A stretch of 33,319 bases of DNA from an uncultured Candidatus Saccharibacteria bacterium (GTDB lineage Bacteria > Patescibacteriota > Minisyncoccia > UBA6257 > Colwellbacteraceae): NCBI GenBank assembly GCA_964361435.1, contig CAYIAN010000001.1, positions 1-33,319 on the forward strand, in the 5' to 3' direction. The notes beneath the pieces were generated by a model. The model saw only the letters and a program-made list of their open reading frames with translations. It did not search any database and had not been told where the DNA came from. Both the position numbers and the translations under genes were made by a program. This document shows positions 1 through 33,319 of this stretch, in pieces. The stretch's first letter is position 1. The number at the start of each line of letters is the position of its first letter.

Positions 1-476
1 AAGATGGCTACGAAGTCCTGAAGGAGTAAAAACCCGACCACGATCCTTCCGTAAAGGCTGGTGAGCTCTTTCTTTTCAGAAAGGAGCTTCACGACAATGA
101 TGGTCGATGAGAAAGTCAGGGCAATTGATATGTAAATGGCTGGGATAGTGGCGAATCCTAGGGCCGTAGTGATAAAATATCCGATACCAAAAGTGAAAAT
201 GATCTGTCCGAGTCCTGTAATTAAAGCAGGCAACCCAACACTTCTTAAGCTTTTAAAATCCAACTCTAGCCCCACCAGAAAAAGGAGAAGCGCTACTCCA
301 ATGGGCGCCAAACCTTCAATAAATTCTACCCCTCCCAGTTCAGGGTTGGACAAAAATCCCACAGCCAATCCAGCAAAGATAAATCCGATAATAGGAGGCT
401 GGCGTAGTAGGTGAGCTACAAACCCAAACACTGCGGCCAAAACCAAAGCAATAGTAATTTCTGTGAATAAAGGCAT
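1..476 (-). CDS. Cation:proton antiporter (CPA2/Kef-type), N-terminal part; the gene runs off the left edge
   Basis: Absent from the ORF track because it is open-ended. The reverse complement from ATG (476..474) translates MPLFTEITIALVLAAVFGFVAHLLRQPPIIGFIFAGLAVGFLSNPELGG...GLELDFKSLRSVG...LLLQDFVAI. These are consecutive TM helices with the N-terminal pattern typical of Na+/H+ or K+/H+ exchanger family proteins. The 136..414 + ORF is its antisense shadow. Confidence 0.7.
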   Translation of the reverse strand, partial: MPLFTEITIALVLAAVFGFVAHLLRQPPIIGFIFAGLAVGFLSNPELGGVEFIEGLAPIGVALLLFLVGLELDFKSLRSVGLPALITGLGQIIFTFGIGYFITTALGFATIPAIYISIALTFSSTIIVVKLLSEKKELTSLYGRIVVGFLLLQDFVAI

Positions 477-483
477 TTAGATC

Positions 484-735
484 CTAGACTTCGCACACTT
501 CGTCTCCCGCTCGCACCTTATCTTTCACCTTCACCCCCACCTCCTTTCCCTTCTTGGCCTCCTCAACCTCCTTGTGGTCGAACTGCATTGAATCGAGTGT
601 TTGTTCGAAGTCGGTCGTAGCACCTTTGAAGTGTACTTTCTCTCCTGCCTTTACCGTTCTGTTGAATTTCACCACGGCCACCTTCAAATCACCGTAGTAG
701 TGTGTTACCTCCCCAATTGATTTACGTTTTTCCAT
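484..735 (-). CDS. Small EF-Tu domain-2-like beta-barrel protein ('translation elongation factor-like protein')
   Basis: 83 aa. GEVTHYYGDLKVAVVKF...AGEKVHFKGATTDFEQTLDSMQFDHKEVEEAKKGKEVGVKVKDKVRAGDEVCEV matches, from memory, the conserved stand-alone EF-like barrel proteins of archaea and small-genome bacteria. Confidence 0.5.
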   Translation of the reverse strand: MEKRKSIGEVTHYYGDLKVAVVKFNRTVKAGEKVHFKGATTDFEQTLDSMQFDHKEVEEAKKGKEVGVKVKDKVRAGDEVCEV

Positions 736-759
736 ATCTTAGTAAATATGATTAGACCT

Positions 760-1362
760 TTAATCGATATTCTTCCTTTTAAGCGTACCATTTGTCCCCT
801 TGTCTTTCTTAATTATCTCTATAAGCTTTTCCACTAAGGCCCTCGGATCGTTCTCGAATATGATCTTATCTTTCATCTCTTCGGCCCTATACGACTTTTC
901 GATAATGGCCTTAATTAGTTCATCCGTATCCCAAGACCCCTCCAAAATCCCCAAGGGCTTCCTATCCTCAAAGGCAATAGTAAATTCATTAATGGTCCCT
1001 ACCCTCCCACATCCGCTTATAACTGCATCTGCCGCTCTCGTCAAAATTAAGTTTCTTCCTGAATATCCAAAACCAGTATAGACAATGAGGTCTCTATAAT
1101 CTATGGGTAAGCCATAGCTTTCAATGTGCTCCCTTTCGGTGTGAGCGGGGGAGAAGCCAACCACCACTCCTCCTGCCTCTTTTGCCCCCTTAGCCGCAAA
1201 ATACGGGAAGCCTGTGGTCGCCCCCTCCACGAGAATGCAATTGTGGCGAGCTATTTCTTTGCCAAGATTATACGCAACTTCAAAGGCGTCTTCTCCGCAG
1301 TGCCCAGTTTCGGCAGCTCCAGATACGCAGATCTTGAACCTTGGATTGTCTCCCAATGTCAT
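760..1362 (-). CDS. TIGR00725 / LOG-SLOG-like Rossmann-fold protein
   Basis: 200 aa. KICVSGAA...LGKEIARHNCILVEGATTGFPYFAAKGAKEAGGVVVGFSP...SGRNLILTRAADAVISGCGRVGTINEFTIAF follows the GG..G-M/GA..AGG..iG / RN / G..GT..E pattern of the LOG/DprA-like fold. Confidence 0.55.
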   Translation of the reverse strand: MTLGDNPRFKICVSGAAETGHCGEDAFEVAYNLGKEIARHNCILVEGATTGFPYFAAKGAKEAGGVVVGFSPAHTEREHIESYGLPIDYRDLIVYTGFGYSGRNLILTRAADAVISGCGRVGTINEFTIAFEDRKPLGILEGSWDTDELIKAIIEKSYRAEEMKDKIIFENDPRALVEKLIEIIKKDKGTNGTLKRKNID

Positions 1363-1376
1363 ATAGGAAGTATAAT

Positions 1377-2732
1377 CTACAACTCGACACTATCGCCAAT
1401 CTGGGGAACTACCGCCTCTATCGCTAGCTTGTCTTCAATGGCTACCTCTAGAATACTCATTTGGTCTTCTTCTCCTTGGACTATAAAAACCCTTTTTAGA
1501 GTTTCTCTCATGGGACGCAGCCAACCCAGTAAATCATTCTGGTCAGCGTGGGAGCTATATCCTCCAATAGCCTTCACTTGGGCCCTAACCGGCACTTCTT
1601 CTCCCACAATCTTCACACTCTTTGCTCCATCTAGAATAACTCTTCCCAAGGACCCGTGTGCTTGATATCCGATAATAAGGAGAGTATTTTTTTCGTCTTT
1701 AAGATAGTGAGCTTCGTGGCGTACTATCCTTCCTCCATTAGACATGCCGCTGCCAGCGATAATTATCTTGGGGCCCTTTTTTTCGACAATTCTTTTAGAG
1801 TCTTCTGTTTTTAAAACAAACTCTAACCCGGGAAAACGAAATATAGCGTCTCCCTTGCGGAAAAGCTCTATAGACTTTTTGTCTATGTACTCTGAGTTAT
1901 TCGCGTATTTGTGGTATATCGCCGTTAATTTGATAGCCAAGGGGCTATCTAAAAATACTGGAATTTGGGGAATGCGCCCTGCCTCAATTAAATTATTTAA
2001 TTCGTACAGAAGTTCTTGGGTGCGTTCCATTGCAAAGGCGGGAATCATTAATGTTCCGCCCCCTTTAACTGTCTCCTCAATCACATTTTCTAGAATTTGT
2101 TTACGTTGATCTTTATCTTCGTGCAGACGTCCCCCATATGCAGATTCAATTAGAACGTAATCTGCCCCTTCAATTTTCTCTGGATTTTTTACCAGAGGCG
2201 CCGGAGAGTTGCCTATATCTCCTGAAAATAGAATTTTCTTCCCTTCGGTTTCTACCAATATGGAGGCAGAACCCAGAATATGCCCCGCATCAAAAAATTG
2301 GATCTTTAGATCTTTCAAAAGGATTTCTTTATGATATCCTGTGGTTTTCCATAGACTCAAAAGTCCGTCAATATCTTTGTCGTCGTAAAGTATTTCTTTT
2401 CCTGCATTCTTAGCTTCTCTAAGAAGGAGATCTTGGGAGTCTCTTAAAAGTTCTTCGGCGAACTCTTTTGTGGGCTCGGTTGAAAACACATCTCCCCTGA
2501 ACCCCATTTTGTAAAGTCTAGGAGCTCTCCCTACGTGGTCTATATGGGCGTGGGTCACAAAGAGAGCGTCAATCGTCTTTGGGTCGTAAGAGAAGGGCGT
2601 ATAGTTTTCTTCTTCGCACATTCTACCACCCTGACGTAAACCACAGTCAATTAAAATCTTGCTCTCTCCCGTCTCTAGAAGATAGTTTGCTCCGGTCACT
2701 GCCCTAGCGCCCCCCGCAAAAGTAAGTTTCAT
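1377..2732 (-). CDS. Beta-CASP metallo-beta-lactamase-fold RNA-metabolising hydrolase (CPSF/RNase J-like)
   Basis: 451 aa. It has the HxHxDH motif (THAHIDHVGR), downstream His/Asp motifs (FDAGHILGSA, GGYSSHADQ) and a beta-CASP insert. Its start overlaps the upstream gene's stop by 4 nt (ATGA). Confidence 0.8.
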   Translation of the reverse strand: MKLTFAGGARAVTGANYLLETGESKILIDCGLRQGGRMCEEENYTPFSYDPKTIDALFVTHAHIDHVGRAPRLYKMGFRGDVFSTEPTKEFAEELLRDSQDLLLREAKNAGKEILYDDKDIDGLLSLWKTTGYHKEILLKDLKIQFFDAGHILGSASILVETEGKKILFSGDIGNSPAPLVKNPEKIEGADYVLIESAYGGRLHEDKDQRKQILENVIEETVKGGGTLMIPAFAMERTQELLYELNNLIEAGRIPQIPVFLDSPLAIKLTAIYHKYANNSEYIDKKSIELFRKGDAIFRFPGLEFVLKTEDSKRIVEKKGPKIIIAGSGMSNGGRIVRHEAHYLKDEKNTLLIIGYQAHGSLGRVILDGAKSVKIVGEEVPVRAQVKAIGGYSSHADQNDLLGWLRPMRETLKRVFIVQGEEDQMSILEVAIEDKLAIEAVVPQIGDSVEL

Positions 2733-3949
2733 TTCCTAAGTAGTTCTTTAACGACTCCTACATCCGACCAGGGGATGCGCTTTCCCTTAGCTATTCTGAT
2801 GTAAGGTTCGCTGCCCTTGCCGGTTACAACCACCACATCCCCCCTTTGAGCTAAATCCAAAGCCGCCCTTATGGCCTGCCGCCTGTCTAAAATCTTTTTC
2901 ACCTTGTGTTTGTCTTTTATCCCTCTTTCTATTTCTTCCAAAATTTGAGTTGGATCTTCATCTACCGGGTCTTCATCCGTAAGAATTATTTCCTCACAGT
3001 ACTTTGCCGCAATCTCACCCATTTTCGGACGCTTCCACCTATCTCTTCCCCCCAAGGGACCAAGTGCTCCCATAGAGCCAAAAACGCCAATCAGATTTCC
3101 CTTAAACATTTTTTTCACGCTAGTGTATACCGCCTCCAACGAATCCGGGGTGTGGGCGTAATCGACAATTACTCCAAACGGTCGCTCTTGCAAAATCTCC
3201 ATCCTTCCTGGAACACCGGCAAATTCTCTAAATGCTTTCTCAATGTCTTTTTCACTAATTTCCAGGAAGCGCAGAATGGCCTCGGCGAGACCCGCGTTTT
3301 GCAGATTGAAATCTCCGGGCATTTTAAGCTCCTTATTGGTCTTGGTAGTCAAAACCACACTCTCGCTATCCACTGCATTAATAAAATAATTGGCATTATC
3401 ATCATCTTGGTTTATAAAAAACCTCACGTCCTTTTTTGAAGAATATCTTTCTACATCTTCAAAAAATTTAAGCTTGGCGTCCCGATAGTTTTCAAATCCT
3501 CCGTGAGATTCAATGTGTTCTGGATGTAAATTCACGAACGCAGCCGCATCGAAATCAATAAATCTATGTCTAGATTGCACAATTCCCTCGGAGACCACCT
3601 CTAGAAGAGCGTACTCGCATCCGACCTTGAGTCCATCCGCCATGAGTTTTTGCAAAAACCCTCTTCCGGGCATCGTATTCCCCGTACTATTTGGTTTACT
3701 CCGATCCCCCACCTTAAATCTTACGGATGAGGCTAGGGTAGTTTTCTTGCCAGCAACTTCCAGTCCTGCATTTATCAACTCTAGTGTGGTCGATTTGCCT
3801 TTGGTGCCAGTTACTCCGATCACTTTCAATTTTTTTGATGGGAATCCAGAAAATAATGCACCGCCAAATGCTAACGCTATATGATACAGACTTAATACTC
3901 CCAAAGGTTTGAGGACTTTAGTTAAGATGTATTTAAGGGTTCTTACCAT
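2729..3949 (-). CDS. murE: Mur ligase family protein, MurE-like (UDP-MurNAc-tripeptide synthetase), lacking the canonical N-terminal domain
   Basis: 406 aa. It has the P-loop VIGVTGTKGKSTT, a MurE-like central block (NTMPGRGFLQKLM...GCEYALLEVVSEGIVQSRH...FVNLHPEHIESHGGFENYRDAKLKFF) and a C-terminal DRRQAIRAALDLAQRGDVVVVTGKGSEPY. The N-terminus is a hydrophobic segment instead of domain 1. Confidence 0.65.
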   Translation of the reverse strand: MVRTLKYILTKVLKPLGVLSLYHIALAFGGALFSGFPSKKLKVIGVTGTKGKSTTLELINAGLEVAGKKTTLASSVRFKVGDRSKPNSTGNTMPGRGFLQKLMADGLKVGCEYALLEVVSEGIVQSRHRFIDFDAAAFVNLHPEHIESHGGFENYRDAKLKFFEDVERYSSKKDVRFFINQDDDNANYFINAVDSESVVLTTKTNKELKMPGDFNLQNAGLAEAILRFLEISEKDIEKAFREFAGVPGRMEILQERPFGVIVDYAHTPDSLEAVYTSVKKMFKGNLIGVFGSMGALGPLGGRDRWKRPKMGEIAAKYCEEIILTDEDPVDEDPTQILEEIERGIKDKHKVKKILDRRQAIRAALDLAQRGDVVVVTGKGSEPYIRIAKGKRIPWSDVGVVKELLRK

Positions 3950-4521
3950 TAATTTTTAATTAAACGCAGCGCTTCTTTAAGGCGATCCCGTACATCCGTA
4001 AGTTTGGGATCAATATCCCTAAGTACTTCCTCTGCTTTTCTTCTTGGGTACCCAAGACTTAGGAGAGCTTCAAAAACATCCTGGTCAGACTCGGCAAGAC
4101 GCACAGCATCCTTTCCCCCAGATGGGGCTACTTTATCTTTAAGCTCCACTATAATGCGCTCCGCTGTTTTCCTTCCCACTCCAGATGAACGTCTCAAGAG
4201 CTCCGGCTCTCCTTTGGCTATCGCCGCAGTAATTTGATCCACCGAGCCCACGCTCAATATGGACATAGCTGACTTGGGGCCCACTCCAGAAACCGAAATA
4301 AGGGCTTCAAAGAGTTGCAGTCCTTCTTCTGCAAAAAAACCAAAAAGATCCATTCCCCCCTCTCTAACGTTTAGATAAGTATAAACGCTGATATTTTGCC
4401 CCTCTCTGGGGAGTCTTTCTTCATTGAGAGAAATATAGACCTTATAGGCCACACCCCCTACGTCTATTACAACATAGTTGAGGCCTAGAGCTTTTACTTT
4501 GCCGGACAATCCATGAATCAT
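3949..4521 (-). CDS. ruvA: Holliday junction branch-migration complex subunit RuvA
   Basis: MIHGLSGKV...VIDVGGVAYKV (OB domain), the HhH region SVSGVGPKSAMSILS / SGVGRKTAERIIVELKDK, and C-terminal domain III. I prefer the internal ATG at 4521 over the track start at 4560 because a TTGAGA-17-TATAAT promoter lies inside the 4522..4560 extension. Confidence 0.85.
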   Translation of the reverse strand: MIHGLSGKVKALGLNYVVIDVGGVAYKVYISLNEERLPREGQNISVYTYLNVREGGMDLFGFFAEEGLQLFEALISVSGVGPKSAMSILSVGSVDQITAAIAKGEPELLRRSSGVGRKTAERIIVELKDKVAPSGGKDAVRLAESDQDVFEALLSLGYPRRKAEEVLRDIDPKLTDVRDRLKEALRLIKN

Positions 4522-4531
4522 AGCTACCTCA

Positions 4532-4560
4532 ATTATATGGGCCCCTATTGGCTTTCTCAA
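4532..4560 (-). promoter_or_regulatory. Sigma70-like promoter for the ruvA-murE-betaCASP operon
   Basis: On the minus strand: TTGAGA (4560..4555), a 17-nt spacer, TATAAT (4537..4532), then 10 nt (tGAGGtagct) to ATG 4521. Confidence 0.5.
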
Positions 4561-4584
4561 TTGACGGTGAGTACAATAAGTGAA

Positions 4585-4917
4585 ATGGCCATTCCGAAAG
4601 ATAAGCTAGATCAATTAAAACAAACTCTTCTGGGAGAGAAAAAACGCATTGAAGAGAATATTAAAGTTCTGGGTAAAGACATGGATTTTGGTGATTCTCC
4701 CGGAGTAGACAACGAAGAAGCGGATGAAAGCGAAGAGGCAATCAATACGTTGGCAACCATTAAAACTTTAAAAGAAAGGGTAACTAATATTGATATAGCT
4801 TTGGGTAGAATGGAATTTGGAACCTACGGAGTATGCGAAGACTGTGGGAAAGAAATAGAGCCTGAGCTACTAAATGCGAATCCAGAAAGCGCTGTTTGCA
4901 AGGGGTGCAAGGACTAG
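4585..4917 (+). CDS. TraR/DksA family C4-type zinc-finger protein
   Basis: A coiled-coil N-terminus is followed by GVCEDCGKEIEPELLNANPESAVCKGCK (CxxC-17-CxxC). I chose ATG 4585 (MAIPKDKL...) because TACAAT lies at 4572..4577, 7 nt upstream. The track extension 4513..4584 overlaps ruvA. Confidence 0.75.
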   Translation: MAIPKDKLDQLKQTLLGEKKRIEENIKVLGKDMDFGDSPGVDNEEADESEEAINTLATIKTLKERVTNIDIALGRMEFGTYGVCEDCGKEIEPELLNANPESAVCKGCKD

Positions 4918-5032
4918 GTCTTAATCTAGTAACGCAGGATTAGGTAATCTCCGAAGTTTGTATAAACAGTACAGTAGAGTAGAAAAAGTTCTGCAAACAA
5001 TAAACGCCTGTGGATGAAGGGTGGGTGCATTT

Positions 5033-5887
5033 TTATTTCACGAATGGATTGGAAGCACCTAATACTCCAAAGTGCACGTGACACCCAGTACTTCCGCGAG
5101 TGAACCCAGTGCTCCCCACATTTCCAATGTGTTCACCCTGTGAAACTTGTTCTCCGACCTCAACAATATTTCCCAAATTGTGCGCGTAAAGAGTGCGTGT
5201 GCCGTTGGGGTGACTTATAATAACGTACCCTCCGTACCCACTGTTATAATTGGCGGGATCGCCCACTCGCGTAACCGTCCCTTCAGCTGCTGCGTAAATT
5301 TCTGATCCGCAAGCCTTAGAAAAATCGACTGCGGGCATATACTTTGAATCATGTAAAATCCCCCAGTTTAACCCCCCATCCACCGGACGGATAAAGTATG
5401 CATTCTCCGCTACTGTGCCTATACTCTCTGTATTTTTTGTTATAACCCTGCCACTTTTCGAAACGGGTAATATGGCGAGTTCCTCTCCGGGACGGATCAA
5501 GCTACTACCCTTATCGTTTGCTTCTAAAATATCACCTACTGAGATGCCAAAGGTTGTGGCAATGCTCGATAGGGTATCTCCGTCTTCGACGGTATAAGTT
5601 AGAACATCTTCTTCCCCAACTCTGTCCTTTAAAGAGTCTCCCGTACCAGATAGAGAGCTTTTCTCAACCAACGCGAATCCAGCAAAATCAGCATAGGCAT
5701 CCGTATGGTCAATCTCCTCTACTGGTCCGGCATTACTTAATAAAGCACCGGCTTCTGAGTTTACAAGTAGATCTTCCTCTATTAACCGCGGGTCCGGGGA
5801 AGAGGCTGGAGTAGCCTGCCTAAAAAAGGCCAGATCGGTCATTAAGACTCCTAAAATAAGGATTACCGGTAGGGTCACACCGCGCAA
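5033..5887 (-). CDS. LysM domain-containing M23 family metallopeptidase (start uncertain)
   Basis: LysM: YTVEDGDTLSSIATTFGISVGDILEAN. M23: VISHPNGTRTLYAHN...GEHIGNVGSTGFTRGSTGCHVHFGV. The track ORF extends to 6223 but would overlap the uvrD start by 255 nt. In-frame TTG 5887, GTG 5878 or ATG 5842 lie just before or within the single TM (VTLPVILILGVLM). Confidence 0.8.
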   Translation of the reverse strand: MRGVTLPVILILGVLMTDLAFFRQATPASSPDPRLIEEDLLVNSEAGALLSNAGPVEEIDHTDAYADFAGFALVEKSSLSGTGDSLKDRVGEEDVLTYTVEDGDTLSSIATTFGISVGDILEANDKGSSLIRPGEELAILPVSKSGRVITKNTESIGTVAENAYFIRPVDGGLNWGILHDSKYMPAVDFSKACGSEIYAAAEGTVTRVGDPANYNSGYGGYVIISHPNGTRTLYAHNLGNIVEVGEQVSQGEHIGNVGSTGFTRGSTGCHVHFGVLGASNPFVK

Positions 5888-5968
5888 CCAGCTCGGTAAG
5901 TTTTGTGATATTCTACTAATAGTATAAGTAATAGTAATATCCTCCCCTAAGAAATCAAGCAAAAGACC

Positions 5969-7711
5969 ATGAATTTGAGTGATAGTCAAAAAGAGGCTGT
6001 ATGCCACGGTCAAGGCCCACTTTTGGTAACTGCTGGAGCTGGATCTGGGAAAACCCGCACTCTCACGGAACGTGTTATATACCTTATAAATTCCAAGGTG
6101 GATCCGGAGCGGATTGTGGCCATTACCTTCACCAATAAGGCGGCTGATGAGATGCGCAAGCGCATCCTTGAGGGGGTTCACCGCACTGGCAAAAAGAAAC
6201 TTCCCTATATTGGAACCTTCCACGCTTTCGGTGCACGCATTCTACGCAAAGAAGCCAAAAGCCTAACGCGCAATCACGGTTTTTCTATATTCGATGACGA
6301 TGATTCACTAAGAGTTATCAAAAAGTCGGTCAAATCTCTTGGGCTTCCAGAAAATATAAAAATCTCTTCTGCGCTTTTCCTTAAGGATATATCAAATGCA
6401 AAGATGGAACTCTTAACTTCCGACAGCTTGGAGTCTCCCGTTAGAGAAGTTTTTTTAGATTATGAAGTTCGACTTAAAGAACAAAATGCTTTCGACTTTG
6501 ATGATTTAATAACTAAAGTTGTCGAGCTTTTGTCCGCAAACCCCGTGAAGCTCAAAAAATATCAGGATCAATTTGACCATATTCTTGTAGATGAGTACCA
6601 AGACATCAACCACGCTCAATATGTTTTAATAAAACTACTCTCCAAAGAACATGGAAATTTGAATGTAGTGGGAGACGACCAACAATCAATCTACGCTTTC
6701 CGAGGAGCCAACATTAAAACTTTTCTGGATTTTGAAAGGGATTGGCCCGGAGCAAAAATCGTTCATTTAGGAGAAAACTATCGCTCAACTTCAAACATAG
6801 TGGGGGCTGCCGCCAAAGTTATTGAAAATAATCGTCTCCAGATCAGAAAAAAACTCTGGACCCAAAACCCCAAAGGAGCACCCGTGTGTGTCCTGGGTAC
6901 CTACTCCGCAGAAGAGGAGGCAGACTCAATAGCTTCAAAAATAATATCAAAGGGGTTTAGAGATTCCGCCATTTTGTATCGCACCAATGCCCAGTCCCGG
7001 GCTCTTGAGCAGGCTCTCAATTTCAATTCTATTCCATACGAAATGTATGGAGGCGTTAAATTTTATGATCGAAAGGAGATTAAAGACATTTTGGCACCCC
7101 TACGGTATGCCCTAAATCCCAAAGATCAGATTAGTAGGGAAAGGATTGAGAAATCATTCTTGAAAAAAATCGGCGAAAGATTAATCAAAGAGCTTCCAGC
7201 AATGGCTAAAACACTAGGCTTAATGGAGTTAACTGGATACATCCTCAAGACCACCGATTACTTTGAATATTTGGTAAAAAAGTTTGATAACGCACTGGAG
7301 CGAACAGAGAATGTGCGCGAGTTGATTAGTTTTGCCTCCGGGTTTGATTCTTTGGAAGAATTTATGGAGCGCGTTGCTCTCCTCAATGCCAACGACAGTA
7401 TCAATCGACTGGGCGAAAAAGATGCTCCGGTGAAGCTGATGACCATCCACCTCGCCAAAGGTCTTGAGTTCGATGACGTTTACATCGCGGGCGTAAATGA
7501 CGGAACGCTTCCTCACCATCGCTCATTTTTCAACGAAGAAGATATCGAGGAGGAGAGAAGATTAATGTACGTTGCGATGACCAGGGCCAAAGAGAATCTG
7601 ACCTTAAGCTTCCACTCGATAGCCTCTCGTTTCTTGTATGAAATGCCTCCCGAGTTGATCAGCTTCAAAAAGGCAGGGCAGTTTGAGGAAGACGCTATTT
7701 ACTTAGATTAA
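5969..7711 (+). CDS. uvrD: UvrD/PcrA/Rep-family SF1 DNA helicase (compact, 580 aa)
   Basis: Helicase motifs are present: AGAGSGKT (I), TFTNKAADEM (Ia), VDEYQD (II), VVGDDQQSIYAFRGA (III), ENYRS (IV), TIHLAKGLEFD (V) and RRLMYVAMTRAK (VI). Confidence 0.85.
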   Translation: MNLSDSQKEAVCHGQGPLLVTAGAGSGKTRTLTERVIYLINSKVDPERIVAITFTNKAADEMRKRILEGVHRTGKKKLPYIGTFHAFGARILRKEAKSLTRNHGFSIFDDDDSLRVIKKSVKSLGLPENIKISSALFLKDISNAKMELLTSDSLESPVREVFLDYEVRLKEQNAFDFDDLITKVVELLSANPVKLKKYQDQFDHILVDEYQDINHAQYVLIKLLSKEHGNLNVVGDDQQSIYAFRGANIKTFLDFERDWPGAKIVHLGENYRSTSNIVGAAAKVIENNRLQIRKKLWTQNPKGAPVCVLGTYSAEEEADSIASKIISKGFRDSAILYRTNAQSRALEQALNFNSIPYEMYGGVKFYDRKEIKDILAPLRYALNPKDQISRERIEKSFLKKIGERLIKELPAMAKTLGLMELTGYILKTTDYFEYLVKKFDNALERTENVRELISFASGFDSLEEFMERVALLNANDSINRLGEKDAPVKLMTIHLAKGLEFDDVYIAGVNDGTLPHHRSFFNEEDIEEERRLMYVAMTRAKENLTLSFHSIASRFLYEMPPELISFKKAGQFEEDAIYLD

Positions 7712-7921
7712 ATGAACCTATCAAATCCTATTTTCATAATCTCTGGATCTAGTGGAACTGGAGAAAGAACTCTCATTAAAACTCTCTTGGAGCGCCACAG
7801 AGAATTTCAGCTCACTACCTCTGCCACCACCAGAGCGCGTCGCCCATCGGATAAACCAAGCGATTACTACTTTCTGACCGAAGAAGAATTCCAATGGCAG
7901 TCGAGGAGTTGGAAAAAATAA
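7712..7921 (+). pseudogene. gmk: Guanylate kinase N-terminal remnant (69 aa, degenerate P-loop)
   Basis: IFIISGSSGTGERTLIKTLL...TTSATTRARRPSDKPSDYYFLTEEEF aligns with the Gmk pattern GPSGxGKsTL...TTRxPRxGExxGxxYxFvs. The Walker Lys is Glu here (GTGERT), and the frame stops after 69 codons. rsmA starts 10 nt later. Confidence 0.6.
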
Positions 7922-7930
7922 TAAGCACCC

Positions 7931-8692
7931 GTGTTGGCTAAGAAATTTCTAGGGCAGAATTTTCTCAAAGACCACAAAGTTCTTGAGCGTATTGCCGAAG
8001 CTTTAGAGATAAAGGAGGGTGATACTGTAGTGGAAATAGGCCCAGGACACGGAGAGCTCACCAGGAGAATCTTAAAATATTCTCCAAGTAAGCTTATGGC
8101 CATAGAAAAAGACGGTGAACTGATTGAATCTTTCTTGGGCGAATTAATTGATCAATACCCAAATTTAGAGGTTGTCCAAGCAGACGCCCTTAAACAAATT
8201 CCCCAGATAGACTATCCATACAAGTTGGTGGGAAATATCCCCTATTACATCACCGGACACCTATTGCGCATTCTTCAAGGACTCTCTCAAAAACCGTCCC
8301 TGATTGTGTTAACTCTTCAAAAAGAGGTGGCTAATAGGCTTTGTGCGGAGCCTCCCAAAATGAATCTTTTAGCTGCCACTATTCAACTTTGGGCGAAGCC
8401 ACAAATCATTAGATACATATCCAAAAAGTCCTTCAGACCGGCGCCCAAGGTAGATTCAGCTGTTGTTAAAATAACCCCTTTCGGCAATCAAAAAGTACAG
8501 GAGATCAGTGATGAATATTACAAAATAGTAAAGGTTCTTTTTAAACAACCCCGCAAGACTATTCTCAATAATCTACGCTCCCTTGGGGCCACCCCAGAAC
8601 AACTAGAAAAGTTTGGGCTGGATCCAAGACTCCGGCCCCAAAATCTATCTATAGAACAAATCAAAGGGCTTGCCCGTCTATTCACACATTAA
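7931..8692 (+). CDS. rsmA: 16S rRNA (adenine1518/1519-N6)-dimethyltransferase RsmA/KsgA
   Basis: GTG start. The protein has KKFLGQNFL, the SAM motif VVEIGPGHGELT, and GNIPYYIT. Confidence 0.9.
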   Translation: MLAKKFLGQNFLKDHKVLERIAEALEIKEGDTVVEIGPGHGELTRRILKYSPSKLMAIEKDGELIESFLGELIDQYPNLEVVQADALKQIPQIDYPYKLVGNIPYYITGHLLRILQGLSQKPSLIVLTLQKEVANRLCAEPPKMNLLAATIQLWAKPQIIRYISKKSFRPAPKVDSAVVKITPFGNQKVQEISDEYYKIVKVLFKQPRKTILNNLRSLGATPEQLEKFGLDPRLRPQNLSIEQIKGLARLFTH

Positions 8693-8707
8693 CCCGTAAA
8701 TAGGGCG

Positions 8708-8713
8708 TATAAT
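8708..8713 (+). promoter_or_regulatory. -10 box (TATAAT) upstream of the VirB6-like gene
   Basis: GCGTATAATT lies 14 nt upstream of ATG 8728. The same 10-mer, GCGTATAATT, precedes the VirB4 gene at 12987..12996. No convincing -35 was seen. Confidence 0.4.
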
Positions 8714-8727
8714 TACATAAATACCCC

Positions 8728-11592
8728 ATGTGGGATTCAAGAAAAAGGAATCTATTCAAAGCCCTAGCGGTGTTGGGTGTTTTTCTCATTGTGGGGGTGG
8801 CAAAAGTTAAGGCTATTGGGATTTTCGCGCTTGGCGGAATCGGTCTCGTGATCTCATCCATTTTTGGCTTAGACCTATTTGGTAATTTTATAGGAGGTTT
8901 GGTAGGCGAGGTCGCCGAAGGAATAGCCGGCTTACTAACCATTGTCATTCAAGTTCTGGGAAATGTTCTCTTCAGTGCCGTAACGGGATTTTTGGAGCTC
9001 TCTATGGAGCTCAATAGCTACATCCAGGACAGTCCTATCGTCCAGGATGGATTCTGGGTTGCGCTGACGGTAGCTAACTTGGGTCTGGTTGTGGGGATAC
9101 TAATCATTGCCATAGCTACTATGGTCAGAGCTGACTGGTTAGTAGAACCAAGAACTTCTATCCCCAAATTCATTGCGGCAGCACTTTTGATAAACTTTGG
9201 ACTTTTTATTGGTACTAACCTGCTCATTAAACCCGTTGATACTATTTCTCGGGTTATTTTTGAGGCGTCTAATATTGGGAGTAATAGTTTTGCGGGGATT
9301 TTCCGACCAAAGTTGGGCATAGACCTCCAGCTTAATGCTCAACTGAATATAGCTGATCTTACTCCAGAAGAGACTCCTTTGGCTGAGGGAATAATAAGTT
9401 ACTTTTTGCTAAGAGAAGATCAGTTAGCTCCAAAAATTGACGCAGAGTTGAGAAGCCGCGAAAAAAAGGAAGCAAATTTTTTTAATACTTCCTATGTGCC
9501 CATTGGGAGAACTCCTGATAATGAAATAATTTATGTTTCTGAGGATGCGCGCCGCGCCGTGAAAGAAGCGATCCTAAGGCATACCGATAAAATGCTTGCC
9601 GCTCATGGTGGGGAAGACCCAGGGGGTCCAGATCCTCTATTTATTGAACCAGGGGTGCTATACTTCGATGAAACATATCTTACCGAGGATGGCTATAAGA
9701 GTTTAATCGAACATGCTCTGGGAGCAGGCGATGCCCCATATAGTTATTACGCCGAGCCTGGCGCCCTAGATGCTCTCGTAACCTCTATTAACAACATTGT
9801 TAAGGGTGAGTTGGGTAAGACCAAAAATTTACCATCAAGCCAAGACCTCACCGGCAATACGGTTTCATCTGATGATACGATCAGTCAAGAAATAGGATTT
9901 GAGTGCACACTCTGGACGGGTACTGATTCTCAAAACTGCAAATATCTATTTAAAGTTGTGGGAAAGGCAATAAAAGAGCCTGAGGGCCTTAAAAAAGCGG
10001 CTGTGGTTCTATCGGAAGTGCTTTTCTATGCCTTGTTTGTTTTCCTCGGCGTATTCACGCTTCTAACGGTAGCTGTTCTCATGTTTATGAGGTACATCGC
10101 GCTCTCGATTTTGCTTATCCTTTTCCCATTTACTTGGTTAGGGTGGATATTCCCCAAAATAAGTGGTTTAGGGAATATATGGAAATCTTGGTGGACTGAA
10201 TTTATGAAATGGCTTTTGTTCGGTCCGATATCCTTATTCTTCGTATACCTCGCCGTTCAAGCTGCCTCATCCAGAGAAAAACTCATTCCCCTTAGTGTAG
10301 ACCGCATCGGAAAAGGGACGCTTGCCACTATCTCCGCGTCTATTGGAGATATGGCTGTGGTAATAGGGCTAATGATTGGAGGTGTAATTGTCGCGAAGAA
10401 AATGGGCGTTAAGGGAGCCGGTTTGTTCTACGGCGGGTTAACTAAGATGCGTAACAAGGTTGGTGCTCTAGCAAAGCGGGGAGCTCTAATGCCATTTAGC
10501 CCAATTGCTAAAAGATACAAATGGGGCAAAGAGAATATAAAAAGTGCTGCACGTGCTGGCTGGGCGGGTTGGAGAACTAGCGGAGATAGAACTAAAGGCG
10601 GTAGAAACCTACTGGATGCACTAGCTTCTTCTTCTAATCCATTAATGGCGGCGTGGGGCAGAAATAGACAAGGAAGGGCAGCTCGCGCAGAAGAGATTTT
10701 GCGAAAACACGACGAACGTAAGTTTATGTACAGAGATGAAGAGGGTAAACTCCAGCACACGCCTGGTGGGCAAAGAAGATCCCAGATGCTAAAGGGATTA
10801 AATGAAAAGGCTCTAAAGGAAAAGGCACGTTATGGGAAGACATCCGTAGGCACTCTAAGAGACATGGCTGCCCTGGCACAATCTTTACACGACGCCGGTT
10901 ATGATTGGGAAGCGCCATTTATGGAGTCAGCAGCAATACTTAGCGAAAATGGATATTACCTAGGGGGTGGTCTCCAGCAAATGGAGAATGAATTGAATGA
11001 AACTGGATTGGCTCCTACGGCCATGCAAGCCATAGCCAGGGGAGCAAGTCACGCCGATATCGTTACAGCTATGGACGATGAGTTTAGTAAGATAGGCACC
11101 CTCAAGACAGATCCTAAACTACTCCAAGATAAACCTCTTTTTGGCATGGATTCATATCAATGGGCATCGTATCAGGCTGCATACCTAGAATATATAACAA
11201 AGCATAGACCATCTGACCTAACAAAAACCGTTAATGCCGCGTCTGCCAACACTAGGATGAAGTTACAGGGCATTGCACAACAAGAGTTAGGGAGGTTTGA
11301 GACAAGCATTATGGGTGGGGGGTTTACTTTGGCTGGGGCTCCTATTCCGCTCGCTGATGTTCCCATTCCGACTACATCGGGTAGCATTCGATGGGGAGAC
11401 GCTGGCCCCCAACAGAAAGTAAAGTTTATGCAGGATGAGATAAATAATGGAACCCTAATGGGGCAACACATACAAAGGCTTATTGGTCAACAAGGAGTTA
11501 ATATGCCTATTAACGCTATATTAGACACGCTGGTAGGGCTTGATAGGGCAGCCCGCGCCGGTCTTGGATCATGGTTTATACCAACCCCATAA
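8728..11592 (+). CDS. Large polytopic membrane protein, VirB6/TrbL-like candidate, with a long C-terminal soluble domain
   Basis: 954 aa. A signal/TM N-terminus and a first TM bundle cover residues ~10-190. A ~230-aa hydrophilic loop with one Cys pair (FECTLWTGTDSQNC) covers ~197-423. A second TM bundle covers ~424-555, followed by a ~400-aa basic/helical tail. The call rests on topology and on position directly upstream of the PrgI and VirB4 genes. No sequence motif was recognised. Confidence 0.45.
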   Translation: MWDSRKRNLFKALAVLGVFLIVGVAKVKAIGIFALGGIGLVISSIFGLDLFGNFIGGLVGEVAEGIAGLLTIVIQVLGNVLFSAVTGFLELSMELNSYIQDSPIVQDGFWVALTVANLGLVVGILIIAIATMVRADWLVEPRTSIPKFIAAALLINFGLFIGTNLLIKPVDTISRVIFEASNIGSNSFAGIFRPKLGIDLQLNAQLNIADLTPEETPLAEGIISYFLLREDQLAPKIDAELRSREKKEANFFNTSYVPIGRTPDNEIIYVSEDARRAVKEAILRHTDKMLAAHGGEDPGGPDPLFIEPGVLYFDETYLTEDGYKSLIEHALGAGDAPYSYYAEPGALDALVTSINNIVKGELGKTKNLPSSQDLTGNTVSSDDTISQEIGFECTLWTGTDSQNCKYLFKVVGKAIKEPEGLKKAAVVLSEVLFYALFVFLGVFTLLTVAVLMFMRYIALSILLILFPFTWLGWIFPKISGLGNIWKSWWTEFMKWLLFGPISLFFVYLAVQAASSREKLIPLSVDRIGKGTLATISASIGDMAVVIGLMIGGVIVAKKMGVKGAGLFYGGLTKMRNKVGALAKRGALMPFSPIAKRYKWGKENIKSAARAGWAGWRTSGDRTKGGRNLLDALASSSNPLMAAWGRNRQGRAARAEEILRKHDERKFMYRDEEGKLQHTPGGQRRSQMLKGLNEKALKEKARYGKTSVGTLRDMAALAQSLHDAGYDWEAPFMESAAILSENGYYLGGGLQQMENELNETGLAPTAMQAIARGASHADIVTAMDDEFSKIGTLKTDPKLLQDKPLFGMDSYQWASYQAAYLEYITKHRPSDLTKTVNAASANTRMKLQGIAQQELGRFETSIMGGGFTLAGAPIPLADVPIPTTSGSIRWGDAGPQQKVKFMQDEINNGTLMGQHIQRLIGQQGVNMPINAILDTLVGLDRAARAGLGSWFIPTP

Positions 11593-11611
11593 ATTATCTT
11601 TGATTAACAAA

Positions 11612-12439
11612 ATGTTCGATAACGAAAAAATAAGTAGGAGAATGGACTCCATGACGGACATTATTAAGGATGCTTTTTTCTCTGAAGATAACCGACAACT
11701 TGTGATTTCTATTTGTGGAGATTACCACCTAAGTGACGAGCGCACTGCTGGTGTCGGGAGAAGTTTGGGATATCTTCTTTTAGGACTTATTTTCCCAAAA
11801 GATCTTCCATCTCAAATAGTCAAAGAAGCTAATATAGATCCCAGAATCGCCGCAGAGATAGCACAGGAGATAGATCACAAAATAATATTGCCTCCCTTAG
11901 CTATAGAATTAAACAAAGTCTACGGCTTCAAATTGGATATTGTAGACGTACCAAGGATGGTTCTCCAAACACAAGTCGAGCGGGTTACTGCCCCGACTAT
12001 CACCGAGGCAGAGCAAGTAACGCAAGTTGAACCTCCCCATCAAGACATTGCAACCGTACCTATTAAGTCCGTACCGGATCAAACTCAAGTAGCCCCTCTT
12101 GTTATGCACAAGCGTGTCTCCTCGGAACCTACCCCCATTCAAACGGGTGGTGGATATCCCAATGGTTTGGTGCGCCCCAGTTTTTATACTCCGGAAACTA
12201 GTAACCCCAATGTGGACGAATCTACTCCCGTAGCACGCCTCGAGATAGGGATTAATACTCCGAACGAAGAACCCCAGACCACTCGCGTGGGGAAAGAAAA
12301 AGCGCAGGTTGTCCACTACAGCGCCCCCGAAGTCGCTCCGGACCCATTCTCCGGGACACCAAAACCAACTTCCAAAGCAGAACCCAAGAAGAACATTAAC
12401 CCAGATAATGTGGTCAACCTAAAAGATTTGCCTCAATAA
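11612..12439 (+). CDS. Hypothetical protein: helical N-domain plus Pro/Thr/Gln/Val-rich disordered tail
   Basis: I chose ATG 11612 (MFDNEKISRR...), since the track extension 11540..11611 overlaps the previous gene. The N-terminal ~130 aa look globular (DAFFSEDNRQLVISICGDYHLSDERTAG...LLLGLIFPKDLPSQIVKEANIDPRIAAEIAQEIDHKI). The rest is low complexity (TAPTITEAEQVTQVEPPHQDIATVPIKSVPDQTQVAP...). The stop shares 1 nt with the next start. Confidence 0.5.
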   Translation: MFDNEKISRRMDSMTDIIKDAFFSEDNRQLVISICGDYHLSDERTAGVGRSLGYLLLGLIFPKDLPSQIVKEANIDPRIAAEIAQEIDHKIILPPLAIELNKVYGFKLDIVDVPRMVLQTQVERVTAPTITEAEQVTQVEPPHQDIATVPIKSVPDQTQVAPLVMHKRVSSEPTPIQTGGGYPNGLVRPSFYTPETSNPNVDESTPVARLEIGINTPNEEPQTTRVGKEKAQVVHYSAPEVAPDPFSGTPKPTSKAEPKKNINPDNVVNLKDLPQ

Positions 12440-12978
12440 TGCAGTTTCAAGTCCCTCAATTTATAGAAACTGAAGATAAGGTAGTTGGTCCCTTGAGCCT
12501 CCGTCAATTTGCATACATTGGAACAACTGTAGGCATATCCGCCATACTTCTTTTCGTATCAGAGTTGTGGTTCTGGGCCATTATGTCCATACCAATAATA
12601 GGAGCTGGTGGGGTATTGGCCTTTGGGAAAGTGAATGGCCGACCAATCTCCATATTCATAAAAGCGCTCTTTCAAAGTATCTGGGCTCCGAGCGTGTATA
12701 TCTTCCGCCCCAAGGAGCAGGCAAAACCCATCCCCCTCGGGAAGATCAAAACCGTTGAGCCCAAACCCCCAAAGGGTTCCTCTTTGCCCAAACCGGATTT
12801 CAAGGGAATTAAAAACCTATGGCAGCAGATCAATACATCCAAAAATGCCATTCCCAAAAGAGAAAAGGCCCTCCCGGCTCGAGCTCAAAGTTTTTCCCAG
12901 TTCAAAGAAAGGTTTGAGGCTGTACGCCAAATCACCGGGGAACGTGAGGTGGCAAGGCGCATAGATTACAGATCATAA
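12439..12978 (+). CDS. PrgI family protein (VirB3-like T4SS inner-membrane component)
   Basis: The N-terminus MQFQVPQFIETEDKVVGPLSLRQFAYIG, followed by two adjacent TM helices, is the hallmark of PrgI-family proteins of Gram-positive conjugation systems. It sits immediately upstream of the VirB4-type ATPase. Confidence 0.7.
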   Translation: MQFQVPQFIETEDKVVGPLSLRQFAYIGTTVGISAILLFVSELWFWAIMSIPIIGAGGVLAFGKVNGRPISIFIKALFQSIWAPSVYIFRPKEQAKPIPLGKIKTVEPKPPKGSSLPKPDFKGIKNLWQQINTSKNAIPKREKALPARAQSFSQFKERFEAVRQITGEREVARRIDYRS

Positions 12979-12988
12979 AGGCTTAGCG

Positions 12989-12994
12989 TATAAT
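12989..12994 (+). promoter_or_regulatory. -10 box (TATAAT) 9 nt upstream of the VirB4 ATG
   Basis: The sequence is GCGTATAATTcatgtaatATG. The spacing implies an essentially leaderless transcript. A weak -35 (ATTACA) lies at 18-nt spacing. Confidence 0.4.
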
Positions 12995-13003
12995 TCATGT
13001 AAT

Positions 13004-15391
13004 ATGGCTGACCCCACTGGAGGACGTACACAAGATCTAATCCCCATAAAAACTATCCGCAATGGGATCGTATATCTCAAGGATGGTTCTTTGCGAAAGG
13101 TTATATTGGTAGATGGGACGAATTTTGACCTGAAATCGGAGGAGGAACAAGAGCTTATAATCAACGGTTACCGGGATCTACTCAATGCATTGGACTTTTC
13201 GCTCCAAATTCATGTTCACTCCAGAAAACTGAACGTGGAGGCATATCTGGAGAATCTCGCTAGCCATTTAGACAATGAGGATAATCCTCTAGTTAGGACT
13301 CAGATTGAAGAATACGTTAAGTTTGTTGATTCTTTCGTGGAAGAAAGCGCCATCGTGGCCAAGAGTTTTTTCGTAGTTGTACCGTATAATCCAACCGGAT
13401 TACCTAGCGCAGAAGATGCTGTCTCCTTCGTAGATAAACTTTTCAGAAAAAATAAGAAGGGCCCTTCTCCGCAACTAAACGAAGAGCTCGTTGGCGAAGA
13501 ACAAACTCACTCTGCTTACATTGAACAACTTCACCAGAGAGTAGAGCAAATTTTATCTAGCCTTCACAAAATCGGCTTAAGAGCCATCCCCTTAGAAGAT
13601 CCGGAACTGCTTGAACTTTTCTTTAACACATATAATCCCACAACTGTTGAAACCCGAGGCAAGGAAGTTGGGCAGAAGGGTGCAAAAGGAGCAGAGGGGG
13701 TAGACGAGCTTATCGCTCCATCGTCCCTGGAAGTTAAGCCGAGCTATTTGAAAATTGGCGAGAAGTATACAAAAACTCTATTTGTTTTTAACTACCCCCG
13801 TTACCTGACGACTGGCTGGCTTGCGCCCATCGTGAATCTTCCCGAAACAATGGACGTTTCTATGTTCATCCACCCCACAGATACTGGAGTCGTATTGCGC
13901 AACCTCCGCAAAAAAGTGGCTCAGATAGAGTCCCAAATTACGGATAACGCCCAAAGGGGGCTGGTACGCGATCCCTCTTTGGAAACCGCGCTAGCTGATG
14001 CAGAAAGTCTGCGCGATGGTCTTCTCCAATCGCAGGAAAGGTTTTTCGATACGGCTATATACATCACAATTTATGCAGATTCCGAGAAAGAGCTTGATCG
14101 TTTGGAAGCAGACATTATTAATACCCTGGATACAAAATTGATTAACGTCCGATCTGCTCAGTTTGAACACTTAAAAGGATTTGATTCGACCATGCCCATA
14201 GCCAAAGATTCTCTCGGCATCCATTCTCCTCTTAACTCAGGACCTGTTTCCTCCGCTTTTCCGTTTGTATCGTCCAGCCTGACCTCGGATGAGGGAGTGA
14301 TGCATGGGATCAATCTTCACAATAATTCTTTAATTATCTTTGACCGCTTCTCCCTGGAAAATGCAAATATGACTATCTTCGCTAAGGCCGGTTCTGGCAA
14401 GTCGTATGCGGCCAAGTTAGATATTCTCCGCAGCCTTATGCTCGGAACGGAAATTATAGTAATTGACCCGGAGGATGAATATATCCGCCTAGCCGAAGAG
14501 GTGGGTGGGGCAGTCTTTAAAATCTCTCTGGATTCGAGCAGCCACATTAATCCCTTTGATATTCCCATTATTCCCGAGGGGGAAAGCCCCAATGAGGTTC
14601 TGAAAAGTCATATAGTTAACTTAACTGGGCTGGTAAAGCTTATGTTGGGAAAAGTTACCCCGGAAGAAGAATCTCTTTTAGACCAAGCCATTACTCAAAC
14701 ATACGCTTCCAGAGACATAATCGCCGGACAAGATTTTTCCAAGAAAACTCCCCCTCTGCTTGAAGACTTGGAGTCGGTGCTCCGTGATACCGACGGCGCC
14801 AAAGGAATGGCTGAACGATTGTATCGGTTTACCAAAGGCAGTTACGCCGGCTTCACTAACCAGCCGACTAATGTAAATATAGAAAATCGCATTATTGTCT
14901 TTTCTATCAGGGATCTGGAAGAAGAGTTGCGCCCCATCGCCATGTATATCATTTTAAACTTCATCTGGAGCCTTATTCGGGCTGAACTAAAGAAACGCAT
15001 GATGGTTATTGATGAGGCTTGGCTGCTGATGAAAAATGAAGACAGTGCCTCTTTTCTGTACGGGTTAGCCAAGCGAGCGCGCAAATACTATCTCGGAATA
15101 ACCACCATCACCCAGGACGTAGAGGATTTCTTGGGATCGCCCTACGGCAGACCCATCATCACCAACTCTTCATTACAGCTTCTCCTTAAACAATCGCCCG
15201 CTGCTATAGACTTGGTGGGCAAGGCATTTGATCTCACTAATGTGGAACGTAGCTATCTCCTGGAGGCGGATGTGGGGCAGGGGCTCTTTATAGCCGGGTT
15301 AAAACGCGTGGCCATTAGGATAGTTCCCTCTTTCTTTGAGAATAAGCTAATTACAACCAATCCCGAAGAGCTCCTAGCGGAGAAAGGCTAG
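13004..15391 (+). CDS. virB4: VirB4/PrgJ/TrsE-type type IV secretion ATPase
   Basis: 795 aa. The N-terminal region is VirB4-like (IPIKTIRNGIVYLKDGSLRKVILVDGTNFDLKSEEEQ). Walker A is AKAGSGKSYAAK (14387..14404) and Walker B is MMVIDEAWLLM (from 14999). Downstream is KRARKYYLGITTITQDVEDF. Confidence 0.85.
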   Translation: MADPTGGRTQDLIPIKTIRNGIVYLKDGSLRKVILVDGTNFDLKSEEEQELIINGYRDLLNALDFSLQIHVHSRKLNVEAYLENLASHLDNEDNPLVRTQIEEYVKFVDSFVEESAIVAKSFFVVVPYNPTGLPSAEDAVSFVDKLFRKNKKGPSPQLNEELVGEEQTHSAYIEQLHQRVEQILSSLHKIGLRAIPLEDPELLELFFNTYNPTTVETRGKEVGQKGAKGAEGVDELIAPSSLEVKPSYLKIGEKYTKTLFVFNYPRYLTTGWLAPIVNLPETMDVSMFIHPTDTGVVLRNLRKKVAQIESQITDNAQRGLVRDPSLETALADAESLRDGLLQSQERFFDTAIYITIYADSEKELDRLEADIINTLDTKLINVRSAQFEHLKGFDSTMPIAKDSLGIHSPLNSGPVSSAFPFVSSSLTSDEGVMHGINLHNNSLIIFDRFSLENANMTIFAKAGSGKSYAAKLDILRSLMLGTEIIVIDPEDEYIRLAEEVGGAVFKISLDSSSHINPFDIPIIPEGESPNEVLKSHIVNLTGLVKLMLGKVTPEEESLLDQAITQTYASRDIIAGQDFSKKTPPLLEDLESVLRDTDGAKGMAERLYRFTKGSYAGFTNQPTNVNIENRIIVFSIRDLEEELRPIAMYIILNFIWSLIRAELKKRMMVIDEAWLLMKNEDSASFLYGLAKRARKYYLGITTITQDVEDFLGSPYGRPIITNSSLQLLLKQSPAAIDLVGKAFDLTNVERSYLLEADVGQGLFIAGLKRVAIRIVPSFFENKLITTNPEELLAEKG

Positions 15392-15392
15392 T

Positions 15393-15866
15393 ATGGGGGA
15401 CGGCGAGAAACCAATATCTATAGGCGAGGCTACTTTCATTGTTCTTTTGGTTTTACCAAGTGACATTTTGGAGATGGTTACTGGTCCTCTTTTGTTTTTG
15501 GGTCCTCTTTTTATATTTTTCGATATGGTTGTATGGTTTGGGGTTACCGTATGGATAACCATGAAGGGGGTTCATGTTCCAAAGTCCCTAGCTAAGTGGG
15601 GGGTGGCCAACCTCATTGAGCTCATCCCCATTGTGGAAATAGCGCCCATTAGAACTATTAACTTAATACTGTTAATACGCAAAGCCAATGCCTCCGCCGG
15701 GACTTCCCCACAAGGGAGCGTTGAGGGGGAAGAAGAGGAGGAGGAAGATGAGGGGGCGAATGATGACTTCGAACTTTGGGAGGAAGAGTTGGGGGTTACC
15801 CCGCCCGATAATGAAAGTGAAGGGGGTGCTGAAGAAAACGAAGAGTCGCTAGAGAGCGTCTCCTAA
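15393..15866 (+). CDS. Small integral membrane protein with a poly-acidic C-terminal tail
   Basis: 157 aa. It starts 1 nt after the VirB4 stop. It has about 3 TM helices, then GSVEGEEEEEEDEGANDDFELWEEELGV...GGAEENEESLESVS. No family was recognised. Confidence 0.55.
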   Translation: MGDGEKPISIGEATFIVLLVLPSDILEMVTGPLLFLGPLFIFFDMVVWFGVTVWITMKGVHVPKSLAKWGVANLIELIPIVEIAPIRTINLILLIRKANASAGTSPQGSVEGEEEEEEDEGANDDFELWEEELGVTPPDNESEGGAEENEESLESVS

Positions 15867-16297
15867 AAGTCGGTGGGTCTCACCACCACGTGCCTTTCTC
15901 TATCTTCTCCGTCGCTTTCCGTCTCGACGTCTGGACGCATAGACAGTTCGGTGTGTACGATTCTGCGTTCATAAGCATTCATTGACGGCAACGGCACCCG
16001 CTCTTTGGTGGCCACCGCCTTCCTCGCAGCCACTCTGGCTAATTTAATAATCAAAGATTCTCTATCTTTTCGATAGTCGTTTATGTCGACTAACACGTGA
16101 TCTCCGCCTTCTTTGCGGGCAATCTGACGGGCTAGGTGAGTTAACGAATCCACTAACTCAGGGATTCTCCCCTGAGAAATGCTTTTGTCTTTTATAGAGA
16201 TCGATATGCGATTTTCCTCTTGGATTATCTCAACTTTTAGTTCATCAAAGCCTATCCAATCAAATATTTCCCTTATTTTCTCCCTGGCTTTTTCCAT
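15863..16297 (-). CDS. jag: Jag/KhpB-like RNA-binding protein (KH + R3H domains)
   Basis: The R3H region is PLPSMNAYERRIVHTELSMRPDVETESDGEDRERHVVVRP. The position immediately downstream of yidC is canonical. Confidence 0.8.
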   Translation of the reverse strand: MEKAREKIREIFDWIGFDELKVEIIQEENRISISIKDKSISQGRIPELVDSLTHLARQIARKEGGDHVLVDINDYRKDRESLIIKLARVAARKAVATKERVPLPSMNAYERRIVHTELSMRPDVETESDGEDRERHVVVRPTDF

Positions 16298-17030
16298 GGC
16301 TGCCTAATAATAGCTTCTTTCCCTCCTCTTTGTTAAGGGAACGGTTCACTATGAGCTGTTGGAAGATGGAAAACACGGTAGTGGTACCCCAATAGAGCCC
16401 TATAGCTGCCGGCAGGTTGAAAAGGATTACGACTGTCAAGATTGGCATAAATGTCACCATATTCTGGCCAACCTTCTCTGCTTTAGAGGGTTGCTCCTTA
16501 CTTTTTCCTTTCTTTTTGGCCAAAGAGAGTTTCCCTTGGACATACTGAGCCAAGGCGGCAAACCCCACTAGCCATATGTTACTCTGCCCCAAATCAATCA
16601 ATCCCAAAAATGTCTGGTTTGGTAACTCTGGCAGGGTAATCGATGGATATAAAAGATTAAGGGCTTCCGCCGAAAACCCATTCATAAAGATTCTATAAAG
16701 AACAATGACGATTGGGATTTGAACAAGTAGGGCTAGGAGGGGAGTTAAGGGATTAACCTTGTGTTCATTGTATAACTCCATTATTTTTTGCGCCTGGGTT
16801 TCTTTATCCTCCTTATGATGTTTTTGAATGCGCTTAATCTCTGGTTGGAGATTTTGGGTTATCCTCTGATGCTTAACCGTTTGGTGGAATAGGGGGAAAA
16901 GCAAAAGGCGCACCCCGAGGGTTAACAAAATGATGGCCATCCCCAGATCTTCAAAAGCAATGTTCTCGTAAAGCCATGCAAGGGCATTAAAAAGAGGTCT
17001 ATATAGCGTTGCCGTGAAAAATGCTTTCAT
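16260..17030 (-). CDS. yidC: Membrane protein insertase YidC (short form)
   Basis: 256 aa. It has GMAIILLTLGVRLLLFPL, QPEIKRIQKHHKEDKETQAQKIMELYNEHKVNPL and PAAIGLYWGTTTVFSIFQQ. The synteny is rnpA-yidC-jag. Confidence 0.85.
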   Translation of the reverse strand: MKAFFTATLYRPLFNALAWLYENIAFEDLGMAIILLTLGVRLLLFPLFHQTVKHQRITQNLQPEIKRIQKHHKEDKETQAQKIMELYNEHKVNPLTPLLALLVQIPIVIVLYRIFMNGFSAEALNLLYPSITLPELPNQTFLGLIDLGQSNIWLVGFAALAQYVQGKLSLAKKKGKSKEQPSKAEKVGQNMVTFMPILTVVILFNLPAAIGLYWGTTTVFSIFQQLIVNRSLNKEEGKKLLLGSHGKSQGENKGNI

Positions 17031-17033
17031 AAG

Positions 17034-17366
17034 TTATTTAAGCGCTTTGAATCCCTTCTCTAATTCTGCGTTAAGCGCATCTTTAATGTCAGAGTTAGCC
17101 TCTATGATATGGCCACCGATTACTACTAGCAAGTCTATCCCCTCGGGAACTTTTTCTAAGTGTTCCCTAAAAAAATCGTAGATTACTCTTTTAATCCAGT
17201 TACGCACAGTTGCTTTGGGACTGGTTTTTTTACTAATCACTACCCCCAGACGTGAATAATCATACTTATTAGGAGCTTTTTTTATAGAAAGTTTATCTCC
17301 CCTAAAGCAAAAATTGCCTCCTTTGGGGAACTCTTTGATCGATAATTTAAGCTTTTTGGAGAGCAC
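17034..17366 (-). CDS. rnpA: Ribonuclease P protein component
   Basis: 110 aa, basic, GTG start. It contains RLGVVISKKTSPKATVRNWIKRVIYDFFRE (RNR-like motif) and lies directly downstream of rpmH. Confidence 0.8.
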   Translation of the reverse strand: MLSKKLKLSIKEFPKGGNFCFRGDKLSIKKAPNKYDYSRLGVVISKKTSPKATVRNWIKRVIYDFFREHLEKVPEGIDLLVVIGGHIIEANSDIKDALNAELEKGFKALK

Positions 17367-17374
17367 TCCTTTAA

Positions 17375-17512
17375 CTAGGTCGTTAACTTCTTTCTCCCTT
17401 TGGAAATGCGGCGACGCAAGACTGCCTTGCCCCCCGAGGTGCTTTTGCGTTTCATAAACCCGTGGGCTTTTGCCCTTCTGCGTTTACTGGGCTGATAGGT
17501 TCTCTTTGGCAT
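17375..17512 (-). CDS. rpmH: 50S ribosomal protein L34
   Basis: Below the ORF-track size cut-off. The reverse complement translates [45 protein letters not shown], a near-consensus L34. Confidence 0.9.
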
Positions 17513-17521
17513 AGCGGCGTT

Positions 17522-17550
17522 ATTATATCCATAAAGTGAGGTTTTGTTAA
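17522..17550 (-). promoter_or_regulatory. Promoter of the rpmH-rnpA-yidC-jag operon
   Basis: On the minus strand: TTAACA (17550..17545), a 17-nt spacer, TATAAT (17527..17522), then 9 nt to ATG 17512. Confidence 0.5.
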
Positions 17551-17601
17551 TGTTTGTCCTCTCTCCACAGTTAATTCACATTAGGTGCTTTGGGGAGATG
17601 T

Positions 17602-17629
17602 TTGACGAGTGACTTTTGTTTAATAAGAT
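17602..17629 (+). promoter_or_regulatory. Candidate dnaA promoter
   Basis: TTGACG (17602..17607), a 16-nt spacer, TAAGAT (17624..17629), then 6 nt to ATG 17636. Confidence 0.4.
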
Positions 17630-17635
17630 TGAGTT

Positions 17636-19027
17636 ATGGAAAACCAGGCTCCTGAGGTCAACGGCCTAGAGCAATTGTGGGGAACAGTGCTCTCGGACAT
17701 TGAGCTTAGAATATCGAAACCGAATTTTTTGACCTGGCTCAAAAACAGTCGCTTAATAGAAAACAGCGAAGGGTCCGCCCTAGTGGCTCTCCCCAATAAC
17801 TTTGCCAAGGAGTGGGTGGAAACGAAATATCATAAATTGATTTTGGGCTCTATGCGCTCCATTAACGGGACAACCAAACACGTTGAGTATGTAGTTGAAG
17901 GAAGTCTTTCTCAAAGAGCGATTAATAAGAGGCGCAGGGAGACCAGAGAATATCAAGATGAAAAACAGCTTGCGTTTCAAGAAATGCGCGTTGACCCGGA
18001 GACCAACCTCAATCCCAAACACACCATGGATTCATTTGTTGTGGGTTCCTTTAACGAGTTGGCCTTCTCGGCTGCGCAGGCGGTGATTGAAAGTATCGGC
18101 ACAAAATACAATCCTCTCTTTATATACGGAGGTGTGGGGCTCGGGAAAACTCACCTTCTCCAAGGTATCGGTAATGAAATCCGTAGTCGTTCGGATAACA
18201 AGGTGGGGGTGAAATATGTATCTTCCGAGAAATTTACTAATGACGTTCTGTGGGCCATCAGAAATCGCCGCGCAGAGGATATAAAAAATACCTACCGCAA
18301 TGTAGACGTTCTTATAATCGACGATATCCAGTTTTTGGGTGGTAAAGAAAAGACCCAAGAAGAGTTTTTCCACACCTTCAACGCCCTTCATGAGAATAAT
18401 AAGCAAATAATTATCTCTTCCGACCGCCCTCCAGCATCCATTCCCACCCTTGAAGAGCGCCTGCGCTCTCGTTTTGAGGGCGGAATGATTGCGGATATAA
18501 GCGCTCCTGAGTTTGAGGCTCGTTTGGCCATTGCTAAAGCCAAGCTTCAAGAAAAAGGCGTTGAGTTGGATGATAAAGTCGTTGAGTTGGTGGCCAAAAG
18601 AGTCCAAAAGAACATCCGCGAGATTGAAGGGATTCTCAACAAGCTCGTTTTTCACCAAATAACGTATAAACGAGCCCTAGATACGGCGACCACCGAAAAA
18701 ATTATCTCCGAAGTAACTAATAAATCAGCTTCCAGAGCCACGCCTAACCAAATCATTAAAGCCGTGGCCGCATTCTTTGAAATTTCTCCTAATGATTTAG
18801 TTGGCCGCTCTCGAAACAAAGAGTATGTTGAGCCTCGTCAGATTTCTATGTATCTACTGCGAGAGCTTCTTAGTATGTCTTATCCCGATATCGCAAGTAG
18901 GGTTGGGAAAAGAGACCACACTACTGCTATCTATGCGTGTAAGAAGGTCGCCGTGAGTGTTAGTAACAACCCCGACTTAAGCCAAAAGCTTGTTTTGATC
19001 AAAGAGGATGTTAATAAATTTGGGTAA
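17636..19027 (+). CDS. dnaA: Chromosomal replication initiator protein DnaA
   Basis: 463 aa. The AAA+ Walker A is GGVGLGKTHLLQ, Walker B is LIIDDIQFL, the sensor/box VII region is present, and the C-terminal DNA-binding domain reads RQISMYLLRELLSMSYPDIASRVGKRDHTTAIYACKKV. Confidence 0.95.
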   Translation: MENQAPEVNGLEQLWGTVLSDIELRISKPNFLTWLKNSRLIENSEGSALVALPNNFAKEWVETKYHKLILGSMRSINGTTKHVEYVVEGSLSQRAINKRRRETREYQDEKQLAFQEMRVDPETNLNPKHTMDSFVVGSFNELAFSAAQAVIESIGTKYNPLFIYGGVGLGKTHLLQGIGNEIRSRSDNKVGVKYVSSEKFTNDVLWAIRNRRAEDIKNTYRNVDVLIIDDIQFLGGKEKTQEEFFHTFNALHENNKQIIISSDRPPASIPTLEERLRSRFEGGMIADISAPEFEARLAIAKAKLQEKGVELDDKVVELVAKRVQKNIREIEGILNKLVFHQITYKRALDTATTEKIISEVTNKSASRATPNQIIKAVAAFFEISPNDLVGRSRNKEYVEPRQISMYLLRELLSMSYPDIASRVGKRDHTTAIYACKKVAVSVSNNPDLSQKLVLIKEDVNKFG

Positions 19028-19219
19028 GGGCTGTTAGGTTTTTATGAAATACATGTCTAGAACAAATAACTTTAAAAGAATGATGTGGAACCCCAGCGGG
19101 ATTGATCCCAGCCTCGTCAACAAAATGTTAAATTCAAAATGTAGAAAAATAACAGTGGAAATGAGGGCCGGCGACACTTCTCCACATATTAACAGCCACT
19201 ACTACTATCTATAAAGATC
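19028..19219. other. Candidate oriC segment (dnaA-dnaN intergenic)
   Basis: The 192-nt spacer has AT-rich tracts (aacaaataactttaaaagaatga; aacaaaatgttaaattcaaaatgtagaaaaataaca). It also has DnaA-box-like 9-mers: TTCTCCACA at 19178..19186 (1 mismatch to TTATCCACA) and TGTGGAACC at 19084..19092. The 8-mer TCTCCACA recurs at 17562..17569, upstream of dnaA. Confidence 0.4.
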
Positions 19220-20326
19220 ATGAAACTAATTATTTTAAAGAGTAATCTCAAGTCGGGATTGGACACCGTAGGAAGAGGCGTGGGGACAACAACCAACCTT
19301 CCCGTTTTGGGAACAGTGCTTTTCGAGGCGCGTAATGGTCAAATTAAACTATCCACCACCAATCTTGAGTTAGCCACAACTAAAATCGTTTTTGGAAAGA
19401 TTATTGAAGAGGGCGAAATAGCCGTATCTTTCTCCACCCTGTCGGGAATAGTAAACAACATATCCAGCGAGAGGATTAATTTGGAGGTTAAAAACACCAA
19501 CTTAATCATTAAAACGGATAATTACGAAGCTCGTGTTCAGGGACTCGACACAAAAGATTTTCCTATAATCCCAACCATTAATGACAGGAAGGAATATTTA
19601 GAGATCCAGGGGGAGCTCTTGAAAAGCGCTGCGCAGAAGACCGCCGTGGCGGTTGAAATATCAGACTTGCGCCCAGAAATCGGGGGTGTCCTATTCGCAG
19701 TTGAACCAACTGGGATAAAAATAGTGGGGACAGATAGTTTTCGCCTTGCCGAAGCCATTCTGTCAGGGAAACAAGTTAAGAACACATTCTCCAGAGGGTT
19801 TATGATAACAGTCCCCCTTAAAGCAGCCCAAGAGCTTCTCCGTATCGTAGAAGACAAGGAGAGTGTGCGAATATACACCGACGAGACCCAGGTTTTATTT
19901 CAAACAGAAAGCCTCTCTATGGTCTCAAGATTGATAGAGGGCAAATTCCCGGACTACAAGGCTATTATTCCCAAGGAGGTTGAAAGTAGCGTAACGGTTG
20001 ATCGGGAGGAATTGATAAACGGGCTCAAATTAACTAGCTCTTTTTCGGGAAGAAACAGCGAAGTAACATTACGCACCAAAGACAAAAAGACCCTGGAGAT
20101 TTTATCAAGCGATAGCTCTATCGGAGAAAACAGATTCTTGCTCCCGGTTAAGGTGGACGGACCAGACACAGAGGTCATTTTTAATTGGCAATTTCTCCTA
20201 GATGGGATTAAGGGAAGTCAAAGCAGAAATATTATTCTTGGCCTAAATGGAGAAGAGCACCCGGCAGTTATTAAATCACCAGAAGAGACCGGATATTTTT
20301 ATATCCTCATGCCGATTAAACCCTAG
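19220..20326 (+). CDS. dnaN: DNA polymerase III beta sliding clamp
   Basis: 368 aa. The N-terminus is MKLIILKSNLKSGLDTVGR. The three-domain length, TDSFRLAE, LIEGKFPDYKAIIP and the position after dnaA all fit. Confidence 0.9.
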   Translation: MKLIILKSNLKSGLDTVGRGVGTTTNLPVLGTVLFEARNGQIKLSTTNLELATTKIVFGKIIEEGEIAVSFSTLSGIVNNISSERINLEVKNTNLIIKTDNYEARVQGLDTKDFPIIPTINDRKEYLEIQGELLKSAAQKTAVAVEISDLRPEIGGVLFAVEPTGIKIVGTDSFRLAEAILSGKQVKNTFSRGFMITVPLKAAQELLRIVEDKESVRIYTDETQVLFQTESLSMVSRLIEGKFPDYKAIIPKEVESSVTVDREELINGLKLTSSFSGRNSEVTLRTKDKKTLEILSSDSSIGENRFLLPVKVDGPDTEVIFNWQFLLDGIKGSQSRNIILGLNGEEHPAVIKSPEETGYFYILMPIKP

Positions 20327-22695
20327 AAGAAAACTATTATCTCGTTAGATTGTAAATTTCCATCTTCGTCGTTGACCTCTATCCTTATCCGGCTCTGGGG
20401 TATTCCGCCCCCAATTAGATCTTCCTTAATAGAAAGAGATTTCCCAAAATTTCCAGAGTATTCGGCCTTAAGAGAATCATCTAAATAAACCCTTGCGGCA
20501 GTAATTTTATTTTTGCTAGAAACCTTAGCGCGCAAAACAAAAGTCTGGTTAACCTTATCTCCGTTATCCGGCGTCAAGAATTCTATATTTAGCTCGCTAT
20601 CGATCTTCGCATTTGATCCCTCCTTAACAGCCGGAAAGCGAGTCGGTTTGGGATTCAGAGTAAGCCATAATTGAACGCCCGTTTCCCACCCCGGATATTG
20701 GGAATCATTTTGGCGCCCCAGATAATATAGGATGTTGTGATATTCCCCCCCTAGCAACTGGCCGTTCATGGTGGGCGAAGATCCAACCGCTGGATCGGGG
20801 CGGTTAAAATACTCTACAGGCAACTTAGGAAGAGCCCTAGACATAAAAGAGTGCCACATTGGGATAGCCGCCAGAATGCTACTGCTTCCCTGCCCCAACG
20901 GTTGACGGTTATTGTTTCCCGCCCACACGCCAACCGCGAGGTTTGGAGTATAGCCAAAGGTCCAAGCGTCTACGTAGTCATTGGTGGTACCAGTTTTGAG
21001 GGCTACCTGATAACCAGGAACCTGGGTAAGAGGCAAACTTGCCGTGAAAAGGCCGGAGCGTAACCCCACATCGGAGAGGATTTCATTGATCAGCCTAGGG
21101 TATTGAGGATCCACCACCTGCTTGCCATCATCCTTGTATTCCTCAAGAACCTTCCCCTTCGGATCCTCCACCTTGAGTATAAATACGGGCTTGTGGTATG
21201 TGCCCTCCGTGGCCAAAACACCATAAGCACTTAGCAATTCAATCATCCGTACTTCTCCGCCTCCAAGCACAAGGGATAAGCCAAAACGATTTGGATCATC
21301 GAAGGTAGTAATGCCAAAACGGAGAGCATTGTCCATGGTTCTTTCAAGGCCGGCTAGGTATAGCGTTTTGACGGACGGAACGTTAATAGATTGGGCAAGG
21401 CCTTCCGCCATAGTAACGGGACCCCTGAAGCGCAGGTCAAAGTTGTGGGGGCTATAACAACTTGGAGGACACGCCACGGAGAACTCCGTCTTAACGTCCC
21501 AAAGAAGTGTGTTTGGAGTAAATCCTCCCTGGAAGGCGGTTAGATAAGCAAAGGGTTTAAATGAGGATCCAGGTTGACGTAGCCCTTGAAGAGGAACATT
21601 GAAGTTTCCTTCGAAAGCGCAGTTTACGCCCTCGTTGCAACCCTCCGGCTCGGGAGGTGCAAAATAATCACGGGAGCCGACCATAGCCAATATCTGGCCA
21701 GTTTTTGGGTCCATAGCTAGAAGTGCTCCATTGTGCCCTCCCGCAACCTCTTTATTGCGCTCCACATTTACCTTAACGGCGTCCTGTGCGATTTGCTGCA
21801 TCTCCCAGTTCATAGTTGTCGTTACCTTGAGCCCTCCCGTGCGTAAAGCATCTTCTCCATATTTGTCACGTAAATATTCTTGGACCGCGATAGCAAAGTG
21901 AGGCGCTCTAATTCCCGCCTCGGGTTGAGGCTGTATCTCGGGGAGATCTTCGGGTATGCTGGAAACCTGTTGTTGGTCAATATATCCGAGCTCTTTCATG
22001 CGACTAATGATGAAATTTTTGCGATTTCTTAAACCATCCTTGTGTGATCCCCAGGGAGAATAATAACTAGGGGCCTTGGGAAGAGCTGCCAATGTAGCCG
22101 CCTCGTTGAGGTCAATATCCTTAGTCGATTTATTGAAATAGGCTACGGACGCCGACTCTACTCCGTAAATAGTTGGGCCATAAGGCACCTGGTTAAGGTA
22201 AAGATTTAAAATCTCATCCTTGGAATATTTTTGCTCTAGCTTCACGGCCAAAAAAGCTTCCCTTAGCTTCCGAGTAAGCGTTCTCTCTGATGTCAGAAAG
22301 GTATTCTTTGCAAGCTGCTGAGTGATCGTTGACCCCCCCTGAGATATGCGTCCGCTAATTAGATTAACGAAGGCGGCACGGAGTAATCCCCTCCAATCAA
22401 AAGCGCCGTGAGAGTAAAAAGAGCCATCCTCCATACTTAAGGTCGCATGGCGTATAGCATCTGGGATTTGCTCGGCGGGAATAACGGTACGCTTTTCATC
22501 CTTGTATACTTCATAAAAAAGAACCTTACCTTCGCGGTCATATATCCTAGTTGACTCAGGGACACTCAAATTAGCCAAGTCCTCCGCTTCAGGAAGCTCG
22601 GTAGTGAAATAAATGTAGCTCACGTAAAGGACTCCCAGAGCAAAAAAAATAAGGCCAACCTGGAGAATCTTTTTTTTATTCCAATGGGGAAACAT
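20323..22695 (-). CDS. Class A penicillin-binding protein (PBP1A family transglycosylase/transpeptidase) with a C-terminal extension
   Basis: N-terminal TM. GT51 motifs: MEDGSFYSHGAFD, GGSTITQQLAKN, RKLREA. Transpeptidase motifs: SSFKP, SIN, KTGTT. An extra ~120-aa beta-rich C-terminus follows the transpeptidase domain. Confidence 0.9.
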   Translation of the reverse strand: MFPHWNKKKILQVGLIFFALGVLYVSYIYFTTELPEAEDLANLSVPESTRIYDREGKVLFYEVYKDEKRTVIPAEQIPDAIRHATLSMEDGSFYSHGAFDWRGLLRAAFVNLISGRISQGGSTITQQLAKNTFLTSERTLTRKLREAFLAVKLEQKYSKDEILNLYLNQVPYGPTIYGVESASVAYFNKSTKDIDLNEAATLAALPKAPSYYSPWGSHKDGLRNRKNFIISRMKELGYIDQQQVSSIPEDLPEIQPQPEAGIRAPHFAIAVQEYLRDKYGEDALRTGGLKVTTTMNWEMQQIAQDAVKVNVERNKEVAGGHNGALLAMDPKTGQILAMVGSRDYFAPPEPEGCNEGVNCAFEGNFNVPLQGLRQPGSSFKPFAYLTAFQGGFTPNTLLWDVKTEFSVACPPSCYSPHNFDLRFRGPVTMAEGLAQSINVPSVKTLYLAGLERTMDNALRFGITTFDDPNRFGLSLVLGGGEVRMIELLSAYGVLATEGTYHKPVFILKVEDPKGKVLEEYKDDGKQVVDPQYPRLINEILSDVGLRSGLFTASLPLTQVPGYQVALKTGTTNDYVDAWTFGYTPNLAVGVWAGNNNRQPLGQGSSSILAAIPMWHSFMSRALPKLPVEYFNRPDPAVGSSPTMNGQLLGGEYHNILYYLGRQNDSQYPGWETGVQLWLTLNPKPTRFPAVKEGSNAKIDSELNIEFLTPDNGDKVNQTFVLRAKVSSKNKITAARVYLDDSLKAEYSGNFGKSLSIKEDLIGGGIPQSRIRIEVNDEDGNLQSNEIIVFF

Positions 22696-22715
22696 AGTGC
22701 GTATCTATATTCTAA

Positions 22716-22748
22716 AACAAAGCCGCCCTATTGTAGAGCGGCTTTGTT
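22716..22748 (-). terminator. Rho-independent terminator after the small acidic ORF
   Basis: An 11-bp perfect stem AACAAAGCCGC / GCGGCTTTGTT (22716..22726 and 22738..22748) closes an 11-nt loop. On the minus strand it runs into CUUUGUUUUAG. Confidence 0.6.
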
Positions 22749-22756
22749 AGCTTACG

Positions 22757-22930
22757 TTACTCCTCTTCGTCTAAATCCAAATCTGTATCTATGTCCGGAT
22801 CAGCATCCGAACCATCATCCTTCTTCTTCTCGTCATCTTCGGGGACAACCTTGTTAGTATCGTCATCCGAGTCATCGTCTCCGAATTCGCCAAACTGACC
22901 ATCAAGAAGGACCTCTTCCTTAAGCTCCAT
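22757..22930 (-). CDS. 57-aa hyper-acidic small protein (hypothetical)
   Basis: MELKEEVLLDGQFGEFGDDDSDDDTNKVVPEDDEKKKDDGSDADPDIDTDLDLDEEE. I chose ATG 22930 because the track extension to 23053 overlaps ruvC and contains a promoter. The gene is flanked by its own promoter and terminator. Confidence 0.45.
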   Translation of the reverse strand: MELKEEVLLDGQFGEFGDDDSDDDTNKVVPEDDEKKKDDGSDADPDIDTDLDLDEEE

Positions 22931-23003
22931 TGTTTTTATTAAGTGATTGCAAAAACGACCTTTTGGGGACTTTGCAGGAAGAAGCAAAGCCCAGACTAGC
23001 GAA

Positions 23004-23031
23004 AGTATATTCGAGAAAAGCGGGGTGTCAA
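23004..23031 (-). promoter_or_regulatory. Strong sigma70-like promoter for the acidic small-ORF unit
   Basis: On the minus strand: TTGACA (23031..23026), a 16-nt spacer, TATACT (23009..23004). It overlaps the ruvC stop codon. The ~70-nt leader contains the hairpin GGGCUUUGC-N8-GCAAAGUCCC. Confidence 0.55.
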
Positions 23032-23504
23032 GCCCTTTTTGACGAGATATCAAAAGCTCCCCTTAAGGCAATAGCCAAGGCGTCGGAAACATCATCGGGG
23101 CCAGGGATATCTTTAACCTCCAAAGTCCAGGCGACCGCTCGGGAAACCTCTTGTTTACTAGCGCTTCCATTGCCCGTAACGGCGGATTTTACCTCACTGG
23201 GGCCAAACTCCATGAGCTCCAATTTGTTTTTTTGCAAAACCAAAAGGATCACTCCTCTCGCTTCGGACACGCTGGAGGCGGTCTTTTTGTTTTTTGAGAA
23301 AAAAAGTTTTTCTAGGCAAACAAGGTCAGGTTTATGAACACGCACCAATTTTTGCATTTGCCTCTCAAGGTGTGAGAGGCGATCTTCTTTTTCTATTCCT
23401 TCACCGTTAATAAGTCCACAGGCGATCAACCTTACTCCACGGGTTTTTTCTATTAACCCATATCCAGTACGAGTAGTGCCCGGATCTATGCCTAAAATTT
23501 TCAT
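23028..23504 (-). CDS. ruvC: Crossover junction endodeoxyribonuclease RuvC
   Basis: MKILGIDPGTTRTGYGLIE (catalytic Asp), SPSEVKSAVTGNGSASKQEV and DDVSDALAIAL. Confidence 0.9.
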   Translation of the reverse strand: MKILGIDPGTTRTGYGLIEKTRGVRLIACGLINGEGIEKEDRLSHLERQMQKLVRVHKPDLVCLEKLFFSKNKKTASSVSEARGVILLVLQKNKLELMEFGPSEVKSAVTGNGSASKQEVSRAVAWTLEVKDIPGPDDVSDALAIALRGAFDISSKRA

Positions 23505-24028
23505 TTTCCTAAGGATGTGTAAACCGCCCCTACATCTGGGTGATTCTCTATGGCTTCAACTAATTGATTAATCACTTCTTTTAATCCTGAAGAAGGAGGG
23601 TTGTTAAATTTAGGGATATATCCATCATCGTTTTTTTCAAACGCCCACATCAGAGCTCCCGGCTCAGCCATTTTAATGTCGTGGTTTTTTAAAATGACTT
23701 TTATCTCCGGTACGGTACGGTTGCGGTTGTCGGTTATAGCTTTTATGAGAATGCCAATGCCCCCTGGCCCATACGCTTCTATTAGCAACTCCTCTAAATC
23801 TCCCGCCTCGATGGCGCGATGGATTGCCCTGTCGATGTTTGCCTGGGGCATGTTGTGTTTGTGAGCCTGATCAACGGCGCTCCTCAAGGCTGCGTTAAAT
23901 TTTGGATCTGGATTTCCTCTAGCAGCTATGGAAATTACATTAGCCATTTTTGAGAAAAGCCTGGCCTTACCCTGATCATTCTTAGCCTTTTTGTCTTTAA
24001 TCTGTGACCACTTATTGTGTCCGGACAT
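23501..24028 (-). CDS. yebC: YebC/PmpR family DNA-binding regulator (short, 175 aa)
   Basis: MSGHNKWSQIKDKKAKNDQGKARLFSK..., NPDPKFNAALRSAVDQAHKHNMPQANIDRAI, EAYGPGGIGILIKAITDNRNRTV. The conserved yebC-ruvC adjacency is present, with a 4-nt overlap with ruvC. Confidence 0.8.
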   Translation of the reverse strand: MSGHNKWSQIKDKKAKNDQGKARLFSKMANVISIAARGNPDPKFNAALRSAVDQAHKHNMPQANIDRAIHRAIEAGDLEELLIEAYGPGGIGILIKAITDNRNRTVPEIKVILKNHDIKMAEPGALMWAFEKNDDGYIPKFNNPPSSGLKEVINQLVEAIENHPDVGAVYTSLGK

Positions 24029-24101
24029 ATCTCCTATATCTTACTCCCCCAAGGGCTTTTTGCTAACGTCCAAAGGGACTATTATTAGATAAACAATTTG
24101 G

Positions 24102-25784
24102 ATGCTCAAGTTTAGTCAACAACCCATAGAGGCAAAGTTAGAATCCCTTCAAAAAGATGCAGAAGAAAGAGACGCTATGCGTAGAGCCCTCGATGAGAAT
24201 CTCCCCTATTTGGATATAAAACACCAAGTAGTAGATAGGGCAGCCCTCGAATTGCTTCCAGAAGCCCTGTCTAGGGAAACCAAAGCGGTTGTCTTCGCCA
24301 AGGAGAACAATAAAGTCAAGGTGGCAACTTATTCGTCCAAAACCAGCGAGTTTGAAAAGCTCAGTCTTTTTCTGGACGAGCAAAAACTTAAAAAAGAAAC
24401 ATTTATCGTTTCTTTCTTGGGACTGGAGGAAGTGTGGAAGCACTATCTTTCTATCCGTCCAGAAAATCAAGTGGAAATTGTCTCGGAAATATCACTCTCG
24501 GAAGGGGCTCTCCAATCCAAGGAAAATATTAAAACAATAGAAGCGGCATCCGAGGATATTGCTCAAATTGATACAGACACTCAAACTACAGACGCGCTGG
24601 TTAAAATATTGGCGGATGCTCTTTCTTTGAAGGTTTCGGACGTTCATCTCGAACCCGGAAGGGGGGGTGTGCAGTTGAGGTACAGGGTGGACGGAATGTT
24701 ATATGACATCGCGCGCATATCAGAGGAGATAAGTAGGCGTATTGCCGGTCGCCTCAAACTCCTAGCGAGCCTCAAGCTTAACATTAAAGACGAACCTCAA
24801 GATGGGCGCTTCACGGTTAAAAGATTCAAGGGAAAAGACGTAGAAGTCAGATTGTCAGTTGTCCCCTCGGAGTTTGGCGAGGCTGTCGTGATGAGGGTGC
24901 TTGACCCTAGCACAGTCGATTTGAATATGGCAGATCTGGGATTGAGAGAAGATGATTTAAAAATCATCGAGCGTTTTCTCAAAGAAGCCAATGGAATGAT
25001 TCTAGTCACTGGCCCAACCGGGAGCGGTAAGACCACAACCCTCTATGCTTTTTTGAAGCACAACTCATCACCGGAGGTGAAGATAATCACCATTGAAGAT
25101 CCTATAGAATATCATCTAGGGGGAGTCCAGCAGACCCAGGTGCGCCCGAAGGAAAACTACACCTTTGCTTCAGGATTACGTTCCATCTTGCGCCAGGATC
25201 CAGATATGATTCTAGTTGGAGAAATTAGGGATTCAGAGACGGCAACCACTGCCATAGATGCGGCCCTAACCGGACATTTGGTTTTCTCAACACTTCACAC
25301 CAACAACGCTCCTGGAGCCATTCCTCGCTTGGTAGATCTTAAAGCAAAAATTCCCAGCCTGGCATCGGCGCTAAGGTTGGTCGTAGCCCAACGGTTAGTG
25401 AGAAAATTATGCGAGAAGTGTAAACGTCCGGTGAAAATTGAAAAAGAACTCGAGGAAAAATTCGATGCTTTCAAGGGGCAACTTCCAGAAAAAGTGAAAA
25501 GACCCTCCCAAATCAAACTTTACGAGAATGTCGGTTGCGTGTCCTGCAATAGGGGGTTTGAGGGAAGAATCGGTATTTTTGAGCTCCTAACTTTTGACGA
25601 GAAAATGGCGGAAATCTTAGGAAAAGAAATCAGCGAAGTTAGGGTCCGCAAAGCTGCCAGGGCCAAAGGCATGGTTTATATGCAAGAAGACGGTATTCTG
25701 AAAGCTCTCTCTGGTATAACCACCATAGAGGAGGTGGAAAGAGTAACGGGCCCTATTAATTGGTCCGTCTCGTCTGTAAAATAA
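24102..25784 (+). CDS. pilB: GspE/PilB-family secretion or type IV pilus assembly ATPase
   Basis: 560 aa. It has a T2SSE N-terminal domain (LPYLDIKHQVVDRAALELLPEALSRETKAVVFAKENNKVKVA), Walker A GPTGSGKTTT, an Asp box, Walker B ILVGEIRD, a His box (TGHLVFSTLHTN) and a tetracysteine motif CEKC...CVSC. Confidence 0.85.
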   Translation: MLKFSQQPIEAKLESLQKDAEERDAMRRALDENLPYLDIKHQVVDRAALELLPEALSRETKAVVFAKENNKVKVATYSSKTSEFEKLSLFLDEQKLKKETFIVSFLGLEEVWKHYLSIRPENQVEIVSEISLSEGALQSKENIKTIEAASEDIAQIDTDTQTTDALVKILADALSLKVSDVHLEPGRGGVQLRYRVDGMLYDIARISEEISRRIAGRLKLLASLKLNIKDEPQDGRFTVKRFKGKDVEVRLSVVPSEFGEAVVMRVLDPSTVDLNMADLGLREDDLKIIERFLKEANGMILVTGPTGSGKTTTLYAFLKHNSSPEVKIITIEDPIEYHLGGVQQTQVRPKENYTFASGLRSILRQDPDMILVGEIRDSETATTAIDAALTGHLVFSTLHTNNAPGAIPRLVDLKAKIPSLASALRLVVAQRLVRKLCEKCKRPVKIEKELEEKFDAFKGQLPEKVKRPSQIKLYENVGCVSCNRGFEGRIGIFELLTFDEKMAEILGKEISEVRVRKAARAKGMVYMQEDGILKALSGITTIEEVERVTGPINWSVSSVK

Positions 25785-25797
25785 GGATAGAGTCAGG

Positions 25798-25918
25798 GGT
25801 CTGCGGGCAGAATTGTGGGCTTCCCGAAGGAAAATTATAGAGCCTCTTCGAGGATTACCTCAGCCGGAGCCAAGATATCCGTATGACTAAAAGAGATTCC
25901 AGAATGTGCCCGCAGGCC
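25798..25918. other. Structured / inverted-repeat element in the pilB-ruvB spacer (candidate ncRNA, 5' leader or MITE-like relic)
   Basis: A 12-bp GC-rich long-range pairing links GGTCTGCGGGCA (25798..25809) to TGCCCGCAGGCC (25907..25918). About 6 interrupted pairs extend it, enclosing ~97 nt with small hairpins: TTCC-CGAA-GGAA at 25821..25832, and CCTC-TTC-GAGG-ATTA-CCTC at 25843..25861. Confidence 0.3.
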
Positions 25919-25971
25919 GCAAACTCTATCGTGAGCCACCCTAACACAAACAGAAGACATTGTCAATAGTC

Positions 25972-26970
25972 ATGAGCGATACCCCTAACCAAGAAAATAA
26001 TGATGAGCAGGCCATAGATGTGGTTCTGCGTCCTAAGCAGTGGGGAGATTATATAGGCCAAGAGCAAGTTAAAAAGAACTTGAGGGTTATTATTGACGCC
26101 GCCAAAATGCGCGGAGAGGTCGTTGATCACCTTCTCCTATATGGACAAGCTGGTTTAGGAAAAACTACTCTTGCAAAGTTAATAGCCAAGGAGTTAGGAG
26201 GAACCATTAAAACCACCTCTGGCCCGGCCATAGAGAAGGTAGGAGACCTAGCCGCGATTCTTTCGAACCTGGAAGAGGGAGAAATTCTCTTTATTGACGA
26301 AGCCCATCGTTTAAACAAGATGATCGAAGAAGTTCTCTATCCCGCCATGGAATCTCGCAAGCTCCATATTGTTATTGGGAAAGGCCCAGGAGCCAGGACG
26401 ATTTCCCTAGATCTTCCCCCTTTTACCCTTCTTGCGGCGACAACCAGAGTAAATCTCTTATCGGCTCCTCTACGTTCTCGTTTTGGGGCTACATTCAAGC
26501 TTGAGTATTACAGCGAGGAAAACATCAAAGAGATTATTAAAAGATCCGCTAAGATTTTAGGTATGGACATAACGGAAGAAGGAGCCGGAGTTTTAGCCAA
26601 AGCCTCCCGTTACACTCCGAGAGTTGCCAATAGACTCTTGCGTCGCGCCAGAGATTATATGGAGGTGCACGGCGAGAAGAGCATAAACGAAGAAGTTGCC
26701 CAAGAAGTGTTGGATTTCCTCGACATAGACTCATTGGGGTTAGAAGCGCCCGACCGGAGCTTCTTAAAAGTCATAGTGGAAAAGTTTGGGGGAGGGCCAG
26801 TAGGCATAAAAAACTTAGCGGCTGTGCTTAACGAAGATACTGCGACCATGGAAGAAGTTTACGAACCATACTTAATGAAGTTAGGATTTATTAAACGTAC
26901 CTCCACAGGACGCGTTATCAGTGAAAGCGCCAGAAAACACTTAGGACTTCCACCCAGCAAGTTGGTTTAA
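25972..26970 (+). CDS. ruvB: Holliday junction DNA helicase RuvB
   Basis: LRPKQWGDYIGQEQVKKNL, Walker A GQAGLGKTTLA, Walker B ILFIDEAHRL, the sensor TTRVNLLSAPLRSRFG, and a winged-helix C-terminus. I prefer ATG 25972. The track uses an in-frame TTG at 25960. Confidence 0.9.
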   Translation: MSDTPNQENNDEQAIDVVLRPKQWGDYIGQEQVKKNLRVIIDAAKMRGEVVDHLLLYGQAGLGKTTLAKLIAKELGGTIKTTSGPAIEKVGDLAAILSNLEEGEILFIDEAHRLNKMIEEVLYPAMESRKLHIVIGKGPGARTISLDLPPFTLLAATTRVNLLSAPLRSRFGATFKLEYYSEENIKEIIKRSAKILGMDITEEGAGVLAKASRYTPRVANRLLRRARDYMEVHGEKSINEEVAQEVLDFLDIDSLGLEAPDRSFLKVIVEKFGGGPVGIKNLAAVLNEDTATMEEVYEPYLMKLGFIKRTSTGRVISESARKHLGLPPSKLV

Positions 26971-27449
26971 TGATCTTCATTAAAGAACTCTTCCCCAACC
27001 CCTCAGGAGACGATACCCAAAGTGAGTGGATTAGGTTAATCAACGCAGGCGATACGGAAATCAACCCCAATGGTTTAAGCTTGGTGGACTCGGGAGGAAA
27101 AGTATTTAATCTAAATGGTGTTGGTGCGATACCCCCAGGAGAAACAATAGAGCTTGGGAGAGCGCTGACGGGCATTGCTCTAAACAATGATGGAGATACG
27201 ATTTTTTTACGCAATTCACAAAACGAAACATTAGATCAACTAAGCTATACATCCAACATCAGCGAGGAGGAGATAGTAACGGCAGAAAGCTTTATAGAGG
27301 AGCCTCCCCAAAGAGGATCTTTGGGAGAAAACGCTTTAGAATTTGGGAGGATAGATTACCAACCAGGCGTTATGCCCGTACTGATTGGGACATCGATTGC
27401 CCTGATATCGAGCGCACTAGTGTGGTTCGTAATTAGAAAGAACGACTAA
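26970..27449 (+). CDS. Lamin-tail-domain (LTD) protein with a C-terminal membrane anchor
   Basis: IKELFPNPSGDDTQSEWIRLINAGDTEINPNGLSLVDSGGKVF...IPPGETIEL...LNNDGDTIFLRNSQNETLDQLSY matches the LTD pattern (NPxGxDxxxEWIELxN...L.N.GDtv.L.d..g..vD.vsY). The C-terminal TM is VMPVLIGTSIALISSALVWFVI. The start overlaps the ruvB stop (TAATG). Confidence 0.65.
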   Translation: MIFIKELFPNPSGDDTQSEWIRLINAGDTEINPNGLSLVDSGGKVFNLNGVGAIPPGETIELGRALTGIALNNDGDTIFLRNSQNETLDQLSYTSNISEEEIVTAESFIEEPPQRGSLGENALEFGRIDYQPGVMPVLIGTSIALISSALVWFVIRKND

Positions 27450-27877
27450 TGACAATTAAAACCAAAAGTGCAAAAGAAACAGGGCTTCTCGCTAAGGAAC
27501 TGGCAAAGGGGTTTACTAATAGAAACAAACTATTGGTCTTGGCCCTATCCGGAGATCTGGGAGTGGGCAAAACCACTTTCGTCCAATCATTTGCTAGGGC
27601 GTTGGGAGTGAGGAAGAAAATTTTGAGTCCTACCTTTTTGATAATCAAACGCTTTCCATTGAGTAAAAGTAATTTTCAAAACCTATATCACATAGACGCC
27701 TATAGAGTGAGGGCATCTGATCTAAAAAAGTTGGGCGTAAAAGAGGTGTTTAAAGGTCAAAATATTGTTTTAATTGAGTGGGCTGATAAAGTGAAGGAGA
27801 TTTTACCCAAGGGCACGGTTTGGATAAAGTTTAAACATGGTGCAAGAGAAAACGAAAGACAGATTACTGTTAATTGA
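27449..27877 (+). CDS. tsaE: tRNA t6A37 biosynthesis ATPase TsaE
   Basis: LSGDLGVGKTTFVQSFARALGV (P-loop), SPTFLIIKRF and LYHIDAYRV. Confidence 0.85.
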   Translation: MTIKTKSAKETGLLAKELAKGFTNRNKLLVLALSGDLGVGKTTFVQSFARALGVRKKILSPTFLIIKRFPLSKSNFQNLYHIDAYRVRASDLKKLGVKEVFKGQNIVLIEWADKVKEILPKGTVWIKFKHGARENERQITVN

Positions 27878-28754
27878 CGCTAACTCCCTAATCCATAGGG
27901 CATATCACGCTCTCCCTCCTCTCGCTGGCCCAGGGGGGCAACCAACGGGAGCCCTCTATGGACTAGCGAGCGTCCTCATTAGACTTTTCAAGGAAGAAAC
28001 CCCTCGCTACGCGATAGCGGCTTTTGATCGCAAAGAACCCACATTCCGCAAAAAACAATATGACGCATACAAAGCTACCCGTCAGCCCACACCAGATGAT
28101 CTAATCGCTCAGCTTCAAGAAGCCCCCAAACTCCTGCGGTGCTTTGGAGTATATCCAATAGATGCCGTTGGGTACGAAGCCGATGATTTAATCGCCACCC
28201 TCGCTACCAAGTTTGGTAGCGAAAAGGTGGAGGTAGAAATTATGTCGGGAGATCTAGACATTCTCCAGGTGGTTGAGGACGGCAAGGTTTTTGCTCAAAT
28301 TCCCCAAAAGGGGATAACAGAGACGGCCATATACAGAGAAAAAGAAGTGAAAGAGCGTTTCGGCGTTGATCCTGGCAATTTAGCCGACTATAAAGGGCTG
28401 GTCGGAGACACTTCCGACAACATTCCGGGAGTAAATGGGATTGGGCCCAAGAACGCAGGGGAGTTGCTGAAGGAGTTTAAAACCGTGGAGGGCATATACG
28501 AGAACATTGAAAAGATTAAAAAGGATAAACCCGTGTTAGGGGAAAAACTAGAGACAGGCAGAGAAAGTGCTTTTATGTCCAAAAAATTAGCTACGTTAAT
28601 CAAGGATGTTCCCTCCCCGGACGACCTAAGTATTTTTGAGGTAGGTAACCCCCTAAAGAGCAAAGAGGTCTGGGAATGTTTAGAAAAACTAGGCTTTAAA
28701 ACTCTCCTCAAGAGGGTCGAAGAGGTTAGGCAAGAAGCTAACAGGCTCTTTTGA
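27837..28754 (+). CDS. Stand-alone 5'-3' exonuclease / flap endonuclease (Pol I N-terminal domain homologue)
   Basis: LLLIDANSLIHRAYHALPPL, FDRKEPTFRKKQYDAYKATR, GYEADDLIATLA, the H3TH region YKGLVGDTSDNIPGVNGIGPKNA. At 305 aa it has no polymerase domain. It overlaps tsaE by 41 nt. Confidence 0.85.
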   Translation: MVQEKTKDRLLLIDANSLIHRAYHALPPLAGPGGQPTGALYGLASVLIRLFKEETPRYAIAAFDRKEPTFRKKQYDAYKATRQPTPDDLIAQLQEAPKLLRCFGVYPIDAVGYEADDLIATLATKFGSEKVEVEIMSGDLDILQVVEDGKVFAQIPQKGITETAIYREKEVKERFGVDPGNLADYKGLVGDTSDNIPGVNGIGPKNAGELLKEFKTVEGIYENIEKIKKDKPVLGEKLETGRESAFMSKKLATLIKDVPSPDDLSIFEVGNPLKSKEVWECLEKLGFKTLLKRVEEVRQEANRLF

Positions 28755-28770
28755 CGCTATAATACAGTTA

Positions 28771-30108
28771 ATGAATTGGGGGCAGAAGCCAATTAGACTC
28801 CTACATAATCTGCGTATACCAGAGATGCGCTACCTTTACATAATTCCGTGCGTCTCACTAATACTTTTGGGAGCAAATTTCTTTGCCATGGGATTGAGCT
28901 TGTGGTTTTGGGTATTCTCTGGGGTATTTCTAACATTGGGAGGGGTTTTGATGTGGCATGAATACAATAATGTTCTAAGGGGCTGGGGAGAAAAAATATC
29001 GTATGGACGCCTCGAAAGTATCGTTACCAACCTGGAAGATGCGGTCATTGCATACAACAATGACTTCAGGGTGTTGGTTTTCAATGCCGCGGCGGAGAAG
29101 ACCTTCGGTTTATCAAAAACTCAAGTTTTGGGACAGGTTATCGGTCCCGAGAAAGCGAGCGAAAGGGAATATCAAACCTTTGTTCAAACTCTTTTTCCCT
29201 CCTTGGCCCCAGCCGTTATTAGGAGGAGCGAACCCGATAAATACCCGCAGGTAATAGACATATCTTTTGACAATCCAACCAGGGAATTTAGAGTCTCAAC
29301 CGATCGTATCTTAGATAAAGACAATCGTCTCCTGGGGTTCGTTAAGGTTGTGAGGGACCACACTAGAGAAACTGAATTAATACGCTCCAAATCAGATTTT
29401 GTGTCCGTCGCAGCTCACCAACTGCGTACTCCGCTGACCGCTATCAGTTGGACTCTAGAGGGACTCAGTAAAAATCAGGCCATCTCAGAAGAGGATAGGG
29501 CGCTGGTGAAAAACGGCGTGCAGGCTGCAGCCAACCTCTTGAAGACAGTCAACGATCTATTGGATACAGCAGAAATCGAAGGAGGGCGTTTCGGGTACAA
29601 CTATGAAGAAGTGGATCTCATTAAATTTGTGGAGGAGATATTGGCAAATGCCCAAATCGTGGCGAGGGAGTATGGTCTACGGGTTTTCTTTGATAAGGGA
29701 GGGTTTGGCGAGTTAAAACTCGTAGCGGACAGGAATAAATTGGGGTTGGCACTTTCTAACTTAATAGACAATGCGATGAAGTATAGTTCCAAGGATGGCT
29801 CAGTCACCGTGCGCATTAAACAACTGGCCCAACAGCCATATATTCAAGTAAGTGTACAGGATACTGGGATAGGAATTTTGCCATCGGATATAAATAAACT
29901 TTTCACCAAATTTTACCGTGCCCCTAATGCCAGAAAGGTAAAAGCAGACGGAACTGGATTGGGGCTTTATATAGCGCGCAATATCATTCGTCAGCACGGA
30001 GGAGAGATTGGTGTCGAATCAACCCTGGGTAGGGGGACCACCTTTTCCTTTACTCTCCCCACAGACCCAACGCTCATCCCCAAAGCGGAAGGGTCAGTTG
30101 GAATATAA
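28771..30108 (+). CDS. Sensor histidine kinase (2 TM + PAS + HisKA + HATPase_c)
   Basis: H-box SVAAHQLRTPLTAI, N-box LIDNAMKYS, G-boxes DTGIGI and GTGLGLYIARNII. A PAS-like region is present (VIAYNNDFRVLVFNAAAEKTFGLSKTQVLGQ). TATAAT at 28758..28763 lies 7 nt upstream of the ATG. Confidence 0.85.
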   Translation: MNWGQKPIRLLHNLRIPEMRYLYIIPCVSLILLGANFFAMGLSLWFWVFSGVFLTLGGVLMWHEYNNVLRGWGEKISYGRLESIVTNLEDAVIAYNNDFRVLVFNAAAEKTFGLSKTQVLGQVIGPEKASEREYQTFVQTLFPSLAPAVIRRSEPDKYPQVIDISFDNPTREFRVSTDRILDKDNRLLGFVKVVRDHTRETELIRSKSDFVSVAAHQLRTPLTAISWTLEGLSKNQAISEEDRALVKNGVQAAANLLKTVNDLLDTAEIEGGRFGYNYEEVDLIKFVEEILANAQIVAREYGLRVFFDKGGFGELKLVADRNKLGLALSNLIDNAMKYSSKDGSVTVRIKQLAQQPYIQVSVQDTGIGILPSDINKLFTKFYRAPNARKVKADGTGLGLYIARNIIRQHGGEIGVESTLGRGTTFSFTLPTDPTLIPKAEGSVGI

Positions 30109-30110
30109 AA

Positions 30111-30983
30111 GTGCCAGAACTTCCCGAGGTTCAAACTATAGTTTCTGATCTAAACCGTAAGGTAAGGGGGCAGAAAATTGTAAGTTTTTGGACGGACTGG
30201 CCAAAGCTTATTAAAACTCCTACCCTCGAGACATTCAAAAGGAAGATTAAGGGACTACGCATAGAAAAAGTTGAGCGTATCGGGAAAAATGTGGTATTCC
30301 TCTTGAGCGACAACAAAGCTCTCCTCATTCACCAAAAAATGACGGGGCATCTTATGGTTGGTGAATGGAGTGTGAGAAATGGGAAGGCGAAAGCCATAAC
30401 GAGAGGTTCTTTTGAAGAGCGGGTGAATCAATACATCCACGCGCTGTTTTATTTGCAAGAGAGGAAAACGATAGCTCTCTCCGATATGCGTAAATTTGCA
30501 CGCATCGCATTTGGAGAAAAAGAAGAAATTTTGAAGCTCAAAGACATAACAGCGCTTGGGCCGGATGCGCTTGATTCCAAACTCACATTCAAAGAGTTTT
30601 CAAGAAGAATCAGGGCACGCAAGAAATCAATCAAACTCACCCTCATGGACCAGAGTGTCATTGCGGGGATAGGGAATATTTACGCAGACGATATTCTCTG
30701 GGGTGCTAGAGTTCACCCCTTGAGAAAAGCGAATACTATTAAGGAAAAAGAATTGCGAGCAATCTTTGAATGCACAAAGAAGATTTTACACCTAGCTATT
30801 CGTCTTCGAGGAGCCTCTGTTGGAGACTATAGAGATACCTCTGGAGAAAAGGGCATGTACGGAAAGGTTATCCTGGCCTATAGGCGTACGGGCAAGCCCT
30901 GCAAGAGATGCAAAACCCCTATGCGTCGCACTAAGGCGGGGCAAAGATCTGCCCATTTTTGTCCTCGCTGCCAGAGGTTATAA
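30111..30983 (+). CDS. mutM: Formamidopyrimidine-DNA glycosylase (Fpg/MutM)
   Basis: GTG start giving MPELPEV (catalytic Pro2/Glu3). It has the H2TH region LMDQSVIAGIGNIYADDILW and a C-terminal zinc finger CKRC...FCPRCQ. Confidence 0.9.
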   Translation: MPELPEVQTIVSDLNRKVRGQKIVSFWTDWPKLIKTPTLETFKRKIKGLRIEKVERIGKNVVFLLSDNKALLIHQKMTGHLMVGEWSVRNGKAKAITRGSFEERVNQYIHALFYLQERKTIALSDMRKFARIAFGEKEEILKLKDITALGPDALDSKLTFKEFSRRIRARKKSIKLTLMDQSVIAGIGNIYADDILWGARVHPLRKANTIKEKELRAIFECTKKILHLAIRLRGASVGDYRDTSGEKGMYGKVILAYRRTGKPCKRCKTPMRRTKAGQRSAHFCPRCQRL

Positions 30984-31029
30984 ACACTATTTTCCCGGGG
31001 AGAGTTTATGGAGTACACTATCCCTATAA

Positions 31030-32649
31030 GTGGCCAATAAAAAATACATTTTTGTTGTGGGGGGAGTAATGTCGGGAGTCGGCAAAGGTGTGGCCACCGC
31101 CTCTATCGGAAAGATCCTCCAAGCAAAGGGATTTAAGATAACGGCGGTCAAGATTGACCCATACGTCAATGTAGACGCGGGCACCATGAACCCCACCGAA
31201 CACGGCGAGATTTTTGTTTTAGATGACGGGTGGGAGTGCGATCAAGATCTAGGAAATTACGAACGCTTTTTGGACAAGAATTTTTCCCAAGTTAACTGCC
31301 TTACAACCGGCAGGGTATACCTTTCGGTTATTAATAAAGAAAGGGCCCTCGGTTATGGAGGTAAATGCGTGGAGGTTGTTCCCCACATACCGTTGCAGAT
31401 AATTGAGAACATTGATGCGGCCGCAAAGAAAGATAAGGCGGAGATAGTTTTGGTGGAGATCGGGGGTACCGTCGGAGAATATCAAAACATCCTTTTCCTT
31501 GAGGCCATCCGTTTTTTGAAGCTCAAATACCCTAAAGACATTGTTACAATTCTTGTAAGTTATCTCCCCTTTAGAAACAACGATAATGAGCTGAAGACCA
31601 AGCCCACCCAGTATGCGGTGCGCACCCTGAATGCGACTGGGATTCAACCAGATATGGTTTTGGCGCGCGCTTCGGTTCCCCTGGATCAAAAGCGCAAAGA
31701 AAAGATCGCTCTGAATTGCAACCTGGAGGTTGAGGATGTAATTTCCGCGCCGGATGTGGATGATGTATACGAAGTTCCCCTAGTTCTAGAGAAGGCCGAT
31801 ATCAGCAAGCGCATTCTCTCTAAACTTGGACTTAAAAGCAGGAAAAGAGACCTGAAAGAATGGTCTATTCTGGTAAATAAGATAAAAAGACTAAAGAAAA
31901 CTGTAAAAATCGGGATAGTAGGGAAGTATTTTGGAACCGGCAACTTCATTCTCTCCGATTCATATCTTTCGGTAATAGAATCCGTAAGACACGCAGCTTA
32001 TGAAATGGGATATAAACCCCAAATTGATTGGATTGATGCTGGGCACCAAGGATCGCTTAGTAAATACCACGGCATTATAGTCCCAGGGGGGTTTGGGGGA
32101 AGGGACGTGGAGGGGAAAATAAAAGCCATTCAGTATGCTAGAGAAAAGAAAATCACTTTTCTTGTTCTTTGCTACTCCATGCAGCTCGCTACCATTGAAT
32201 TTGCTAGAAACGTAGCGGGGCTAAGGGGTGCCAATAGCACGGAGATAGATAAGAAAACCAAACACCCCGTGATAGATGTAATGCCGGAACAAGTGGAGAA
32301 GCTCCAGGGAGCAAAATATGGAGGTACCATGAGGCTGGGGGCATATCCAGCCCTCCTCAAGGAAGACACCATAGCCAAGAGGGCCTATGGATCAAACAGG
32401 ATATCAGAGCGGCACAGACACAGGTATGAAGTAAATCCAGAGTACATAGAACAACTTGAGAAAAAAGGTCTTGTTTTCTCCGGCAAGTCCCCGAATGGGG
32501 TTTTAATGGAAATAGCGGAGCTTCCCAAGAGCAAACACCCCTTCTTCCTGGGAACGCAGTTCCACCCAGAGCTAAAATCGCGTCCTCTATCACCCCATCC
32601 TCTATTTAGGGAATTTATCAAAGCCGCTTTAGCAAAAAAGGCAAGGTGA
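31030..32649 (+). CDS. pyrG: CTP synthase
   Basis: KYIFVVGGVMSGVGKGVATASIG, DPYVNVDAGTMNPTEHGE, and GATase motifs GIIVPGGFGGRDVEGK, LCYSMQ, HRHRYEVN and GTQFHPE. Confidence 0.95.
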   Translation: MANKKYIFVVGGVMSGVGKGVATASIGKILQAKGFKITAVKIDPYVNVDAGTMNPTEHGEIFVLDDGWECDQDLGNYERFLDKNFSQVNCLTTGRVYLSVINKERALGYGGKCVEVVPHIPLQIIENIDAAAKKDKAEIVLVEIGGTVGEYQNILFLEAIRFLKLKYPKDIVTILVSYLPFRNNDNELKTKPTQYAVRTLNATGIQPDMVLARASVPLDQKRKEKIALNCNLEVEDVISAPDVDDVYEVPLVLEKADISKRILSKLGLKSRKRDLKEWSILVNKIKRLKKTVKIGIVGKYFGTGNFILSDSYLSVIESVRHAAYEMGYKPQIDWIDAGHQGSLSKYHGIIVPGGFGGRDVEGKIKAIQYAREKKITFLVLCYSMQLATIEFARNVAGLRGANSTEIDKKTKHPVIDVMPEQVEKLQGAKYGGTMRLGAYPALLKEDTIAKRAYGSNRISERHRHRYEVNPEYIEQLEKKGLVFSGKSPNGVLMEIAELPKSKHPFFLGTQFHPELKSRPLSPHPLFREFIKAALAKKAR

Positions 32650-32661
32650 TATAATGCGGGT

Positions 32662-33319
32662 ATGCTAATTACGCTCTACGGCGCCGATTCCTATAGGCGC
32701 CTTAGAAAACTCAAGGACATTGTAGATGCCTATACCTTGAAGCAGGGCAATTTGCCCAGGGAACGTTTCTCACTAATAGAAGAGGGGGATTTAGAAAACC
32801 TAAAAGGATTCCTTTCCAACCAATCAATGTTTAGCTCCAAAAAACTGGTCATCCTAGACGAACCCTTTGAATTCGAAGATATCAAAGCATTCAAAGAACT
32901 CCTTAAGGAATATACCGACTCTACGGATACAACCATATTAATCAGTACAACCAGAAAACACCCAGCCGCGTTTAAGTTTATTGAAGAAAAACCCAATAGA
33001 TTCGAAGAGTTCGCCTCGCTTAAGGGAAAGGATCTAACCGATTTCATAAAAAAAGAGGCCGATAGATTAAATGTGTCCCTGGATATCGAAGAGCTTTCTT
33101 CCATGACAGATTCTTTGGGCGCCGATACCTGGAAGATCGTTACCGAGTTGGAGCAAATAACCCTAAAGCGGGCAAAAAAGATAGACACAGGACAATTCGC
33201 ATCCCAACCAGAATATTTTCCTAGCTTAAATGCCCTAAAGAGAGGAACAAGCGTTGGGGAAAGGCTAGTGGCATTGGAAGAATTAATCGGCGGGCGCAGG
33301 GATGATCCAGCAAGGATCT
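32662..33319 (+). CDS. holA: DNA polymerase III delta subunit (HolA)-like, 5' part; runs off the right edge
   Basis: Open-ended, so absent from the track. It translates MLITLYGADSYRRLRKLKDIVDAY...LSNQSMFSSKKLVILDEPFE...LISTTRK...FIKKEADRLNVSLDIEELSSMTDSLGADTWKIVTELEQI, the HolA-type pattern (LyG.d, SlF...klvil, clamp-loader delta helical region). An extended -10 TGaTATAAT (32647..32655) lies 6 nt upstream of the ATG. Confidence 0.6.
   Translation, partial: MLITLYGADSYRRLRKLKDIVDAYTLKQGNLPRERFSLIEEGDLENLKGFLSNQSMFSSKKLVILDEPFEFEDIKAFKELLKEYTDSTDTTILISTTRKHPAAFKFIEEKPNRFEEFASLKGKDLTDFIKKEADRLNVSLDIEELSSMTDSLGADTWKIVTELEQITLKRAKKIDTGQFASQPEYFPSLNALKRGTSVGERLVALEELIGGRRDDPARI

Follow-up and report, generated by a model that had tools for sequence, protein, structure and literature searches.

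A probable relaxase-free type IV secretion core of five genes, beside dnaA, in a Colwellbacteria-like lineage of Paceibacteria

Introduction

Type IV secretion systems (T4SS) that lack a relaxase and lie close to the replication origin are already known from Patescibacteria, where they were described in 2023–2025. In the system analyzed by Quinonero-Coronel et al. (2025; PMC12102498) and in Southlakia epibionticum (SEML1_0006-0019; Wang et al., 2023; PMC10633639), VirB4, an adjacent PrgI/VirB3, a VirB6 homologue and a TrsD-like sequence, all shared with the locus reported here, are likewise located next to dnaA, dnaN, rnpA, ksgA and rpmH, with neither a relaxase nor a T4CP nearby. Most patescibacterial T4CP homologues are encoded far from virB4, and VirB1-type matches with M23/LysM domains are associated with virB4 in Paceibacteria (PMC12102498). 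[quoted passage not shown] Published work already covers the closeness to the origin, the lack of a relaxase, the precedent of ComB and the speculation about import or effector transport (PMC12102498, PMC10633639, PMC11665869), and the role of the patescibacterial T4SS was called “completely unknown” (PMC11665869).

Among other systems, MPF-FATA (pCF10 PrgH-PrgI-PrgJ; Clostridioides CTn2 with its CD1110-family VirB4) shares with the present locus the order VirB6-like, VirB3-like and VirB4 on one strand, and a monoderm architecture without VirB7/9/10. In pGO1/pSK41, the N-domain and the core of VirB4 are split into TrsD and TrsE. Helicobacter pylori ComB, likewise a chromosomal T4SS without a relaxase and centred on a VirB4 homologue, is a functional precedent, but it belongs to a diderm, contains ComB7/8/9/10 and works with ComEC, none of which is seen here, and the homology is limited to the VirB3/4/6-type parts. 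The archaeal Ced system (CedA/CedB) likewise lacks a relaxase, has a VirB4/HerA-like ATPase and imports DNA. What is new here is a compact, pilin-less variant and two conserved families that had been left unannotated.

Results

The window, that is, the whole stretch of 33,319 nucleotides that was analyzed, contained at positions 8728-15866 a block of five plus-strand ORFs (g1 to g5; Table 1), with rsmA on one side and jag-yidC-rnpA-rpmH-dnaA on the other. The tight packing and the two coupled junctions described in a previous sequence-only reading were found again: g1 and g2 were 19 nt apart, g2 and g3 overlapped by 1 nt, g3 and g4 were separated by 25 nt and g4 and g5 by 1 nt; the g2/g3 junction was TAATG (12437-12441), in which the start of g3 overlaps the stop of g2, and the g4/g5 junction was TAG-t-ATG (15389-15395), so that g5 starts 1 nt past the VirB4 stop. 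The stop of g5 overlaps the convergent jag. The start of g2 was placed at the first plausible ATG, the automatic ORF listing opening at a TTG (11540).

Table 1. Coordinates of the features of the locus and its surroundings.
Feature	Position	Strand	Basis or remark
g1, extended VirB6/TrbL-like polytopic membrane protein, 954 aa	8728..11592	+	orthologues, hydropathy
g2, soluble protein, 275 aa	11612..12439	+	HMM of positional family c8, E 9.4e-29
g3, PrgI/VirB3-family protein, 179 aa, two TM segments	12439..12978	+	Pfam PF12666
g4, VirB4 ATPase, single 795-aa protein	13004..15391	+	NCBIfam conju_CD1110, Pfam, PDB
g5, small membrane protein, 157 aa	15393..15866	+	HMM of downstream family, E 1.2e-12
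rsmA/ksgA	7931..8692	+	Pfam RrnaAD, E 4.7e-50; conserved upstream boundary
jag(-), yidC(-), rnpA(-), rpmH(-), dnaA(+)	15863..19027	mixed	conserved downstream boundary
jag	15863-16297	-	convergent to g5
rpmH	17375-17512	-	
dnaA	17636-19027	+	
LysM-M23 peptidase	5033..5887	-	Pfam LysM and Peptidase_M23
PilB	24102-25784		position as in the sequence-only reading
GCGTATAATT, -10-like promoter element, copy 1	8705..8714	+	end of TATAAT 14 nt upstream of the g1 ATG
GCGTATAATT, -10-like element, copy 2	12986..12995	+	end of TATAAT 9 nt upstream of the g4 ATG

The two components that had been recognized directly kept their identity. The g4 product is a VirB4 ATPase whose Walker motifs are intact: it scored 404 bits against NCBIfam conju_CD1110 (equivalog cut-off 325), matched Pfam P-loop_TraG, TraC_F_IV and AAA_10, and in the PDB matched the VirB4 C-terminal domain 4ag5 (E 4.5e-41) and TrwK (E 1e-4). 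Walker A (GSGKS, residues 463-467, nt 14390-14404) and Walker B (VIDEAW, residues 668-673, nt 15005-15022) were located, and their residues were invariant in the VirB4 alignment. Residues 10-126 matched TrsD (NF041427) weakly (E 1.6e-4); g4 combines a TrsD-like N-terminal domain and the P-loop core in one protein. Its nearest plasmid relatives were Firmicutes CD1110-family VirB4 proteins (26-35% identity), and all of its named close homologues came from Colwellbacteria, Parcubacteria or Patescibacteria. Membership in Ced was rejected (CedB 44.9 bits against a cut-off of 700; CedD 20.6 against 600). The g3 product scored 32.3 bits against PrgI PF12666 over residues 5-80, above the gathering score of 27, and the PrgI signature quoted previously corresponds to its residues 4-24. 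In 75 of the 80 related loci, tblastn placed a g3 match directly upstream of that of VirB4.

The g1 product has a signal-like N-terminus, a first TM core (approximately residues 60-187), an insertion of about 240 aa (residues 188-430, nt 9289-10017), and a second TM core (431-570); it ends in a hydrophilic stretch of about 385 aa. No Pfam match of g1 itself reached the threshold, its AF2 model was poor (pLDDT 62, pTM 0.38) and a Foldseek search matched nothing; because of this, the VirB6/TrbL-like identity proposed for the first gene goes only by way of its orthologues (transitive homology), which support it. TrbL PF04610 was matched by 9 of 50 members of the g1 family (best E 6.7e-10); the orthologue of locus L034 scored 29 bits (gathering score 25.9) and aligned to g1 with E-values of 1e-26 and 1e-10; the nearest g1 orthologue gave a weak TrbL_3 match. 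Compared with the orthologue of locus L081, identity was 75-83% in the TM cores and 47% in the insertion, which holds both of the only two Cys of g1; for these two reasons the insertion probably faces outward.

Three of the five components had been considered to be without a recognizable family. With g1 VirB6-like through its orthologues, this holds for g2 and g5 as regards curated families, although both belong to families tied to the locus. For g2, no Pfam, NCBIfam, PDB or Foldseek match and no TM segment were found. An N-terminal domain of six helices (about 95 aa) was modelled (AF2 mean pLDDT 73-92 across residues 1-90, low in the remainder), followed by a disordered, Pro-rich region with short motifs conserved in the alignment (PFVxHEH, GGLVRPSFY, ARLEIG, TTRVGKExAxVVHYSAPE..DPF) and by an invariant NVVNLKDLPQ at the C-terminal end. 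In 47 of 57 loci, the position between the VirB6-like gene and PrgI is taken by a member of c8, the locus-specific Paceibacteria family to which g2 belongs by its HMM match. The PrgH-PrgI-PrgJ order that had been compared with this block is present in its succession, but with the conserved g2 interrupting it.

About three segments of the g5 product are hydrophobic, and its C-terminal tail is acidic, with 23 D/E and zero K/R in the final 57 residues; the tail was not conserved beyond the nearest relatives. An HMM built from the small proteins directly downstream of VirB4 in relatives matched g5, which belongs to a family that accompanies the T4SS genes at this locus across Paceibacteria and that follows VirB4 in 30 of 61 loci. 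A phmmer search with g5 gave 32 representative clusters among 1.84 billion proteins, and hhalign found no relation to T4SS_pilin or PrgI. The gene order VirB6 - unannotated - VirB3 - TrsD - VirB4 - unannotated - VirB2 of Parcubacteria RAAC4_OD1_1 (PMC12102498, Table S3) matches that in the window, and the positions of g2 and g5 are the ones left unannotated in that work.

The chromosomal address was then compared. Among 80 related loci, rsmA lay upstream of the T4SS genes in 38, and yidC and dnaA lay downstream in 49 and 46, respectively; rsmA and jag/yidC flanked the T4SS genes together in 30 loci, the window included, at an interval of 6.5-15.5 kb. Since the same address (rsmA / T4SS / jag-yidC-dnaA) was found in 29 other species representatives, the module is judged to be vertically inherited and not an ICE remnant, and its place at one chromosomal site in dozens of other Paceibacteria species argues for the fixed, domesticated apparatus that had been suggested. 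The claimed lack of DNA-processing and coupling genes also held within the 33 kb: none of the other large ORFs of the window was annotated by Pfam as a relaxase, T4CP, VirB11, integrase or pilin, a pilin was also not matched by HMMs made from related loci, and no tRNA gene was found. The GC content was uniform.

Most relatives carry 8-12 genes in the rsmA-jag interval, among them a T4SS pilin and separate genes for TrsD and VirB4 (about 215 aa + about 605 aa), and in this comparative sense the block was correctly called minimal. In the window and in four close relatives (VirB4 71-89% identical), the same place holds five genes only, with VirB4 as one ORF of approximately 770-800 aa and no pilin inside 8-10 kb (L081-L085). 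The VirB4 identities were 89% (L081/L082), 77% (L083), 72% (L084) and 71% (L085, a Colwellbacteria assembly). The VirB2-like pilin, present in 52 of 61 related loci, is missing from the window, and four further neighbour families (c4, c5, c10 and c16/c31/c34) have also gone from the locus. The five-gene module itself includes no pilin, VirB8-like protein or dedicated hydrolase. In contrast to MPF-FATA, it is accompanied in the window by no relaxase, T4CP, PrgK-type hydrolase, PrgL/VirB8-like protein or adhesin, has the additional soluble g2, and is fixed in the chromosome instead of being carried by a mobile element. In five genomes, each of the five ORFs has remained intact despite saturated dS, with identities of 89% for VirB4 and 91% for DnaA. 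The five genes thus appear to be still functional, for which the conserved -10 boxes also speak, and selection on VirB4 is very strong.

Discussion

To our knowledge, no five-protein set has ever been shown to be a working T4SS, and the functional data that we know of come from Saccharimonadia, another class, whose locus has a pilin array, with none for a Paceibacteria T4SS. The block is nevertheless quite probably a real relaxase-free T4SS core, reduced to the five genes that characterize a Colwellbacteria-like Paceibacteria lineage. Docked on PrgI and on the VirB6-like channel, a VirB4 hexamer would make up a translocon in the cytoplasmic membrane, with the fast-evolving, Cys-bearing insertion of g1 pointing outward, at the host cell, and g2 could be a cytoplasmic adaptor of the machine or its dedicated substrate. 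Such a machine would move macromolecules between symbiont and host, and not serve DNA conjugation. By our estimate, export of proteins or effectors is a tentative first choice and import of host DNA, nucleotides or other macromolecules a possible but doubtful second, the rest falling to another or a structural role. The T4CP, relaxase, pilins or missing neighbour families could be encoded elsewhere in the genome, beyond the visible 33 kb.

That the block could be a decayed ICE remnant, near the origin by chance, is suggested by a VirB4 whose characterised family members reside on Firmicutes conjugative elements, and by a gene set smaller than that of relatives, readable as decay. This reading is largely refuted by synteny, the site being the same across many Paceibacteria species and candidate phyla; the missing mobility genes and tRNA, the even base composition and the intactness of the ORFs at saturated synonymous sites also oppose it, and we consider it extremely improbable. 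DNA uptake of the ComB/Ced type, with VirB4 pulling host or environmental DNA inward for nucleotides or genes, has more in its favor: ComB also lacks a relaxase, Patescibacteria are without nucleotide biosynthesis, such a role has been proposed (PMC11665869, PMC12102498), and the ATPase core gave weak NCBIfam CedB and CedD matches. Yet the CedB score reflects a generic P-loop only, ComB works with VirB7/9/10 and ComEC in a diderm envelope, and Pfam, NCBIfam and Foldseek searches recognized no DNA-binding feature among the five proteins. Furthermore, the S. epibionticum comEC mutant is non-competent but viable while its T4SS is essential, so that the essential role is not classical transformation. 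We regard uptake as rather unlikely. Less likely still is a set that no longer secretes, with the VirB4/VirB3/VirB6 core kept for another task at the membrane, for example surface-structure assembly or host contact. In other T4SS, VirB4 powers pilus biogenesis as well as substrate transfer, and the loss of the pilin and neighbour families would agree with this; but the invariant Walker motifs, the selection on VirB4 and the retention of translocon parts (channel-type VirB6, VirB3 anchor) speak against it, and the missing genes may sit elsewhere.

For the secretion core preferred here, a LysM-M23 cell-wall hydrolase is a possible partner, although it might just as well serve the cell wall in general. 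The positions given previously for LysM-M23 and PilB were correct, but calling the former unlinked is debatable, because in many relatives it keeps the same place upstream of uvrD-rsmA.

Regarding expression, the identical 10-mer reported before both large genes was confirmed, its second copy beginning at 12986 and not at 12987. The window has no further copy of GCGTATAATT; shuffles gave an expectation of 0.10 copies. At the first site, an inferred promoter, the 10-mer is identical in L081 and TATAAT stands at the same place in L083-L085; the second site is conserved in L081, with TATAAT retained in L083-L085 and L087. Expression probably starts from these two conserved TATAAT elements, with translational coupling predicted at the g2/g3 and g4/g5 junctions, and origin proximity may add a gene-dosage boost. 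Given the 9-nt distance at g4, its mRNA would be nearly leaderless.

Organization of the gene block and its flanks

The five packed, plus-strand ORFs that had been described from the sequence alone (g1 to g5) proved to be real, with the spacing stated for them, and the flanking genes were also as described, with rsmA on the upstream side and jag-yidC-rnpA-rpmH/dnaA on the downstream side. For g2, the start codon favoured by alignment with homologues was the ATG at 11612. The remainder of the window consisted of housekeeping genes and its GC content was uniform. Pfam annotation of the ORFs in the 33-kb window revealed no relaxase, coupling protein (T4CP), VirB11 or integrase, and no tRNA genes were found in it, in agreement, within these limits, with the absences claimed by the sequence-only reading. 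A LysM-M23 gene sits 2.8 kb upstream of the five-gene block.

Genes of the block, its flanks and other genes mentioned in the text, in order along the window
Feature	Position	Strand	Length	Remarks
ruvA	3949-4560	-		
LysM-M23 gene		-		upstream flank
uvrD				upstream flank
guanylate-kinase-like ORF	7712-7921	+	69 aa	between uvrD and rsmA
rsmA				upstream flank
g1 (VirB6-like, via orthologues)	8728-11592	+	954 aa	19 nt to next gene
g2	11612-12439	+	275 aa	1-nt overlap with next gene (TAATG, 12437-12441)
g3 (PrgI/VirB3)	12439-12978	+	179 aa	25 nt to next gene (virB4)
g4 (VirB4, by homology)	13004-15391	+	795 aa	1 nt to next gene (TAG-t-ATG, 15389-15395)
g5	15393-15866	+	157 aa	stop codon overlapping convergent jag
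jag		-		downstream flank
yidC		-		downstream flank
rnpA		-		downstream flank
rpmH	17375-17512	-		downstream flank
dnaA				downstream flank
dnaN				downstream flank
class A PBP gene				downstream flank
ruvC	23028-23504	-		downstream flank
yebC				downstream flank
pilB				downstream flank
ruvB	25960-26970	+		downstream flank
lamin tail domain gene	26970-27449	+	159 aa	immediately after ruvB
5'-3' exonuclease gene	27837-28754			
fpg	30111-30983			

The VirB4 ATPase and its probable membrane partners

A curated score, Walker motifs and similarity to solved structures all identified g4, by homology, as a VirB4 ATPase. It scored 404 bits, above the cut-off of 325, with NF045971, the equivalog "VirB4-like conjugal transfer ATPase, CD1110 family" of NCBIfam, and was matched by the Pfam families P-loop_TraG, TraC_F_IV and AAA_10. 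The Walker A (GSGKS, residues 463-467) and Walker B (VIDEAW, 668-673) motifs were invariant across 17 homologues, and, among solved structures, the nearest were 4ag5, the C-terminal domain of a VirB4 (E 4.5e-41), and R388 TrwK (E 1e-4). The named close homologues belonged to Candidatus Colwellbacteria, Parcubacteria or Patescibacteria and the best curated model was that of the Firmicutes-type CD1110 family, whose Firmicutes members were also the nearest plasmid genes (26-35% identity).

Residues 10-126 of g4 matched a TrsD-like N-terminal domain (NF041427, E 1.6e-4), which has its counterpart in relatives in a gene of its own (about 215 aa). In most Paceibacteria (most of the related loci L002-L080), VirB4 was encoded by two genes, the TrsD-like N-domain (about 215 aa) and the core (about 605 aa); these overlapped by 8 nt in L032 (9974-12344) and were 28 nt apart in L043 (9983-12410). 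A single fused ORF was found in the window and in the relatives with a compact locus.

The product of g3 was identified as PrgI/VirB3 (PF12666, 32.3 bits; gathering score, 27), with no match among PDB sequences. Taken alone, g1 was below every Pfam and NCBIfam threshold, and a Pfam search of g1 with its 11 closest homologues gave no match. The TrbL link surfaced only when the search was extended to 50 orthologues from more distant loci: nine of these 50 proteins of the locus family matched TrbL/VirB6 (PF04610, best E 6.7e-10). The L034 orthologue passed the gathering score of that family (29 against 25.9, residues 106-333) and aligned with g1 across both membrane blocks (E 1e-26 and 1e-10), and a weak TrbL_3 match was seen on the nearest g1 orthologue. 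By transitivity through these orthologues, g1 is VirB6/TrbL-like.

The alignment revealed that g1 has an insertion of about 240 residues (188-430) inside its TrbL domain and a hydrophilic tail about 385 residues long, features that mark it as an "extended VirB6". The protein has just two cysteines, both in the insertion, which is evolving faster, being 47% identical to that of the closest orthologue as against 75-83% for the membrane cores. Used as a profile against PDB sequences, the g1 alignment returned noise only, and the AF2 model of g1 (12-sequence alignment; pLDDT 62.5, pTM 0.38), with no Foldseek match in the PDB at E <0.4, could not be used to argue either way on a VirB6 fold.

Two conserved unannotated families

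The g2 product has neither a transmembrane segment nor a curated family; an HMM of the proteins that related loci encode between VirB6 and PrgI matched it at E 9.4e-29. Its AF2 model had a confident N-terminal six-helix bundle (residues 1-90, pLDDT averages 73-92) followed by disorder, and no structural neighbour was returned by Foldseek (best E 3.3). The disordered half carries invariant short motifs, including the C-terminal end NVVNLKDLPQ; other Paceibacteria have the end DPYREP.

The small protein g5, with about three hydrophobic segments, was matched at E 1.2e-12 by an HMM of the small genes that immediately follow VirB4, and was detectable in 32 representative clusters only among 1.84 billion proteins. 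Its acidic tail (23 D/E in 57 residues, no K/R) was common to the nearest relatives only. Identification of g5 as a divergent pilin or as an additional VirB3 was rejected, since hhalign of the g5 family gave probabilities below 1% with both the T4SS_pilin and PrgI families; the value with the neighbour family c4 was also below 1%.

A compact form of a locus with a conserved address

With each GTDB species represented by a single genome, a scan yielded 80 related loci. By tblastn, PrgI was matched in 75 of them, where the maps place it immediately before the VirB4 match, and rsmA was found upstream in 38, yidC downstream in 49 and dnaA downstream in 46. In the 30 loci with both flanks on the fetched DNA (window included), the whole T4SS block was bounded by rsmA on one side and jag/yidC on the other, the interval measuring 6.5-15.5 kb. 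This recurrent position indicated that the address is ancestral to a wide span of Paceibacteria, the GTDB class in which Colwellbacteria are placed (PMC12102498); the span includes Jorgensen-, Kaiser-, Nomura-, Harrison-, Giovannoni- and Wolfebacteria.

The usual order of the locus was rsmA / c16-like (one TM) - c10 (one TM) - VirB6-like - g2 family - PrgI - TrsD-like (about 215 aa) - VirB4 core (about 605 aa) - g5 family - c4 - T4SS pilin - c5 / jag, where c numbers denote our clusters of unannotated neighbour families. The g2 family was present in 47 of 57 related loci, c10 in 34 and c16-like proteins in 30 of 45, and the pilin (52), c5 (50), c4 (45) and g5 (30) families were counted over 61. 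The pilin family matched PF18895 (E 2.3e-11). HMMs of the pilin (built from 78 locus neighbours), c4, c5, c10 and c16-like families found nothing in a six-frame translation of the whole window, and the pilin HMM found nothing in L081-L085 either.

The same five-gene, pilin-less layout was found in four other genomes, L081/L082 (VirB4 89% identical), L083 (77%), L084 (72%) and L085 (71%, a Colwellbacteria assembly). A slightly more distant compact locus, L086, had both a g5 homologue and a pilin, the compact loci L087, L001 and L019 had a pilin in place of g5, and L088 (58%) was larger. Between the window and its closest relative, L081, synonymous sites were saturated, yet all five ORFs were intact; besides VirB4, identities were 76% for PrgI, 63% for g1, 61% for g2 and 56% for g5, compared with 91% for DnaA and 46% for RnpA. 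Since dN/dS was affected by this saturation for most genes, selection was judged from intact ORFs and low dN only, and on that basis the compact form is kept in at least five genomes under strong purifying selection. These five genes show which parts are retained once all else has been lost: the VirB6-like protein, g2, VirB3, the fused VirB4 and g5.

Pfam searches of representatives of c4, c5, c10, c16 and c31 gave no significant family. Four families, c16/c31/c34 (about 300 aa), c10 (about 500-600 aa), c4 (about 230-330 aa) and c5 (about 400 aa), flank the T4SS core in most Paceibacteria (examples are L032, 4264-6510 and 12707-15559, and L010, 3400-5906); c4 gave faint Ig-like matches and c5 weak beta-propeller-like ones. 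All carried a single hydrophobic segment, N-terminal in the members inspected. In two loci of Saccharimonadia (L069 and L070), five tandem T4SS_pilin-family genes on the opposite strand adjoined the VirB6-like gene on its upstream side, matching the pilin arrays reported for Saccharibacteria; PrgI was twice its usual length (355 aa), and dnaN and dnaA were within 10 kb.

Predicted promoters of the two large genes

An identical promoter-like 10-mer had been claimed before both large genes, and GCGTATAATT was indeed present there, at 8705-8714 and at 12986-12995, the latter one base away from the coordinate first assigned. These were its only copies in the window, where 0.10 were expected from shuffles. 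Both elements were identical in L081 despite differing surrounding spacer, and TATAAT was retained 7-15 nt upstream of the g1 and g4 start codons in L083-L085. In the window, only 14 nt separate the end of the conserved TATAAT box from the start codon of g1 (8708-8727) and 9 nt from that of g4 (12989-13003). No Shine-Dalgarno-like sequence was evident by eye between the boxes and these start codons, in contrast to g2, with AGGAG at 11636-11640 within its start region. The short distance and the lack of an evident Shine-Dalgarno sequence suggested leaderless or near-leaderless mRNAs. A generic consensus scan of the region for promoters and terminators gave sites not above the shuffle number, so the argument rests on conservation, which fits two predicted promoters with very short or absent leaders.

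Relation to known systems

The proposal of a type IV secretion system was borne out by the gene identities, the conserved address and the lack of a relaxase within the window; it is right, but it restates published work. In a survey of T4SS genes across Patescibacteria (Quinonero-Coronel et al., 2025; PMC12102498), the VirB4 clade was sister to MPF-FATA, PrgI/VirB3, VirB6, TrsD and VirB2-like pilins were reported near virB4, and most clusters were without relaxase. The neighbours in Paceibacteria and Microgenomatia were dnaA, dnaN, rnpA, ksgA and rpmH; a gene-dosage effect and the import of DNA or other macromolecules were proposed. A VirB2-like pilin (PF18895/PF04956) near virB4 was frequent, not universal. 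Its Table S3 entry for Parcubacteria RAAC4_OD1_1 reads VirB6 - gap - VirB3 - TrsD - VirB4 - gap - VirB2, and the two gaps, left unannotated in that entry, are the g2 and g5 positions. The window shares with this clade PrgI/VirB3 beside virB4, a VirB6 homologue (via orthologues), a TrsD-like part, the lack of an adjoining relaxase or T4CP and a chromosomal site near dnaA/rnpA/ksgA/rpmH, but it has no VirB2-like pilin. What is new here is the compact variant, in which VirB4 is fused and the pilin absent, together with the two conserved unannotated families that it singles out as candidate subunits or substrates; it is no new kind of system and the added value is modest. Nevertheless, the g1-g5 set narrows the first targets for structural or genetic study of the machine.

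Conjugative MPF-FATA systems (pCF10 / ICEBs1 / CTn2 type) have a relaxase and a T4CP, neither of which is in the 33-kb window, and are carried on mobile elements, whereas the locus studied here has no integrase or tRNA and occupies the same chromosomal site in many species. They also have a VirB8-like protein (PrgL/TcpC) and a VirB1-like hydrolase (PrgK/CwlT) in the operon; neither was found in the five-gene block by sequence, although VirB8-like folds escape sequence searches.

Interpretation and alternatives

From established T4SS architecture, VirB3 would anchor a VirB4 hexamer to a VirB6 channel of the cytoplasmic membrane, with the variable, cysteine-bearing insertion of g1 facing outward, and g2 would act in the cytoplasm as an adaptor or be itself transported. 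The system would move macromolecules at host contact and would not conjugate DNA; protein export is rated slightly above import. A bolder reading, which is rather unlikely, is that a Colwellbacteria-like lineage runs a five-protein T4SS without pilin, VirB8-like part or dedicated hydrolase, in which g2 and g5 are true core components, g2 being a new cytoplasmic adaptor or dedicated substrate and g5 a new small membrane subunit able to replace the pilin. The gene after virB4 in sister genomes is g5, a pilin or both, which is why g5 could stand in for a pilin. If true, this would be the smallest T4SS core to occur naturally in a monoderm.

A machine dedicated to DNA import, one of the roles proposed in the survey, is rather unlikely. 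A 2024 perspective, in which the role of the Patescibacteria T4SS is called "completely unknown", cites effector delivery or ComB-like uptake (PMC11665869). ComB of H. pylori uses the outer parts ComB7/8/9/10 and cooperates with ComEC; no such genes are in the window and the resemblance is a functional analogy only. The Ced archaeal DNA importers also differ, as g4 fails their equivalogs (CedB, 44.9 bits against 700; CedD, 20.6 against 600). By Tn-seq, the T4SS genes of Southlakia epibionticum (SEML1_0006-0019), for which a lack of coupling and relaxase proteins was noted, were essential in co-culture (Wang et al., 2023; PMC10633639), and comEC was dispensable; the Patescibacteria T4SS is the only one reported essential for growth of its carrier bacterium. 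That the five genes are a non-secreting remnant is a distinctly improbable alternative to the secretion system preferred here, and an ICE remnant is very improbable indeed: the address ancestral across many Paceibacteria and the uniform GC content together exclude an ordinary one.

Other features of the origin-proximal region

For the 69-aa ORF between uvrD and rsmA, the match to guanylate kinase (PF00625, E 4.9e-9) is confined to the N-terminal third, at profile positions 5-60 of 182, and the ORF looks like a gene fragment or remnant; in L081, uvrD and rsmA are adjacent, without this ORF. The uvrD homologue upstream of rsmA in L087 (853-3699) encodes 948 aa and bears an intein (PF14890, Intein_splicing). 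The cumulative GC skew had its minimum at about 6-8 kb, some 10 kb from the rpmH-dnaA spacer at 17.5 kb (window 1-8000 vs 24000-33319). Gene strand bias shifts in the same region, so GC skew alone does not place oriC. The three ruv genes all lie in these origin-proximal 33 kb, yet they are dispersed and interspersed with other DNA-repair genes (uvrD, fpg and the 5'-3' exonuclease gene). The gene after ruvB encodes a lamin tail domain protein (PF00932, E 3.2e-13).

Follow-up and report, generated by a model that had tools for sequence, protein, structure and literature searches.

What is the large membrane protein encoded between ksgA and the genes for a type IV secretion system (T4SS) in this Patescibacterium of the class Paceibacteria? 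Within the window, that is, the whole 33,319-nucleotide stretch of DNA that was analyzed, its open reading frame (ORF) starts with ATG and continues for 954 codons without an internal stop. The frame is not a fusion artifact, since close relatives of the protein have a similar length (963 and 966 aa). We conclude, with a probability of roughly 0.82, that the gene encodes a VirB6-family subunit of the "extended VirB6" type, belonging to a chromosomal, origin-proximal T4SS. A very divergent VirB6, the channel/pilus-platform subunit, is part of the best explanation that homology, synteny, and distribution offer together. The gene and its neighbors in the block are as follows.

8728..11592, + strand: probable extended VirB6/TrbL-family gene, whole (954 aa; ORF and translation, family link, single copy in the genome)
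11612..12439, + strand: orf275, a fast-evolving syntenic partner with a helical N-domain and a Pro/Thr/Gln-rich tail; a 299-aa frame with a TTG start, which includes it, matched no Pfam or NCBIfam family
12439..12978, + strand: PrgI/VirB3-like protein (PF12666, E = 1.5e-7, 32.3 bits, cut-off 27)
13004..15391, + strand: VirB4 ATPase of the CD1110 (monoderm) type (NF045971, E = 1e-120, 404 bits, cut-off 325)
15393..15866, + strand: orf157, a small, fast-evolving membrane protein whose tail is acidic, recognized from its translation and synteny

The gene order PcrA-KsgA-(954-aa gene)-orf275-PrgI-VirB4-orf157-Jag-YidC-RnpA-DnaA was kept wholly or partly in 18 related contigs, and PrgI and VirB4 adjoined the homologues of the 954-aa protein in every related locus with enough flank, which bears out the co-occurrence anticipated by the original prediction. 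The module is flanked by KsgA, RnpA, YidC, DnaA, and DnaN and is located near dnaA. A chromosomal VirB4 of monoderm type (MPF_FATA-like, the type being assigned by the NF045971 model) near dnaA, ksgA, and rnpA is what characterizes the Patescibacteria-clade T4SS. Neither a relaxase nor a coupling protein was found among the 20 window ORFs scanned; two VirD4-like genes are present on other contigs of the genome, unlinked to the module. VirB2-like pilins are also encoded elsewhere, as an array with five PF18895 matches above the cut-off, four of them on contig C5 and one on contig C26, none adjoining virB4.

Assignment of the protein to a family could not be made directly. Scans of the 954-aa sequence returned no Pfam match at E ≤ 10 and no NCBIfam match, a construct from which the insert described below was deleted in silico likewise remained without a Pfam match, and the TrbL model PF04610 had zero matches across the whole source genome. 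Sequence-profile searches of the PDB with the whole family gave chance-level matches only, and a word-indexed profile search with the family added almost no sequences. The closest relative carried a precomputed "weak" PF19590 label, which hmmscan did not reproduce. The link instead runs through relatives from other genomes. Matches to PF04610 were found in 74 of 201 same-class genomes (above the curated cut-off in 32), each in a long ORF, and among the 12 top-matching ORFs, 11 proved directly homologous by tblastn to the 954-aa protein in both of its hydrophobic bundles. An HMM of the insert-bearing subfamily alone matched seven of the same 12 ORFs, again in both bundles, with E-values of 1.2e-7 to 1.6e-30 (computed with Z = 1.8e9). 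The TrbL matches of the orthologues map onto the C-terminal bundle (residues 421-558), and 10 of 129 representative relatives reached TrbL at E ≤ 0.01. Judged from sequence, membership in TrbL/VirB6 is thus transitive, through homology to proteins that pass the Pfam model, and the VirB6/TrbL-like identity proposed earlier is upheld by orthologues that lie above the TrbL cut-off and match the subfamily HMM. The family profile built here detected the family in 181 of the 201 genomes sampled from the class, against 74 for the Pfam model; most copies of the family are invisible to the latter. The gene is single-copy in the source genome and in nearly all others.

In structural comparisons, a Foldseek search of a viral library gave a sole match at E ≤ 1e-3, an 891-aa protein annotated as TrbL/VirB6 (E = 8.1e-4, probability 0.80, with a low TM-score of 0.11). 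The best PDB match of the full model (E = 0.045) was generic helical-repeat noise, and no solved VirB6 chain stood among the PDB matches listed for it. Alignment of the family profile with the single sequence of pCF10 PrgH by hhalign was not significant (probability 0.4%), a one-sequence template being too weak to inform.

The lack of a direct match to any curated family, together with the housekeeping genes around the block, could be taken to mean that the gene has no part in the T4SS and that its product is some unrelated protein, either a polytopic transporter or one for envelope biogenesis, which happens to be encoded near the origin with ksgA on one side and T4SS genes on the other. We consider this very improbable and largely refuted: orthologues strongly homologous to the 954-aa protein exceed the curated TrbL cut-off, linkage to PrgI/VirB4 holds in all loci with enough flank, and no transporter family was matched even at E = 10. 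An unrelated family without VirB4/PrgI neighbors, which the original prediction had named as grounds for giving up the assignment, is thus not what was found.

To place the conserved and variable parts, the protein was divided into the following segments.

8728..8814, + strand: signal-peptide-like N-terminus, residues 1-29, K/R-rich and hydrophobic, with V-K-A at 27-29, putatively cleaved
8815..9270, + strand: N-terminal hydrophobic helix bundle, residues 30-181 (AlphaFold2 helices 52-97, 103-132, and 141-181)
9124..9168, + strand: short K/R-rich loop, residues 133-147 (R134, K147), probably cytoplasmic by the positive-inside rule
9271..9987, + strand: clade-specific acidic helical insert, residues 182-420, probably extracytoplasmic, splitting the TrbL domain
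9904..9939, + strand: C393...C404 (CX10C), a likely disulfide
9988..10401, + strand: C-terminal hydrophobic bundle, residues 421-558 (AlphaFold2 helices 421-474, 484-519, and 531-558), core of the TrbL-like domain
10402..10827, + strand: Arg/Lys/Ala/Gly-rich basic linker, residues 559-700, net charge +22, helical in the AlphaFold2 model
10828..11589, + strand: folded helical tail domain, residues 701-954, with two beta-hairpin pairs, hypervariable and Cys-free

This layout confirms the architecture read from the translation in the original prediction. There are two hydrophobic bundles, an acidic insert of about 240 aa in which the only two Cys of the protein lie, a very basic linker, and a folded helical tail. 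Hydrophobic windows (Kyte-Doolittle, 19 residues, score ≥ 1.5) clustered at residues 6-170 and 420-562, and the net charge is -14 over residues 190-423 and +22 over 556-700. In the AlphaFold2 model (mean pLDDT 77.6), six to seven long helices were drawn, and the insert and the tail (600-946) were folded and mostly helical (pLDDT about 78-94). Hydropathy and model together depict a polytopic protein with at least five long hydrophobic helices, as in the TrbL/VirB6 family, so a lack of polytopic architecture, the other ground for rejection named in the original prediction, does not apply either. The first bundle, originally placed at about residues 10-190, holds as a hydrophobic region, but its first part, residues 1-29, resembles a signal peptide that can be cleaved off more than it does a helix of the bundle; such an N-terminus recurs in 105 of 134 relatives, with the alignment consensus M.D.KK..K.L.VLG....GI.KA.A.

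A comparison of conservation, which had been proposed as a check, set the regions clearly apart. Within the insert-bearing subfamily, the C-terminal bundle is the best-conserved part (54% mean identity), followed by the N-terminal bundle (42%), against 23% for the insert and 16% for the tail, the most variable region. Invariant residues are R455, P467, P476, W488, F492, F498, F505, and G552 in the C-terminal bundle and G108, N117, and F157 in the N-terminal one. The same contrast was seen along the locus. Where two genomes share 71-77% identity in VirB4, their versions of the 954-aa protein share 33-35%, orf275 is 31-39% identical at that same VirB4 identity, and orf157 is 28-35% identical at mid distance. 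Across the genomes compared, VirB4 identity stays at 71-89%. At the sequence level, variation centers on the insert, the tail, orf275, and orf157, while the motor is conserved.

The insert and the long tail had both been regarded as special features of this protein. As far as the alignments indicate, this holds for the insert, the only part special to this clade, and fails for the tail, which is the family norm. Most relatives lack the insert and have an inter-bundle stretch (query residues 169-424) of only about 47-120 aa, and the subfamily HMM aligns to them in two pieces, skipping the insert. Insert-bearing proteins form one clade with 100/100 support, and the phylogeny indicates that the insert arose once. 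Its profile is related neither to that of the tail nor to orf275, giving no sign of internal duplication or of capture from a neighbor, and it has no relative in Pfam (scanned to E 10) or in the PDB (chance-level matches in a profile search with the insert alone). It nevertheless keeps conserved GAPY and F-G-C motifs despite its 23% identity. The only two Cys of the protein, C393 and C404, lie here, in FECTLWTGTDSQNC; C393 is invariant in the subfamily, and 16 of 16 members carry two or four Cys, all inside the insert. The genome also encodes VKOR and a DsbA-like gene. The earlier reading of an external, disulfide-stabilized loop survives these observations, and the acidic insert is probably an extracytoplasmic domain, likely braced by a disulfide that would join C393 and C404.

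How the hydrophobic helices are arranged in the membrane was approached by analogy. Counting hydrophobic segments to fix the topology led to a parity conflict, with four segments separating an insert taken as "outside" from a linker that looks "inside," and was abandoned as decisive since the cryo-EM structure of R388 TrwI/VirB6 (Mace et al. 2022, PMC9259494) shows that such counts over-predict spans. R388 VirB6 has seven helices, of which only alpha1 and alpha2 are in the membrane, the bulk beyond alpha2 being outside it; only two of its five hydrophobic helices are membrane-embedded (PMC9259494), and hydrophobic helices can therefore not simply be counted as spans. In the same structure, VirB6 forms a pentameric cone and pilus platform (PMC9259494). 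In the 954-aa protein, the best candidates for two true membrane anchors are helices 108-132 and 148-168, which flank the sole strongly K/R-rich short loop (residues 133-147, 25 K/R per 100 aa across 59 relatives).

Drawing on the R388 structure and on models of PrgH/PrgF, we infer the following arrangement. Cleavage of the signal peptide would leave the N-terminus outside the cell, and helices at about 108-132 and 148-168 would anchor the protein in the membrane around the short basic cytoplasmic loop. The remaining long hydrophobic helices would associate with four further copies to build a pentameric cone over the VirB3/VirB4 motor, and this cone would serve as the start of the conduit and as the platform for assembly of the VirB2-like pilins, whose genes lie elsewhere in the genome. 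Placed like the hydrophilic helices alpha3-alpha4 of R388 VirB6, the insert would be a helical domain, stabilized by a disulfide, at the cone's outer face. That the 954-aa protein forms pentamers, contacts pilins, and has this disulfide is in each case presumed. The original prediction had named it the best candidate for the channel and specificity determinant of the module. Its divergence next to a well-conserved VirB4 gives indirect support to a role in specificity, while "channel" is better read as the pentameric cone and pilus platform known from R388.

The side of the membrane on which the tail lies is a closer question. The tail is predicted to be folded (pLDDT 80-93). Folded separately, it found no relative in the PDB by Foldseek (best E 0.11, generic helical-repeat noise), and a PDB profile search with the tail alone remained at chance level. 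Its last 10 residues are Pro/Thr/Ser/Gly-rich; a C-terminal basic/Gly plus aromatic motif was considered as a family feature and dropped because it was weakly enriched (10% vs 2%). We lean slightly toward a tail that is also extracytoplasmic and exposed to a host or partner. It contains no Cys in 22,968 residues from 59 relatives, against 0.13-0.67% in cytoplasmic neighbor proteins of the same genomes, and it diverges to 16% identity where VirB4 stays at 71-89%. The bulk of R388 VirB6 beyond alpha2 likewise lies outside the membrane. All three observations weigh against the alternative, a serious contender that we hold at a little under even odds, in which the VirB6 identity is the same but the C-terminal 400 residues are cytoplasmic, with the basic linker on the inner membrane face and the helical tail docking the VirB4 motor (its supposed partner, despite the tail being the fastest-evolving part), an unlinked coupling protein of VirD4-like type, or a substrate, for instance nucleic acid. 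The charge distribution speaks for this arrangement, since a stretch of 45 residues that follows the last hydrophobic helix is extremely basic (18.5 K/R vs 1.5 D/E per 100 aa over residues 557-600 family-wide, 59 relatives), which under the positive-inside rule points to the cytoplasm. AlphaFold2 also draws 421-474 as one continuous helix, permitting three crossings after an outside insert and hence a C-terminus inside. Because the module encodes no coupling protein, it would be plausible for the subunit to bring an adaptor of its own on the cytoplasmic side. A cytoplasmic location is also what drawings usually give to the C-terminus of Agrobacterium VirB6 and to the C-domain of TcpH, and reporter fusions (Jakubowski 2004) reportedly placed the former there.

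The low identity and variable lengths of the insert and tail, with no recognizable motif or fold relative, would also fit poorly constrained linkers that drift as neutral ballast, in which case their divergence would be uninformative on host contact. We find this improbable. Both regions are predicted to be folded (pLDDT about 80-93), GAPY and the Cys pair are kept in the insert throughout the clade, G806 in the tail is more than 90% conserved, and nearly all of about 130 long relatives inspected have kept the tail, in genomes of only 0.5-1.3 Mb. The strict exclusion of Cys from the tail furthermore argues for selection.

Both the secretion system and the extended VirB6 class are already known; some of the detail on this member of the class is new. 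Chromosomal T4SSs of the Patescibacteria clade have been published (Quinonero-Coronel et al. 2025, PMC12102498), including that of Southlakia epibionticum (Wang et al. 2023, as cited in PMC12102498). The locus described here shares with them the phylum, a chromosomal module with a monoderm-type VirB4 and adjoining PrgI/VirB3, the site by dnaA, ksgA, and rnpA, and arrays of VirB2-like pilin genes. It also resembles them in that no relaxase was found among the window ORFs scanned and in having unlinked VirD4-like genes as candidates for the coupling protein. However, that survey recovered 480 VirB6 homologues for 2,474 virB4 genes, about one in five, and attributed the missing ones to divergence (PMC12102498), whereas the present family occurs in 181 of 201 class genomes. 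Domain architecture, a clade-specific insert, and a Cys-free variable tail are not part of the survey.

Canonical VirB6 has about 300 aa, and the extended class includes the Rickettsiales VirB6 paralogues, TraG of the F plasmid, and Gram-positive MPF_FA proteins of 700-900 aa, among them TcpH and Orf15 (reviewed in PMC12857230). Extended VirB6 proteins thus exist as a class, as the original prediction had stated, but they are not limited to obligate intracellular bacteria, as it had also implied, given the size of the MPF_FA members (PMC12857230). The 954-aa protein has the layout of this class, a hydrophobic VirB6 core with large hydrophilic domains that are central and/or C-terminal (PMC12857230), here the insert (182-420) and the tail (559-954), for each of which a folded structure is predicted. 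It differs in that its insert and tail have no similarity to a curated family or solved structure, the named proteins being set beside it by description, and in that it is single-copy, whereas Rickettsiales carry multiple paralogues. With R388 TrwI and with pCF10 PrgH, a 266-aa protein modeled with the pilin PrgF (bioRxiv 10.64898/2025.12.18.695078), it shares long, mostly hydrophobic helices, a gene position ahead of VirB3/VirB4, and a genome-encoded pilin-type partner. The pCF10 system also has the same PrgH(VirB6)-PrgI-VirB4 gene order, but PrgH carries no large insert or tail.

A bolder reading, which we put forward as speculative and rather doubtful, is that the insert and tail are the host-facing end of the machine, making this a VirB6 with built-in diversifying surface modules. 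Monoderm systems are not known to have a VirB5 tip protein. If the reading were true, a disulfide-braced cap would sit on the cone and a Cys-free tail would be passed to the outside or even be cut off and delivered; these modules would set which host cell the epibiont plugs into, with the co-diverging orf275 and orf157 as partners, and VirB6, rather than pilins or adhesins, would be the host-range determinant of an essential feeding apparatus.

According to a review, no T4SS other than that of Patescibacteria has been shown to be essential for the cell that bears it, and the Patescibacteria T4SS is a suspected conduit through which epibionts exchange signals with their hosts or take up host molecules. 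In the largest class, the published VirB6 gap is filled by one extended-VirB6 family of high divergence, and experiments on host specificity and on the architecture of the machine can now be pointed to defined protein segments.

The target gene (8728-11592, + strand) is an intact open reading frame of 954 codons with an ATG start, and the existence of relatives of 963 and 966 aa indicates that its length is genuine. By hydropathy analysis, its hydrophobic segments fall within residues 6-170 and 420-562, C393 and C404 are its only cysteines, and its net charge is -14 over residues 190-423 and +22 over residues 556-700. An AlphaFold2 model made from a 25-sequence alignment (mean pLDDT 77.6) displayed long helices at residues 52-97, 103-132, 141-181, 421-474, 484-519, and 531-558, a helical insert (pLDDT mostly 78-94), and a helical tail (pLDDT 80-93) with two small beta-hairpin pairs. 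The layout proposed in the original prediction, namely, two hydrophobic bundles separated by an insert bearing a Cys pair and followed by a basic stretch and a helical tail, was thus accurate.

The gene lies in a type IV secretion system (T4SS) module with the following organization.

Features of the module and its surroundings (window positions)
5' of the target gene: PcrA and KsgA
5033-6223, - strand: protein with LysM and Peptidase_M23 domains, two genes upstream of the target gene
8728-11592, + strand: target, 954 aa
11612-12439, + strand: orf275, 275 aa, no known family, directly after the target; ATG start placed at 11612, scanned as a 299-aa TTG frame
After orf275: PrgI/VirB3-like protein (PF12666, E = 1.5e-7)
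After PrgI: VirB4, monoderm CD1110 type (NF045971, 404 bits; cut-off, 325)
15393-15866, + strand, after VirB4: orf157, membrane protein, 157 aa, acidic tail
3' of orf157: Jag, YidC, RnpA, DnaA, and DnaN

This locus is the chromosomal, origin-proximal T4SS of Patescibacteria described by Quinonero-Coronel et al. 2025 (PMC12102498), and the named relatives belong to Parcubacteria and Paceibacteria. The LysM and Peptidase_M23 gene keeps the same place in two other loci (L029 and L031); proteins of this type were counted as possible VirB1-type wall hydrolases in the same survey, their association with virB4 being mainly found in Paceibacteria (PMC12102498). Elsewhere in the genome (516 kb, 92.75% complete), five matches to the T4SS pilin family PF18895 all exceeded the curated cut-off, four forming an array on contig C5 (2511-5991) and one on C26 (2019-2204), and none adjoins virB4. 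Two VirD4-like coupling-protein homologues (C42:2963-3952 and C2:2833-3888; PF02534, E ~1e-11) are likewise unlinked to the module.

Pfam and NCBIfam scans of the target returned no match, for Pfam even at E = 10, and the TrbL model PF04610 matched nothing in its genome. Deleting the insert in silico yielded no family-model match either, and hhalign against a single pCF10 PrgH sequence, a one-sequence template, was not significant. A full phmmer scan recovered 4,119 representative relatives (E ≤ 0.001). In a sample of 201 genomes from the same class as the target, 74 carry PF04610 matches (32 above the curated cut-off), essentially one per genome and each within a long open reading frame. By tblastn, 11 of the 12 top PF04610-matching frames were homologous to the target in both bundles. 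A subfamily HMM built solely from 16 insert-bearing proteins, none with a TrbL match, recovered 7 of these 12 (E = 1.2e-7 to 1.6e-30, Z = 1.8e9), each match being split into two parts with HMM positions ~175-395 left out. The match coordinates set the TrbL domain at approximately residues 126-179 and 422-547 of the target, so that the insert sits within the domain, an interruption that helps to explain why curated models miss the protein. TrbL was also reached at E ≤ 0.01 by 10 of 129 representative relatives, and the sole Foldseek match in a viral library at E ≤ 1e-3 was an 891-aa protein annotated TrbL/VirB6.

Synteny agrees with this identity: wherever the flank allows (15 species-representative loci and 3 more contigs), a homologue of the target follows KsgA and precedes PrgI and VirB4, and the order in pCF10 is PrgH-PrgI-VirB4. 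A family profile found a copy in 181/201 class genomes (173/191 high-quality ones), with a single copy in the target's own. Four orthologous matches (genomes G142, G006, G123, and G022) contain one in-frame TAG, which could reflect sequencing error, a split gene, or recoding. The indirect case is strong, and on transitive homology and context we therefore file the target as a TrbL/VirB6-family member, as originally read, with no direct family-model match.

The insert was compared across relatives, which are mostly 600-800 aa long and align their residues ~210-390 to the second bundle of the target (~425-590). The stretch between bundles (target residues 169-424) spans ~47-120 aa in most of them versus ~223-287 aa in 14 close relatives. 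In a midpoint-rooted two-bundle tree of the query's best matches, these 14 formed one clade (100/100 support) nested among insert-less proteins, which fits a single acquisition of the insert. GAPY and F-G-C motifs are retained across the clade. All 16 insert-bearing proteins compared have two or four cysteines, every one inside the insert. The genome encodes an apparently intact VKOR (90.7 bits, contig C19) and a DsbA-like (Thioredoxin_4) match in two pieces with in-frame stops (one TAG, one TAA; C43:2597-3181), which could represent a disrupted gene or two frames. Across 59 relatives, the insert region is acidic (13.1 D/E versus 6.6 K/R per 100 aa), and the helix before it leaves loop 133-147, the only strongly basic short loop (25 K/R per 100 aa). 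Together, these features support well an extracytoplasmic, disulfide-braced domain, as first suggested, although we infer the bond itself. The insert had no relative in Pfam or PDB, and no relationship to the tail or orf275 was detected. In three relatives (P0011, P0016, and P0018), it holds an extra Gly/Ala-rich hydrophobic stretch of ~35-40 residues (subfamily alignment columns ~400-470), absent from the target, that could form an additional membrane hairpin.

Members of the family as a rule have a tail of 250-400 residues, beginning with a basic stretch (18.5 K/R versus 1.5 D/E per 100 aa) and continuing as a helical domain that folds in isolation with pLDDT 77. Foldseek, including the separate tail search called for originally, and PDB profile searches gave only noise. 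The proposed comparison of conservation, made within the insert clade, showed mean identities of 23% for the insert and 16% for the tail, the most variable region, versus 42% and 54% for the N- and C-bundles, respectively. Tails of 59 relatives contain no cysteine in 22,968 residues, where 145 would be expected at the genome's Cys frequency and ~30 at the VirB4 rate, the lowest among controls. Family-wide, the last 10-40 residues are rich in Pro/Thr/Ser/Gly (42% versus ~20%), and a minority carry a weakly enriched basic/Gly and aromatic cluster (e.g., GLGSWFIPTP, GGIAGFFFFDGS). One of 70 aligned relatives matched Peptidase_S74 (E = 3.5e-6; coiled-coil bias possible), an intramolecular chaperone of phage tail fibres; if real and within the tail, this match would favour a tail lying outside the cell.

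Of the seven long helices in R388 VirB6, five are hydrophobic, and only alpha1 and alpha2 span the membrane; the protein assembles into a five-copy cone that carries VirB5 and has been proposed to recruit VirB2 pilins and assemble them (PMC9259494). Pentamers of PrgH with the pilin PrgF were modelled confidently for pCF10 (bioRxiv 10.64898/2025.12.18.695078). A signal-peptide-like N-terminus in 105/134 relatives, followed directly by Cys in some, and the basic loop flanked by helices 108-132 and 148-168 fit the R388 plan. By this analogy, the N-terminus would be outside, these two helices would be the anchors, and the remainder of the protein would belong to an external pentameric cone, with the insert taking the position of the hydrophilic alpha3-alpha4. 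The plan thus places the tail outside, to which we assign a probability of roughly 55%. A cytoplasmic tail, at slightly under even odds, would suit the strongly basic segment next to the membrane and the one long helix that the model shows at residues 421-474, whereas the absence of Cys and the variability of the tail fit an outside location.

In comparisons with three moderately distant related genomes, identities were 33-35% for the target, 31-39% for orf275, and 28-35% for orf157, versus 71-77% for VirB4, 60-72% for PrgI, and mostly 56-84% for housekeeping neighbours. This contrast divides the module into a conserved motor and a fast-changing trio. Throughout the class, orf275 and orf157 keep their syntenic positions; both may be structural partners of the VirB6-like protein.

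The T4SS and its VirB6 homologues have already been published (PMC12102498), and extended VirB6 proteins, whose hydrophilic domains of unknown role lie centrally and near the C-terminus, form an established class (PMC12857230). According to proposals in reviews and a 2026 preprint, the machine and its pilus serve uptake from, or exchange with, the host. What is new is a family that occurs almost throughout this class and has mostly gone undetected, a once-acquired insert, putatively disulfide-bonded, dividing the TrbL domain, a hypervariable Cys-free tail, and the division of the module into conserved motor and variable parts.
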